The notes beneath the pieces are model-generated. The model searched no databases, had not been told where the DNA came from, and saw only the letters and a list, made by a program, of their open reading frames with translations. A stretch of 51,373 nucleotides of DNA from Actinomycetes bacterium (GTDB lineage Bacteria > Actinomycetota > Acidimicrobiia > Acidimicrobiales > JAKAOS01): positions 1 through 51,373 of the forward strand of contig JAJYPS010000003.1 of assembly GCA_021795215.1 (NCBI GenBank), given 5' to 3'. Shown in pieces: positions 1 through 51,373 of the stretch; position 1 is the stretch's first letter, and each line of letters begins with the position of its first letter. The translations under genes and the position numbers were made by a program.

Positions 1-232
1 GATCTCCGTGCTCCCGCTCGAGCGCCTGGCCCACCGCTTCCATCAGGCCCCCGTACGCGTAGAGCAAGCCGAACCAGCACGCTTCCTCCACGTTCTTCGA
101 CCAACCGGGGTCCTTCGACCAACCGGGGTCCTTCGACCAACCGGGGTCCTTCGACCAACCGGGGTCCTTGACGTGACTGGCCGCACCGCTCTCGTCAGAC
201 CCCCTTGTGCCGCTGCTACCGCTCGCACTCAA
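1..232 (-). CDS. MarR-family transcriptional regulator, N-terminal part (runs off window edge; absent from ORF track)
   Basis: Minus-strand open frame from TTG at 232 reads LSASGSSGTRGSDESGAASHVK(DPGWSK)4NVEEACWFGLLYAYGGLMEAVGQALEREHGD. This resembles MarR helix 1-2 (AW.GLL.A...LM..L...LE.EHG). It is divergent from an MFS pump. Confidence 0.7.
   Translation of the reverse strand, partial: MSASGSSGTRGSDESGAASHVKDPGWSKDPGWSKDPGWSKDPGWSKNVEEACWFGLLYAYGGLMEAVGQALEREHGD
95..166. repeat. 4 x 18-bp tandem repeat CTTCGACCAACCGGGGTC
   Basis: Exact copies at 95, 113, 131 and 149; in frame inside the MarR N-terminus (DPGWSK x4). Confidence 0.97.
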
Positions 233-412
233 CCGACACCACTTTTCCCTCTCCGCCCGCAGGCGGTCGTCGTGCAGGCAAGCTCCACAGAACTCGACTT
301 ACAGTCCGGCTCCCCTGCAAGCTACGACGGTACGCCCCGCCTTCCCCGTCCGCCTCCCATTTTCCACCGTTTCACAGATACCGGTTTTTGAGGCTCCTCG
401 CTCTCGCTCCAC

Positions 413-441
413 TTGCACTGCGTGCGCACGCAGTTTAGTGT
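413..441 (+). promoter_or_regulatory. Sigma70-like promoter of the MFS gene with an overlapping 18-bp perfect palindrome (probable MarR operator)
   Basis: TTGCAC (413-418), 17-bp spacer, TAGTGT (436-441). Palindrome ACTGCGTGCGCACGCAGT at 417-434. Confidence 0.65.
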
Positions 442-483
442 GTGCGCCTGCAGGCATCTTAGTCGACCGTACGAGGAGGCACC

Positions 484-1995
484 ATGACGACGACACCGGG
501 CACCGCTCACACCACTCCGCCGGACCGGAGGATCCGACCTGCCGACGACGGGCCGCCTACTCCACGGCGCGGGCGCTCCCTGGCGGTGCTGGCGGTGGCG
601 CAGTTCATGGTCATCCTCGACGCCACGATCGTGAACATCGCCCTTCCGCACATCCAAAAGGCGTTCTCCTTCCACCTGGACACGCTGTCGTGGGTCCTGA
701 ACGCCTACACGATCCCCTTCGCCGGGCTGCTGCTGCTGGGCGGGAGGCTGGCGGACCTGATGGGCCGCCGGAGAGTGTTCGTGTCCGGCCTCCTGCTTTT
801 CGCCGCGGGGTCGCTGCTCGGCGGGCTGGCTCCGGACGGAGCCGCCCTGGTGGGCGCCCGCGCCGCCCAGGGAGTCGGGGCGGCCATGCTGTCCCCCGCC
901 GCCCTGGCGCTGCTCACCGCCATCTACCCGATGGGCAAGGACCGGGACCGCGCGATGGGGGTGTGGATGGGCCTCGCCGCTCTCGGCGGAACGCTGGGAG
1001 TCGTGTTGGGTGGCCTGCTGGTAGGCGACGTCGGTTGGCGGGCGGTCTTCTACGTGAACGTGCCCGTAGCTCTGGTCGCCGCCGGGATCGCCGGCTGGCT
1101 GGTGCCCGAGAGCCGCGATACCTCCGATCACCGGTCATTCGACACTCCCGGAGCGGTGACGGTGACGCTGGGCCTTCTTGCGCTGGTCTATGCCGTCACC
1201 CGCAGTGCCGTGTGGGGCTGGACCAACGGCGTAACGCTCGCGTGCTTCGGCGCTTCGGCCCTGCTGCTGGCCACGTTCGTCGCCGTGGAGTCACGTGCAC
1301 GCCGCCCACTCGTGCCGCTGGGTAATCTCGGGCGCCGAGCGCTTGCCGCGTCCTATGCAGGGCAACTGCTCCTGGGCGCCACCTTCCTGTCGACGTTCTT
1401 CGTCACCGCCGTGTATCTCGAAGAAGTTCAGGGAATGTCTGCGGTCAGGGCGGGGCTTGCGTTCCTGCCGATGGGATTTGCCGCAATCGTGGGAGCCGGC
1501 ATGGCTGCCCAGCTGACCGGAAGGCTGGGAGTGAGAGCGGTGTTCTCGGTGGGCGCCGTGGTGCTCATGGCGGGACTGGTCCTGTTGGGTACGGTGCCGG
1601 CCCACGCCGGCTATGTCGGGCACATCCTTCCCGGCACGGTCCTGTTGGGTCTGGGCATCCCCTGGTGCGGCATACCCACCACGCTGACTGCGACCGCAGT
1701 CGCGGGCAACGACGACGCCGGGCTGGCATCGGGACTGCTCAACACGGCGTTCCAGGTCGGCGCTGCTCTGGGCCTGGCAACGCTCACCACCGTCGCAGCC
1801 GACCGTACGCGCCACGTCTTGCACACCGCGACCCATCTCCGGGCGCTCGCTCCGGTCGAGCAGCTGTCGGCGCTCACGTCGGGATTTCGTTGGGCCTATC
1901 TGGTCGCCCTGGGCCTCTGCGCCGCCAACCTCGCCGTCGCCGCCGGTGGCACCCGTGCGGCAGACGCGACCCCAGCGCTGGCCACGGCTTCCTGA
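484..1995 (+). CDS. MFS drug:H+ antiporter, DHA2 (EmrB/QacA) family
   Basis: LAVAQFMVILDATIVNIALP, WVLNAYT..FAGLLLLGGRLAD..GRRR, WRAVFYVNVP; about 14 hydrophobic segments. Confidence 0.95.
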   Translation: MTTTPGTAHTTPPDRRIRPADDGPPTPRRGRSLAVLAVAQFMVILDATIVNIALPHIQKAFSFHLDTLSWVLNAYTIPFAGLLLLGGRLADLMGRRRVFVSGLLLFAAGSLLGGLAPDGAALVGARAAQGVGAAMLSPAALALLTAIYPMGKDRDRAMGVWMGLAALGGTLGVVLGGLLVGDVGWRAVFYVNVPVALVAAGIAGWLVPESRDTSDHRSFDTPGAVTVTLGLLALVYAVTRSAVWGWTNGVTLACFGASALLLATFVAVESRARRPLVPLGNLGRRALAASYAGQLLLGATFLSTFFVTAVYLEEVQGMSAVRAGLAFLPMGFAAIVGAGMAAQLTGRLGVRAVFSVGAVVLMAGLVLLGTVPAHAGYVGHILPGTVLLGLGIPWCGIPTTLTATAVAGNDDAGLASGLLNTAFQVGAALGLATLTTVAADRTRHVLHTATHLRALAPVEQLSALTSGFRWAYLVALGLCAANLAVAAGGTRAADATPALATAS

Positions 1996-2031
1996 GGCGG
2001 GTGACGGAAGGGCGCGGGGGCGGGCAGGAGC

Positions 2032-2121
2032 CGGGTGTCGGGTGTCGGGTGTCGGGTGTCGGGTGGGTGTCGGGTGTCGGGTGTCGGGTGTCGGGTGTCG
2101 GGTGGGTGTCGGATGTCGGGT
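2032..2121. repeat. CGGGTGT heptamer microsatellite with a 39-bp higher-order duplication
   Basis: (CGGGTGT)4-CGGGT-GGGTGT occurs at 2032-2070 and 2071-2109, followed by degenerate units. Lies between convergent genes. Confidence 0.95.
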
Positions 2122-2301
2122 GGGAGCCGGGAGTCCAACCGGCACCGGGCTCCGGGCCGGGCGCAGCACACGAGAGGGGGGCTTCCCTCGGTCCACTCCC
2201 TCCGACACTCCCGGCCGGCGCCTAGACCGCCCCCTTGCCGCCGTCGTGCCATTATCAGCCAGTGCTCTGCCCTGCGCACAGCTGGTCGACGCCGGGACTG
2301 C

Positions 2302-4008
2302 TCAGGTGGAAGAGCGTAGTTGAACAAGACTGGGGATGGAGGCTCCTGGTTCCTTACACCTGTCGTGACACTCCTTCTCCAATGTGCAGCAGAGAGAGCA
2401 GATGCCGCCTCCGTGGAACGGGCATGCCGCCATGTCGGCGATCTCGTAGGACTCCGCGCACACCCTGCATCCCAACTCGACCTCGGCGACGGTGGGGCCG
2501 TCGGTGGTGGCGTCGGCGAGGGCTGCCTCGGCCATCAGATCCGGCCGAGCGAGGTAGTAGCGGCCCTTGGTGGCCAGCGCGATCAGCGGTGAAGCTACGA
2601 ACGCTATCAACAGCGCAAGAAAGGGAGAGAACGCCTGGGCGAACGGGCCGAACGTGCCGAAGAACGCCGCCACGGAGACAGCCGACGCAATCAGCATCGA
2701 GCCGAAGCCGACCGGGTTGACCGTATGGAGGTGGGCCCGCTTGAACTCGATGTACGGAGGGCTGATCTTCAGCAGTGGCTTGTTGATCACCAGGTCTGCC
2801 ACGACCGCTCCCACCCAGGCGATGGCGACGTTGGAGTAGAAGCCCAGCACGAAGTTGAGGACCCCGAACACGCCGCCCTCCATCAGACCGAGGGCAATGG
2901 CCACGTTGAAGAATATCCACACCACCCTGCCGGGGTGCCAGTGGAGCACCCTGGAGTAGAAGTTGGACCACGACAGCGATCCCGAGTAAGCGTTGGTCAC
3001 GTTGATCTTTATCTGGGACAGCACCACGAACACCGTGGCCGCCGCAAGTGCTCCGACGGGCATGAACGACTTGAAGCCTCCGAGAAGCTGCTCTATGGGC
3101 TCGACCGCTTTGGTGAGCCCGACCTGCGAGGCCACGTAAAAGGCGAGGAATGCTCCCGACAGCTGCTTGACTGCGCCCAGCACGACCCAGCCCGGACCGG
3201 CGGCGATAACCGACAGCCACCACCGCTTTGCGTTGGCATCGGTCTTGGCAGGCATGAACCGCAGATAGTCCACCTGCTCGCCTATCTGGGCGATCAGCGA
3301 GAGGGCCACGCCGGCTCCCAGACCCATCGCTATGAAGTCGAAATGGGATCCGTTCTTGGCTGTACCACCGAAGTGAGTCCACCCAGAGAACGCATGCGGG
3401 CTGGTCACAGCTATGGCCACCAACGGAGCGGCCATCATCACCAACCACAGGGGCTGCGTCCAGACCTGCAGCTTGGACAGCGCCGTCATGCCGTACATCA
3501 CCAGCGGGATCACTATGAGCGACACGATCAGATAGCCCACCGCCACCGGTATGCCGAGCGACATCTGAAGCGCCTGGGCCATGATCGAGCCCTCGAGCGA
3601 GAAGAAGATGAACGTGAAGCTGGCGTAGATCAGCGACGTGATCGTGGAGCCCAGATAGCCGAAGCCCGCACCCCGGGTCAGCAGGTCCATGTCGATCGAG
3701 TAGCGGGCGGCGTAGTAGGCGATGGGGATGCCGGTGAGGAAGATGACCGACGCCGCGAGCAGGATCGCCCACACGGCGCTCGAGAAGCCGTGAGTCACCG
3801 CGATGGAACCGCCGATGGCGTAGTCGGCCAGGTATGCGATGCCGCCGAGCGCCGTGGTCGCCACCACGTACTCGTTCCATTTGCGGTACTTGGCAGGCGC
3901 GTAGCGGAGCGAGTAGTCCTCCATCTTGGCATTGCCGACCAACCCGCCGTAGCGGCGGACCCGCTTCGGACTGCCTTCGGCGACGACGGAAGCCTGTTCC
4001 AGAGTCAT
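2302..4008 (-). CDS. Purine-cytosine-permease-like membrane protein with C-terminal Cys-rich (Zn-finger-like) tail
   Basis: Start MTLEQ at 4008 after an AAGGAG RBS. Motifs EDYSLRYAP, IDMDLLTRGAGFGYLGS, KINVTNAYSGSLSWSN; about 13 TM segments; tail CRVC...CPFH...ICSLCC...CHD.CK. Confidence 0.85.
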   Translation of the reverse strand: MTLEQASVVAEGSPKRVRRYGGLVGNAKMEDYSLRYAPAKYRKWNEYVVATTALGGIAYLADYAIGGSIAVTHGFSSAVWAILLAASVIFLTGIPIAYYAARYSIDMDLLTRGAGFGYLGSTITSLIYASFTFIFFSLEGSIMAQALQMSLGIPVAVGYLIVSLIVIPLVMYGMTALSKLQVWTQPLWLVMMAAPLVAIAVTSPHAFSGWTHFGGTAKNGSHFDFIAMGLGAGVALSLIAQIGEQVDYLRFMPAKTDANAKRWWLSVIAAGPGWVVLGAVKQLSGAFLAFYVASQVGLTKAVEPIEQLLGGFKSFMPVGALAAATVFVVLSQIKINVTNAYSGSLSWSNFYSRVLHWHPGRVVWIFFNVAIALGLMEGGVFGVLNFVLGFYSNVAIAWVGAVVADLVINKPLLKISPPYIEFKRAHLHTVNPVGFGSMLIASAVSVAAFFGTFGPFAQAFSPFLALLIAFVASPLIALATKGRYYLARPDLMAEAALADATTDGPTVAEVELGCRVCAESYEIADMAACPFHGGGICSLCCTLEKECHDRCKEPGASIPSLVQLRSST

Positions 4009-4020
4009 TGCTGGCTCCTT

Positions 4021-4052
4021 TCGGATGGTTGGGCCTTCTCGGATGGTTGGGC
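4021..4052. repeat. 14-bp direct repeat TCGGATGGTTGGGC x2 (18-bp period)
   Basis: Copies at 4021 and 4039, between the fmdA stop and the permease start. Confidence 0.85.
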
Positions 4053-4072
4053 TCTTTCGGCTGCTGGGCAAG

Positions 4073-5320
4073 TCATCTGGCCGTGGCGCAGCTGCCCCGG
4101 TCGGACGCTTCCGGTCCCGCCGTGGAGGGGCGGATGTCGAAGTCGAATATGGCCGTGGGTATGTACAGCGAGCAGCAGGCGTTGGGAATGTCGACCACTC
4201 CGCTGATGCGGCCCTCCACCGGCGCTGCACCCAGGATCAGATAGACCTGCTCCGGAGAGAAACCGAACTTGCTCAGGTAGGCGATCGCATTGAGGCAGGC
4301 CCGCCGATAGGCCAAGGTGGCGTCGAGGTAGTGGTTCGTGTCGCTGTCGTGGTCCACCGAGATGCCGACGAAGGTCAGGAACTCGCTGTAACGGGGCTCC
4401 ACGTTGCCCGGCTGGAAGATCGGGTTCGTGGTCACCCCGTACGTTTCCATTCCGCCCTTTATCAGGTCTATTCCGAGATCTATGAAGCCGCCCATCTCGA
4501 TGGCGCCGCAGAACGTGATCTCGCCGTCGCCTTGACTGAAGTGCAGGTCGCCTCCGGAGAGCTTGGCGCCCGGCACGTACACCGGGTAGTAGACGCGCGA
4601 GCCACGGGTCAGGTTCTTGATGTCGTGGTTGCCGCCGTTCTCACGGGGGGGCACGGTGCGGGCCCCCTCCCGGCCGATCCTGTCGAGGTCCGGCCCGGAC
4701 AGGGTTCCGGCCAGCACTCCGGACGGCTCCGGCGGCAGCGCAAGAGGGGGCACCCGCTCCGGATCGGTCGCCACAAGCGACGCTTCCCGGGCGTTCCAGC
4801 GAGCCAGCATCTCCGGCGAAGGGGCCGTGCCGAACAGTCCGGGATGGGTTATGCCGGTGAAGCGGACACCCGGCAGGTGGCGTGACGTCGCCTGCTGGCC
4901 GTGGAAGTCCCATATGGCCTTGTAGGCGTCGGGAAAATAGTCGGTCAGGAAACCGCCGCCGTTCTCCCTGGCGAAGATGCCGGTGTAGCCCCAGCCCTGT
5001 CCGGGAGCCGGGCCGCTCTCCTGCGGCACCGGTCCGAGGTCCAGGATGTCCACCACCAGCAGGTCTCCTGGCTCCGCACCTTCCACCGACACCGGCCCGC
5101 TCAACATGTGGGCCCTCGTCAGGTCCACGTCCGCCACGTCCCTGGCCGAGTCGTTGTTGCCTATCTGGCCGTCGGTCCACTCACGACACTCGATCCGCAC
5201 CTCGCTGCCCGGTCTCACGTTCGCTGCGGCAGGCACGTCGGGGTGCCACCGGTTGTGGCCCGGCACGGCCTGTTCGGTCATCGACTTGGACTGGTCCACC
5301 GAGAACACCACTTCGGGCAT
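4073..5320 (-). CDS. fmdA: Formamidase (FmdA/AmdA acetamidase/formamidase family)
   Basis: Start MPEVVFSVD; GHNRWHPDVP, ECREWTDGQI, ENGGGFLTDYFP, PPRENGGNHDIK, GDLHFSQGDGEI, DATLAYRRACLNAI. Confidence 0.93.
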   Translation of the reverse strand: MPEVVFSVDQSKSMTEQAVPGHNRWHPDVPAAANVRPGSEVRIECREWTDGQIGNNDSARDVADVDLTRAHMLSGPVSVEGAEPGDLLVVDILDLGPVPQESGPAPGQGWGYTGIFARENGGGFLTDYFPDAYKAIWDFHGQQATSRHLPGVRFTGITHPGLFGTAPSPEMLARWNAREASLVATDPERVPPLALPPEPSGVLAGTLSGPDLDRIGREGARTVPPRENGGNHDIKNLTRGSRVYYPVYVPGAKLSGGDLHFSQGDGEITFCGAIEMGGFIDLGIDLIKGGMETYGVTTNPIFQPGNVEPRYSEFLTFVGISVDHDSDTNHYLDATLAYRRACLNAIAYLSKFGFSPEQVYLILGAAPVEGRISGVVDIPNACCSLYIPTAIFDFDIRPSTAGPEASDRGSCATAR

Positions 5321-5601
5321 CAGGCGCTCCTCCCGGCCAGCGGAGCGGAGCAGCAACTCGCCGAAGCACAGGACGAGGCGCCGCCTTGGCAACGGAGCAC
5401 TACTTCGGGCTCGTCTCGGCACTTCTCCTCCCTCGCCCGGGCCGCAAGGATCGGTGAAGCGGCAGTCGAGAACGACGCCGAGAAGACCCTCCGTGCCGAA
5501 GTGCCGCAGGAGCCGCAGGGCAGCGCTGCAGGCGCGCTGCCCATCGGTAGCGACTCGGTGAACGGCCCGCAGGCCGGGCAGCGGAATGCGTAAGGTGTCA
5601 C
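5320..5601 (-). CDS. fmdB: FmdB-family zinc-ribbon regulatory protein
   Basis: GTG start, TPYAFRCPACG...LPCGSCGTSARRVFS...RDEPEVV; TGATG overlap with the fmdA start. Confidence 0.85.
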   Translation of the reverse strand: MTPYAFRCPACGPFTESLPMGSAPAALPCGSCGTSARRVFSASFSTAASPILAARAREEKCRDEPEVVLRCQGGASSCASASCCSAPLAGRSA

Positions 5602-5608
5602 GTCTCTT

Positions 5609-5648
5609 CTCCCGTGTGTGGCAATGGTCCTCCCGTGTGTGGCAATGG
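5609..5648. repeat. 19-bp direct repeat CTCCCGTGTGTGGCAATGG x2 (21-bp period)
   Basis: Exact copies at 5609 and 5630, immediately upstream of fmdB. Confidence 0.9.
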
Positions 5649-5753
5649 AAGCAACTGCAAAGTGGTTCCGCTCAGGCGTCGACAGCTCTCTGGGTTCCCG
5701 GTGCCGAGCACTCCCCTCTCGTGTCGACCCCGCTCGGGGCGGTGTGCTCGCAT

Positions 5754-5795
5754 CAGGCGATGTCTCTTGGACAGCAGGCAATGTCCCTTGGACAG
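5754..5795. repeat. 21-bp tandem duplication CAGGCRATGTCYCTTGGACAG
   Basis: Copies at 5754 and 5775 with two mismatches. Confidence 0.85.
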
Positions 5796-6218
5796 GTTTT
5801 CCGGCAATTGCAACGCTACTCAGCGTGAGAACAATTATGCACGGCGGTCCTCCATTCCCCCCCGTCTCGGAGCCTCCAACACCCCACTACCGATGCATGA
5901 TCTCGAACACGAGCTGAAGGTTAGATAAGCAAACGGCTCCACATGTTGCCGATATATGTACAGTGCGTTAACTAGATCTCTGACGTCGCCGTGACCGACC
6001 ATCCCGTCGCACTCCGGGCCCACTTGCAACCAGTAGGGCGGTAGAACGACGACGACCGTACTGCTGCCGTCGGTCGCCGGTATCCAATATGACATAGAGG
6101 GCTACAGGCCAATCATGCTGTCTGCGAACCGTCCATCTCTTCTATGACGTGTGGCCCGCACGGGTCGTGCTCTCAGGTCGGGGCCCGAACAGGTCGAGGG
6201 GCCCGAACCGCACTTGCC

Positions 6219-7778
6219 CTAAACAGCTCTGTCTATATCCAAGCCGGACGCGGCGATCAAACGAGGGCGGTCGGAGCGGTTGCCTTCGGAGGCTCTTCGG
6301 TGACGCGCCGCGTAGTACGCAGCTCCGACCAGCAGGCCACCAGACAGGACGATGGGTCCCCAGACAGTCGGGAAAACGACAGGGTAGAACGTGTAATAGA
6401 TGCCGAGCACGGTGGACGCCAGCGATGCGAGCGGCAGAACGACGTGGGTGACCGCTCTCGTCATTCGCCTCTTCCGAGCGAAGGCAGGCAGCACGGCATT
6501 TCCCAGGATGTGCCCGACAAACTCTCCCATGGTCCCGACGAGGATCAACACGAGAAACGCCGTGTCGGGACCGGCCGCCGCGCCGGCTATCACGGCCCCG
6601 AGGGCAGCTACGGCGAACGTCGAGGCGACCGCCACCCGTGGGCTGCCGCTACGGGAGTCCACTCTTGCGACCGGGGCGGGGAGCATCCCACACTCGCCCA
6701 TGGCATAGGCGACTCTGCTCACCACCAAAGTCGAAGCAACGATGGCGCTGGCGATGCTGTTGGCCATGAACACCGGTGCCGGGATCTCTGCGGGCGTACC
6801 CAGGAAGTGCTGGATCACCAGCAGGCCGGGAATGTTCGAGGCGGCGAAGCCGGCCATCTTGCCGGCACCCCAACCGACGGTCATGGCGTAGGACACCAGC
6901 AGGAACACGACCACAACGGCCGAGGTGGACCACAGCAGACCGCGCCTGATGGTCCGGTGGGGCAGCTTGGCCTCGTGACCCAGGTAGACCGTGGCGGTCG
7001 ATCCGGACATCGAGAAGTCGGCCAGCAGCATGCCGATGCCTACTCCTGCAAGCCCGTTGTGGGCGAGGGCAGGATCGAACACGCGGCCCGTGTTGGCGGG
7101 GCCGGCCAGCACCACGATGGCCACCGCGGCACCCACCATGAGAACGAGCTCGATCATCCCAGTCACCAGGCCATAGCGCAGGGACGGGCGCACCCCCCGG
7201 TAGACGAGGCCGATCGGGACGGCCAGGACGGCTACGGGCAACACGACCCACACCCAGGAGGGACCTGTAGAGAGGTGGAACTGGGCCAGCAGCGACTGGA
7301 CCATCACCGAGAAGTAGACCGCACCTGCAGCTGCGAAGGCGGCGTAGTAGATGGCGTAGCAGAGCCCCGTCAGAAACCCGACGAAACCGTTGCTGCCCTG
7401 GGTGACGAAGTAGAACATGCCACCAGAGCTGGCCAGCTTCTTCGAGTACTGCAGCGGCGTATTGACCCACAGCCACACCAGCACGGCACCCAGCAGGTAT
7501 GCGAGCGGCATCGCCCCACGGGCGTAGATCGCCGCAGAGGTCATTACGGCACCCATGCACAGCAGCGGACCGTTGGCGATTATGCCCTGTGCGATCACAT
7601 GTCCTACAGCGGCGCTGTCCCGCTGGAGGCCGCTGCCGGCTACGGCCGAAGGCCCACCGGCGGTCGTCGCATCGCCCAGCAGCGATCCGGTGGACCTTGT
7701 GGCGGTCGACCGATCGCCTCCCACGCCGGCAGCTTGGCTGGTGGAAACCCGCGACGCGCTTCGGAACGTGAATATCAT
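6219..7778 (-). CDS. APC-superfamily amino acid/polyamine-type permease (candidate guanidine importer)
   Basis: About 12 TM segments, LASSGGMFYFVTQG, YLGHEAKLPHRTIRR, SRVAYAMGECGMLP. Same strand and 91 bp downstream of the guanidine hydrolase. Confidence 0.88.
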   Translation of the reverse strand: MIFTFRSASRVSTSQAAGVGGDRSTATRSTGSLLGDATTAGGPSAVAGSGLQRDSAAVGHVIAQGIIANGPLLCMGAVMTSAAIYARGAMPLAYLLGAVLVWLWVNTPLQYSKKLASSGGMFYFVTQGSNGFVGFLTGLCYAIYYAAFAAAGAVYFSVMVQSLLAQFHLSTGPSWVWVVLPVAVLAVPIGLVYRGVRPSLRYGLVTGMIELVLMVGAAVAIVVLAGPANTGRVFDPALAHNGLAGVGIGMLLADFSMSGSTATVYLGHEAKLPHRTIRRGLLWSTSAVVVVFLLVSYAMTVGWGAGKMAGFAASNIPGLLVIQHFLGTPAEIPAPVFMANSIASAIVASTLVVSRVAYAMGECGMLPAPVARVDSRSGSPRVAVASTFAVAALGAVIAGAAAGPDTAFLVLILVGTMGEFVGHILGNAVLPAFARKRRMTRAVTHVVLPLASLASTVLGIYYTFYPVVFPTVWGPIVLSGGLLVGAAYYAARHRRASEGNRSDRPRLIAASGLDIDRAV

Positions 7779-7869
7779 GAGGACACCTCGCTGGTCGATG
7801 AGGAGATGAGCACGACGGAACGTGAGGCTTCGGCTCGGCCCCTGGAGTCGGTCGGAGCGCTGATGGGTC

Positions 7870-9033
7870 TCACAGGGCCGCGTTGCTGCGGGAGGAAGGC
7901 AGGTGTCCCGCTCTCACCAGGCACCCGAGGACGTCGCAGATGACCCTGGTGGCGACCAGGGACGTGATCTCGGCACTGTCGTAAGGTGGCGAGCACTCCA
8001 CCACCTCGATGCCGGCGAGGGGCCGCTCCGACACCAGTTGGACGAACTTGAGCACCTCCCGTGGCAGGAAGCCTCCCGGCTCCGGCCAGCCGGTGCCGGG
8101 GACGAACGCAGCGTCGAGGCAGTCCACGTCGAAGCTGAGCCAGACCGCCTCCGCCCCGCGCCAGGCCACCTCGAGCGCCCTTTCGGCAGCCGCCTCTATG
8201 CCCATCTCGACGCAGTCGGTGACGGTCATGATGGTGGTGCCCCGTTCCCGGCCGACCTTGACACCCGGGCGGGGCGCCTGCCACCCGCCGATCCCTATCT
8301 GCACCAGGTTCTCCGGTGGGACGTTCGGAAGGTCCGTAGCATGGAACCACGGGGTCGTGTGCATCCGCTCGTCGAGGTCCGTCTCCTGTGTGTCGACGTG
8401 CCGGTCGAAATGGATGATGCCCAGGTTGCCCTGGAGTTGCCGGGCGACGCCGCGCACCGTCGGGTACCCGATCGAGTGGTCGCCTCCCAGTACCACAGGG
8501 AAGGCACCGGACCCGTAGACGTGGGCGACGGCTTTGGTGATCTGGTCGAACGTCTTCTCGATGTTGCCAGGGATCGTGAAGATGTCCCCCAGGTCGCCGA
8601 TCGTGATGGACTCTCGCAAGTCGACGCCCAGCTCGAAGCTGTAGGGCCCGTACAGAGCGGAGATCTTGCGGATGCCCTGCGGCCCGAACCTTGTGCCCGG
8701 CCGGTACGTGGTGCCGCCGTCGAACGGGGCACCCAGCACCGCCACGTCGTACTCGCCGCAGCGCCGGACGTCCTCCACGAATGGCGCCTTGAGGAAAGTG
8801 TTGATGCCGGCGAAGTGCGGCAGCTCGCCTCTGGAGAACGTCGGGATGCGCCGGTCCCCGATGGAGTCGGCTGCCGGTAGGCCGAGCTCGAGGCCGCGGG
8901 CCACCTCCCGCTCCCAGGCCGCCGTAGGCAGCTCTGCTTCGGCCGCCACTGCGTAGGCAGCTTCGACTCCGTACCGGCCGTGGCGCAGCGTTCCGGGGTG
9001 GTGTTGGGTCGGTTCGGCGGCGTTGTCGGTCAT
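7870..9033 (-). CDS. gdmH: Guanidine hydrolase (GdmH-type, arginase/ureohydrolase superfamily)
   Basis: Start MTDNAAEP after AGGAGG. Metal ligands GGDHS, DRHVD, SFDVDCLD. GdmH-type features: N-terminal extension with IPTFSRGELPHFAGINTF, GTTYRPG, MHTTPWFH, and Trp in GTGWPEPGG (Thr in canonical agmatinases). Guanidine riboswitch upstream. Confidence 0.85.
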   Translation of the reverse strand: MTDNAAEPTQHHPGTLRHGRYGVEAAYAVAAEAELPTAAWEREVARGLELGLPAADSIGDRRIPTFSRGELPHFAGINTFLKAPFVEDVRRCGEYDVAVLGAPFDGGTTYRPGTRFGPQGIRKISALYGPYSFELGVDLRESITIGDLGDIFTIPGNIEKTFDQITKAVAHVYGSGAFPVVLGGDHSIGYPTVRGVARQLQGNLGIIHFDRHVDTQETDLDERMHTTPWFHATDLPNVPPENLVQIGIGGWQAPRPGVKVGRERGTTIMTVTDCVEMGIEAAAERALEVAWRGAEAVWLSFDVDCLDAAFVPGTGWPEPGGFLPREVLKFVQLVSERPLAGIEVVECSPPYDSAEITSLVATRVICDVLGCLVRAGHLPSSRSNAAL

Positions 9034-9090
9034 GGACTCCTCCTGAGAGAGACGGCGCCGGGCCTGTGGCCCCTTGGCGTGGCTGTCGTA

Positions 9091-9196
9091 CTCTCCCGGG
9101 CTTTTGTCCCGCCGTGGAACGCCGCCGAGCGGCGCCTGCACCTCTTGGACCAGTCCCGCCGTCCCGACGGAACGGCGGCGGAACCCTAGATGCGCC
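9091..9196 (-). ncRNA. Guanidine-I (ykkC-yxkD) riboswitch
   Basis: Minus strand: GCAUCUAGGGUUCCG...GACUGGUCCAAGAGGUGC...CACGGCGGGACAAAAGCCCGGGAG, matching the guanidine-I consensus blocks. P1 GCAUCU/AGGUGC can pair. Confidence 0.93.
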
Positions 9197-10811
9197 TCAT
9201 GTGGAGTGAGTCGTGCCCAGTGTGGACCGTTCGTGTTTCGTTCGGTTTTCGCATTTGTGAACGATCCGTTGCAGACAAATCACCGCTGCTGTCCTCCGGT
9301 AGGTGCAACCACGAGTGCCTTGCCGGCGCAACCGATTCGCCAGACTCGTCCAAGAATGCGGCCGTGATGCGGGAGGAACCGCGGGACCGCTCAGCCTGTA
9401 AGGAAACGGCTATCGTGCCGTTCTTGACAGTCGTGCCGTCTCGCAGCAGGCTCGCAAGATCTTCGGGCGACTTACCGAACATCTTCAAATAGCACTTGTA
9501 GTACTCCTTGAAGATCGCCGTGGCCGCCATCGGATCGCACGGGTGCCAGCCCTCATTGACGTCGACGGCTGCAGGGGGATGTCCCATCCCGGCCGTAACA
9601 GTCCATCCCGTAGGGCAGCGTATCAGTAGCGGGGGCTGGTCCCGGTATGCCAGCCGGGTGGTGATCGTGGTGGCCGGCCAGAGCCGGACGGTCCGCCGCC
9701 AGGGAGCCCACCGCAGCTCCACTTGACCGGGGCCGCCACAAGCGGAGTGGAAACGAACCCACACGTCGCCCCGCCAGTAGTGCGGAAAGTGCACGCGGGT
9801 GCGGGATCCCTGAGACACCGTGGGGACGGACTCCAAAGTCGCATATCCGCCAAGTCGGTAGAGCGCGTCCAGCCGGGAGCCCAAGCTGCGCACCTTCGGT
9901 CGGCCACCAGCCTCCACGAGGCTGATCTGGTCGTCGGTCACTGGCAACGTCGGAAGCATTCGGGTCACCCTCTCTGCGACGGTGCGTTGCGACAGGCCTC
10001 GCGCCTCTCTCAGCGCTCTGTAGCTGGAACCGGGCAGAGGCAGGGAAGAGCCGTTGCCGCACTGCCATCCGTCGATTTCGTTCTCCCGAGCGGCCGCCCG
10101 CGGCAGCGACGACGAGGTGCCTCCGTCCGAGCGGCCGAAGGCATCCGGACCGAACGCCTCTTCCAACAGCTCACACCGGCTGCCCAGGAACGACTTCAGT
10201 GCACCGAGCCAATCTCCGCGCTCCCCCAGCAGAAGCTTCGCTTTGGAAATGAACACTTCGAGCGCCGGATCCGTCCTCGAGGCCAGCTTCAGGTCCGAGA
10301 ACCCGTTCATCACCGGCAGACCGAGACCGTCGGGGACCACGCCTTGGCCGAAGTCCACCCAACCGGGCTGCGACAGCTCCACACGGGCTCCCGGATTGAC
10401 CACCGATACCGGCACCGAGACGACGAGGCCGTCGGTGCCACCTCGAACGTTCGCCCTCACGGACAACGGACCCCACCTGATGGAGAGCCTCGCCTCCGTC
10501 GCACCGGCGGGCAGGCGCACCCAGCCCCAGACAGGCCCACCGCCCGAGCCGTAATTGTGCCGCCACACTTCGCGAGCAGGCAGTGCACCGGTGGACGGAA
10601 GGGCGACCGCCATGTCCACGAGTGCGCCCCCCGCCCCGTACGCTGCGTCCAATCTTGCCATCTTGGCCGCATCCGGTCTCCGCAGGCCCGACTCCCAGTT
10701 CGAGACGGCCGGTCTGCCGACGCCCAGCAGCGACGCCACCGTGCTGGCATTCATTCCAACGCACTTTCGCCATCCGCGTAACAGCCAACCCAGTGACAAC
10801 TCTGCGCTCAA
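9186..10811 (-). CDS. Protein with two XRE-type HTH domains, each followed by a similar unknown beta-rich domain (internal duplication)
   Basis: LRGWRKCVGMNASTVASLLGVGRPAVSNWESG...RLDAAYGAGG and YRALREARGLSQRTVAERV...QISLVEAGG...RLDALYRLGG. Downstream paired motifs VWGWVR..SIRWGP / VWVRF..ELRWAP. Confidence 0.8.
   Translation of the reverse strand: MSAELSLGWLLRGWRKCVGMNASTVASLLGVGRPAVSNWESGLRRPDAAKMARLDAAYGAGGALVDMAVALPSTGALPAREVWRHNYGSGGGPVWGWVRLPAGATEARLSIRWGPLSVRANVRGGTDGLVVSVPVSVVNPGARVELSQPGWVDFGQGVVPDGLGLPVMNGFSDLKLASRTDPALEVFISKAKLLLGERGDWLGALKSFLGSRCELLEEAFGPDAFGRSDGGTSSSLPRAAARENEIDGWQCGNGSSLPLPGSSYRALREARGLSQRTVAERVTRMLPTLPVTDDQISLVEAGGRPKVRSLGSRLDALYRLGGYATLESVPTVSQGSRTRVHFPHYWRGDVWVRFHSACGGPGQVELRWAPWRRTVRLWPATTITTRLAYRDQPPLLIRCPTGWTVTAGMGHPPAAVDVNEGWHPCDPMAATAIFKEYYKCYLKMFGKSPEDLASLLRDGTTVKNGTIAVSLQAERSRGSSRITAAFLDESGESVAPARHSWLHLPEDSSGDLSATDRSQMRKPNETRTVHTGHDSLHMRRI
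9235..9261 (-). promoter_or_regulatory. Putative GlnR-like box upstream of the guanidine riboswitch
   Basis: Minus strand TTCAC-n6-GAAAA-n6-GAAAC (11-bp period); an imperfect match to the actinobacterial GTNAC-n6-GAAAC consensus. Confidence 0.4.
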
Positions 10812-10950
10812 CGCAAGTCATCCTTTCCGGCCGCTACACCGCTGGTGTGGCACCCTGAACTTCCCCGTCCCAGGTATAGGACACCGTGTCCGGCTGCGTC
10901 AACACGAGCTCGCCACTTTTTACGCTCGTACCCCGTACAGTGGGGACCCC

Positions 10951-11865
10951 ATGGGGACAGAGCCTTCGGAGGGACGGGCTTCGGAGGGACAGGCTTCGGA
11001 GGGACAGGCTTCGGAAGTGGAGACGTCGACGGGCCCGACCACGGTGAGACGGTCGGAAGCGGAGTTCCGCCGTCACGTGCTGAACACGGCTCAGGAGATG
11101 GTCGACGAGCTCGGAGGCCTCAAGGTCACGGTGGACGATCTCTCCTTCGAGAAGGTGATCGAGCGCTCCCAGGTGTCTCGCAGCACGGCCTACCGCTACT
11201 GGCCGTCCCTTGAGCAGTTCCACGACGACGTGCTGCTGGAGCTGGCGGGGAGAACCTGGAACGGCACCGCAGCTTTCGATCCGGAGACCATCTCCATGGT
11301 CACGGAACTGGTCGGAAGCAACATCGCCAAACTGGTGACCGCCGAGGGACGGAGAGGCCTCTTCCGTGAGGGCGTTCGGATCGGCGTGGCCCGCAACTTC
11401 GCTGCGGTCTGCCGTTCCGCCGAGTGGCGGACGTACGTTGCGCTGACGGCCACCCTGCTGTCCTATCCGAAGGACTCGGAGGCGCACTGCCGCACCAGCG
11501 CCGCCCTGCGCAGGTCGGAGTCCAGGTTCCTCGACTACATGACGGAGTTCTATCAGGACATGGCGATCGTCCTCGGCTTCCGCGCCCGCCATCCCGACGG
11601 ACTGGAGCTACTGGCGGGAGCCGGGGCGGCGGTGCTCGAGGGGCTCGCCCTTCGCCAGATCCTGACGCCCGACTTGATCGGCCGGGTGCTGACGGTGGAA
11701 GGTCCAGATGGCGCCGAAGAGTGGGGTCTACCGGCCCTCTGCTTCCTCGCGGTTGCCGACTCCCTCGTAGAGCCGCTGCCGGACTACGACCCCACCAACG
11801 CGCTTGCCGAGTACTTCAACCGCGTGTCGAGACGTCGGCTTACGCCTTCCGAACGACTTTCGTGA
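10951..11865 (+). CDS. TetR/AcrR-like transcriptional regulator
   Basis: Probable start MGTEPSEG; HTH region LNTAQEMV...LSFEKVIERSQVSRSTAYRYWPS; helical C-terminal domain. Confidence 0.75.
   Translation: MGTEPSEGRASEGQASEGQASEVETSTGPTTVRRSEAEFRRHVLNTAQEMVDELGGLKVTVDDLSFEKVIERSQVSRSTAYRYWPSLEQFHDDVLLELAGRTWNGTAAFDPETISMVTELVGSNIAKLVTAEGRRGLFREGVRIGVARNFAAVCRSAEWRTYVALTATLLSYPKDSEAHCRTSAALRRSESRFLDYMTEFYQDMAIVLGFRARHPDGLELLAGAGAAVLEGLALRQILTPDLIGRVLTVEGPDGAEEWGLPALCFLAVADSLVEPLPDYDPTNALAEYFNRVSRRRLTPSERLS
10964..11015. repeat. 15-bp in-frame tandem repeat CTTCGGAGGGACRGG x3.5
   Basis: Encodes SEG(R/Q)A repeats in the regulator N-terminus. Confidence 0.9.
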
Positions 11866-12058
11866 TTGCCCGCCACTGTCGGATGCGACCGAGCCACACC
11901 CGCAGCAACCGCTGGGCCGATCTGGCAGGCCGGCCGCGAGGCGGCTCGAGTCCGGCCGGGACGGAACTGTGCCTCTGCCGCAGCCCTCGTTCGAGCGTTC
12001 GCCAGGACCGGCTCCGCACCTCCGTTCGAACGAGCCTGCGCAGGGTAGAGAACCCAGC

Positions 12059-12898
12059 ATGAAAACGTGGTTCATCACAGGAACGTCGCGTGGCTTCGGC
12101 CGGGAGTGGGCGGAGGCGGCGCTGGAGCGTGGGGACAAGGTGGCGGCGACCGCGCGGAGCACGGACAGTCTCGACCTGCTCGTCAAACAGTACGGCGATG
12201 CCGTCCTGCCCTTGCAGCTGGACGTCACGGATCGAGAAGCTGCGTTCGACGTTGTCGCTCGCGCCCACCAGCACTTCGGTCGGTTGGACGTGGTCGTCAA
12301 CAACGCCGGTTACGGCCAGTTCGGGATGATCGAGGAGCTCTCCGAACAGGAAGCCCGGTCGCAGATCGAGACGAATCTGTTCGGGGCGCTCTGGGTAACC
12401 CAGGCGGCACTTCCGCTGCTGAGGAGACAGGGGGGTGGTCACTTCCTGCAGGTCTCCTCCATCGGGGGGATCTCCGCTTTCCCGACGGTCGGCATCTACC
12501 ACGCTTCCAAGTGGGCACTGGAGGGCTTCAGCCAGTCGCTGGCCCAGGAGACGGCGGGGTTCGGCATCAAGGTGACGTTGATCGAGCCGGGCGGCTACGC
12601 AACCGACTGGGGCGGCCCCTCCGCAAAGCACGCCGCTGCGATGCCCGAGTACGACGGCGTCCGCGAACAGGCGGCCAACCGGCCCAGCCGACGCGGCTCG
12701 CCGGGAGATCCGAGAGCGACTCGACAGCCCATCTTGGAGATCGTCGACGCGGCAGAACCTCCGCTGCGGGTGTTCCTCGGTCGCATGCCGCTCGGTATCG
12801 CCGAGGCCGACTACGAGAGCCGCCTGGAGACGTGGCGCAAGTGGCAAGCCCTGGCCGAGCGTGCTCACGGGGACGTCGACTCCGCCGGCGGGGGGTAG
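12059..12898 (+). CDS. SDR-family oxidoreductase
   Basis: MKTWFITGTSRGFG, VVVNNAGYG, SSIGG, YHASK (YxxxK), IEPGGYAT. Confidence 0.93.
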   Translation: MKTWFITGTSRGFGREWAEAALERGDKVAATARSTDSLDLLVKQYGDAVLPLQLDVTDREAAFDVVARAHQHFGRLDVVVNNAGYGQFGMIEELSEQEARSQIETNLFGALWVTQAALPLLRRQGGGHFLQVSSIGGISAFPTVGIYHASKWALEGFSQSLAQETAGFGIKVTLIEPGGYATDWGGPSAKHAAAMPEYDGVREQAANRPSRRGSPGDPRATRQPILEIVDAAEPPLRVFLGRMPLGIAEADYESRLETWRKWQALAERAHGDVDSAGGG

Positions 12899-12975
12899 GC
12901 CGGGTCCGTTCTTGCTGCCTGGTCTGCAGGGGATGGACGTACCCGATTCTATGTCACCCACTCCGATTTCTACGT

Positions 12976-13839
12976 CTAGGGCAACCTGCGGTCGGATACC
13001 GCCTCCCGCGTTCGATCAAGAGCGCGAAGGGTCGCCAAATAGTGATGCTGGGCCACGACGGCGAACAGGCAGTCCACCACTGACAGCTGGGCGACCCTGC
13101 TTGCCATGGCCCCGGACCGGAAGGTCGTCTCCCGCGCTGCAGTGGTGAGCACATGGTCAGAAAGCTGCGCCAATGGAGACTTGGGGAAGTTGGTCACAAC
13201 CGCCACCGTCGCCCCCACGCTCTTTGCCTCCTTCAGTACGGCGAGGGTATCGAGGGTCGATCCGGTGTGGGAGATGGCCAGCAGGAGGTCCCCCGGTCCC
13301 AGCAGTGCCGCAGAGGTGATCGCTATGTTCGGATCGGGGAATGCGAAGGCAGTATGGCCCACGCGATGCAGTTTCTGCTGCAGGTCCAACGCCACTAGGC
13401 TGCTGGCTCCCACGCCGAAGATGTCGATGCGCCGAGACCGGACCGCCGCCAACGCCACCTTCGCCAGCACCTCGGTGTCCAGCTGGCCAGCAGTCTCCTC
13501 TATAGCCCTGGCATCGGCGAAGCAGACCTTCGACACCACATCCGCGACGACGTCGTCGGGTCCGATGTCGCTCCCCATCTGGCGTCCCTGCTCCGTGTTG
13601 GCACAGGCGGCCTCGGATGCAAGTGCTACTCGTAGCTCGGGATATCCCTTCAGCCCCATCGAGCGGCAGAACCGCACCACGGTGGTCTCCGAAGTGCCGC
13701 ATTCCGTCGCCAACCTGCTGATGGTCATGCTCGCCACTCTTCCCGGATCGTTCAGCACGGCAGAGCCCACTCGCCGCTCCGAAGGGGTCAGGCTTGGAAG
13801 CAGCGATCGCACCGTCACCAGCAGAGCGCGCGGCTTCAA
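12976..13839 (-). CDS. MurR/RpiR-family transcriptional regulator (HTH + SIS)
   Basis: LTPSERRVG...SETTVVRFCRSMGLKGYPELR; IFGVGAS; ISHTGST. Lies in the murQ cluster. Confidence 0.92.
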   Translation of the reverse strand: MKPRALLVTVRSLLPSLTPSERRVGSAVLNDPGRVASMTISRLATECGTSETTVVRFCRSMGLKGYPELRVALASEAACANTEQGRQMGSDIGPDDVVADVVSKVCFADARAIEETAGQLDTEVLAKVALAAVRSRRIDIFGVGASSLVALDLQQKLHRVGHTAFAFPDPNIAITSAALLGPGDLLLAISHTGSTLDTLAVLKEAKSVGATVAVVTNFPKSPLAQLSDHVLTTAARETTFRSGAMASRVAQLSVVDCLFAVVAQHHYLATLRALDRTREAVSDRRLP

Positions 13840-14954
13840 TCGGCGCCCAGCCGTCGATCGGCCATCCGAGCATCTCTACGCTCCGAGGCAGAATTCCACG
13901 TCTTGGGACCGAGTGCTATAGCAAGCGAGGAATGGACAGCCTCGCGGAGCTTTCTGACGGTTCGCTTGTCGCGGCCGTGATGGACCGCATTCGTGAGCAG
14001 CACAACCCACATCCCCGTCACCGGGTCCAGCGCAATGCTGGTTCCGGTGAACCCGGTATGGGACACGGCCTGAGCGGACCAACCGCGCCCCGGCAGGTAC
14101 GACTGATCACCGGCACATACCCATCCCAACCCCCTATGCCCGCCCAGGTCACCCGTTCCACATCTGTTCGCAGTATCCCTCAATGCCGCGGGGACTGGAC
14201 CGTCGTCTGCGCTGATCCACCACTTGGCAAAGCGTGACATGTCCGCGGCATCGGAGAACAATCCGGCGTGCCCGGCCACTCCTCCCAGGAAACGGGCGTT
14301 CTCGTCGTGGACCACGCCCTTCCACGCAGTGCCGTCTCTCCGGCGCTCGGTGGCGGCGACCTCTTCGCCCCGGGCGAGCGGGCCAAACCGTGTTCGCGTC
14401 AACGCCAGAGGCCGCGAGATCCTTTCTGCGAACGCCGCATCGAGCGACTCACCGGTCACTTCCTCCACCACGGACCCCAGCAGGATGAACCCGACGTCCG
14501 AATAGGCAACCAGGGTCCCAGGCTCTGCCTCGAGAGGTAGCCGGCACAGAGTCGCAGTGGCCTCCACAGGCTCGCCGCAGCGCAGCCAGAGCTCGCACGT
14601 GGCGGGAAGACCGGAGGTGTGGGTGAGAAGGTTCCGCAGGGTCACCTTGTGCCGCGCTCCTCCAGTGAACCCATGCAGGTAGGCGCTCACAGGGTCGTCG
14701 AGACTCACCGAGCCGTCCGCCACAAGGCTCAACACGAGGGGCAAGGTAGCCACCACCTTGGTCAGTGACGCCAGGTCGAACAGCGTGTCGTGCAGCATGG
14801 GACGACTGCCTCGCGGCGTGGTGTCGGCCCATCCGGCGGCGCTGGTGATCCAGGTCGTCTCTCCCAGACCGCCCGCAAGGACCGCTCCGGGCACGCTGCT
14901 CTCCACCGCCGCGGCAGCCACGTGCGCCGCTGTCTCTCCCATGAGGCGAATCAT
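13836..14954 (-). CDS. Serine hydrolase, beta-lactamase class C/AmiE-like family
   Basis: FDLASLTK (SxxK), LLTHTSGL, AYSDVGF, HTGFTGT. ATGA overlap with the upstream kinase and TTGA overlap with the RpiR gene. Confidence 0.88.
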   Translation of the reverse strand: MIRLMGETAAHVAAAAVESSVPGAVLAGGLGETTWITSAAGWADTTPRGSRPMLHDTLFDLASLTKVVATLPLVLSLVADGSVSLDDPVSAYLHGFTGGARHKVTLRNLLTHTSGLPATCELWLRCGEPVEATATLCRLPLEAEPGTLVAYSDVGFILLGSVVEEVTGESLDAAFAERISRPLALTRTRFGPLARGEEVAATERRRDGTAWKGVVHDENARFLGGVAGHAGLFSDAADMSRFAKWWISADDGPVPAALRDTANRCGTGDLGGHRGLGWVCAGDQSYLPGRGWSAQAVSHTGFTGTSIALDPVTGMWVVLLTNAVHHGRDKRTVRKLREAVHSSLAIALGPKTWNSASERRDARMADRRLGAD

Positions 14955-15880
14955 TTCCGGTCGCCTGCTGTCCAGGCTCTCGGAGCCAGCAGCGCTGCAC
15001 CGATCGAAGGGGGAGCCAGCGGCTGCGTTGCCGAAGTGAGCTTCAGGAAGCGGTCTCGTATTGCTGCCGCCTCGAACACCCCACCTACCGCAGCGACAGG
15101 CAAGCGGCCCAGTCGTCCACGTACCACCTCCGCCAACGATGCCAGGTGATCTGCCGCGCGCTCGCAGATCTGCCGGCACTCGGGGTCGGTGGCCGCCATG
15201 CCGGTCACCATGGGAGCCAGGTCGGCCAGCAGGTGACGATTGGTCGCGTGGTGGTAGACCTTCCTCACCAGATCCTCCAGACCGTCTCGAACATCGACGC
15301 CTGGCGGCATGACTGCCAGCGCGGCCTCCGCCAGAGGTGACCGGTTCCCCGCATCCAGCGCCCGCAGCATCGACCTTACGGCTTGGTTCCCCAGCCAGTA
15401 CGCCCCCCCTTCGTCTCCCAGGAGGAACCCGTGACCGCCAGCTCTCGCGCTGGCGGTCCCGTTCCATCCGGCAGCCACCGAACCGGTACCAGCAACGACC
15501 ACAATGCCGGCAGATCCCATGAAGGCGCCGAGCCGAGCAACTTCCACATCACTCGCCGCCCTCGTCCGGCAGCCGGTGCGAGCCTCCATCGCTGCCCCCA
15601 GCCGCACAGCGTCCTCCTCGCAACGCAGACCGGGCATCCCGATCCCGAGCGAGGTGCCTCCCAAGGCCGCCACGATCTCCGAGAGACCTTCCTCGAATCG
15701 CTCGGTCAGGAGCGCGTTCATCGGTCCGGCCACCATGGACTTCACCACCAGACCACTCTCGACCAGCACCGCGCGGGTGCAACTGCCCCCGGCGTCGATA
15801 CCGACAATGCTCCCGGGGCGATCGGCCAACTGACGAATCAACGGCTGACCGGCCTTCGACGAATACGAGACACTGGGCAT
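14951..15880 (-). CDS. BadF/BadG/BcrA/BcrD ATPase-family amino-sugar kinase (GlcNAc/MurNAc kinase-like)
   Basis: IVGIDAGGS, SDVEVA, VVVAGTGS, GFLLGDEGGAYWLG. Confidence 0.88.
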   Translation of the reverse strand: MPSVSYSSKAGQPLIRQLADRPGSIVGIDAGGSCTRAVLVESGLVVKSMVAGPMNALLTERFEEGLSEIVAALGGTSLGIGMPGLRCEEDAVRLGAAMEARTGCRTRAASDVEVARLGAFMGSAGIVVVAGTGSVAAGWNGTASARAGGHGFLLGDEGGAYWLGNQAVRSMLRALDAGNRSPLAEAALAVMPPGVDVRDGLEDLVRKVYHHATNRHLLADLAPMVTGMAATDPECRQICERAADHLASLAEVVRGRLGRLPVAAVGGVFEAAAIRDRFLKLTSATQPLAPPSIGAALLAPRAWTAGDRK

Positions 15881-15964
15881 CGCTAGTTACTTCTTGCCAG
15901 CTACGATGCCCAACGGGTAAGATTCCCACATCACAAAGCGGCATCATACCGGAGGGATATCACG

Positions 15965-17314
15965 ATGACCCAATCGAAGGTCAGCGGAGCGTCGACGAAG
16001 CTGCGACTGACGGCCGGCCTTGGCGCCCTGGCGTTGACTGCAGCGGCCTGCAGCACCTCCGCCGGCCGTACCTCGAGCACTGGCAGCAGCTCCAGCCCCC
16101 AGACACTGAAGCTCATCACTTGGGTGAACCCTCCGGCCGTGAAGGCCCTGCAGGCCATCGACGCCGAGTTCGAGAAGAAGTACCCGAACATCAAGGTGAG
16201 CCTGCAGACGGCAGCCAACCTGACGGGGCCATACCAGACGCTGCTACAGACTACTGTGGACGCTCATAGCGCCGATATCGTCAGTTGGTACCCACCGGTC
16301 CAGCCACTACCGCTGAAGCCGACCCGATCGAACATGAGCACATGGCAGTTCTGGTCAACCAACAACGTGTTTCAGCCGCTCAACGGAAGCAGCTGGCTGA
16401 ACCGCATGAAACCAGCAGCGGTCAAAGCGGAAACCTATAAGGGGAATATATATGGCATGGTCACCGGCTCCTATCAAGAAGGGGTGTTCTACAATAAGGC
16501 CATCTTTGCCAAGTACCACCTGACTCCGCCCAAAACCTATTCCGCATTCCTGGCCGACCTGAAGACTCTCAAGTCCGCCCATGTGACCCCTCTCTTCGAC
16601 GGGCTCGGGAACGTGGGGCCTCTCTACCTACAGTTTCTCTATTTTCCTCTGATGGCCAGTGTCTGGAGCCCCCACGTACCTAACAAGACTCTCGCCAGAG
16701 ACCTGGAGAGCGGCTCCGTCAAGTGGACAAGCCCCTCCTTCGTCAAGGTAATGCAGCGAGAAAAGCAGATAGCTAAGTATCTCGAGCCCAACTATGCGGG
16801 CGTCCCGTGGGAAAGCATGCCCGGTAGCTTCGCCCAGGGCGATGCAGCAATGTTGCTCGACGGATCCTGGGATCTTGCCGCTATCCACAAAGTCAATCCC
16901 TCTATGCAAGTGGGCTTCTTTCCTCTCCCTGGTAGCAATGTTGCAGCAAATAATGTGGCGTGGCAAAATAATAACCTTACCTTCTCAGTTCTGCGTCAGG
17001 CACCGAATAAGCCCGCTGCAAAGAAGTGGCTGGCATTCTTCGCTTCTCCCGCGATTTACAAGCAGTACGTCAGCATCACTGGCATATCACCCAGCTTCAC
17101 GGGCTCGGCGTACACCGGCTTCTCCGCTTCGGTGCTCGGAAGCTGGTTCGGGCGCGGTGTACACGGCAGCACCGTGTTCCCGACCCTCTCCCCCAACAAT
17201 TCCTACTGGGACCAGCCAGCCAATTGGCCGACCGCCCAACTCAACCTGCTCAACAACCAGTTCAGCCCACAACACGTGGCCAACCTGTACCAGAGCGCAT
17301 GGAAAACTTCATAG
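15965..17314 (+). CDS. Carbohydrate ABC transporter substrate-binding lipoprotein
   Basis: Lipobox LALTAAAC; YNKAIFAKYHLTPPKTY; FAQGDAAMLLDGSWD. Confidence 0.9.
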   Translation: MTQSKVSGASTKLRLTAGLGALALTAAACSTSAGRTSSTGSSSSPQTLKLITWVNPPAVKALQAIDAEFEKKYPNIKVSLQTAANLTGPYQTLLQTTVDAHSADIVSWYPPVQPLPLKPTRSNMSTWQFWSTNNVFQPLNGSSWLNRMKPAAVKAETYKGNIYGMVTGSYQEGVFYNKAIFAKYHLTPPKTYSAFLADLKTLKSAHVTPLFDGLGNVGPLYLQFLYFPLMASVWSPHVPNKTLARDLESGSVKWTSPSFVKVMQREKQIAKYLEPNYAGVPWESMPGSFAQGDAAMLLDGSWDLAAIHKVNPSMQVGFFPLPGSNVAANNVAWQNNNLTFSVLRQAPNKPAAKKWLAFFASPAIYKQYVSITGISPSFTGSAYTGFSASVLGSWFGRGVHGSTVFPTLSPNNSYWDQPANWPTAQLNLLNNQFSPQHVANLYQSAWKTS

Positions 17315-17345
17315 CCGGGAGCCGGGGGGCAAGAGCCCTTCCGCG

Positions 17346-18311
17346 ATGGCCCTAGCACCCCATAGACCTGCCGAGACCCTTGATACTCGCAAGGGAGCAG
17401 ACCAGCGCGCGCAGGCGGCGCGCCTGCTGGACAACAGGTCCCGAGTGGCCATGTGGCTGGGCTTGACGCTCGGACTAGGCGTGTACGGGATGTTCGGTCT
17501 CGTACCGGCGGCGGCCAACGTGGCCGTGTCGGCCACCAACTACTCCGGCCTTGCAGGATCGTCCATCAGCTTCACTGGCCTCCACAACTATGTGGCGCTG
17601 TTCACGACGGAGAGGCCGGGGTTCGTGGCAAGCCTCCTCGCTACCGTCATCTTCGTCATAAGTGTCTCCCTGGCACAGAACGCGTTCGCCCTGGTCCTCG
17701 CCCACCGACTCCAAGGCACAGGCCGGGTGGCGGCCGCTCTGCGAGTGCTCGTCTTCCTGCCCATCGTGCTGGGCGTCACCATCGTCGGGCTCATCTGGAT
17801 CCTCATCTTCGATCCGTCCCAGGGCCCGGCGGAGGCGATAGCGAACGCATTTGGTCTGCACTCGGCATTCCTGGGATCGTACGCCGGAGCTATGCCAATA
17901 GTCATCCTAGTGCAGATATGGCAAAACGTGGGTTTCTCCACCCTTGTATTCGTAGGCGGCCTCCGTGCGATCAATCCAGATATCTATGAAGCAGCGTCCA
18001 TCGACGGTGCCGGCTCGTGGCGTAGATTCGCTTCGATCACCTTCCCGTTACTGGCTCCCTCGATGACGGTGAACCTGTTGCTGGCCTTCGTCGGATCCCT
18101 GACGACTTACAATCTGATCTACGTGCTGACGAGCGGCCTCTACCGCACCGACACACTGGGCATGCTGGCATTCAACAGTGCCTTTGGAACCTCGGCAGAC
18201 CTGGGCTACGGCGCTGCGGTAAGCGTGGTGCTGTTCCTGGTCGCTCTCGGCACAGCGCTGCCGCTGATGGCGGCGCTGCGCCACCGGGAACGAAGACTGC
18301 TACCGGCATGA
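17346..18311 (+). CDS. Carbohydrate ABC transporter permease
   Basis: FTGLHNYVALF; LRAINPDIYEAASIDGAGSWRRF (EAA motif). Confidence 0.92.
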   Translation: MALAPHRPAETLDTRKGADQRAQAARLLDNRSRVAMWLGLTLGLGVYGMFGLVPAAANVAVSATNYSGLAGSSISFTGLHNYVALFTTERPGFVASLLATVIFVISVSLAQNAFALVLAHRLQGTGRVAAALRVLVFLPIVLGVTIVGLIWILIFDPSQGPAEAIANAFGLHSAFLGSYAGAMPIVILVQIWQNVGFSTLVFVGGLRAINPDIYEAASIDGAGSWRRFASITFPLLAPSMTVNLLLAFVGSLTTYNLIYVLTSGLYRTDTLGMLAFNSAFGTSADLGYGAAVSVVLFLVALGTALPLMAALRHRERRLLPA

Positions 18312-19138
18312 GAGCCCTGGCGGCCAAACGCTCTCGAGTCGTCTACAGGGCCAGTGGTGCCGTGGTCATCGGCCTGATCTTTTTCCTACCGGTGCTTTAC
18401 GCCGTCATGATCGCCTTCGAGCAGCCAGCACACTTTTTGCGGAATCCACTGGCACCTCCGCTGCACCCCGCGTTTGGCAACTTCGTGCTGGCCTGGCGCG
18501 CTGCCAATCTCGGGGAGGAACTTCTGAACACGGTGCTGTACTCCGTCGTGGCGTCCGCCACTTCCACGGTGCTGGGACTCCTGATCGCGTTCCCACTTGC
18601 CCGGCGACTGATCCGGCGCGCCTCTGCGGTCTACGGGGCACTGGCCGCCGGCCTGTTCTTGCCGTTTGCGATCATCCCGCTGTTCGTTGAAGCAAGATTT
18701 CTTCATCTCTACGACAATCGCATAGGTTACATCATCCTACATGTCGAGCCTGGCCTGCCCCTGGCAGTGGTGCTGCTCACAGCCTTTATCTCCTCCGTGC
18801 CGCGGGAGATGGACGAGGCGGCTGTGCTCGATGGGGCGGGGTACCTCCGCTACCTGGTGGCCGTAATCGTGCCGCTGACGTGGCCAGCGCTCTTGATCTC
18901 TTTCCTCTACGGGTTCCTGGCCGTATGGAACGACATAATTGGACCTGTCGTCTTCCTCGTTCGTCCGAGCCTCTTCCCCGTCACCAGAGGGATCTACAAC
19001 TTCTACGGTGCCAACCAGAGCGAGTGGACGCTGCTCGCGGCCGCCATCATCCTGGCCAGCTTGCCGGTGGTGGTGTTGTTCATCGCCTCGCAACGCCAGC
19101 TCATGCAGTCCACAATCGCCGGGGCTACGAAGGGATGA
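18308..19138 (+). CDS. Carbohydrate ABC transporter permease
   Basis: FISSVPREMDEAAVLDGAG (EAA motif); ATGA overlap. Confidence 0.92.
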   Translation: MRALAAKRSRVVYRASGAVVIGLIFFLPVLYAVMIAFEQPAHFLRNPLAPPLHPAFGNFVLAWRAANLGEELLNTVLYSVVASATSTVLGLLIAFPLARRLIRRASAVYGALAAGLFLPFAIIPLFVEARFLHLYDNRIGYIILHVEPGLPLAVVLLTAFISSVPREMDEAAVLDGAGYLRYLVAVIVPLTWPALLISFLYGFLAVWNDIIGPVVFLVRPSLFPVTRGIYNFYGANQSEWTLLAAAIILASLPVVVLFIASQRQLMQSTIAGATKG

Positions 19139-20037
19139 GGATCGAGCCCCCCACCGAGCAGCGAAACCCTCGAACGGCAGATATCGACACGCTCGATGCT
19201 CTGGCGCTTCTGGAGCGGATCAACGACGAGGACGCCACCGTGGTGCCGGCGGTCAGAGCCGTGCTCCAAGAGCTGGCCACCTTGGTGAACCTGACCGTGG
19301 CCAGCCTCCACGAGGGTGGGACCGTTCACTACTTCGGAGCCGGAACCTCTGGTCGTATGGCATTCATGGACGCTGCCGAGATACCGCCGACCTTCGGCGT
19401 CAGTCCCGACAGGTTCCAGGCTCACATAGCCGGCGGTCCCGAAGCGTTCCGTATGTCTCGGGAGGGCGCCGAGGACGACGACCGGCAAGGGATGCTGGAT
19501 GCCGACCAGGTCACATGTGGAGACGTCGCAGTGGGCGTCGCTGCCTCGGGACGCACGCCGTACGTGGAGGGCGCCCTCCGCCACTCCCGATCCCGAGGAG
19601 CCCACACCGCTCTCATCACCTCCAATCCTTTCGCACCGCTCCGAGCGGTTGCGGACACTTTCATCTGCGTCGACACGGGCCCAGAGGTACTGACCGGCTC
19701 GACCCGCATGAAAGCCGGCACTGCGCAGAAGCTGGTGCTCAACGCATTCTCGACGGCCGTAATGGTCAGGTCCGGCAGGACCTGGTCCAATTTGATGGTC
19801 GGCGTGCTCCCCACCAACACCAAGCTCCGCAGCAGGGCCGTCGGTCTCGTGGCTCAGGCAACCGGCCTCGATCGGGCGACGTGCCGGCAGGCGTTGGTGG
19901 CCTCCGACGGAGAGGTGACAACTGCCCTGGTGATGCTCATGGCCAGGGTGACCACAGAGCAGGCACGGTATGCCCTGGCGAAGTGCGGAGGCTCGATCAC
20001 GGATGCCCTGGCGTCGATGGAGTCGATGGGCCAGTGA
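19135..20037 (+). CDS. murQ: N-acetylmuramic acid 6-phosphate etherase
   Basis: TEQRNPRTADID, GAGTSGR, EGAED, GPEVLTGSTRMKAGTAQKLVLN. Confidence 0.95.
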   Translation: MRIEPPTEQRNPRTADIDTLDALALLERINDEDATVVPAVRAVLQELATLVNLTVASLHEGGTVHYFGAGTSGRMAFMDAAEIPPTFGVSPDRFQAHIAGGPEAFRMSREGAEDDDRQGMLDADQVTCGDVAVGVAASGRTPYVEGALRHSRSRGAHTALITSNPFAPLRAVADTFICVDTGPEVLTGSTRMKAGTAQKLVLNAFSTAVMVRSGRTWSNLMVGVLPTNTKLRSRAVGLVAQATGLDRATCRQALVASDGEVTTALVMLMARVTTEQARYALAKCGGSITDALASMESMGQ

Positions 20038-20056
20038 TCCACCGCTGCAACGGGCG

Positions 20057-21373
20057 CTAGCACCGGCTGGGACCGCCGACTGGAGCTGCGACCAAGAGAT
20101 TGGACGGATCCCAGACCACCTCACCGCCTGCGATAGTGGCCGCCGCCTTCAGCCGCTCGTCCAACACGACCACGTCCGCGTCCGCGCCCGGGCGCAGGTG
20201 GCCCTTGTCGATGGAGGAGATGACCCCTGCCGGGGTGCCTGTGGCGGCCAGTACTGCGGTCCCCAGGTCCACCCCTGCACCTATCAGGGTGGCGACCGCT
20301 CGGTCCATGGTCAGGACACTTCCCGCGAGGGTGTCCGGCTGCGCTTCGAGAACCACCCGATCGGCTCTGACGCTCACCGCCGACTGACCCACTTTGTAGG
20401 AGCCGGTCGGCATCCCACAGGCAGAGGTGGCGTCTGTGACCGCCACCACGCGGCGGGGTGCCACAGCAGCCACCATGGCGAGAAATCCTGGGTGCACGTG
20501 GACGCCGTCTGCGATCAGCTCCAGTGTGGCAGTGGGATCTGCCAGCGCCGCAGCGACAGGCCCTGGCTGACGACGATCCAACGCCGCCATGGCGTTGCCG
20601 AGATGAGTCACATGGGAAGCCCCGGCGGCGAGAGCACTCCGGACGGCATCGAAACCGGCCGCCGTGTGGCCCACCGACATGACGATCCCAGCCGCAAGCC
20701 CCGCGGCCACCAGTCGGTCTGCCCCTGGCAGCTCGGGGGCGAACGTCACCAGGCGCACCGTGCCGCTCGACTGCTCCGCCAACGCCGCTAGCTCGCCCGT
20801 ATCGGGCCGCCTCAGGTGCTCCCGCGCGTGCGCTCCCGCCCTTTCCGGCGCCAGCCATGGACCCTCCAGATGGATGCCGAGGACCGTGGAACCGACCGGC
20901 ACCGGGCCGGTGCCACGGTCCGGCCGTCGGCCGCTGCGGGCTTCCATTGCAAGTGCCACTCCCCTGGCCGCCGCCCTGAGTCGTTCCGGGGAGTCCGAGA
21001 CAGTGGTAGCCAGCAGCGAAGTGGTGCCATGGCGAACGTGGTGAAGGCAGAGGCGGCCGACCTCCGCCTCGACCTCCTCGGGCGTCTCGCCGGACACCTG
21101 GCTACCGCCGCCACCATGCACATGCAGGTCCACGAAGCCAGGTGCGACCACCATGCGGCCCAAGTCCACCGACGGGACCCCCGCCGGGCCCCTACCCGGG
21201 CCGGCACCCTCGATCCGACTACCGCAGATCAGCACCCACCCTGAGTCCCAAACGAGTCCGGACGTGGCTATCCGTCCCCGCAGCAGCCACTTCCGGGATG
21301 TGGATTCGCAACTCGCAGAACTGTCAGCCCGTAAGATAGCTACATTCTGCCACAGCGAGGAAGGTGCACACAT
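20057..21373 (-). CDS. nagA: N-acetylglucosamine-6-phosphate deacetylase (start uncertain)
   Basis: PGFVDLHVHGGGG, GIHLEGPW, GHT, THLGNAM, DGVH, VTDA, LAGS. The nearest in-frame canonical start before the homologous N-terminus is ATG 21373. Confidence 0.88.
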   Translation of the reverse strand: MCAPSSLWQNVAILRADSSASCESTSRKWLLRGRIATSGLVWDSGWVLICGSRIEGAGPGRGPAGVPSVDLGRMVVAPGFVDLHVHGGGGSQVSGETPEEVEAEVGRLCLHHVRHGTTSLLATTVSDSPERLRAAARGVALAMEARSGRRPDRGTGPVPVGSTVLGIHLEGPWLAPERAGAHAREHLRRPDTGELAALAEQSSGTVRLVTFAPELPGADRLVAAGLAAGIVMSVGHTAAGFDAVRSALAAGASHVTHLGNAMAALDRRQPGPVAAALADPTATLELIADGVHVHPGFLAMVAAVAPRRVVAVTDATSACGMPTGSYKVGQSAVSVRADRVVLEAQPDTLAGSVLTMDRAVATLIGAGVDLGTAVLAATGTPAGVISSIDKGHLRPGADADVVVLDERLKAAATIAGGEVVWDPSNLLVAAPVGGPSRC

Positions 21374-22178
21374 GGAGGTTGTGATCGTGCCGAACCGGGC
21401 GGTGGGGGCGGCCCTGGTAGCGGACTCCATCACAACGCTGGTTGCCAGGCGGCCCCATGCGGTTCTTGGATTGGCAACTGGCAGCACTCCCGAGGCGGTA
21501 TACGACGAACTGGTGCGGAGGGTCCGAGGAGGGGGCACTGATAGCCAGCAATGTCAACCGCTCCGATTGGACGGAATTCGCGCCTTTCTGCTGGACGAGT
21601 ACGTCGGGCTACCGGCGGAGCACCCGGCAAGCTACCGGGCGGTGATCCGCCGGCAGTTCGTGGACCGGCTGGGGCTTCGGCCAGCGCAGGTCGAGGGTCC
21701 GGACGCCGGTGCAGCGGACCTGTCCGCAGCCTGCAACCGTTACGAAGCGGCCATCCAGCAGGCCGGCGGGATCGACCTGCAGCTGTTGGGCATCGGAGGC
21801 GATGGGCACGTCGGTTTCAACGAGCCAAGCTCGTCGCTCGGTTCGCGGACCCGGATCAAGACGCTCACCAGCCAGACCGTCCACGACAACTCCAGGTTCT
21901 TCACCGGCGCCCACCAGGTTCCGAACCATGTGATCACTCAAGGACTGGCCAACATATCCCAAGCGCGGCATCTCGTCCTGATGGCTTGGGGCAGCTCCAA
22001 GGCGTGGGCGATCGCGAAATGCGTGGAGGGTCCGGTGACTGCGATGGTTCCCGCCTCTGTCCTCCAGCTGCATCCCCACGTGACAGTGGTGATCGATGAC
22101 GACGCTGCGTCCCGACTACAGCTGGCCGACTACTACCGGAGCACCTACAGGGACAAGCCTCCGTGGCAGGGCCTCTGA
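21372..22178 (+). CDS. nagB: Glucosamine-6-phosphate deaminase
   Basis: MEVVIV, LGLATGSTP, LDEYVGL, LLGIGGDGHVGFNEP; GAGGAAGG RBS. Confidence 0.95.
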   Translation: MEVVIVPNRAVGAALVADSITTLVARRPHAVLGLATGSTPEAVYDELVRRVRGGGTDSQQCQPLRLDGIRAFLLDEYVGLPAEHPASYRAVIRRQFVDRLGLRPAQVEGPDAGAADLSAACNRYEAAIQQAGGIDLQLLGIGGDGHVGFNEPSSSLGSRTRIKTLTSQTVHDNSRFFTGAHQVPNHVITQGLANISQARHLVLMAWGSSKAWAIAKCVEGPVTAMVPASVLQLHPHVTVVIDDDAASRLQLADYYRSTYRDKPPWQGL

Positions 22179-22304
22179 GGGCAGCCTTCTCAGAGGCGTA
22201 GGCGCCATCGCGCGAGGTCCGGATCGCATGCGACCGGGCTGCCCACCTCCCTGGTACAGGCAGCGCCCTCCGCCATGGCATTGAGCTCGCAAGGCGTCCG
22301 GGGG

Positions 22305-23324
22305 CTACTTCTGACTTCGATAGGCGGCAGCCGTCTCACGAAGCCGCCGGTGCGCGGACCCGTACACTTCCACTTTTGGCAGCCACCGCTTGGCCATCTT
22401 CGCGATGCAGGTGTAATTGGTATCGACCACATTGGCGATCGGCGCTTCCACCGCTTGAGTGACCAGTTGGTACGCGTCGAGGACGTCCAGGCCGAAGTCC
22501 GCCGAGACCCAGGTCACCATCTCTGCCTGAGCGATCCTGAACGCATCCTCGAGCGGCCGGGCCGATCCGGTGGTCATTAGGTGAGAATCGCTCTCGATCC
22601 TCGGCCAAGCACATCGCTGGCCCTTTATCAGGTCCACGACGATCACCGATTCCATGGCCGCTTCCACGGCCACCCCACAAGCCTCTCCCTCACCTTGGCG
22701 AGCGTGCCCGTCACCGAGCGACACCAGCGCACCCTCGACGTTCACGCCGAGATAGCACGTGACGCCGGCCCTCAACTCGGGAGTATCCATGTTGCCGCCA
22801 AAGGAATCTGGCACCAGAGCGCTTCTCACCTCGAGGTTTGCCGGTGCCACTCCGAGAGTGCCATGCATTGGCTCCATAGGGAGATCAACCGCATAACTCC
22901 CCCGCCGGGACTGGAACCGACACGTTCGCGCGTGGCGATCCAATCGCCATATCCAGACGATCTCCGGGAGCGGATCATGAAGCATTGCCGTGGAATGGGT
23001 TGCGGTAAGGGCACCGAACAGCGGGACCGTCGTCGAGACGGCCCAGTCTCTCGCAGGTTCGATCGAGACGAAGTGGACGGCAAGTGTGTCCCCCGGCTTT
23101 GCGCCCTCCACATAGAACGGTCCGGTCTGAGGGTTGAGGAAGGGAAACTGGCATACTTCGCTCACGAGATCCTTCTCGCTTTGTACCTTCCCAGCGAAGC
23201 AGTCCTCCGTGAAGACTTCGAGCACTGCGCCCGGCCTTATTCTCGCCACTGGCTCCGTCCCTCCGAACGTCCAGGCGTACTGGTCTGGAGCCGGACGAAA
23301 TGCGATCACAGACAGATCCGCCAT
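22305..23324 (-). CDS. Acetamidase/formamidase-family protein (second, divergent paralog)
   Basis: Start MADLSV; VFTEDCFAG, NPQTGPFYVEGAKPGDTLAVH, FGGNMDTPE, LGDGHARQGEGE. Confidence 0.9.
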   Translation of the reverse strand: MADLSVIAFRPAPDQYAWTFGGTEPVARIRPGAVLEVFTEDCFAGKVQSEKDLVSEVCQFPFLNPQTGPFYVEGAKPGDTLAVHFVSIEPARDWAVSTTVPLFGALTATHSTAMLHDPLPEIVWIWRLDRHARTCRFQSRRGSYAVDLPMEPMHGTLGVAPANLEVRSALVPDSFGGNMDTPELRAGVTCYLGVNVEGALVSLGDGHARQGEGEACGVAVEAAMESVIVVDLIKGQRCAWPRIESDSHLMTTGSARPLEDAFRIAQAEMVTWVSADFGLDVLDAYQLVTQAVEAPIANVVDTNYTCIAKMAKRWLPKVEVYGSAHRRLRETAAAYRSQK

Positions 23325-23326
23325 AC

Positions 23327-24841
23327 CTACACCCCTTGTTCCGAATCGCTGGAGATTTCCGAATCTAGGTAGACACGGCCTACTGCCGCCACCCGATCTG
23401 GCGCAATCCGGTACTGCAGCACCAGATAGATCAGCCCTGCAAGCATCCACAGAGCAGTCACAGGGCCCATGTACGATACAGGAGCCGTCAGGGCAGAGAT
23501 GAAGCTGAAGACCTTGATCCCAGCAGCGTTGAGCCATACCGGCACAAAGGTGAGGATCCCAAGGATCGGAACGAAGATGTGAAGAAGCGGGTTAAGTTGC
23601 TCTCGATGCCGCAGAAAATATCCTATGCAGGCGGCGTCGATCACGATGTACACAGCAGCGACGACGATGACGATCCCTGTGCCCAGCATGTCGAAGGCGT
23701 TTGTCGTTCCATAGGTCAACCCGAGTCCAAGTGCCAGCCCAACGGTGGCTGCCGTCGAGAGAGTGATCGCTTGGTAAGGAGACCTGTGCCGTCGGCCAAG
23801 GGTAGCGAGCCTAGCCGGAAATACTCGGATGCGACCCATCGCGAACGCCATACGACTCACCACGTTCAGACCAGCGTTGGCGTTCGCCACGGTCGAGTTG
23901 ACGATCGCGAAGAACACAAAGATCCAGGCCACCCCGAAGAATGACCGTGTCAGCCCTTCCCAGGAAGCGGTACCGGATCCGGTGAAGCCGGCAAACGATC
24001 CGGGGCCATACGCGACCGACACCGCGTAAGTGGTAAAGACATAGAGTGCGCCAACTCCCGCCGTCGCCAGAAGTACTGCCCGACGTACGGTCTGCCTGGG
24101 CTTGCGAGCTTCTTCAGAAAGTGACGTCGCTGCCTCGAAGCCAGCGAAGGCCAGGACAGTAAAAATGGAGCCAGCAATAATACCGGACATGCCGCGGTGT
24201 GCTGACGGCGTATATCGGGTAGTGAACACTTGGAGCGTATTATGCGAACCCGCGTGAATAACAAGCAACACACCTACGACGAGGAATACGACGATCTCGA
24301 ATGCGCCGAGCACGGAGCCGAGGTAAGTCGAGGTTTGAATACCCATCACTCCAACATAGAAGATGACCGCCGCACCCAATATCACCCACGGCCACCAAAG
24401 TCCAATAGGATATGCAGACCATTCGGAATGGATAGTTGTGGCGATTGTGAAGCCTAGCTGGATGAGCACGAGGGGCGGGAGCAGAGCAGCTGCGAAAGTG
24501 TAACCCCACGCCACCAGGAAGCCGATGCTCGGATGAAGACCCTCAGCCGCGAAGGTTGCCATGGACCCTGCTGCCGGTATGCGGGCTGCCAATTCACCAA
24601 CGCAACTGGCTGTCAACAGTGAGGCAACGAGGGCAAGAAGCACTGCCAAGGGCAACGAGCCTCCAGCAAAACCGGCTCCAGCTGGTATCGAAGCGGCAAT
24701 GGCTGCTCCGGGAGCCATATCAGTGATACTCTGGAAAAGAACCTCTCGTAGGCCAATGGCGTCGGCCGCCAACTTCGTATCGGGCTTTTGAGTATGTAAT
24801 ACCCGCCGCGCTCCTTCTATTCTTGTGCCTCTGCTATTCAC
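23327..24841 (-). CDS. APC-superfamily permease
   Basis: LFQSITDMAPG, IPAAGSMATF, FAGFEAATSLSEEARKP; about 12 TM segments. Confidence 0.9.
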   Translation of the reverse strand: MNSRGTRIEGARRVLHTQKPDTKLAADAIGLREVLFQSITDMAPGAAIAASIPAGAGFAGGSLPLAVLLALVASLLTASCVGELAARIPAAGSMATFAAEGLHPSIGFLVAWGYTFAAALLPPLVLIQLGFTIATTIHSEWSAYPIGLWWPWVILGAAVIFYVGVMGIQTSTYLGSVLGAFEIVVFLVVGVLLVIHAGSHNTLQVFTTRYTPSAHRGMSGIIAGSIFTVLAFAGFEAATSLSEEARKPRQTVRRAVLLATAGVGALYVFTTYAVSVAYGPGSFAGFTGSGTASWEGLTRSFFGVAWIFVFFAIVNSTVANANAGLNVVSRMAFAMGRIRVFPARLATLGRRHRSPYQAITLSTAATVGLALGLGLTYGTTNAFDMLGTGIVIVVAAVYIVIDAACIGYFLRHREQLNPLLHIFVPILGILTFVPVWLNAAGIKVFSFISALTAPVSYMGPVTALWMLAGLIYLVLQYRIAPDRVAAVGRVYLDSEISSDSEQGV

Positions 24842-25034
24842 AGCGCAGTTCGCAACTGGGATTCGTTCATGCTCTCACGCCAGTCCCCTCGCAGTAGAAT
24901 CGATCCCGGGCGGGCTGCTGTAGTCATGGGTTGAGAATAGCTCGTCAGCAGCCCCTGGACTCGACTATCAGGTCCCAAATCCTTGGTCTTCCGATAGATC
25001 GGTGACGCCACGGGAGGCATTCAAACGATTCTGT

Positions 25035-25072
25035 GTTGCAGCCACGTTACGTCAGGACCAACCCTGAGTTTC
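25035..25072 (-). promoter_or_regulatory. Putative GlnR binding site upstream of the APC-amidase operon
   Basis: Minus strand GAAAC-n17-GTAAC-n6-GCAAC (plus strand GTTGC 25035, GTTAC 25046, GTTTC 25068). Confidence 0.55.
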
Positions 25073-25225
25073 CAACCGGAGCTTCGACCTAATACGAGCA
25101 CGAGTTGTCGCTCCCCAAGACGCACTGGCACAGGTCGGCCGGCCCGATGCACCGGACCTGCCCGGAGCCACCCGGTGCCGTCAATGTCTGGGGCCTCAGG
25201 CCGGCCTCAGGCGAAGGTTGGGTCT

Positions 25226-26470
25226 TCAGTCCAATCCGTACACTCGCAGGGCGTTGCCGGACCCCACAAGCGATCCCAGCCGGACCAGCTCCTCGTTCCC
25301 GAAGCCTGCGCTGGACAGCGGCTGCAGCACCGAGGCGAGCGCCTCCCGCCACAAGCCCACGCCCAGGTGGTACAGCTCTGCCAGCCCGAAAGCGTCGGAC
25401 GAGTACAGCACTTTGTGCCACGGCGCAAGCTCCAGAGCCTCGGCCAGGATGGCAGCCGCACGGTGGCCGGCGTGTGGGATCGCCAGGCCCACGTCCATGT
25501 AGACGTGCGGCCACACCATTGCCAGGTAGCCCGCCTGGCGGTGGTAGGGCCAGCAGTGCAACAGCATGATCGGGGAGCGCCCGTCGGCTGTCGCCCGGAT
25601 CAGCGGATCGAGCAGCGTCGGGTCCGCCGATGCCAGACGGACGTCGTTGTCCCCGAACCCCGTGTGGAACTGCACCGGAAGCCCCGAGTCCAGAGCTGCC
25701 CACACCCCGTGCGCGATCAGCACCGGATTCTCCAATCGCCATCTCCCCTGCCGGTCCGGCTCCGCCGACAGCCACTCCCTCGCTGCTTCCCTGACCTGAG
25801 CCGGGCCAGGACGGCTCCAGTCAAGTCCCAGTCCGCAGCGGTAAGCGGCGACCGACTTCCACCCCGAGACGCCGCGACACTTCTCCATCTCCTCTTCCAG
25901 CCGCTCCGCGTACGTCCTCGCCGCACGGCCGGCCATCCTGGCAGCTATGGCCCTGTTCGGTACCGCGCCGCCTTCGCCGGTTCGGCCGGTCCCGCCATCC
26001 CAGAATGTGTGGGTCGCCACCCGCTCGGCCAGAGTCTCCAACCGCGCCACCTCTGCCACTCGGCCACCGGTCCACCCCGCCATCTGGTCCACGCTGCACA
26101 ACTCGTCCGGCGCGTACCCGGTGTCGACAAGATAGGTCGACGCCCCGCCAGACATCAGCCTTCGGTGCACCTCGTCCGTCCCCAGTTCGGCCCGGCGCTC
26201 GACGTACTCGGCGATACCCGCACCGACTGGGAGGTCCAGCACCGGGGCGCACAACGCCCGGACTGCCAGTCCCAGGCCGGTGTCCGCAGCCGAGCACCCC
26301 GCTGGGGCCGCAAAGGCGCCCTCCCCAAGCAGCCGCTCGAACCGGTCGCCCCCCAGGGGCCCGGCGACCAGCTGATGGCAGTGGTGGTCCACCAGCTCCA
26401 AGTCGCGGGCGATCCCAGCTACAACGGCCGCCGTCTCGGCAACGTCGCCGCCGTCCGCATACGAGCTCAC
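25226..26470 (-). CDS. Amidohydrolase (FluG N-terminal-like; partner of GlnA3-type synthetases)
   Basis: DHHCH, KSVAAYR, QFHTGFGD, LLHCWPY, YSSDA; GTG start after GGGAG. Confidence 0.88.
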   Translation of the reverse strand: MSSYADGGDVAETAAVVAGIARDLELVDHHCHQLVAGPLGGDRFERLLGEGAFAAPAGCSAADTGLGLAVRALCAPVLDLPVGAGIAEYVERRAELGTDEVHRRLMSGGASTYLVDTGYAPDELCSVDQMAGWTGGRVAEVARLETLAERVATHTFWDGGTGRTGEGGAVPNRAIAARMAGRAARTYAERLEEEMEKCRGVSGWKSVAAYRCGLGLDWSRPGPAQVREAAREWLSAEPDRQGRWRLENPVLIAHGVWAALDSGLPVQFHTGFGDNDVRLASADPTLLDPLIRATADGRSPIMLLHCWPYHRQAGYLAMVWPHVYMDVGLAIPHAGHRAAAILAEALELAPWHKVLYSSDAFGLAELYHLGVGLWREALASVLQPLSSAGFGNEELVRLGSLVGSGNALRVYGLD

Positions 26471-26492
26471 CTCCCGGCCGGACGGCTGCCCG

Positions 26493-28022
26493 CTACCAAA
26501 CCCACCTGCTGCCGACGGCGATCTCCTCGTCGGACGACGCCGCAAAGCGCTCCAGCTCGGCCCGCCGTACAGCCGAGAAGGCATTCGCCAGCTGGTCGCC
26601 CATTGCCGACCGCAGCACCTCGCTCCGGTCCAGCTCGTCCAGCGCCTCGCCAAGCGAGCGAGGAAGGCGCATCACACCGGCAGCCTTCCTCCCGTCGTCG
26701 TCAAGCAGTGCCGGATCGACAGTCACCTCTTGCGGCAGTGTCAGTGACCGCCTCACCCCGTCGAGACCTGCAGCCAAGACAGCGCCGGTCACCAGGTACG
26801 GGTTGGCACTGGCGTCAACCACCTTCAACTCGACGTTCGCCCCCTCCGGTCCACCCCACGCTGAACCGGCAACCAGGCGCAGCGCCGCCTCTCGATTCTC
26901 CCGGCCCCAGCAGCGCCACGGAGCGGCCCATCGCTGCGGCTGCAGCCGCAGGTAGCTGGCCGCGCTGGGCGCCACCACCGCCATGAGTGCCGGCAGCGCA
27001 TCCAGGATGCCCGCCAGCCACGCCTCGCCCACAGGGTCCAGCCCCGAAGGCCGGCACCGCGCCTCGTCCGATGCCGCCCCGATCCCAATCGTGGCGGAAG
27101 ACATCACCGGAGCCAGCAAGTTGGTCGACCCTCGCCACAGCGACATGTGCAGATGAGCACCGTTGCCCACGCCCTCGGGCTCGAACGCCGGGGACAGCGA
27201 CACCCGCCACCCGTGCCTTGCCGCCACTGCCCTCAGTGTCTGGCGCACGACCACCACTTCGTCCGACGCACCAACCGGGCCCTTCGGTGCGACCGACAAC
27301 TCCATCTGCGACGGCGCATACTCCGGGTGCAGCTGCACCACCTCCACGCCCGAACCCGCCAACATCGCCAGCAGCTCACTTGAGAAGCCCGCCACGTCCA
27401 CCAGCCGTCCCATGCCGTAGGCAGGGCCGGTCGTGACCGGCACCAGCCGGTCCTCCCCCGCCACCCCATCCGGCCCCAGGCGGCCATCCTTGCCGGCGTC
27501 CAGAACCCATTCCGTCTCGAACGCCATCTTCAACTCCAGTCCTGCGGCAGCTGCCCGCTCCTGCTGGCGGTGTGCGAAGGCCCGCTGGCATCCCGGATGG
27601 GAAGAGCCGTCCAGCGCCACTCGCTCCGCAGGCGCCCACGCCCAGCCCGGCATCGCGGCCAGCGATCTCAGGGCCGCCAGGTCCGGCAGCATCCGCAAGT
27701 CGCCCACCGGCGAGCCGCCTGGTGCGATGCTGTCGTCGCCACCGAAGAAGTCAAACACCGGCGGTGCGCCTATGCCGTTGGCGGCCGCCTGAGCCAGCCG
27801 TTCGACCGGCATCGCCTTCACCCGCGCCACGCCGCTGTTGTCCACCATCGTCACCGCCACCGCGTGGATGCCGTTGCGGCGCAGTGCCTCGGCCGCCTCC
27901 AGGGCCCGGTAGGGGTCACCTGGCGACCGGGAGCCGGCGGTAGCCACACCGCTGCGATGCCCATCTCCCGTGGGCGTGTCTCGAATCAGCGAAACCTCCT
28001 CCGGCGGGACGTGGGCCGACAA
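26493..28022 (-). CDS. Glutamine synthetase-family protein, GlnA3-like (probable gamma-glutamyl-polyamine synthetase); start uncertain
   Basis: VDNSGVARVK, FETEW, LHPEYAPSQMEL, GNGAHLHMSL, WGRENREAALR, NVELKVVDASANPY. Confidence 0.85.
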   Translation of the reverse strand: MSAHVPPEEVSLIRDTPTGDGHRSGVATAGSRSPGDPYRALEAAEALRRNGIHAVAVTMVDNSGVARVKAMPVERLAQAAANGIGAPPVFDFFGGDDSIAPGGSPVGDLRMLPDLAALRSLAAMPGWAWAPAERVALDGSSHPGCQRAFAHRQQERAAAAGLELKMAFETEWVLDAGKDGRLGPDGVAGEDRLVPVTTGPAYGMGRLVDVAGFSSELLAMLAGSGVEVVQLHPEYAPSQMELSVAPKGPVGASDEVVVVRQTLRAVAARHGWRVSLSPAFEPEGVGNGAHLHMSLWRGSTNLLAPVMSSATIGIGAASDEARCRPSGLDPVGEAWLAGILDALPALMAVVAPSAASYLRLQPQRWAAPWRCWGRENREAALRLVAGSAWGGPEGANVELKVVDASANPYLVTGAVLAAGLDGVRRSLTLPQEVTVDPALLDDDGRKAAGVMRLPRSLGEALDELDRSEVLRSAMGDQLANAFSAVRRAELERFAASSDEEIAVGSRWVW

Positions 28023-28138
28023 GACCTGGACGGCGGCCCAGACACCGCGTCGTACATCCGCAATCCCTGTCCCCGTCAACCATAACCAACCGAGCCGTCC
28101 GGATGCCGGACCCGCACTGCGAAAACGCGAGGCCCCGT

Positions 28139-28180
28139 CGCAAAGAAACACAGCCGCAAAGAAACACAGCCGCAAAGAAA
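28139..28180. repeat. 16-bp tandem repeat CGCAAAGAAACACAGC x2.6
   Basis: Copies at 28139 and 28155, partial at 28171; lies in the divergent promoter region between the GlnA3-like gene and the permease. Confidence 0.9.
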
Positions 28181-28311
28181 AAGGACGGTAAATGGGGTTG
28201 GCAGGAGCCGGCTGCTGTGCTGTCATGGCAGCAGCTTTTGCCAACGGCGCCGGAAGCGGGACCAGCAGGATGTCCGGGGGACCTCGGGCCCGACAGACCG
28301 AGGAGGACACC

Positions 28312-29880
28312 GTGGCAGTTGACCAGCGGGACGACACCGGCCGAACGCCGGAGCTGAGGCGCAACCTGAAGCTGTGGCAGGTGATCGGGCTGTCGGTGGG
28401 CTTGATGGCGCCGTCGATGGCGATCAGCATCAATCCTCAGGGGGCGATCGCTGCGGTCGGGCGTGCCATCCCCCTGTCGTTCCTCATCTCGATGGTGGGA
28501 GCGCTGCTGGTCGCCTACGGCTTCTCCAGGCTGTCGCAGCACTTCCACAACTCCGGCTCCGTGCTTGGCCTGGTCGGTGCGACCCTCGGTCCCCGGGCGG
28601 GCGTCGTGGCCGCATGGTGCCTGAGTGGCACCTACCTCCTGTTCGCCCTGCTGACCGGCGTCACGGCCGGTATCTACGGCACCCTGCTGGCCCAGGCGGT
28701 CGGCATCGTCCACGGCGATCCGGCCTGGCTCCAGTACGCACTGGGCACCGTGGCGATCCTCGGGGCGGGCCTGCTGGCGGCAGTACCGACGTCGAAGGCG
28801 ACCGACATGATCCTGTCCTTCGAGGGCGTCACCGTCAGCCTGATCGCCGTCGTGGCGGTCGTCGTGCTGGCAGAGTTGATCGGCCGCAGCGGTCCAGGTC
28901 ACCTGCCTTTCACCTGGAGCGTGTTCGCGCCGGCCAAGGGCACAACCGTGTCCAACGTGTTCCTCGGCGTCGTGTTCGGCTTCCTGTCCTTCGGCGGGTT
29001 CGAGGCCGCTGCGGCGCTGGGCGGCGAGGCAGCCAAGCCCCGCCGCGACATACCGAGGGCGCTGTTGGGCACCGTCGGGGCGATCGGCGTGTTCTACGTT
29101 GCCATCAGCGCGATCGAGGTGATGGGCTTCGGCACGACAAAGGCCGGCCTGGCGCACTTCGCAGCCTCGCCGGCCCTGCTCGGCACGCTCGGGCAGACCT
29201 ACGTCGCCCCCTGGTTCGGTGACCTGATCATGCTGGGCACCGTCGTAAGCGCTTTCGGGTGCAGCATGGCCTCCGCGGTGGGAGCTTCCAGGATGATCTA
29301 CTCCTTCGCCCGGGACGGCTTGTCGCCCTCCCATCCGCTGGCTCGTCTGTCTCCCCGGTGGGCCACTCCCATTCCGGCGGTGTCGGTCGTCGTCGGCACC
29401 GAGATCGTCGTCGAGATCGCCTTGGCGGCGATCGTCGGCGCGGCGCCGCTGTCGCTGTTCGCCTGGGCCGGGTTCGTGTCGACCCTGCTGCTGCTCGTCG
29501 CGTACGGCCTCGTCACCGTCGGGGCGGGACTGTTCCTCGTCTTCAGGGCACCCGCCTCGGGCAAGCCGGCCAGTGCCGTGACCAGGGTGGCCGATGCACT
29601 CGTGCCCCTGGCCGGCCTGGCCCTCCTGGCGTACACCATCTACCGCAACCTGGTTCCCTACCCGACCGGCCCTGACGCCTGGCTGCCCGTGGTCTCGGCT
29701 GCATGGCTGGCCATCTCCCTCGGCTACGTCGTCCTTTCGCCCGCCTCCAGCCGTCGCCTGGGACAGCGGATGGTGCTGGACGAGGGGCTCGGCTCCGACT
29801 CCGGCTCGGTCGCTCCGCTCCGCACGACGGGATCGGTCGGAGGCGGAGTGTCGCCTGCCGCGCCTGGCGCCGCCCGTTGA
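28312..29880 (+). CDS. APC-superfamily permease (candidate polyamine/amine importer)
   Basis: GTG start after AGGAGG; LSVGLMAPSMAISINP, FGGFEAAAALGGEAAKPRRDIP, SRMIYSFARDG. Confidence 0.9.
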   Translation: MAVDQRDDTGRTPELRRNLKLWQVIGLSVGLMAPSMAISINPQGAIAAVGRAIPLSFLISMVGALLVAYGFSRLSQHFHNSGSVLGLVGATLGPRAGVVAAWCLSGTYLLFALLTGVTAGIYGTLLAQAVGIVHGDPAWLQYALGTVAILGAGLLAAVPTSKATDMILSFEGVTVSLIAVVAVVVLAELIGRSGPGHLPFTWSVFAPAKGTTVSNVFLGVVFGFLSFGGFEAAAALGGEAAKPRRDIPRALLGTVGAIGVFYVAISAIEVMGFGTTKAGLAHFAASPALLGTLGQTYVAPWFGDLIMLGTVVSAFGCSMASAVGASRMIYSFARDGLSPSHPLARLSPRWATPIPAVSVVVGTEIVVEIALAAIVGAAPLSLFAWAGFVSTLLLLVAYGLVTVGAGLFLVFRAPASGKPASAVTRVADALVPLAGLALLAYTIYRNLVPYPTGPDAWLPVVSAAWLAISLGYVVLSPASSRRLGQRMVLDEGLGSDSGSVAPLRTTGSVGGGVSPAAPGAAR

Positions 29881-29903
29881 TCCAGGTGCGCGGGCTCCCG
29901 CCC

Positions 29904-29956
29904 GGCGCCGGAACGGCGACGGCTGGGACGTGGGCGCCGGAACGGCGACGGCTGGG
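29904..29956. repeat. 24-bp direct repeat GGCGCCGGAACGGCGACGGCTGGG x2 (29-bp period)
   Basis: Exact copies at 29904 and 29933. Confidence 0.9.
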
Positions 29957-30145
29957 CGGCCACGAGACCGACGCGGCGTGGCACCCTGTACTGCAACGCA
30001 GGAGGACGGGGTATATGAATAGTGGCCGACCTGTGCGCCGCGTGGGGAGCGTGTCGAGGCTGTGTGTGGCCTGCACGCCTTCGCCGGACGACCGGTAGGG
30101 GCGCATTCGGACGGCCTGGGGCCGGGAGCACGGAGGTGGTACGGC

Positions 30146-31339
30146 ATGGCGAGAAGGCTCCGACTGGGCACTCTTCTGGGGGTGCGTTTCACCGCCGGCT
30201 GGTCGTTCCTGGCGATCACCGGCTTGCTGGCGCTCGGGTTGGCAAAGGGGCTCCTTCCCGCCGAGGCTCCAGGGCAGGCCGCACCGTGGTATTGGATTGC
30301 CGGGATCGCCACCGCGATCGCCTTCGTGGCTGCGGTGGCCCTCCACGAGCTGGCACACGCCTTGGCGGCCAGACGCCAGGGAATCGAGGTCAAGTCAGTG
30401 ACCCTGTGGATGTTGGGCGGTCACACCGAACTGAACGAGAGTCCGTCCTCTCCCCGCGCGGAGCTGCGGATCTCCTCCGCCGGGCCGACAACCAGCCTGG
30501 TGCTAGGGGCTGTTCTGGCCGGTGTGGCCTGGGCCGCCCACCAGAGCGGCTCCCCTCGCCTCGCGGTTCTTTCCCTGGCGTGGCTGGGCAGCATGAACAT
30601 TCTGCTGGCAGGACTAAACCTGCTGCCCGCTTCTCCGCTCGACGGAGGCAAACTGCTTCATTCGGTCGTGTGGAAGCTCAGTGGCGACAGGGCCCGCGCC
30701 TCCAGTGCGGCTTCCAGCAGCGGACAGGTCGTTGGTTGGGTCATGGCGGCGTCCGGGGTCGTCGCCGTGGCGGCCGGCTACCTGGCAGGCGTCTGGCTCG
30801 CTTTCACCGGGTGGATGATCGCCGCCGCAGCGGCAGCGGAAGGACGGCAGGAAGCGGCTCGGTCGGCCCTCGAAGGCCTGTCTGCGGCCGACGTCATGCT
30901 CCCTGCACCGGTCAGGCTGCCGGCCTGGCTGACCGTGCAGGCGGTCGTAGACGACAAGCTGGTCGGGCTGGACCGCCCCGCCCTGCCGATCGAGTCGTGG
31001 GGCGGGGAGCTCGCCGGAGTGGTGGCGGTCGACCAGCTCGCAGCCGTGCCGGAGGACCGGCGGCGCAGCGTCCGGGTGCAGGATGTGGCATGGCCCGCTG
31101 CGGTCGTGCCGACCGTCGCTCCGACCACTCCGGCATCGGACGTCTTGAGCCGGCTCCAAGGCGGTGCACCGTGGGCCGTCGTCGTGGCGCCCGAGGAAGC
31201 TGGTCCGATGCGGGACGGGAACCACCGGGGCGACCTGCGGCCGGTCGGCCTGGTATCGGCGTACGAACTGACCAGCAGGATTGCGACCTCCCGCCGCAGA
31301 GCTCCGGTCGGACGGAACGGCCAAGGCAGGGCGGCATAG
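30146..31339 (+). CDS. Site-2 protease (M50) with C-terminal CBS pair
   Basis: LHELAH (HExxH), NLLPASPLDGG, then CBS-like repeats (LSAADVM..., VRVQDVA...). Confidence 0.9.
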   Translation: MARRLRLGTLLGVRFTAGWSFLAITGLLALGLAKGLLPAEAPGQAAPWYWIAGIATAIAFVAAVALHELAHALAARRQGIEVKSVTLWMLGGHTELNESPSSPRAELRISSAGPTTSLVLGAVLAGVAWAAHQSGSPRLAVLSLAWLGSMNILLAGLNLLPASPLDGGKLLHSVVWKLSGDRARASSAASSSGQVVGWVMAASGVVAVAAGYLAGVWLAFTGWMIAAAAAAEGRQEAARSALEGLSAADVMLPAPVRLPAWLTVQAVVDDKLVGLDRPALPIESWGGELAGVVAVDQLAAVPEDRRRSVRVQDVAWPAAVVPTVAPTTPASDVLSRLQGGAPWAVVVAPEEAGPMRDGNHRGDLRPVGLVSAYELTSRIATSRRRAPVGRNGQGRAA

Positions 31340-31422
31340 TCTGGCTCCGGCGGGGCACCGCGCAGCTGTCGGTCGTCCGGGCAGCCGATAGCCCACACGC
31401 TTGAGCCGACGGAGGAGTCTAA

Positions 31423-32676
31423 GTGAACGTGCAGCAGTTGAAGGGTTCCACGGTGGGCTTCCTCGCGTCAGGGGGCTTGGACAGCGTCACGATCACGAGG
31501 TGGCTGACCGACAACGGGGTGAACGTGGTCAGCTTCACTGCCGACTTGGGCCAGCCGGACGAGCCAGACCTGGAGGCGGTCCGTCACCGGATGCTCGGTT
31601 CCGGAGCGGTCGACGCGGTGGTGCTGCCGCTGCGGACCGAGATAGCGGAGGCCGGCCTAGCCGCAGTGCAGGCGCAGGCCCGTTACGAAGGTGGTTACTG
31701 GAACACGACTCCGCTCGGCCGGTACGTGACCGTGCGGGGCGTGCTGCCGGAGTTGGCACGACGGGGCATCTCGGTCCTGAGCCACGGCGCCACCGGTCGA
31801 GGCAACGACCAGGTCCGTTTCCAGCTGATAACCAACATGCTTGCGCCCGAGGTGTCGATCTACGCCCCTTGGCGCGACCCGGCCTTCGTGGATGCCTTCG
31901 GTGGCCGGGACGAGATGCTGGCCTACTGCTCCCAGAAGGGGCTCCCGGTGGACACCTCGCCGCGGACGCTGTACTCCAACGACGCCAACCTCCTGGGTCT
32001 CACCCACGAAGCGGGGCGGCTGGAGTCTCTCGACACGCCGGAGACGTTCATCTCCCCCGGCATGGGCGTCCACCGGACGGCGGCGCCCGATCGACCGGAG
32101 CGCGTCGAGATCCGTTTCGAACGGGGACGTCCCGCACTGGTCAACGGCAAGTCCTTCGCAGATCCCGCAGATGTGCTGGCCGAGCTGAACTCCATCGCCG
32201 GACGGAATGCCGTGGGGATCGCTCTTCACCTGGTGGAGAACCGCTTCGTCGGCGTCAAGTCCCGGGGCATCTACGAGGCTCCGGGAATGGAGTTGCTGGG
32301 CGAGGCGTACGCTCTGCTGCTGCAACTGCTCCTGGACCGCCGCGCCTTGCGGGTGTTCGACTTCTGCTCCGCGTTCCTCGGAGAGCAGCTCTACCAGGCC
32401 AACGGAGAGGACTTTGCCTCCAGCCTCGCATGGAGCGCGATCGATCGGGTCACCGCCCTGGCGACCGGCACCATAACGGTCGACCTCTACAAGGGCCACG
32501 TCGGGTTCGTGGCGGCGGACGACGTGCCCCATTCGCTGTACGTCGAAGAGAACTCGTCCATGGCCAACGTCGGTGACTTCGACCACGTCGACTCGGAGGG
32601 GCTTCTCCGGGTGCTCGGGATCGGAGCCAAGGTCGCAGCCCTGAAAGGCCAGGTCCCCAACACGCTCCCGGGATAG
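31423..32676 (+). CDS. argG: Argininosuccinate synthase (divergent clade)
   Basis: FLASGGLDS, TADLGQPD, YEGGYW, SHGATGRGNDQVRF, YSNDANL, ENRFVGVKSRGIYEAPG. Confidence 0.9.
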   Translation: MNVQQLKGSTVGFLASGGLDSVTITRWLTDNGVNVVSFTADLGQPDEPDLEAVRHRMLGSGAVDAVVLPLRTEIAEAGLAAVQAQARYEGGYWNTTPLGRYVTVRGVLPELARRGISVLSHGATGRGNDQVRFQLITNMLAPEVSIYAPWRDPAFVDAFGGRDEMLAYCSQKGLPVDTSPRTLYSNDANLLGLTHEAGRLESLDTPETFISPGMGVHRTAAPDRPERVEIRFERGRPALVNGKSFADPADVLAELNSIAGRNAVGIALHLVENRFVGVKSRGIYEAPGMELLGEAYALLLQLLLDRRALRVFDFCSAFLGEQLYQANGEDFASSLAWSAIDRVTALATGTITVDLYKGHVGFVAADDVPHSLYVEENSSMANVGDFDHVDSEGLLRVLGIGAKVAALKGQVPNTLPG

Positions 32677-32744
32677 CCGACATGCCGCCTCCGCTCGCCG
32701 GACCTGCCAAATGACCGAACAGTGCCTACTGTGCCAACTGCCGA

Positions 32745-32809
32745 CAGCACGACGGGCCAGCACGATGGAGCAGCACGACGGGCCAGCACGACGGAGCAGC
32801 ACGACGGAA
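32745..32809. repeat. 5 x 13-bp tandem repeat CAGCACGACGG(GC/AG/AA) with 26-bp higher order
   Basis: Units at 32745, 32758, 32771, 32784 and 32797. Confidence 0.93.
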
Positions 32810-33108
32810 AGGAAATCGTTGGCGGTGCGGTCGTACGACACAAGCGCCTACGTCATCCGTTCGAGCGGTGGGAACCTCGTCGCGCAGCCCGTCTTGCCTG
32901 GCCAGCTGATCGGCGTGCATCCCGCCCTGGAACGGTTGGCCTCGGAGAGTCTCGCCGGGCAGGCAGCCAGGCAGAGAGCCGGGCAGGCAGCCGCCCATCC
33001 AGCCGGCCATCCCGCCTGGCAGGACGCTGGGCATCCCCTGACAGGGTGCTGTCGGCTTCACGGGACCGGCCGTGGTCCATGCTCGCATCCGGCAAGGGGC
33101 GAAGTAAC

Positions 33109-33471
33109 GTGAACGACGGCGCCGGCCGGCCACCGAAGCCGGATGTCGGTTCGTCGGCCTTCTTCGCACTGGACATCCGGGTGGGTCGGGTGCTCGAAGT
33201 CGAGGCGTTCCCGGAGGCCCGCAAGCCTGCATGGAAGCTCCGGGTCGACTTCGGGCCGCAGGTGGGCGAGCTCCGCACCAGCGCCCAGGTCACCAACTTC
33301 TCCAGAGAGCAGCTGTTGGGCCGTCTGGTGGTCGGCGCAGTCAATCTGGGCCCGAAGAGGATCGCAGGCTTCGTGAGCCAGTTCCTGATCCTCGGAGCGA
33401 CTCGTCCCGACGGGACGGTTCTGCTGCTGGACGTGCCCAGTGGCGCCGAGCCCGGCGACCCCGTGGAGTGA
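33109..33471 (+). CDS. csaA: tRNA-binding protein / secretion chaperone CsaA
   Basis: FFALDIRVGRV...FPEARKPAWKLRVDFG...SAQVT...NLGPKRIAGFVSQFLILGA. Confidence 0.9.
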   Translation: MNDGAGRPPKPDVGSSAFFALDIRVGRVLEVEAFPEARKPAWKLRVDFGPQVGELRTSAQVTNFSREQLLGRLVVGAVNLGPKRIAGFVSQFLILGATRPDGTVLLLDVPSGAEPGDPVE

Positions 33472-33575
33472 GATGGCTGCTCCGGTGGAAGACGCGGTCA
33501 CCTGTGGCGGGACCGCCGTATGGACGGCGCGGAGCGTCAGCACGTTCGCTCGTCGGTCGCCCTACTGTCGATCCG

Positions 33576-34082
33576 GTGACCAGCGACCCGACTCCCGCAC
33601 TACACCCCGCCTTGGAGCACCTCCAACCGCTCCTCGGATGTTGGACTGGCGAGGGGGAAGGCGAGTACCCCACCATCGAACCGTTCCGCTACGGAGAAGA
33701 GGTCAGGTTCTGGCACTCTGGCAAGCCGTTCCTGGCCTACAGCCAGCGCACGTGGAGCCTGGACGACGGACGTCCGCTGCACGCCGAGACGGGCTACTGG
33801 AGGGCGTCCGGCGCCCGGCAGGTCGAGGTGGTGCTGGCTCATCCGACCGGCATCGTGGAGATCGACGAGGGGGTCGTCTCGGACGGGGTGATCGACCTGC
33901 ACAGCACATTCGTCGGGTGCACCACGACGGCGAAGGCGGTCACCCAACTGAGCCGCAGGTTCGTCCTGGGCGGCCACGACGCCGCAAGTGAGGGCACAGC
34001 GGGAACGCTCAGCTACACTCTCAGCATGGCGGCAGCAGGACTTCCCCTGCAGCACCATTTGGCGGCGACACTGCACCGTTGA
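33576..34082 (+). CDS. Nitrobindin/FABP-like (DUF1794) protein
   Basis: LQPLLGCWTGEGEGEYPTI..F.YGEEVRF.H.GKPFLAYSQRTW...PLHAETGYW; C-terminal HHLAATLHR. Confidence 0.88.
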   Translation: MTSDPTPALHPALEHLQPLLGCWTGEGEGEYPTIEPFRYGEEVRFWHSGKPFLAYSQRTWSLDDGRPLHAETGYWRASGARQVEVVLAHPTGIVEIDEGVVSDGVIDLHSTFVGCTTTAKAVTQLSRRFVLGGHDAASEGTAGTLSYTLSMAAAGLPLQHHLAATLHR

Positions 34083-34183
34083 CCGTTCCGCTAGTCGCGG
34101 TAAGGGGCCGAGCCACGCGATCAGGTGCCCGGTTCGATTCGGTCAGCGTCGGTCGAGCCGCTGACGTGCGCCTCGGGCCAGCT

Positions 34184-35164
34184 TCAGACCGCCTCGGACA
34201 AGCTGAGCGAGAAGTCGCCCGCAGAGTCGGTCCACCAGCGGCGAACGGCGAAACCGGCATCGGAGAGCTCACTCTCCAGAAGCTCCCGGCGGAACTTGCA
34301 GCTGATCTCGGTCCTCATCTCTTCGCCGGCGTGGAATGGAACCGACAGCCCGATCTTCTCCAGATCGACCACCTGGTCCCGCTCGGATCGTAGGCGCATC
34401 TCGATCCACTCCTCCACCGGATCCCAGAGGGCGACGTGGCCGAACCGGCCGTCGTCGAAATTGCCGCCGAGGCCGACGTTGAGCACTCTCAGCAGGTTGC
34501 GGTTGAACTCCGCCGTCACCCCCCCACGGTCGTCGTATGCGCTGAGCAGGCGGACGGGGTCCTTCACCAGGTCGGCTCCCAGGAGCAGGTGCTCGCCGGG
34601 TGCGACGGCACTGCGTAGGTGGGACATGAAAGCGCGCCGCTTCTCCGGCGGCAGGTTGCCCACCGTGCCGCCGAGAAACGCAATCAACCTCCTACCGCCC
34701 GTCGGCAGCAGGCTCAGGTGCTCCTCGAAATCACCCACCACCCCGTGCAGCTCGACGCCGGGGTACGAAGCGGCCAGCCTCGCCATCGCACCTTGGACCG
34801 CCTCCAAGCAGACGTCGAAGCACACATATTTCGTGCCCCTTCCCGAGGCGGTCATGGCGTCGAGCAGCATCGACGTCTTGGCCGAGCTTCCCGACCCCAA
34901 CTCGACCAGCGTGTCTGCGCCAGTCAGTCTCGCCACGTCGACCGCCCGCTGGCCCAGGATCTCCCTCTCCCGCCTGGTCGGGTAGTACTCCTCCAGCTTC
35001 GTGATCTGCTCGAAGAGCTCCGAACCGCGTTCGTCATAGAACCACTTCGGCGGCAGTGCCTTGGGGACCGACCGGAGGCCGTCCCGAGCGTCCCGCTCCA
35101 ACCTCTCGGCAAGGAGCGAGCTGTCCAAGTGAACATCGACGACTTCGGCAGTAGTCCTGATCAA
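34184..35164 (-). CDS. egtD: L-histidine N-alpha-methyltransferase
   Basis: PKALPPKWFYDERGSELFEQIT.LEEYYPTRRE, ELGSGSSAKT, FLGGTVGN, LLGADLVKD, YDDRGGVTAEFN, EMRTEISCKF. Confidence 0.93.
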   Translation of the reverse strand: MIRTTAEVVDVHLDSSLLAERLERDARDGLRSVPKALPPKWFYDERGSELFEQITKLEEYYPTRREREILGQRAVDVARLTGADTLVELGSGSSAKTSMLLDAMTASGRGTKYVCFDVCLEAVQGAMARLAASYPGVELHGVVGDFEEHLSLLPTGGRRLIAFLGGTVGNLPPEKRRAFMSHLRSAVAPGEHLLLGADLVKDPVRLLSAYDDRGGVTAEFNRNLLRVLNVGLGGNFDDGRFGHVALWDPVEEWIEMRLRSERDQVVDLEKIGLSVPFHAGEEMRTEISCKFRRELLESELSDAGFAVRRWWTDSAGDFSLSLSEAV

Positions 35165-35599
35165 GCAGCCCTCCCGGGGACAGGCCGGCTGCAGGGCACG
35201 TCCACGGCCGCCGGCTCGATTCGCCCTAACCTTCCCGAAATCCAATGTTTACATTCCTCTCCGCTGTGGGAGCGACGAGCACGTTCCAGCTGGACCGAGC
35301 CACCGCGGTCCTGTCGCCCGTGAGGATCTCCGTCCAATGCCGGACAGTCGTCCTCGCCCAGCCCGCTGCTTCTCACCGCTTCGGGGTCGGTGCCGTGAAG
35401 CTCGGGCGGTCCCGGCCTTCCGGCGGGACGATGCCCGCCTGCGGGGGACTCGGTGAGGTATCCCGTGCGGCCGAGCACCCGGCCGAGGCATTCTGGACGA
35501 GCAGATTGGCGTGGGAGAGGCCGGGGAGAGGCTCAGGGGTTTCTCAGGTCTTAACAGTTGCCCCTCGAGCAAGGGGCCCAATGTGCCGACACCGCCTAG

Positions 35600-37593
<1,994 letters not shown>

Positions 37594-37597
<4 letters not shown>

Positions 37598-37971
37598 CAT
37601 CGGAACGACACGTACTCGTGGTGGAAGACGATCCGGACATCGCCGGGCTGATCTGCAGACGGCTCCGTTCCCTGGGCCTGTCTTCCAGTCACGTGAGCAC
37701 AGGGGAGGCGGCAGTGCTCGTGGTCAGGGGCGACCCGCCTCAGCTGGTCCTCCTGGACCTCCTGCTTCCGGGCATCAACGGTTGGGACGTCATCGAGGCG
37801 ATCCGATCCGATCCGGCGACGGCGACCATCCCCGTGATCGTCACCACGATGCTAGACCGGGACGGGTTCGAGCACTTGGACGTGCAGGGCTTCCTGGTCA
37901 AGCCGTTTCGCGCGTCAGACCTTGAGCGGTCGATCACTCAGGTGCTCTCGCTTCCCGAGGCTGCCACCTGA
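37594..37971 (+). CDS. Single-domain response regulator
   Basis: VLVVEDD, LVLLDLLLPGING, FLVKPF; ATGA overlap with the kinase. Confidence 0.92.
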
Positions 37972-38065
37972 GCGGCCGGCAGCCCGCTCCGTCGTCTCCG
38001 GCGCCGATGCTGCGCAGCACCGACGCTCCACGGCACCGGCAGGCAACCGTCCACAATGTGGACGA

Positions 38066-38458
38066 CTACCAGGTGCTGCCCACTCCGTCCTGCACGCTTC
38101 CGATCAGTCGCTCCACGGTCGACAGCAGGGCGGAGGCGACGAACGGCTTCGTCAGGTAGATCGCCCCCATCCGTCTTCCCCGGGCGATCTCCTCCTCCTG
38201 GACTCGGGCGCTCAGGAATACCGCCGGTAGCTGGTCGTTGCCCACCAGGTCCCGAAGCCGCTGCAGGAGCTGCATGCCGTCCATGCCCGGAAGGCCCACG
38301 TCCAGTATCGCCACCTCCGGAGCACCCTTTTCCCGGACCACCTCCAGGGCCGCCTCGGCGTTGCCTGCAGCCACCACCGCATGCCGGGCTCTCTGGAGTC
38401 GCTTGACAACCAGGTCCAGGATGTCGGGATCGTCTTCCACCACCAACAGCCGCGCCAT
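38066..38458 (-). CDS. Single-domain response regulator
   Basis: MARLLVVEDD, AILDVGLPGMDG, FLSA, YLTKPF. Confidence 0.9.
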   Translation of the reverse strand: MARLLVVEDDPDILDLVVKRLQRARHAVVAAGNAEAALEVVREKGAPEVAILDVGLPGMDGMQLLQRLRDLVGNDQLPAVFLSARVQEEEIARGRRMGAIYLTKPFVASALLSTVERLIGSVQDGVGSTW

Positions 38459-38508
38459 CTCCCTGTCCTTCCCGCGGCATCGACACGCGCCCGCTGACAA
38501 TAGCCCAT

Positions 38509-38574
38509 GCCGGCAGGCCGAGCGCGCCATGTCTGCAGGCCGAGAGCGCCCTGCCGGCAGGCCGAGAGCGCCCT
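38509..38574. repeat. 3 x 22-bp tandem repeat G(C/T)C(G/T)GCAGGCCGAG(A/C)GCGCC(C/A)T
   Basis: Units at 38509, 38531 and 38553, upstream of the minus-strand receiver gene. Confidence 0.9.
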
Positions 38575-38862
38575 GCCTCTGCTGGTCCCTTTCTGTGGTC
38601 CGCATCCATCCGTGCCTCTGTTGGTCCACATCCGTCGCGGGCTCCCTCTGTCGGTCCCCGTCAGTCAGTCGTACCGGTCATCGTTTGCCTCTATCGGCTG
38701 ATGGGCATATGTCTCTCGTGGTCAGTTCCGGTCGTCTCGTCTGCGAAGATGGCCGTCGGAGTGTCGTCGGGAGGCCGAAGGCTGGAGGTGACCAGGCGCT
38801 CGGATGACCCCGGGCGCCCTAATCGGGTCCTGTTCGGATCCGGAACAGAAGGAGCATCAGCG

Positions 38863-39024
38863 ATGGGCGCCATACTGTTGGCATTTCTTGTGGTACTCAT
38901 ACTGTTCGGTCTCGGATTCGCGATCCACCTGCTTTGGATCGCCGCAGTGATCCTCTTTCTGCTGTGGATCATCGGTTTCTTCATCCGGGGCATAGAAGGC
39001 AAGCGGTGGTACGGGCGATGGTGA
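38863..39024 (+). CDS. Small hydrophobic membrane protein (actinobacterial type ending RWYGRW)
   Basis: 53 aa, two hydrophobic helices, AAGGAG RBS; resembles conserved small actinobacterial proteins ending ..RWYRW. Confidence 0.75.
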   Translation: MGAILLAFLVVLILFGLGFAIHLLWIAAVILFLLWIIGFFIRGIEGKRWYGRW

Positions 39025-39054
39025 ACCCGTGACCGAGCTCTGATCCCGCTCGTC

Positions 39055-39095
39055 CCACCCAGCCCGGTCGAGGTTCTCGAGCCCGGGCTGGGTGG
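39055..39095. terminator. Long GC-rich hairpin between the convergent small ORF and tRNA (possible bidirectional terminator)
   Basis: CCACCCAGCCCGG/CCGGGCTGGGTGG outer stem plus TCGAG-GTT-CTCGA inner stem; no U-tract. Confidence 0.5.
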
Positions 39096-39157
39096 AGTTC
39101 GTTCGCGTCGAAGAAGTGCGTTGCTCGACCGGACGGACCGACTGTGAAGTGCCGCTG

Positions 39158-39229
39158 AGGCGGCGCCGGGAATCGAACCCGGGTACAGGGCTTTGCAGGC
39201 CCTTGCCTAAACCACTCGGCCACGCCGCC
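39158..39229 (-). tRNA. tRNA-Cys (GCA)
   Basis: GGCGGCG acceptor stem, GCCGAGTGGTTTAGGC D-arm, AGGGC-CTGCAAA-GCCCT anticodon arm, CCGGG-TTCGATT-CCCGG T-arm, U73; CCA not encoded. Confidence 0.97.
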
Positions 39230-39353
39230 GTGCCCAGCGCTGGGCTGCCGTGCCAACTTAGCGTCCCGATGGTCGCCATGCGAGCGGCCGGGCGCGACCG
39301 CAACAGGCCGGCCGACCGAAACAGCCGGCTGAGCCGTCTTAAGCTCCGACCGA

Positions 39354-39878
39354 ATGCGTTCCCGAACCAAGGTCGTGCTGGCGTCGACGGCGGTGGTGAT
39401 CCTGTCGGTGGCCACGGTGGTGCCGGCGCTGACGCAGCCGACGGTGAAGGTGGGCACCGCCCTTCCGACAGGAGCCCGGTTCACGACCGCCGCAGCCGCA
39501 TTTGCACCGCTCGATGCGAAGGCGCTGGTTCCGCCCAACATTCTCGACGCCCTTCCGCTCCCCCGCCGCTCAGTTTCGACCGCTCTGCGCAACCTGGACC
39601 AGGGCAAGGGCGTGTTCGACCGCTCCGTCACGTTCCGGACGATGATGCCCTATCAGACGCTGTCGAAGGCATACCCCGTCGCCTTTCACAGAGACGGGTG
39701 GGTGGTCCTCTCCGTGTCCCGACCCCACTCCGGCTCGGGCGTGGAGGTGTTGGCGAAAAAGGCCGGGGCGGACGGCTTCTACTGGGAGGCGGGGGCCGTC
39801 ATACCACAGCCGGGGACGCCTGGGGCTTCCTCGCCGGTCAGGTTCACGCTGCGCCTCTTCCAAGTGCAAGAGGCTTGA
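39354..39878 (+). CDS. Hypothetical secreted/membrane-anchored protein
   Basis: N-terminal basic plus hydrophobic signal; high GC3; no recognised domain. Confidence 0.65.
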   Translation: MRSRTKVVLASTAVVILSVATVVPALTQPTVKVGTALPTGARFTTAAAAFAPLDAKALVPPNILDALPLPRRSVSTALRNLDQGKGVFDRSVTFRTMMPYQTLSKAYPVAFHRDGWVVLSVSRPHSGSGVEVLAKKAGADGFYWEAGAVIPQPGTPGASSPVRFTLRLFQVQEA

Positions 39879-39908
39879 CGAGGCCGGGCTCCCGCTAGAA
39901 CTCCTGCG

Positions 39909-41213
39909 GTGCCCTTCCGTTCTCCGCCCGGTGCGTCAAGTGGGCTCCGTTTCCACGGCGACGGAGAAGGCACTTACGACGTGGTGGTGATCGGGGCGGG
40001 TCCTGCCGGAAGCGTGGCGGCGAAGGTGCTCGCCGAAGGTGGAGCCAAGGTGGCCCTCGTGGACAAGGCTCGGTTCCCACGTGACAAGGCGTGCGGGGAC
40101 GTGGTCGGGCCACGAGCGGTGTCCCTGCTGAGCGACCGTTATGGCAGCTTTGCAGCCTGGACCAAGCCGGTCGGGGACATGGACGTGGTCGGTCCCGGCG
40201 GGGGGCGGGTTCGGCTGCCGGCGCGTCCGGGCAGGGACTTCCCCGCAGGTGGCTGGGCGGTGCCCAGGACGATCCTGGACAAGTTGCTGTACGACGAGGC
40301 GGTGGGGTCGGGCGCGGAGCCGTTGCACGGCCGCTTCGGCGGGATGGTCAGCGCTGGAGGCCTGCAGGTGGTGAACCTGGACGGTGGCAGGCGCCTGTCG
40401 GCGGAGTTCGTGATCGGTGCGGACGGAGCCACCTCGGCGGTCGCCAGCTCGAATGGCATGGTCGACCCTGCGCGGGTGCTGTGGGGATTCGCCACCCGCT
40501 GCTACTTGGAGCAAGAGGTCCCGGTGCCGCTGATCTCCTTCTGGGAGGAAGCGCCCGGGCGCAGCTTTCCGGGGTACGGATGGCTGTTCCCTGGTCCGGA
40601 CGGCTACGCGAACGCCGGCCTGGGCATAGGAACGGGACACAGCCGGGAAGGTGCTTCCCGTGCCGTCCACCGCTTGGACAGCTTCTTGGACCATCTGAGG
40701 AGGGCGGGGCATGTCGGTGCCGCCGCGCCGGCGCGGCGGATGGGGGGATGGTTGAAGATGGGCATGGTGGGGACCCGCCCGGCCCGCGGCAGGATTCTCT
40801 TGGTAGGAGACGCCGCAGGCCTGGTGAACCCTCTGCAAGGGGAAGGGATCGCCCAGGCGGTCGGCAGCGCGGTTGCCGCCTCGGAGGCGATCCTCTCCGA
40901 CACCGGCAACGCTGCGGGCACCTACATGGCGTGGCTGCGCAAGGAGGCGGCGTTCCAGGGGTCGACAGCAGTCCTTCACCAAGCGCTGCTGCCCCACCCC
41001 CGGGTCGTATCGGCACTGAGTCGGGTGCTCACCTGGAACGCCCTGGGCAGCAGGTTGGGAGAGCCCTGGGGCCTCTACTGGAACGACCTGACCGGAGGCG
41101 CCCATCCGGGCCCTGCGCGTACGATGGCGGCCACGGCCGGAACAGCGGTCCGAGTGTTGACGTCCACGTCGGCTGCCAGACGGTCCCTCGCGAAGGAGCT
41201 TCGCTGGGCCTGA
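39909..41213 (+). CDS. Geranylgeranyl reductase-family FAD oxidoreductase
   Basis: YDVVVIGAGPAGS, FPRDKACGD, VIGADGATS, GYGWLFP, LVGDAAGLVNPLQGEGI. Confidence 0.9.
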   Translation: MPFRSPPGASSGLRFHGDGEGTYDVVVIGAGPAGSVAAKVLAEGGAKVALVDKARFPRDKACGDVVGPRAVSLLSDRYGSFAAWTKPVGDMDVVGPGGGRVRLPARPGRDFPAGGWAVPRTILDKLLYDEAVGSGAEPLHGRFGGMVSAGGLQVVNLDGGRRLSAEFVIGADGATSAVASSNGMVDPARVLWGFATRCYLEQEVPVPLISFWEEAPGRSFPGYGWLFPGPDGYANAGLGIGTGHSREGASRAVHRLDSFLDHLRRAGHVGAAAPARRMGGWLKMGMVGTRPARGRILLVGDAAGLVNPLQGEGIAQAVGSAVAASEAILSDTGNAAGTYMAWLRKEAAFQGSTAVLHQALLPHPRVVSALSRVLTWNALGSRLGEPWGLYWNDLTGGAHPGPARTMAATAGTAVRVLTSTSAARRSLAKELRWA

Positions 41214-41263
41214 AACGGCGCCGGCCATACCTGCCCGGAAAAGGACCCGTCCGGAGGACCGGT

Positions 41264-41320
41264 TAGCAAGGTTAGTTCGGAATAGCAAGGTCAGTGCGGA
41301 ATAGCAAGGTCAGTTCGGAA
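41264..41320. repeat. 3 x 19-bp tandem repeat TAGCAAGGT(T/C)AGT(T/G)CGGAA
   Basis: Units at 41264, 41283 and 41302 plus a partial GATCAGTTCTGAA; directly upstream of the gad RBS. Confidence 0.93.
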
Positions 41321-41348
41321 GATCAGTTCTGAAGGCCAAGGAGGCCAT

Positions 41349-42821
41349 GTGCTCGCTCGTCAAGTCCAGGCGGAATCGACCGAGGCGGCGCCGCTCACTC
41401 CTGCGTACGCCTCGCGGGCGCTGCAGAGCCCCGTCTCCCGCTACAGGTTGCCGAAGGACGGTATGGAGCCGAGCTTGGCCTACCAGCTGATCCACGACGA
41501 GCTTCAGCTCGACGGCAATCCGGAGCTGAACCTGGCAAGCTTCGTGACGACCTGGATGGAGCCCGAGGCGGACCGACTGATGGCAGAGTCGGCGGGACGC
41601 AATTACGTCGACGCCGACGAGTACCCCCGGACGACGGAGATCCACAACCGCTGCGTGAACATCCTTGCCGACCTCTTCCACGCTCCAGAGGCGGTGGGCA
41701 CGGCGACCGTCGGATCGTCCGAGGCGATCCACCTGGCCGGTCTGGCGCTCAAGTGGCGCTGGAGGGCCAGGAGAGAGGCGAGGGGACTGCCCGGCACGCG
41801 GCCGAACATCGTCATGGGAGCCAACGTGCAGGTGTGCTGGGAGAAGTTCGCCCGCTACTTCGAGGTGGAGCCGCGGTACGTACCGCTTCGGGAGCCGCGA
41901 TACGTGCTGGGAGTGGAGGAGGCGGTCGGGCTGGTGGACGAGAACACCATCGCGGTCGTGGCGATTCTCGGCAGCACGTACACCGGCGAGTACGAGCCGG
42001 TCGAGGAGCTGGACCGGGCGCTGTCCGAGCTGGCGGCGAAAGGGGGGCCGGACGTCCCGATCCACGTGGACGGGGCTAGCGGCGGCTTTGTGGCTCCTTT
42101 CTCCACACCGGACCTGCGCTGGGACTTCCGCCTGGACCGTGTTCGGTCGATCAACGTGTCCGGGCACAAGTACGGGCTGGTGTACCCCGGCGTCGGCTGG
42201 GCGCTGTGGCGCACCGCCGAGGACCTGCCCGACGAGCTGGTGTTCCACGTCAACTACCTCGGAGCCGACCAGCCGACGTTCAACCTGAACTTCTCACGAG
42301 GTGCGTCGCAGATACTGGCGCAGTACTACAACTTCCTCCGACTGGGCCGATCCGGCTACTCCCAGGTGATCGGGGCGCTGTCCGACACCGCCTCCTACCT
42401 GACGGAGCAGCTGTCGGCCACCGGAGACTTCCAGATCCTCTCCAAGCCTGGGACCCTGCCGGTGGTGTGCTTCGGGCTGTCGGGCGATCCCGGTTTCACG
42501 GTGTTCGACGTGTCGGCCCACCTGAGGGCCAGGGGGTGGATCGTTCCCGCATACACCCTCGCACCGGACGCCTCGGACGTGAGTGTGCTGAGGATCGTGG
42601 TGCGCGAAGGGCTGTCCCGGGACATGGCGGACCTGCTGCTGGGAGACCTGTCGGCCACGGTCGCAGCACTGACCGGAATGGCCCGCTCGTCGCAACAGGA
42701 TGGGACGGGGGCGGTAGAACACTGTTCCCGTCACGCCCGGGGCCGGGCGCTCGGCACTCCGAGAGCGGCTGAGCACAGCCGCCACCCGACCCAGAAGCCC
42801 GGTACTCAGGGCGTCTGCTGA
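41349..42821 (+). CDS. gadB: Glutamate decarboxylase (PLP)
   Basis: LDGNPELNLASFVTTWME, TVGSSEA, CWEKFARYF, IHVDGASGG, SINVSGHKYGLVYPG, NFSRGASQILAQYYNF. Confidence 0.93.
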   Translation: MLARQVQAESTEAAPLTPAYASRALQSPVSRYRLPKDGMEPSLAYQLIHDELQLDGNPELNLASFVTTWMEPEADRLMAESAGRNYVDADEYPRTTEIHNRCVNILADLFHAPEAVGTATVGSSEAIHLAGLALKWRWRARREARGLPGTRPNIVMGANVQVCWEKFARYFEVEPRYVPLREPRYVLGVEEAVGLVDENTIAVVAILGSTYTGEYEPVEELDRALSELAAKGGPDVPIHVDGASGGFVAPFSTPDLRWDFRLDRVRSINVSGHKYGLVYPGVGWALWRTAEDLPDELVFHVNYLGADQPTFNLNFSRGASQILAQYYNFLRLGRSGYSQVIGALSDTASYLTEQLSATGDFQILSKPGTLPVVCFGLSGDPGFTVFDVSAHLRARGWIVPAYTLAPDASDVSVLRIVVREGLSRDMADLLLGDLSATVAALTGMARSSQQDGTGAVEHCSRHARGRALGTPRAAEHSRHPTQKPGTQGVC

Positions 42822-42833
42822 GCCGGACGTCGC

Positions 42834-43454
42834 TCACCGGGGGGCGCTGCCCGGTCCCCCGGTGCCGGGCGGAGGCGAACCGGCTGGATCGGCCTGCGGC
42901 CGGTCGGAGGGCAGTGCGGGCAGTCCGTCGATGCTGACGGCGTTGTTCAGGGAGCGGTAGGTCTGCAACCCGTCCTGGCCCTTGCGCTGCGACCAATGGT
43001 CCAGGTCCTCCCGCTCCCCTTCGAACGCCATCAACGGCACGCCGTAGCCGCAGGAGCTGGCGATCCTGTCCACCGCGACGCTGACGATGGCACGTGCTCC
43101 CAGCCGGTCGGGCAGGAACTTACCTTCGACCAGGGCGAAGTCCCGCTCCCCCGGCAGAAGCAGCGTGCCGCGGCCCTGCAGGCGCACGATCCTGGGAGGC
43201 CCCTGGAAGGCGCAGAACATCAGGGTCACACGGCCGTTCTCCCGGATGTGAGCCGCCGTCTCCGCCCCGCTGCCGGTGAGATCCAGGTAGGCCACCTGGG
43301 ACGTTCCGAGGATGGCGAAGGTGTCCTTCAGCCCCTTCGGAGAGCAGTTGACGTGGCCGTCCGGCGACAGCGGGGCGGTCGCGACGAAGAACACCGGCTG
43401 GTCCAAGAGGAACTTGGCAAGGCGGTCGTCGATGCCACCCTTTATGACGCCCAT
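42834..43454 (-). CDS. Pyridoxamine 5'-phosphate oxidase-like FMN-binding protein
   Basis: QPVFFVATAP...HVNCSPKG...YLDLTGSGAETAAH..ENGRVTLMFCAF.GPPRIVRL...SSCGYGVP. Confidence 0.88.
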   Translation of the reverse strand: MGVIKGGIDDRLAKFLLDQPVFFVATAPLSPDGHVNCSPKGLKDTFAILGTSQVAYLDLTGSGAETAAHIRENGRVTLMFCAFQGPPRIVRLQGRGTLLLPGERDFALVEGKFLPDRLGARAIVSVAVDRIASSCGYGVPLMAFEGEREDLDHWSQRKGQDGLQTYRSLNNAVSIDGLPALPSDRPQADPAGSPPPGTGGPGSAPR

Positions 43455-43558
43455 TCGGCCATTGTTGCAGACGGCGGCCGTAGACTGGCGAACAAGTGGG
43501 ATGCGGGCCGGCAAGCGGGCCGGGCGTTGCGGCCAACCTACAGGAGAGGCAGCTCCCT

Positions 43559-44521
43559 TTGAGACGAGTCGGATCGACAGCGACGGCGACGGTTCTCCAC
43601 TCCAACGACCCGTGCTGGTGCGGCAGCGGGAAGAAGTACAAGAGGTGCCACCGGACGTCGGCCGACCGGGTGCGCCCGGGGGTGCTGAGCGCTGCCCGCG
43701 AAGTACCGGCCGGCATTGCTCGTCCTGACTATGCTCTCAATCCCGCCGGCCGGCCAGGTTCGAGCGACGAACCGATGGTACGCAGCGCCGAAGTCATCGA
43801 GGCGATGCGGATCGCGGGCAGGGCTGCGGCGGAGGTGCTGGCGGAGGCGGGGGCCGCCGTGTCGCCGGGTGTGACGACCGACGAGATCGATGCGGTGGTC
43901 CATGCAGCGTGCATCGAGAGAGGTGCCTACCCGAGCCCGCTCGGATACCACGGCTACCCGAAGTCGGTTTGCACGTCGGTCAACGAAGTGATCTGCCACG
44001 GAATCCCGGACAACCGACCCCTGGCTGACGGTGAGATCGTGAACCTGGACGTGACGCTGTACATGGGCGGCGTGCACGGCGACACCAACGCCACGTTCCC
44101 CGTAGGCCAGATCGACGAACGGTCGCAGAACCTGATCTCGGTCACGAGGAGGTGCCTCGAGCTGGGGATCGAGGCGGTGAAGCCGGGGCGACCGATCTCC
44201 GACATCGGACGGGCAATCCAAACCCATGCGGAGGAGAACGGGTACGGCGTGGTGCGGGCGTTCGTGGGGCACGGCATAGGACGCGGCTTCCACACTCCGC
44301 CAAGCGTCCCGCACTACTTCGACTCCCGAGCGACGACCGTGATGGAGCCGGGGATGACGTTCACGATCGAGCCGATGATCACCATGGGCGACTGGCGGCA
44401 CGTGATGTGGGAGGACGGATGGACGGCCGTGACGGCGGACGGCAGGCGGACGGCTCAGTTCGAGCACACGCTGCTGGTGACAGAGGAAGGGGCCGAGGTC
44501 CTGACCCGGCTCCCCGGCTGA
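43559..44521 (+). CDS. map: Type I methionine aminopeptidase with N-terminal SEC-C zinc motif
   Basis: NDPCWCGSGKKYKRCH; CTSVNEVICHGIPD, NLDVT, GDT, GHGIG, FTIEPM, AQFEHT. TTG start after AGGAGAGG. Confidence 0.92.
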   Translation: MRRVGSTATATVLHSNDPCWCGSGKKYKRCHRTSADRVRPGVLSAAREVPAGIARPDYALNPAGRPGSSDEPMVRSAEVIEAMRIAGRAAAEVLAEAGAAVSPGVTTDEIDAVVHAACIERGAYPSPLGYHGYPKSVCTSVNEVICHGIPDNRPLADGEIVNLDVTLYMGGVHGDTNATFPVGQIDERSQNLISVTRRCLELGIEAVKPGRPISDIGRAIQTHAEENGYGVVRAFVGHGIGRGFHTPPSVPHYFDSRATTVMEPGMTFTIEPMITMGDWRHVMWEDGWTAVTADGRRTAQFEHTLLVTEEGAEVLTRLPG

Positions 44522-44653
44522 AGCACTCGGCTGAACGCACCCGGACCGCGGCGCTCAGCGCCACGCAGGCAACGGGACTCGACCCGGCAGTTCGGGGTGG
44601 AAGGCCAATCCGACGGTGCTTCCATCCGGGCCGTTCGCCGAGACTGCCGGGAG

Positions 44654-45325
44654 TCAGGCCCCGTGGACGGCCATCGCCTGGCGAATGCTCCCCAGAGCGT
44701 CCAGCGGAAGGTCTTTCGCTCCGCCGATGGCCCGTCCGGTGAGTTCTGCTTCGGCCGCCTCCTCCAGTACCGCCAGCAGAGCTGCGGCCGCCAGAGGCGA
44801 CTCGCCTACGACCAACACCCCGTGGTTTCCGAGCAGCACCGCCTTCGTCCCCGGTTCCTGCCGGAAGGCGTCGACGATTCCGGACACCGAAGCATCGCTG
44901 CCTCGAGGCGCCCACGGCACGACCGGCACGTCGACCGCCTGACCGAAGCGGAGCAGCGCCTCGTACCTGGCCGGGAGAACCTGGTTGGCCATGGCGAACG
45001 ACAGGAGCCAGGGGGCATGAGTGTGGACGATGCCGCCCACTTCCGGCCGCAGGCGATAGACCCGGGAGTGCATCTCCACTATCTCCTGGTTGGTCGGGTC
45101 CAGCATCCCTTCGATGGCGGTTCCGTCCAGTCCGACCACTGCCATGTCGGAAGGTGTCACATCCCGTACCATCCCGCTGGTGGTGAGCAGCATCCGGTCG
45201 TCGCTCGCACGGGCGCTCAGGTTGGCGTGCCCGGACCGAGACAGCACGCTCGTCTCTTCCAGCCGGCGGATGGCGGCGACGACCTCCTGGCGCTCGGCGC
45301 CGTAGCTGAGAGTGCTGCCGGACAT
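44654..45325 (-). CDS. Class II aldolase/adducin-family protein
   Basis: GHANLSAR, EMHSRVY, IVHTHAP, LLGNHGV. Confidence 0.88.
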   Translation of the reverse strand: MSGSTLSYGAERQEVVAAIRRLEETSVLSRSGHANLSARASDDRMLLTTSGMVRDVTPSDMAVVGLDGTAIEGMLDPTNQEIVEMHSRVYRLRPEVGGIVHTHAPWLLSFAMANQVLPARYEALLRFGQAVDVPVVPWAPRGSDASVSGIVDAFRQEPGTKAVLLGNHGVLVVGESPLAAAALLAVLEEAAEAELTGRAIGGAKDLPLDALGSIRQAMAVHGA

Positions 45326-45564
45326 CCCAACCTCCCCTATCTCGATCGATCAGAGCCCCGTAGACGAAGTGTCTCGGGAACGTTAGTTACAACCGCAACC
45401 ACTACGTCGGTATTCCGGTGTCGTGGGGCCGGTGTCGGGGAGGGGGACCGTGCTCGACGCCCTCCGGTGTGGGAGGGCCGGTGCGGGAGGAGCAGGTGTC
45501 GGAGGTTCAGTGTCGGAGGGGCACCGTGCCAGACGCCAGTCCGGTGCTTCCGGCGGCGCTGGGG

Positions 45565-47091
45565 CTACTTGCGGCGCTTCTGCGGCTTTCCGCTCTTGCG
45601 CCTGTCACTCTGTGGTGGTTCCTTCGGCAGCGGCTGGTGGCATTCGAACAAGCCGTAGACGGTGCCTTCCCCTCTGCTGGTCGCTTCGTCGGCCACCATC
45701 ACGACGTGTAGTCCCTTGGTAGCTCTCATCCGTCGGCGGAAGTCGGACATGCCGGGATTGTCGGCGGGCACCCCCATCAGCAGCTGCGCGCCGTTGCTGC
45801 CGACCAGGACGAACACCTGCTGACCCGCGTCGGTACGAACAGCCGTAACTCCGAAGGGGTCGAGCTGGGCGACTTTGGCTGCGATGGATTCTCCCTTGTC
45901 GGGTCGCGCCAGGATCGCCAGGAGCGGCACCTCCGTCCCCGCCGGCCCAGGTGCACCAGGAGGGAATGGCCGTCGGATGCGCGCCGCGGCGCGTAGTTCT
46001 GCCACCGATGGCCAGCGGAGGTGGCCAAGAACAACTGGCGTTCCTCGAGGGACGAGGTCGGAGCCGGCCTGGTGGAGCCGAAATTGGGGGACGTCGGGGG
46101 CCGGTGCGGCGGGCTTCAATGCGATGGAGAACTTTGCCGTTCTGCCGTTCCCGAGCACGATCTGCCCCTTGGTGGCTTGACGGGCCGAACCGACCGCGAT
46201 GGGGCCGCGGCTGTCGTGGGCCGTCACCGCGGCAAGAGCGACCGCCAGCAGCTGAGCATCTGCCTCTCCCAGGTCGCCGCGGCCTTCCGGATGGAGCCGA
46301 AACGCGCCAGGCACGAGCTCCGCCTCGGGTGGCCACCCGTACCGAACGGCCTTGTCGCGGACGTCCGAGGGCAGTTCTGACGGAGGGTCGAGCATCAACG
46401 AAAGCGTGCCCGGCGGCATGGGGACCGGGTGCCCGACCTTCTGATCGTCCAGACCCGCCGGCATGTGACCTCCGGGGCAGAGGAGCAGACCGCGCTGGAT
46501 GCCCGAGCTGCCCAGCACTACCGCGGCCCAGCCGCCCTCGGTCTCGTGGGAGCTCGTCTCCAGGGCCAGCACTACCCCGTCGTCCCATCGCGTCCAGGGC
46601 GCAGCCCGGTAGAAGTCGAGCGCGGACCGGTACAGCAGCGCCCAATCGGACGGATCCGGCGGCGGCTCGTCGGGCTGCTCGCGACCCGACAGGTGTCCGA
46701 GGAACGAATCGAAGATGTCCTCCGACTCCGCCGGTGGTTCGATGGCCCGAACTGGGGGCAGATGATCTCGAGAGATGAGGGACGGCAGGATCTGGCCTAT
46801 CTGAGCCTCGAGCTCGGGAGCGCAGAGCACCTCGTCCGGTCGCTCGGGCGGAAGGCCTCCCGCCGGCTTGGTGAGGCCCATCTCGACAGCCTGAGCGATC
46901 GCATCCATTTCGGTCGGGGCCGCCGCCAGTCCCCGCACGAGCCCGGTGACCATGTCCAGCACCATGGCCGCCCGGACCTGCGGCTCTCCGTCGATCTGTA
47001 CCGACTCAGAGATGTCGCGGCCGAGAACCAGCCACGTACCACCCTCGTGGCGCCCGATTCGTCCCACCGTTTCGCTGGTCACGAAAGTCAC
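45565..47091 (-). CDS. Hypothetical protein, 508 aa (possible DUF7309/DUF6930-like segment)
   Basis: Long high-GC3 ORF; segment WALLYRSALDFYRAAPWTRWDD...AAVVLGSSG...GL recalls that family; basic C-terminal tail. Confidence 0.7.
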   Translation of the reverse strand: MTFVTSETVGRIGRHEGGTWLVLGRDISESVQIDGEPQVRAAMVLDMVTGLVRGLAAAPTEMDAIAQAVEMGLTKPAGGLPPERPDEVLCAPELEAQIGQILPSLISRDHLPPVRAIEPPAESEDIFDSFLGHLSGREQPDEPPPDPSDWALLYRSALDFYRAAPWTRWDDGVVLALETSSHETEGGWAAVVLGSSGIQRGLLLCPGGHMPAGLDDQKVGHPVPMPPGTLSLMLDPPSELPSDVRDKAVRYGWPPEAELVPGAFRLHPEGRGDLGEADAQLLAVALAAVTAHDSRGPIAVGSARQATKGQIVLGNGRTAKFSIALKPAAPAPDVPQFRLHQAGSDLVPRGTPVVLGHLRWPSVAELRAAARIRRPFPPGAPGPAGTEVPLLAILARPDKGESIAAKVAQLDPFGVTAVRTDAGQQVFVLVGSNGAQLLMGVPADNPGMSDFRRRMRATKGLHVVMVADEATSRGEGTVYGLFECHQPLPKEPPQSDRRKSGKPQKRRK

Positions 47092-47257
47092 TCTGCCAGA
47101 ACCAGCCGAGGCTGGCTGCAGGCGGAAGGCAACAAGATGAGATTCCCCTCCTCCGGCATGGGCAGTACGACTCGACGACGACCCTTCGCGCGGCGCCGGC
47201 CGTGACGAGCAGGCGTGGCTGGGCGCAGCACCTCACCACGACGACGTGCCTGCTAGA

Positions 47258-47357
47258 ACCTGTTCGACTTGTGCGACTTGTTCGACTTGTTCGACCTGTT
47301 CACCCTGCTTGGACCTGTTCGCCTGTGCGCCCTGTTCGCCCTGTTTGGACCTGTTCG
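47258..47357. repeat. About 11 degenerate 9-bp units (A/C)C(C/T)TGTTCG
   Basis: ACCTGTTCG, ACTTGTGCG, ACTTGTTCG x2, etc.; reads EQV repeats on the minus strand. Confidence 0.9.
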
Positions 47358-47464
47358 AATGCCGCGATGAGTTGTCGCCTCACCAGCTCGGTCGGTTGCT
47401 CCAGCGGCGGCCGTGGCGTGCCACAAGAGGACCAGCGGGACGAGAGCCGTCAGACTGCGGACGA

Positions 47465-47794
47465 TGTCCGGGGCGGTCCCCGGCATGCCCTCGCGCTTAC
47501 CTCCGTTGCCGGTGTGACCGAAGTCGGGGCCCTCCCTCCCGCCGGGTTCATCCCAGCGATCTGCGGTACTACGACCCCGTCGGACTCCCGCTTGCCTCCG
47601 CCGGATTTCACCACTGGCTTATACCGACGGCCTTTGCTGACGACTGGCAAGACGGGTCTCTCCTGTCCCGAATCATCCCTTGCGTACGTGCCGCTTCCCA
47701 TACCCCGGAGGGACCTGGCCAAGGGCATGTCCGGACGCCAGTCAAGCCAGGTGCTGCCTTACGCTTGCTCCCTCTTAAGAGGCACTTGACGCGC
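47465..47794 (-). mobile_element. 5' fragment of a group II intron ribozyme (D1-D3, start of D4); no RT ORF, D5 or D6
   Basis: Minus strand: GCGCGUCAAG (possible 5' end), GGCACGUACGCA, GGAGAGACCCGUC, GGGAGUCCGACGGGGUCGUAGUACC (47565-47589), GGAGGGAGGGCCCC (47526-47539), GUAAGCGCGAGGGCAUG. Family match is from recall. Confidence 0.75.
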
Positions 47795-47831
47795 CAGAGC
47801 AGCAGCAGGCCAACCACGATCCAAAAGACGT

Positions 47832-49845
47832 TCACAGCTCCACCCCTACCTCTCTGGCAGGCTCGACAGTGATCGGCTCGTGCTCCTCGGCGATCTTCCC
47901 CTTCGCCTCGCGAGCCAGGCTCAGCGCTCGCTCGACTGCGGCCTGTGCCCGCTTGCGGTGTCCGATGGCCTCGATTGTCCGGACCGCCGACTCTGCTCCG
48001 AGGGGCCGGTGGTCGGTGCCGATCCCCCAGCGGTCTCGGTAGGCGGCGACGGTGGAGACCGCACGCATCCAGGCTTCCCTCGCTCCCGGCTCCTGAGGCG
48101 GTGTGCTCAGGCGGCGCACCCACACCCGGCCGGAGTCGACCGCCGCGTCGGCCAGGTCGGCGGCACGGCGCTCCATCGCCTGGTCCCGCTCGTCGAGCGC
48201 TCCGGCCATGTCGGGATCGGTGACGCCTGATGCTTGTGGAATGAGCCCGGCGATCAGGTTCGTGGCCGCCTGGCGCTTCGAGCCCGCGGCGGCGACCCAT
48301 CGGTCCACCCGGCCATGGAGGACCGCGGCGGGGTCCTCTGCGTCGACGAGCGGCCGCGCGGCAACCAGCTTGGGGAAGGCTCCCTCCACCTCCAGACCTC
48401 GTGCCTCGGCGTCTCGCAGCGCTGCGAGCAGCGGGCCATGCGCCTCACTGGCGCGCACCTGCCCCAGCTGTTCGGAGTCCAGCCCGCAACTCTCCAAGAG
48501 GGCATCCCAGCGCTCGGCCTGAGCGACGCGGGCGAGTGTCTGGTACTCACCGGCAAGTGCGGTGAAGTCCTCCGCCTGATGTTGTGCCCGACGCATGGCC
48601 TCGTGTGCGGAGACGTCCGCTCCCTCGTTGGCGAGCACTCCTGTGAGCACGTCCCTGGCGCTACAGGGTTCGCTCATCCCATCGTGGGAGGTGGCGGGGT
48701 CGGGGTCGTAGTGGGTGTCCACGTAGAGCCAGTTGGACTCCCTGCCCCTGGTAGCCGCTACGTAAAGCACTTCCCGCGTGGTGGTTGGTGAGACCATCGC
48801 ATGTGCGGTGTCGACGGTTCGGCCCTGCGCCCGGTGCGCCGTGGTGGCGTAGGCCAGCTCGACGTGGTTGGCCACGTAGTCGGCGGGCAGCACCACCTCG
48901 CCCTTGCCAGTACTGCGTCGCACCGCCATGGAGCCATCGTCGTTGGTGGCTGTGACTACGAAGCGATCGCCGTTCTTCACCCAGCGCCGTCCGGTGACGA
49001 GAAGGCGGTTGTTGGCCCTGGTGACCACGTAGTCGCCCACGCCTGCCACCTGGCCGTCTGCGATCGCCAGGCCCTCGCCAGCGACCGCGCCTGCGGCCAC
49101 CCGGTCGGACTTCGCCCGGCGGTTCAACTCTGCCACGGTGGCCGAGTCCGAGGCGATCATCAAGCTCCGCTCCCCGGCGTCTGTGTCGGACCTCCACGCT
49201 CGGTAGAGGTGATCGAGCATCTCCTCCCGCTGGCCCCCCGACACCCGGCCGTGGGCCTCGTAGGAGTCGATGGCTGACTCTCGGCCGAGGCGCAACTCGA
49301 CACTCGCCGTCCTCTCCCATTCGGCGCGGAACCGGCGCACGTCGCAAAGCTCGGGGGCCAGGTCTCCACGGTCAGACACCAAGAGGCTGAACGCCCCGCC
49401 TGCCTCCACCGCAGAGAGCTGCGCCCAGTCGCCGACCAGGAGCACCTTGGCCCCGGCGTCTCTGACTGCTGATACGAGCTCGTCGAGGGCGAAGGTCCCC
49501 GCCAGGCTCGCCTCGTCCACGATCACGAGTTGGCCGGGGTGGAGACGGCGCTCCTCGACTGCACGGCGGGCTTGTTCCAGTTGCCCCCGCAGCTCGGCCG
49601 CAGCGACAGAGAGGGGCTGGGCGTCTCGGGCGAGGCGGGCGACGAGGCGGTCCCGGCGAGCGGCCAGCTCGGGCACCTTTCGCCATTCGGTGAGCCACTT
49701 GGCGGTGTTCTCGGTGTCGATCCCGAGCTCGTCGGAGAGCACCTCGGACGCTGCGGCCGAGGGGGCCAGGCCGATCACCGAGCCCGGCCCGTGGTCTGCC
49801 TCCCATGAGGCCCGCAGGGCGGCCATAGTGGAGGTCTTGCCCGTG
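47832..49845 (-). pseudogene. C-terminal helicase part of a MobF/TrwC(TraA)-type conjugative relaxase; N-terminal relaxase domain missing
   Basis: Frame begins at half a Walker A (TGKTSTM), then GLAPSAAA, IVDEASL, LLVGDWAQLSAVEAGG, YATTAHRAQGRTVD, YVAATRGR. No HUH domain upstream. Confidence 0.85.
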
Positions 49846-49851
49846 TGGAAA

Positions 49852-49880
49852 TGTCAAGCGGATTTGGCCCCACTGTGATG
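49852..49880 (+). mobile_element. Solo IS21-like terminal inverted repeat
   Basis: TGTCAAGCGGATTTGGCCCCACTGTGATGG: a TG terminus and a TTGGCCCCAC motif I recall from actinobacterial IS21 ends; no istAB follows. Confidence 0.45.
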
Positions 49881-50319
49881 GGGCGGTTTCTAGCGACCGT
49901 CGCAACACGCGACCGAACGAGGGCAGCGTAGACGAGGTCAGCGGACTTGCTCGAACAGGACGCGTGCAACGCTCTCGTCCGACTCGATCGACCAGGCGCT
50001 TGCTACATCGCACAGCGCGACGACGCAGCCGAGGATTAGACCATCGCCGCCGTGGCTCACGATGAGCCGTCCGAGGGAAGACAGTGCTGTGCTGTGCCGT
50101 GGCGAGCAAGACCGACGATCTCATGAGATGCGTGCTCGTCTTCGCTGCGAGCGCGGCGGACGGGCTCACGGACGCGCAGGGGTGCCCCCGCGCTCTTCTG
50201 TGAGCCAGTCGTCGAGGAGGCCGAGGGAGATCCCGATGCACGAAGCGACCGTCGCCTCCTTGGCGCGCAGGGACTCCGGCACGAGACGGGCAACCACGTC
50301 GCGGACCCCTTCGTCGTAA

Positions 50320-50439
50320 GCACTCGCCCGAGCATCAACAGCCTCGCAGCGCGGACACCGCCAAAGAACGCCCTGGCGCTCGATTGCCCGGATGCGAGAC
50401 CAACTCGCCCACCACTACTTTGACACCCGAGTACTTTGA
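50320..50439 (+). pseudogene. HepT (DUF86/HEPN) toxin remnant
   Basis: PWRSIARMRDQLAHHYFDT with the RX4HXY motif; in-frame TAA at 50317 and TGA at 50437. Confidence 0.65.
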
Positions 50440-50463
50440 CACCCGAGTACTTTGACGCCCGAG
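50416..50463. repeat. 3 x 16-bp tandem repeat TACTTTGAC(A/G)CCCGAG
   Basis: Units at 50416, 50432 and 50448. Confidence 0.96.
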
Positions 50464-50740
50464 CAGCAGGCAATTTTCGAGGCGCCGAACTCTCGATCCA
50501 CTTCGACCCCACGATCCGCCAGACTGCTTTCAAGGTCGACCTGACCCGTGGGGTAAGCGTACGTGTCGGAGGGGGGACACGGGCGTTAACCCCACACTTG
50601 GAGCTGACCGGCGAGCGGACTATCCCAGCCGCTTGAACTGGCGGGTCTTGGCGAAATCCACCACCATGTCCTTCGATTTACCGGTCGTCGCGCATCGCCA
50701 GCAACATTCTCCCACGGGTGCTCGGCTCGTTGCCCCAGCC

Positions 50741-51118
50741 TCACTCGGCGTCGCCCACTGGGAGTCGCCGGGCACGCACACGGGTCGACTCCATCACGAC
50801 AATGGCTCCTGCATCGAGGTCAGCAGCGATTTGGCTGAAGTTCGCAAGCAGCAGGGCTGCCTGACCTGAGGCAGCGCGCTCCCCCTCCCGGCGGAGCAGG
50901 ATCACCGACGGAAGGCTTGCTCCCGATGCGGCCAGCAACTGCCCGAAATCGGTGTCAGCTGAAATCAAGGTTCGCCGCTCGGTTCTGGCTCGTTCCAGTA
51001 TGACTCGATCGGAGGCCGTCAGCAGGCCGACGTCTCGAACGTGGAGCGCGTCGTGGTCGGCAGCATTGAGCAACTCAGCGAGGAGAGGCGACAAGTTCTC
51101 GTCGAGGAGCAGCCTCAC
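50741..51118 (-). CDS. DUF5615 PIN-like toxin (VapC45-like)
   Basis: MRLLLDENLS...HVRDVGL..ASD..IL..A..E.R.LISADTDFG. Confidence 0.92.
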   Translation of the reverse strand: MRLLLDENLSPLLAELLNAADHDALHVRDVGLLTASDRVILERARTERRTLISADTDFGQLLAASGASLPSVILLRREGERAASGQAALLLANFSQIAADLDAGAIVVMESTRVRARRLPVGDAE

Positions 51119-51345
51119 GCGCTCGTGCGCAATGGCAACTCTCGCTCGGTGACCGCCTCGGCCGCGTAGCGCAGCGCTTCACGGATGTCGGCGTCTTCCA
51201 GGTCGGGATGCTCAGCCAACACCTGTTCGAAGCTCATCCCGTCAGCCACCATGGCCACCACGGTGGCCACGGGGAATCGTAGGTCACGGATGCAAGGCAA
51301 CCCCCCCATCCGCTCTGGGTGGGTGGTGATCCGTTCGAACCTCAC
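51115..51345 (-). CDS. DUF433 antitoxin
   Basis: RITTHPERMGGLPCIRDLRFPVATVV.MVADGMS....LAEHPDLE.ADIREALRYAA; GTGA overlap with the toxin. Confidence 0.93.
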   Translation of the reverse strand: MRFERITTHPERMGGLPCIRDLRFPVATVVAMVADGMSFEQVLAEHPDLEDADIREALRYAAEAVTERELPLRTSA

Positions 51346-51373
51346 CTCACCACGCTACCGCAGATACCATCGA

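Follow-up and report, generated by a model that had tools for sequence, protein, structure and literature searches.

Guanidine-I riboswitch, GdmH-type hydrolase and a rare APC-superfamily permease form an operon in an uncultured mine-drainage actinobacterium

What does a locus that joins a guanidine-I riboswitch to a ureohydrolase and an APC permease do in an actinobacterium, and how would its enzyme obtain metal with no nickel chaperones encoded beside it? The window, i.e., the whole 51,373-nt stretch of DNA that we analyzed, lies on contig C102 of a 2.6-Mb MAG (completeness 92.7%) from an uncultured actinobacterium from mine drainage. A sequence-only reading had identified a guanidine-I riboswitch, a GdmH-type guanidinase and an APC permease here, and the matches to RF00442, to 9FEK and Sll1077, and to Pfam models show that this identification was right. 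Our analysis confirmed that the locus is a real operon, with all elements on the minus strand in the order riboswitch, gdmH, permease. The span first given, 6219-9196, is correct at its lower end, where the permease ends at 6219, whereas at the upper end the aptamer reaches 9200. The features of the window are as follows.

9091..9200, minus strand: guanidine-I (ykkC subtype 1) riboswitch aptamer (RF00442, 82.8 bits)
9034..9090, minus strand: expression platform, a 57-nt linker from the aptamer end to the ATG
7870..9033, minus strand: gdmH, predicted Ni-type guanidine hydrolase (guanidinase), 387 aa (80.4% identity to 9FEK)
7779..7869, minus strand: gdmH-permease spacer, 91 nt, terminator-free, with GAGGTG ahead of the ATG
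6219..7778, minus strand: APC-superfamily permease, 519 aa, putative guanidinium importer (AA_permease_2, E 1.9e-22)
18308-19138: unrelated ABC membrane component (BPD_transp_1), a profile match in the window

We read the locus, with a probability of roughly 85%, as a guanidine-inducible two-gene nitrogen-scavenging operon. Free guanidine would bind the aptamer found in the leader and switch the downstream genes on, an ON logic that we infer from the riboswitch class. The APC-fold permease would import guanidinium, the GdmH-type ureohydrolase would split guanidine into urea and ammonium, and the urea would presumably be finished by the urease whose genes, ureABC-ureFGD, are present on another contig. 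As in Nitrospira inopinata, metal would reach the enzyme with no help from HypA/HypB-type (GhaA/GhaB) chaperones.

The sensor was identified with the Rfam ykkC-yxkD covariance model. Using cmscan, we detected a full-length RF00442 match at 9200-9091 on the minus strand (82.8 bits, E 2.5e-13, model positions 1-107 of 107, not truncated), compared to a gathering cut-off of 63 bits. The aptamer is part of the 5' leader of gdmH, a predicted guanidine-handling gene on the same strand, and the distance of 57 nt to the start codon that had been read from the letters is exact (9090-9034). All invariant aptamer blocks were found, namely CUAGGGUUCCG, GGUCCAAGAG, and ACGGCGGGACAAAAGCCCGGGAG, with GGUCCAAGAG representing a G-to-A variant that was seen again in 8 of 70 related aptamers. 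No second guanidine-I riboswitch was detected in the genome, so that the copy in the window is the sole one and dedicated ghaAB genes in another riboswitch operon, a case raised beforehand, were not found. A genome search for the Guanidine-III riboswitch also gave no match; the control genomes gave none either.

Going from the aptamer towards gdmH, the linker first contains a hairpin (GGGCC/ACA/GGCCC, 9072-9060). A pyrimidine tract (CUCUCUC, 9051-9045) comes next and directly precedes the Shine-Dalgarno sequence AGGAGGAG (9044-9037), behind which lies the gdmH ATG at 9033-9031. The length of this spacer is conserved among relatives (median 51 nt in 52 loci, only 2 of which contain T-runs). Since we found no intrinsic terminator in the expression platform, its probable target is translation initiation, Rho-dependent termination or non-canonical termination. 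In the minimum-free-energy fold, CUCUCUC pairs with the aptamer tail GGGAGAG. Duplex energies for aptamer tail/linker and for linker/Shine-Dalgarno were not better than those of shuffles, and the accessibility of Shine-Dalgarno and AUG was 0.356 with the real aptamer versus 0.348 with dinucleotide-shuffled ones (p = 0.37). A specific Shine-Dalgarno sequestering model is therefore computationally unsupported, and because these thermodynamic masking tests were null, any regulatory step that follows binding of the ligand is hypothetical. Covariation backs two mutually exclusive hairpins in the majority of relatives, to which the linker of the window is only a loose fit, and RNAalifold applied to 46 leaders recovered aptamer helix P3 alone. 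We detected no sigma-70-like promoter upstream of the aptamer. In three metatranscriptome runs of the same study, no contigs fell on 2300-9400, a negative that is weak and uninformative because contigs drop rare transcripts.

The permease CDS (7778-6219) encodes 519 aa that match PF13520 (AA_permease_2; E 1.9e-22, residues 81-481) and PF00324 (2.2e-21). AA_permease/AA_permease_2 matches over approximately 12 TM segments place the protein in the APC superfamily, and it scores far below the cut-off of every NCBIfam subfamily model. Its N-terminus coincides with the start of its orthologues, the closest named one being that of the cultured Aciditerrimonas ferrireducens. The subfamily is small, with only 31 clusters among 5.8 billion proteins. 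Members sharing at least 59% identity are located behind an arginase-family gene (gdmH) in all nine loci, the window included, and a guanidine-I riboswitch was present in 6/6 of these loci scanned or found with Rfam. This strict co-location suggests that the permease most likely imports guanidinium, as a putative function. The wording of the sequence-only reading, an uncharacterised APC guanidinium importer, is fair, as this APC subfamily differs from the Nitrospira one: in blastp comparisons the permease shared 26-30% identity with the Nitrospira-type APC over 126-146 aa (~28% over ~140) and fell into a separate cluster. The genome contains no orthologue of the Nitrospira-type permease and no other gdmH-linked transporter type. 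Likewise, when substrate-binding and permease components from related gdmH loci served as tblastn queries, no NitT/TauT-type ABC importer was detected genome-wide. The absence of an ABC importer claimed for the window thus holds, even for the whole genome, with respect to GimA/GimB-type guanidine importers, but not literally, given the unrelated BPD_transp_1 component at 18308-19138.

Alternatively, the substrate of the permease could be another compound linked to the pathway, e.g., urea, an amino acid or a substituted guanidine, or the protein could work as an exporter that relieves guanidine toxicity, like riboswitch-controlled Gdx/SugE. We consider this unlikely, even though the import role of the subfamily is putative and its distant members (42-44% identity) are found in other surroundings, i.e., beside a GntR and a GS-like gene, together with an amidohydrolase and a second APC permease, or at a distance of about 5 kb from a gene resembling urea/guanidine carboxylase. 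The operons of the closest orthologues additionally encode a Rieske oxygenase as well as an unknown protein, which hints at uptake of a guanidine precursor, and the nearest solved relative of the permease is a cationic amino-acid transporter, at an E of only 3e-4. However, the window lacks both the Rieske oxygenase and the small protein of these orthologues, and the members with at least 59% identity are always operonic with gdmH, under a guanidine-specific riboswitch wherever tested. Moreover, an assimilatory hydrolase requires a supply of substrate. In other gdmH loci the position of the permease is occupied by an ABC importer, a Nitrospira-type APC or an SSS carrier, and such varied carriers in one operon position argue for an interchangeable uptake role. 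We therefore favor guanidinium import.

An arrangement in which the riboswitch governs gdmH alone while the permease uses its own promoter in the spacer, resulting in co-location without co-regulation, would fit the 91-nt gap between the two genes. That gap, however, contains neither a terminator nor a promoter-like site, and in orthologous loci gdmH and the permease gene lie 1-3 nt apart or overlap. Transcription of the guanidinase and the APC permease of comammox Nitrospira is induced by guanidine (PMC11410670), and this joint response likewise makes separate control of the permease improbable. Our preferred reading remains that of one guanidine-inducible operon.

The hydrolase CDS (9033-7870) encodes a 387-aa ureohydrolase. 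Its Pfam Arginase match (PF00491, E 4.5e-79) covers residues 96-369 and thus leaves an N-terminal extension of approximately 95 aa; together with MHTTPWFH and GTGWPEPGG, this bears out the GdmH-type features noted from the sequence. The best PDB match is 9FEK, the N. inopinata guanidinase (E 3.6e-209, 698 bits, 80.4% identity), followed by 7ESR/7OI1, i.e., Synechocystis Sll1077 or GdmH (E 3.7e-167, 65.2% identity; 560 bits for 7ESR), whereas the next match, proclavaminate amidinohydrolase, reaches only E 7e-54 and 186 bits. Both top matches are guanidine-specific enzymes (PMC11410670, PMC12186494). PDB and NCBIfam scores place the protein nearer to characterised guanidinases than to agmatinase, arginase, guanidinobutyrase or HutG. 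The residues that determine guanidinase specificity, Thr105, His222, Trp313, and Glu344 in N. inopinata numbering (PMC11410670), are all identical in the 9FEK alignment (GGTTY, MHTTPWFH, GTGWPEPGG, and VVEC), and the metal motifs GGDHS, DRHVD, and DVDCLD are kept as LGGDHSIG, HFDRHVDT, and SFDVDCLD. Based on the 80% identity and these kept residues, we predict that the enzyme converts guanidine to urea and ammonium. That it is instead a substituted-guanidine ureohydrolase annotated by family (agmatinase, guanidinobutyrase or similar), with guanidine not its physiological substrate, is highly improbable: its top NCBIfam matches are agmatinase models and the depositors of 9FEK and 7ESR named these entries "putative/probable agmatinase 2", but the agmatinase, arginase, and HutG scores all stay far below the curated cut-offs (214 vs. 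302; 166 vs. 174), two guanidine-specific enzymes head the PDB list by a wide distance in E value, the specificity residues are kept, and a guanidine riboswitch lies upstream.

How the enzyme would be loaded with nickel is less obvious. The earlier statement that the window contains no nickel chaperones was borne out and extends to the genome, as HypA/HypB-type proteins are absent from both. In the whole-genome search for hypAB we found no HypA above cut-off, HypA and cobW searches gave no match on contig C102, and the sole strong G3E GTPase of the genome is UreG on contig C21. A NiCoT-type nickel importer (PF03824) was not detected in the genome either; as the MAG is 92.7% complete, missing hypAB or nickel transporter genes could sit in the unassembled part. 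The corresponding search for ureABC was positive and located ureABC-ureFGD on contig C21, away from riboswitch control, making UreFGD the only recognisable nickel-handling machinery in the genome.

At least 558 species-level genome loci with a guanidinase were found, and among the best 80 of them the enzymes share 78-91% identity across three phyla. In 80 related loci we found no HypB-like G3E gene (0/80) up to 10 kb from gdmH; a UreG tblastn search detected only UreG orthologues (63-76% identity, in 13/80), which adjoin ureC wherever the locus extends to it. In 15 of the 80 related loci, urease is encoded no more than 10 kb from gdmH, and 12 of these 15 also have ureG. HypA is absent from 26 of 50 gdmH genomes and urease present in 48 of 50, counts that do not discriminate between modes of nickel loading because the pathway itself predicts co-occurrence with urease. 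We also considered a His-rich N-terminal tail of GdmH as a built-in nickel hook. Such tails are strong in Micromonosporaceae, and His accounts for 17% of tail residues over 52 loci. As a general explanation we rejected the hook, since Nitrospira, although chaperone-less, has no such tail, and the one in the window is weak (3 His in 20 residues). The window encodes no His-rich partner protein. Separately, the only convincing His-rich small ORF of the genome (C139:37004-37297) lies next to a cation antiporter and has no connection with the gdmH locus. In lineages without GhaA/GhaB, including that of the window, GdmH might be metallated by UreF/UreG/UreD as a second client or without any chaperone, and the permease might be the founding member of a new family in the APC superfamily that is devoted to guanidinium/H+ import; we put this combined proposal forward tentatively, as rather less than an even chance. 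Independence from HypA/HypB-type maturases is the norm outside cyanobacteria, which sharpens the question of nickel loading, and a genome with UreFGD as its sole nickel machinery would offer a clean natural background for studying chaperone-free or urease-assisted maturation.

The comparative results around the window are more useful than the window itself, which alone adds little, as sensor, enzyme, and chaperone-less layout have all been published. Among Actinomycetota, use of the guanidinase route is widespread, and the route is highly conserved. Of 80 related loci, 56 have a riboswitch immediately ahead of gdmH, and 37 contain an ABC importer compared to 2 with the APC subfamily of the window. 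The uptake step is modular, as a single operon position is shared by at least four unrelated carriers, namely the NitT/TauT ABC importer, the APC of the Nitrospira type, an SSS carrier, and the APC subfamily of the window. Together they provide a set of guanidinium transporter candidates for study, and the transporter, a member of a small distinct APC subfamily, is what is specific to the window.

Riboswitch-gdmH loci with NitT/TauT-type ABC importers occur in the actinobacterial Micromonosporaceae, Streptosporangiaceae, and Pseudonocardiaceae. Like the window, they have the riboswitch directly upstream, a gdmH that is 85-93% identical, and no hypAB nearby; unlike it, they use the ABC importer instead of the rare APC subfamily. 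The carboxylase route, comprising guanidine carboxylase, CgdAB, and allophanate hydrolase under guanidine riboswitches, shares the sensor and the aim of obtaining nitrogen from guanidine with the window but uses different, ATP-dependent chemistry. The only CT_C_D-domain match of the genome is a lone frame of 489 aa versus approximately 1200 aa expected, and therefore no guanidine carboxylase is shown there.

Synechocystis sp. PCC 6803 encodes gdmH-ghaA-ghaB together with gimABC (sll1077-sll1082) behind an RF00442 leader (PMC12704784, PMC12186494). Both systems have a guanidine-I riboswitch heading gdmH (65% identity), hydrolysis of guanidine to urea and ammonium, predicted for the window, and a urease encoded elsewhere. 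Synechocystis possesses the HypA/HypB-like maturases GhaA/GhaB and a GimABC-type ABC importer, whereas the window and its genome have neither.

The closest parallel is comammox Nitrospira. The sequence-only reading had assumed that these bacteria pair guanidinase and APC permease with chaperones; the published module of riboswitch, APC permease, and guanidinase is free of nickel chaperones in both locus and genome (PMC11410670). Because this stripped module was already published and is also usual in this clade, with no HypB-like gene near gdmH in the related loci and HypA missing from 26 of 50 gdmH genomes, the novelty first claimed for the window was overstated. With N. inopinata (Palatinszky et al. 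2024) the window shares the riboswitch class, an 80%-identical guanidinase, and an APC permease in the operon, together with the lack of an ABC importer and of Ni chaperones in locus and genome and a urease encoded elsewhere. The gene order differs (riboswitch-gdmH-permease in the window, riboswitch-permease-gdmH in Nitrospira), the two permeases are not orthologous, and the host is an uncultured mine-drainage actinobacterium and not a nitrifier, so that guanidine probably serves it as a nitrogen source only. The locus is a further example of a module already known from Nitrospira, the main difference being its rare, unrelated kind of permease.

Three elements lie in order on the minus strand:

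9200-9091, minus strand: Guanidine-I aptamer (RF00442; Rfam cmscan)
9033-7870, minus strand: gdmH, arginase family, 387 aa (PF00491, E 4.5e-79)
7778-6219, minus strand: APC-superfamily permease, 519 aa (PF13520, E 1.9e-22; PF00324, E 2.2e-21)

Rfam cmscan of the whole window returned two matches above threshold, one tRNA and the Guanidine-I aptamer, the latter full-length over all 107 model positions (82.8 bits versus a gathering threshold of 63, E 2.5e-13). The class-invariant blocks CUAGGGUUCCG, GGUCCNAGAG, and ACGGNGGGANAAAAGCCCGGGAG are all kept, and the sole deviation from the consensus, GGUCCAAGAG, also occurs in 8 of 70 aptamers from related loci. A search of the 2.6-Mb assembly revealed no guanidine-I riboswitch other than the window copy. 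The sequence AGGAGGAG is located at 9044-9037 (minus strand), followed by the gdmH ATG at 9033. The RF00442 match and the sequence count thus bear out the guanidine-I aptamer that the sequence-only reading had placed 57 nt upstream of the hydrolase, the distance to the ATG being exactly that.

In a PDB search, the best match of the hydrolase was 9FEK (E 3.6e-209, 80.4% identity over 367 columns), followed by 7ESR/7OI1 (E 3.7e-167, 65.2% identity); both stand far above the rest, with the third match, a proclavaminate amidinohydrolase, reaching only E 7e-54. 9FEK is the Nitrospira inopinata guanidinase and 7OI1 is Synechocystis GdmH, and Thr105, His222, Trp313, and Glu344 are thought to give guanidine specificity (PMC11410670). 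Using the +2 offset of the deposited 9FEK chain, we found all four residues to be identical in the 9FEK alignment (GGTTY, MHTTPWFH, GTGWPEPGG, and VVEC). The protein retains intact metal-ligand motifs (GGDHS, DRHVD, and DVDCLD), and its PF00491 domain begins only at residue 96. The 9FEK match, the motifs, and this late domain start uphold the earlier description of a GdmH-type hydrolase with MHTTPWFH, GTGWPEPGG, and an N-terminal extension. The protein falls well short of the curated cut-offs of the NCBIfam models for agmatinase, arginase, and formimidoylglutamase, and we therefore treat it as a GdmH orthologue, with its activity and metal use as predictions.

The permease, likewise expected after the hydrolase and borne out by PF13520 and PF00324, follows gdmH after 91 nt, a gap in which no terminator-like or promoter-like site was found. 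Its start codon is fixed by the N-terminus common to orthologues (MTLTFRS..., MSLTLHP...). In the source sample, one Logan DNA contig covers 4503-8241 and runs from within fmdA across the permease to the gdmH 3' end, showing that this join is no assembly artefact. Against Nitrospira-type permeases, the best match is 26-30% identity over 126-146 residues; a phylum-wide sample of 400 genomes contained no permease closer than about 30% identity, and a search of 5.8 billion proteins yielded only 31 clusters. Among solved structures, the cationic amino-acid transporter CAT1 comes closest (E 3e-4), and the closest named relative is from Aciditerrimonas ferrireducens.

We compared the gene context of the window permease with that of 14 subfamily members (12 contig look-ups, one being L057, and the related loci L030 and L057). 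At ≥59% identity, the permease lies downstream of a GdmH-sized arginase-family gene in all nine loci, namely the window, L030, and the contigs P0003, P0007, P0012, P0013, P0018, P0019, and P0020 (= L057), and a guanidine-I riboswitch precedes gdmH in 6/6 of these loci tested. Of the less similar members, the one at 40% identity also has an arginase-family gene ahead of it, three at 42-44% have none (one of them being ~5 kb from a urea/guanidine-carboxylase-like gene), and the contig of a member at 49% is too short to judge. Guilt-by-association, the sole basis for a functional assignment, supports a guanidine-linked transport role for the permease.

The leader of the window contains no U-tract terminator that we could find. 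The length of the aptamer-to-start spacer is conserved (median 51 nt, 52 loci), and in most actinobacterial relatives the spacer has no U-tract but contains two mutually exclusive hairpins, H1 and H2, which share a GGC(U) segment and are both supported by covariation. They map between aptamer and Shine-Dalgarno in an alignment of 46 gdmH leaders (columns 31-35/49-53 and 45-51/70-75). For H2, 89% of cells are paired versus 17-46% after sliding, and 18 cells show a double change, a number reached by 0/500 shuffles; for H1, 77% are paired versus 12-50%. The two hairpins make up a conserved bistable expression platform in most actinobacterial gdmH leaders. In the window, the spacer contains a GGGCC-ACA-GGCCC hairpin as well as a CUCUCUC tract, and the minimum-free-energy fold pairs this tract with the aptamer tail GGGAGAG. 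Energy-based tests of aptamer-dependent ribosome-binding-site masking were null; translation control and Rho-dependent or non-canonical termination are live options after ligand binding. Upstream, an ORF of 541 aa with two XRE-type HTH units (9186-10811, minus strand; PF13560, 2 stretches) has its stop codon at 9186-9188, within the aptamer 5' end. We found no sigma-70-like promoter between this ORF and the aptamer, so the operon may be transcribed by read-through from the HTH gene or from a non-consensus promoter.

The assembly, derived from a mine-drainage metagenome, comprises 2.6 Mb in 152 contigs (92.7% complete, 68% GC). Another of its contigs, C21, encodes ureA, ureB, ureC, ureF, ureG, and ureD, and with these genes the predicted pathway from guanidine via urea to ammonia is complete in the genome, the urease lying outside the riboswitch operon. 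UreF, UreG, and UreD are the only recognizable nickel machinery. A genome-wide search returned no HypA over cut-off (one weak partial match of 19.5 bits inside a 514-aa frame), and G3E GTPases (PF02492) gave one strong match on C21 and a weak CobW-like frame on C118. No NiCoT nickel importer, guanidine carboxylase, or gdmH-linked carrier known from elsewhere (GimABC-type ABC importer, Nitrospira-type APC, SSS carrier) was found in the genome. In keeping with the proposed chaperone-less module, dedicated ghaAB in a second riboswitch operon were not found within the 92.7% completeness of the assembly.

The N-terminal tails of GdmH contain 17% His over 52 loci versus 2.8% in the whole protein and are strikingly His-rich in many Actinomycetota, with poly-His tails in Micromonosporaceae. 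Examples within the first 10-30 codons (L012, L020, L024, L009, L061, and others) are MGFHHHHHHHHQHH..., MGFHHHHHPHQ..., MHWHP..., and MHYHP.... The window tail is weakly His-rich (3 His in 20 residues) and that of Nitrospira is not. No His-rich partner protein accompanies gdmH in the window. Separately, C139:37004-37297 (minus strand) encodes an 80-97-aa protein with about 30% His (HDHHHVHVTH...HSHSHSALVHSHHPHH) and no family match, divergent from a putative membrane Ca2+/cation-antiporter-like carrier (read by eye) and with no link to the guanidine locus.

Surveying one genome per species, we obtained at least 558 gdmH loci and took the best 80 further (78-91% identity; from Actinomycetota, Chloroflexota, and Nitrospirota). 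A guanidine-I riboswitch lies upstream on the same strand in 60/80 and within 400 nt in 56/80. The transporter within 4 kb of gdmH is a NitT/TauT-type ABC system in 37/80 loci, a Nitrospira-type APC permease in 22/80, an SSS-family carrier in 5/80, and a window-type APC permease in 2/80, with none in 14/80. Searching by tblastn with the genome's UreG, we detected no HypB-like gene within 10 kb of gdmH (0/80); the G3E genes of 13/80 loci are all UreG orthologues (63-76% identity) and adjoin ureC wherever the locus extends that far. HypA over the Pfam cut-off is absent genome-wide in 26/50 gdmH genomes, including that of Dactylosporangium fulvum (complete, 10.5 Mb), and where present on the same replicon it is hundreds of kilobases or more away. 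Urease is present in 48/50 genomes and within 10 kb of gdmH in 15/80 loci, a co-occurrence that is expected from the pathway alone and therefore does not discriminate on metal loading. Within the order to which the window belongs, gdmH has a patchy distribution (6/61 genomes). Rfam 5_ureB_sRNA (RF02514) matches above the gathering threshold antisense to actinobacterial ureC (L096, L097, L098, L030, L057) most likely reflect conserved urease coding sequence rather than an sRNA.

In relatives, the operon usually extends into ureABCFGD (L098, L112, L113) or holds extra genes, as in the closest relatives, A. ferrireducens among them. At L096:4363-6004, L097:4276-6004, and L111:3299-4898, a Rieske/Ring_hydroxyl_A oxygenase gene (350-372 aa) and a gene for a 137-207-aa protein of no assigned function (motifs WLSGAWWR, FLDLRGPGP, and PHLRWHH) separate gdmH from the same APC permease, and L110:4338-4850 has the small protein without the oxygenase. 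Together they may form a route freeing guanidine from a substituted guanidine. Since both are absent from the window's genome, the window operon is the most reduced version.

Nearby lie an 86-aa ORF, a second nitrogen-scavenging unit directly downstream of the guanidine operon, and a third nitrogen-scavenging cluster:

5835-6095, minus strand: 86-aa ORF in a GC dip, no family match
about 5320-5605, minus strand: FmdB-like zinc-ribbon gene (PF09723, 30.6 bits, below cut-off)
4073-5320, minus strand: formamidase gene fmdA (NF045496, E 1e-199)
2302-4008, minus strand: 568-aa 12-TM protein with Cys-rich C-terminal tail, no Pfam, NCBIfam, or PDB match
28192-29880, plus strand: further APC permease, in a third cluster

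Homologues of the 12-TM protein fill >6000 clusters at E <= 1e-10; the top 120 share 66-81% identity with it (99% in one case), and some are labelled 'purine-cytosine permease-like' by their sources. In view of its orthologues, which adjoin gdmH or urease in L037, L056, L078, L098, and L057, this protein may transport a small amide, urea, or guanidine. At 5800-6140, past the permease stop and ahead of the fmd unit, GC dips to 54-55% (genome 68%), which may mark a junction from gene-cluster rearrangement because relatives hold urease genes there. The third cluster (25226-29880), with an Amidohydro_2 protein, a glutamine-synthetase-like (Gln-synt_C) protein, and the APC permease, resembles gamma-glutamylation-type amine utilization loci.

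The aptamer is bona fide, the guanidinase orthologue and the permease are intact, and urease is encoded elsewhere in the genome. We propose that guanidine binding to the aptamer would switch on operon expression, the permease would import guanidinium, GdmH would convert guanidine to urea and ammonium, and urease would complete nitrogen release from urea.

The observation behind the sequence-only reading is confirmed and its functional reading is correct, whereas its claim of novelty depends on a property that comammox Nitrospira do not have. The Synechocystis system consists of riboswitch, gdmH, ghaAB, and an ABC importer (2025 review; PMC12186494, PMC12704784); riboswitch and gdmH are common to the window, whereas ghaAB (HypA/HypB-like Ni chaperones) and the ABC importer were not found in its genome. 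Nitrospira has riboswitch, APC permease, and guanidinase (2025 review; PMC12186494, PMC12704784). Comammox Nitrospira had been said to pair the latter two with chaperones, which is contradicted by PMC11410670, according to which nickel chaperones are lacking in both locus and genome; the 'minimal' layout is thus of an already known kind. The window shares riboswitch, APC permease, and guanidinase with comammox Nitrospira, but its permease is non-orthologous, and this rare APC permease subfamily is the one distinctive part of the window operon.

Follow-up and report, generated by a model that had tools for sequence, protein, structure and literature searches.

One reading frame in the window, the whole 51,373-nt stretch of DNA from an Actinomycetes bacterium analyzed here, appears to encode a protein with two XRE-type helix-turn-helix (HTH) heads, each followed by a Trp-rich beta region. 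What kind of protein this is, and what the repeated architecture is for, is the question raised by this locus. The original prediction described a tandem duplication and quoted its motifs, all of which were present: RLDAAYGAGG and RLDALYRLGG in the two HTHs, and VWGWVR..SIRWGP..GWVDFGQG and VWVRF..ELRWAP..GWTVTAGMG in the two beta regions. The features are listed in Table 1. The database gene call begins at the TTG at 10799 and gives a protein of 537 aa.

Table 1. Features of the reading frame and its upstream region (positions in the window)
Feature	Residues	Position	Strand	Basis or remark
Whole ORF		9186..10811	-	541 codons, TTG start; stop codon 9186-9188
HTH1, canonical XRE HTH	5-70	10602..10799	-	ends RLDAAYGAGG; Pfam HTH_31 56.6 bits, E 3e-15
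Beta domain 1 (beta1), Trp-rich	76-176	10284..10586	-	invariant motif PGWVDFGxGxxP
Three-helix segment after beta1	182-225	10137..10268	-	AlphaFold2; poorly conserved, mean pairwise identity 0.17
Inter-unit linker, disordered	229-254	10050..10127	-	pLDDT <50; variable, gapped in family alignment
HTH2, diverged XRE HTH	261-317	9861..10031	-	ends RLDALYRLGG; HTH_31 alone 23.8 bits, E 5.6e-5
Beta domain 2 (beta2)	326-424	9540..9836	-	homologous to beta1 by profile comparison, conserved less; strands pLDDT >90
Two-helix segment after beta2	427-458	9438..9533	-	AlphaFold2; identity 0.21
C-terminal tail, disordered	461-541	9189..9431	-	pLDDT 28-39
Candidate promoter TTGACG-18-TATACC		10873..10902	-	read by eye
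Perfect 6-1-6 palindrome GGACACGGTGTCC		10879-10891		promoter spacer; palindrome scan; candidate operator
Second palindrome ACACCagcGGTGT		10836-10848		palindrome scan; candidate operator

A tandem repeat of HTH and beta domain

The 541-aa protein consists of two units, each an XRE HTH with a ~100-aa Trp-rich beta domain, and helices follow each unit. The AlphaFold2 model of the whole protein (pLDDT 79.5, pTM 0.75) showed the order HTH, beta domain, three helices, disordered linker, HTH, beta domain, two helices and disordered tail; the model was compact and confident, reaching this pTM despite ~100 disordered residues. A Pfam search of the whole protein found HTH_31/HTH_3 twice. Searches of the full-length protein against NCBIfam, PHROGs and PADLOC, of the family profile against PDB sequences and of the protein against a viral fold library returned HTH matches only.

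To compare the two halves, single-sequence BLASTP was carried out, which gave a borderline match (E 0.012 over 130 columns). The repeat was solid at the profile level: when the 28-member family alignment was split into units, hhalign matched unit 1 to unit 2 with a probability of 96.5% (E 9e-10, 146 columns), and beta1 matched beta2 after the HTHs were removed (E 1.2e-4 over 71 columns). We conclude that the tandem duplication is genuine and conserved across the family and, from the profile comparison, that units 1 and 2 are homologous. The helical segments after the beta domains showed no detectable relationship between the two units (E 0.95), indicating that the repeated unit is HTH plus beta domain, ~170 aa, rather than the full ~240 aa originally proposed; the HTH and beta parts of that proposal held, but the helical part did not.

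HTH1 passed the Pfam gathering cut-offs of both HTH_31 (27 bits) and HTH_3 (39.7 bits, cut-off 23), and HTH_31 matched all 28 family members examined. It was modeled as five or six helices with pLDDT >90, superposed on phage XRE HTH models with ~1 A rmsd and contained the invariant residues W39 and E40. HTH2 scored alone fell under the 27-bit HTH_31 cut-off. Its turn between helix 2 and helix 3 was longer by ~7 residues, visible as a gap when hhalign aligned it with HTH1, and its helix 3 began with an acidic stretch (VTDDQI), with two Asp residues there in 20 of the 28 members. The lengthened turn and the Asp-Asp pair are atypical for a DNA-reading head. Family conservation was nevertheless equal for HTH1 (0.40) and HTH2 (0.40), which indicates that selection acts on both heads, and R268, S274, E300, L314 and D315 of HTH2 were invariant.

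The C-terminal tail was found in the window copy only, and its relatives stop near residue 455-460 in the family alignment. The coding signal of the tail was weak, with GC3 down to 0.53 in the last 30 codons and a weak frame signal at 9250-9399. A guanidine-I riboswitch aptamer (Rfam RF00442) at 9091-9200 covers the final codons and the stop codon of the ORF.

The unnamed beta domain and its likeness to known systems

As originally predicted, the second domain of the unit matched no named sequence family in Pfam or NCBIfam. The beta region was without any Pfam match at E<=10. DUF5753 was absent from the window protein at E<=1 and E<=10 and from the 28 members at E<=0.1, with NCBIfam matches at the HTH level only, and no cupin was detected in either unit at E<=10 or in the 28 members at E<=0.1. 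These searches ruled out DUF5753 along with other named partner domains. Membership in Cupin_2 (PF07883) was ruled out with hhalign: the profiles of beta1 and beta2 matched a 30-sequence Cupin_2 alignment with a probability of 0.1-0.5%, compared with 99.4% for the positive control, cupin against cupin.

Residue conservation was counted over 29 genomic members. In beta1, W83, W95, W97, R99, G128, G150-G155, G157 and P160 were invariant, and in beta2, P343, W346, G410 and W422. Neither domain contained a conserved His, Glu, Gln or Cys, all His/Glu/Gln columns being below 80%, and the only polar invariant residues of beta1 were R99 and D153. Modeled alone with AlphaFold2, beta1 had ~8 strands and a pLDDT of 89.5. 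Foldseek of this model found no significant match (best E 0.023), and no cupin was among the top 50 fold matches. The best matches were the Anabaena sensory rhodopsin transducer 2II7 and CBM6 (TM 0.43-0.50, ~100 columns), which, at E of at least 0.02 (not significant) and 10-17% identity, represent a general fold likeness only.

Foldseek of the whole model against the PDB placed HEPD (6b9r) at the top (E 4e-7, probability 0.98), followed by MPnS (6b9s) and PhpD (3gbf), with E values to 8e-6 for these three structures and to 1e-5 for the HEPD/MPnS matches as a group, and then by HppE, bicupin seed globulins and the XRE-cupin structure 1Y9Q at E ~1e-3. The top matches had a TM of 0.10-0.16 and an rmsd >20 A, so module order alone matches, and the modeled protein may be likened to HEPD/MPnS and to XRE-cupin regulators in architecture only. 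HEPD, MPnS and HppE are non-haem-iron phosphonate oxygenases whose iron is held by a 2-His-1-Glu/Gln site within a true cupin; HEPD and MPnS are [HTH-like + cupin] x2 enzymes, and HppE is a single-unit enzyme. To our knowledge, HEPD and MPnS are the sole solved architecture with two [HTH-like helical domain + beta barrel] modules per chain, and we know of no DNA binding by their helical domains. The window protein is predicted by AlphaFold2 to share the tandem modules and their order. Unlike the three enzymes, however, its family lacks conserved metal ligands and a cupin sequence signal, bears a strong XRE signature in HTH1 and, as judged from flanking genes and the window neighbors, is not located in a phosphonate biosynthetic cluster; the whole model also aligns with them at a low TM (0.12). 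A 2009 paper on the HEPD structure is said to have found metal bound by the first barrel only, which echoes the stronger conservation of beta1 in the window family.

Among the XRE-cupin regulators are PuuR, PauR, PsdR and ErfA, and structure 1Y9Q is from Vibrio cholerae; their small all-beta domain keeps the two heads together. They repress locally, binding palindromes as dimers, and metabolite sensing through the beta domain has been proposed (PMC7901475). Like them, the window family has an N-terminal XRE HTH directly before a small all-beta domain (1Y9Q match, E 1.2e-3). Whereas they are single ~180-aa units that dimerize between chains and act on neighboring genes, the window family fuses two diverged units per chain and has no conserved neighbor, and its beta domain is not Cupin_2 by sequence and retrieves no cupins when fold-searched alone. 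Wolbachia Wmk (PMC6736233) carries two XRE-type heads on one polypeptide. Two XRE heads in a single chain are shared by the window family, Wmk and two-headed phage CI-type repressors, but the HTHs of the latter two are back-to-back, with no duplicated beta domain between or after the heads. The window family also differs from the DUF5753-type XRE partners (WhiJ/Scr1-like actinobacterial regulators) in having no DUF5753 after the HTH. No paper describing the architecture was found in the literature searched. At the fold level, HEPD/MPnS, HppE and 1Y9Q provide a precedent.

Distribution and genomic surroundings of the family

The two-unit layout was kept in ~240 protein clusters (50% identity; E<1e-10), and nearly all relatives were two-unit proteins of 430-490 aa. 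The carriers were mostly Acidimicrobiales MAGs; Actinoplanes, Micromonospora, Rugosimonospora, Nocardioides and an Amycolatopsis plasmid were also among them, and Actinoplanes sp. CA-131856, Micromonospora sp. CPCC 205558 and Nocardioides sp. LHG3406-4 are cultured relatives. Carriage was patchy, with the gene present in 7 of 301 same-order genomes, 2 of 301 genomes of the phylum and none of the two same-family genomes sampled. This is a real, uncharacterized, patchily distributed actinobacterial family, whose members at present bear the annotation "helix-turn-helix transcriptional regulator" and nothing more. Six short hits (P0131, P0134, P0163 and P0171-P0173) were examined as potential single-unit ancestors; each appears to be a fragment, a frameshifted copy or a product whose start was mis-called, and none was a credible single-unit relative.

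The gene is surrounded in the window by a permease, an arginase-family enzyme, a TetR-like gene, an SDR and an RpiR regulator. The TetR-like gene had been proposed as the partner in a regulatory module. By tblastn, neither it nor four other window neighbors matched in 33 related loci, and when 92 flanking genes were tallied by Pfam family, none of the families occurred in more than 4; no phosphonate-related family was among the 25 commonest. All-against-all clustering and the Pfam tally revealed clade-level synteny only (RNase J, amidohydrolase, phosphoesterase and SDR, up to 4 members each). The family has no conserved neighbor gene by these three approaches, and the partner module was rejected.

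Candidate operators and rival explanations

Scanning the surroundings of the gene for consensus promoters and terminators found nothing; the candidate promoter and palindromes of the window copy are those of Table 1. Close relatives have in common a ~20-nt element, GACCGGGAA-N2-3-GTGAAC, located 23-105 nt ahead of the start codon. It was detected in 7 copies and then in 3 of 3 further loci examined, together with a GTGAAG variant, and GTGAAC was enriched (P about 2e-5). The element is asymmetric overall; in both copies at one locus (L018), it forms a 6-2-6 palindrome with compensating changes. It was absent from the window copy (best PWM score -0.5). One reading of these sequences is that the element is a family-wide operator, but it resembles a Shine-Dalgarno sequence together with the GTG start codon of a very small ORF upstream of the gene and hence may not be an operator.

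We propose, with a probability of roughly 60%, that the protein is a cytoplasmic XRE-family transcription regulator built as a single-chain intramolecular pseudo-dimer. An ancestral unit of XRE HTH and small beta-sandwich would have been duplicated in tandem, and the two beta domains and the helices that follow them would pack into one compact core, which would replace the dimerization between chains on which ordinary XRE regulators, the XRE-cupin proteins included, rely. A single-chain pseudo-dimer, as originally predicted, is the natural reading of the compact, confident model; we infer from its pTM only how units 1 and 2 pack together and how the two heads are placed. The core would present two non-identical heads, the canonical HTH1 and HTH2 with its lengthened turn and acidic start of the recognition helix, and an asymmetric two-part operator would therefore be read. 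If HTH2 is structural, the protein may instead bind as a dimer of pseudo-dimers. DNA binding and autoregulation are putative, as is any ligand. The likeliest targets would be its own promoter and, because there is no conserved neighbor, trans targets elsewhere. For an effector or interface site, the best candidate is the beta1 face, on which R99 and the GWVDFGxGxxP motif are invariant.

If true, this would extend the XRE one-component regulators by a beta domain that has no name and by a tandem architecture that is obligate. It would also provide a natural single-chain repressor dimer able to read non-palindromic operators, and would give the unusual [HTH-like + barrel] x2 scaffold of the phosphonate oxygenases a counterpart among regulators. 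It has no bearing on any long-standing open question; with ~240 clusters, a domain model and one characterized member would improve annotation across Actinomycetota. A bolder version, which we regard as quite unlikely, is a new class of two-headed single-chain XRE repressors in which each of the two diverged heads would read one half of an asymmetric operator, the halves being GACCGGGAA and GTGAAC, which relatives carry roughly one helical turn apart, and the duplicated Trp-rich beta-sandwich would be an undescribed sensor or assembly domain. Such a class would be a DNA-binding counterpart to a scaffold, [HTH + barrel] x2, that has so far been seen in the HEPD/MPnS enzymes only, and would suggest that these enzymes arose from duplicated regulators.

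Among the competing explanations, an enzyme of the HEPD/MPnS/HppE kind, with structural HTH-like parts and no DNA binding, would account for the top whole-model PDB matches and for the shared [helical + beta] x2 order. The TM and rmsd of those matches argue against it, as do the full-strength XRE signature of HTH1, the lack of Cupin_2 profile similarity and of cupins among the top 50 fold matches of beta1, and the flanking genes, in which no Pfam family exceeded 4 of 92 and none of the 25 commonest was phosphonate-related. The absence of conserved His, Glu, Gln and Cys, with only R99 and D153 as polar invariants of beta1, leaves no 2-His-1-carboxylate site; we rejected this highly improbable explanation because conserved metal ligands are absent. 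It is less improbable, but still unlikely, that HTH1 alone reads DNA, with unit 2 degenerate, structural or sensory, and that the protein binds as a homodimer to palindromes such as GGACACGGTGTCC. The sub-threshold score of HTH2 (23.8 vs 27 bits), its enlarged turn and its Asp-Asp pair are consistent with one reading head, and so are the perfect palindrome in the -35/-10 spacer of the candidate promoter and the palindromic element of the L018 copies. On the other hand, the equal conservation of HTH2 and its invariant residues argue for a specific function retained by this head, and the element shared by the relatives is asymmetric overall.

The proposed pseudo-dimer could also belong to mobile elements, acting in plasmids and integrative elements as an accessory regulator of the immunity- or maintenance-repressor type; the window copy would then be an orphan remnant. 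This role, which we consider very unlikely, would fit the patchy distribution, the existence of pseudogenized copies and several contexts: the copy on Amycolatopsis plasmid pAS20800 sits between two integrase genes, one copy adjoins an excisionase-like HTH_17 gene and a phage-type integrase, and others lie beside DUF3631, a type I restriction-modification system or contractile-sheath genes. Against it, there were no matches in 50,697 phage records and one in 72,556 plasmids, and several Acidimicrobiales clades carry the gene on the chromosome in a stable setting, such as immediately behind RNase J. The genes around the window copy are ordinary metabolic ones; no tRNA gene lies closer than ~28 kb, and the neighbors scanned include no integrase. 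The role concerns function rather than mechanism and is therefore compatible with a pseudo-dimer.

Tandem units in the window protein

The regulator ORF (541 codons, TTG start) is a single open frame, for which a public gene call in the identical frame gives 537 aa from the TTG at 10799. Its GC3 is 0.7-0.9 up to residue ~450 and drops to 0.53 in the last 30 codons. All motifs quoted in the original prediction were found in its translation. Pfam detected two stretches, HTH_31/HTH_3 only, with 56.6 bits for the first HTH (HTH1) and, when unit 2 was scanned by itself, 23.8 bits (E 5.6e-5), slightly below the 27-bit cut-off. The stretch of the first beta domain (beta1) plus helices had no Pfam match even at E<=10, and searches of the whole protein against NCBIfam, PHROGs and PADLOC returned nothing beyond the HTH.

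The protein had been described as a tandem repeat of ~240-aa units. BLASTP of the two halves against each other was borderline for the single sequence (E 0.012 over 130 columns), whereas the repeat was clear in family profiles: unit 1 and unit 2 of the 28-member family alignment matched in hhalign with a probability of 96.5% (E 9e-10) over 146 columns, spanning the HTH through the end of the beta domain. With the HTHs removed, beta1 still aligned with the second beta domain (beta2; E 1.2e-4, 71 columns). The helical stretches following beta1 and beta2 did not align (E 0.95), indicating that the duplicated unit is HTH plus beta domain, ~170 aa. The duplication was thus upheld, but not the extent first given to it.

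An AlphaFold2 model of the protein was built on the family alignment (pLDDT 79.5, pTM 0.75), and its segments are listed in the table. HTH1 and HTH2 are equally conserved (mean pairwise identity 0.40 each), although the turn from helix 2 to helix 3 is ~7 residues longer in HTH2 and HTH2 helix 3 opens V-T-D-D-Q-I, with Asp-Asp in 20/28 close relatives. Identity is 0.38 in beta1, 0.31 in beta2 and 0.17-0.21 in the helices. Among the 29 genomic members, the invariant residues are W83, W95, W97, R99, G128, G150-W-V-D-F-G155, G157 and P160 in beta1 and P343, W346, G410 and W422 in beta2, and neither domain contains a conserved His, Glu, Gln or Cys.

Features of the window and predicted segments of the window protein
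Feature	Position	Strand	Remark
Permease gene	6219-7778	-	APC permease
Arginase-family gene	7870-9033	-	
Guanidine-I riboswitch aptamer	9091-9200	-	RF00442, 82.8 bits
Regulator ORF	9186-10811	-	
Candidate palindrome	10848-10836		ACACCagcGGTGT
Candidate promoter	10902-10873	coding	TTGACG-18-TATACC, read by eye
Tandem 15-nt repeats	10949-10993	+	CTTCGGAGGGACGGG and variants
TetR-like gene	~10966-11865		upstream of and divergent from regulator
642-aa ORF	2302-4230	-	good GC3, no Pfam family at E<=1e-5
102-aa ORF	4617-4925	+	good GC3, no Pfam family at E<=1e-5
HTH1	residues 7-70		AlphaFold2, ORF numbering
beta1	residues 80-176		AlphaFold2
Three helices	residues 182-225		AlphaFold2
Disordered linker	residues 229-251		AlphaFold2
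HTH2	residues 261-317		AlphaFold2
beta2	residues 326-424		AlphaFold2
Two helices	residues 427-458		AlphaFold2
Disordered tail	residues 461-541		AlphaFold2

Identity of the beta domain and the pseudo-dimer reading

The best-supported reading is that the window protein is an XRE-family transcription regulator and an intramolecular pseudo-dimer. Two homologous HTH-beta units would be fused in a single chain, the beta domains and helices would make one core presenting two non-identical heads, and the pseudo-dimer would act in the manner of an XRE-cupin dimer. Regulators of the XRE-cupin type are reported to act as local repressors that contain a sensing barrel and to bind palindromes as dimers (PMC7901475). 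By sequence, however, the window protein does not fall within that family. Neither Cupin_2 nor DUF5753 matched any of the 28 members, and beta1, beta2 and the whole units scored hhalign probabilities of 0.1-0.5% against a Cupin_2 alignment of 30 loci from same-class genomes; as a positive control, one half of the cupin set against the other gave 99.4% (E 2e-21). Together with the Pfam result, this bears out the view that the beta domain has no named sequence family.

In the PDB, the full model matched the phosphonate oxygenases HEPD (6b9r, E 4e-7), MPnS (6b9s, E ~1e-6) and HppE (E ~1e-3), as well as PhpD (3gbf, E ~1e-5), the XRE-cupin regulator 1Y9Q (E 1.2e-3) and bicupin seed globulins (E ~1e-3), with TM-scores of 0.1-0.3 and rmsd of 11-27 A, the likeness residing in the order helical, barrel, helical, barrel. 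HEPD and MPnS parallel the window protein in architecture, but it is without their catalytic residues, and a HEPD/HppE-type iron site is excluded by the lack of conserved His, Glu, Gln or Cys. The family profile against all PDB sequences retrieved HTH proteins only, HppE appearing at E 0.13 through its HTH. Beta1 modelled separately (pLDDT 89.5, pTM 0.81) gave no significant fold match; the best were the sensory rhodopsin transducer of Anabaena and sandwiches of the CBM6 type (E at least 0.02, TM 0.43-0.50), and no cupin was among the best 50. A viral fold library added nothing except HTH matches.

Family distribution and gene neighbourhood

A word-indexed search found 31 clusters. Exhaustive phmmer against 1.84 billion representatives matched 367 of them at E<=1e-3, falling to 240 at E<=1e-10 and to 140 at E<=1e-30, nearly all of 430-490 aa and end-to-end. 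Short hits that could pass for single-unit proteins appear to be fragments, to stem from a frameshifted contig of low coverage, or to be products starting or stopping in the linker, and no credible single-unit relative was found. The interest of this sizeable family is in its unnamed domain and its obligate tandem layout. Acidimicrobiales MAGs predominate among its genomic loci; other carriers are Actinoplanes, Micromonospora, two Rugosimonospora species, Nocardioides, one Streptosporangiaceae MAG and the Amycolatopsis plasmid pAS20800, whose single integrase-flanked copy is annotated "helix-turn-helix transcriptional regulator". Occurrence is patchy (2/301 genomes sampled phylum-wide, 7/301 sampled in the same order); neither of two same-family genomes sampled carries the gene, and the source genome (2.6 Mb, 152 contigs) has one copy only. 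One MAG holds an intact copy and, ~3.4 kb further upstream, a second one (L018/L036 2259-3660; also G461:C51:11482-12829). This second copy is split into three frames and so looks pseudogenised, yet its upstream element is retained. The Actinoplanes copy has an in-frame stop at 6940-6942 (locus L009), and the copy in genome G555 has one TAA.

The TetR-like gene matched TetR_N weakly (E 0.008) and TetR structures at E 1e-3, with good GC3. The tandem repeats encode a SEGQA-type pentapeptide repeat at its N-terminus, and the gene may start at 10966 or later. When five window neighbours were compared by tblastn with 33 related loci, none matched, and no Pfam family occurred more than four times among 92 flanking genes. 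Since no window neighbour recurs near relatives, the proposed pairing with the TetR-like gene is unsupported. Recurrent flanking families reflect synteny inside close clades, such as RNase J, which immediately precedes the gene in four loci. In one Acidimicrobiales/Actinomycetota clade (L020, L023, L027 and L032, ~4000-8800), the gene occupies a fixed chromosomal slot, immediately after RNase J and before an amidohydrolase-type gene. In contrast, several other copies lie in mobile or variable contexts, with an integrase and an excisionase-like HTH_17, DUF3631, a type I restriction-modification system or contractile-sheath genes, or on a plasmid.

Upstream elements and the C-terminal tail

The spacer of the candidate promoter contains a perfect palindrome, GGACACGGTGTCC, as a candidate operator; a consensus promoter scan upstream of the window gene called no site. 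Relatives share an element of ~20 nt, GACCGGGAA-N2-3-(T)GTGAAC, lying 23-105 nt 5' of the start codon on the coding strand; the window copy lacks this element. Seven independent copies showed it first, among them the two paralogues of the MAG at L018, in which the element is a 6-2-6 palindrome and the changes compensate one another. It was then seen in 3/3 further loci, with a GTGAAG variant in one more. Its bearers are close relatives from several orders (L003, L009, L012, L018 with two copies, L020, L024, L037, L077, L078 and L079). GTGAAC occurred 243 times in 786 kb, nine of them in 4.7 kb of upstream windows (binomial P 1.8e-5, partly biased by inclusion of the discovery loci). Since its GTG begins a very short upstream ORF (3-30 codons) ending at or near the main start, the element could be an operator or a translational (coupling) feature.

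The tail is missing in all aligned relatives, which stop near residue 455-460. The riboswitch aptamer overlaps the final 15 nt of the regulator ORF and thus contains its stop codon and last codons, and it is followed on the same strand by the arginase-family and permease genes. In our reading, the tail is a stretch under weak constraint or none, in which the frame reads through into the next operon's leader. Any promoter of the arginase/permease operon must sit within this unconserved tail.
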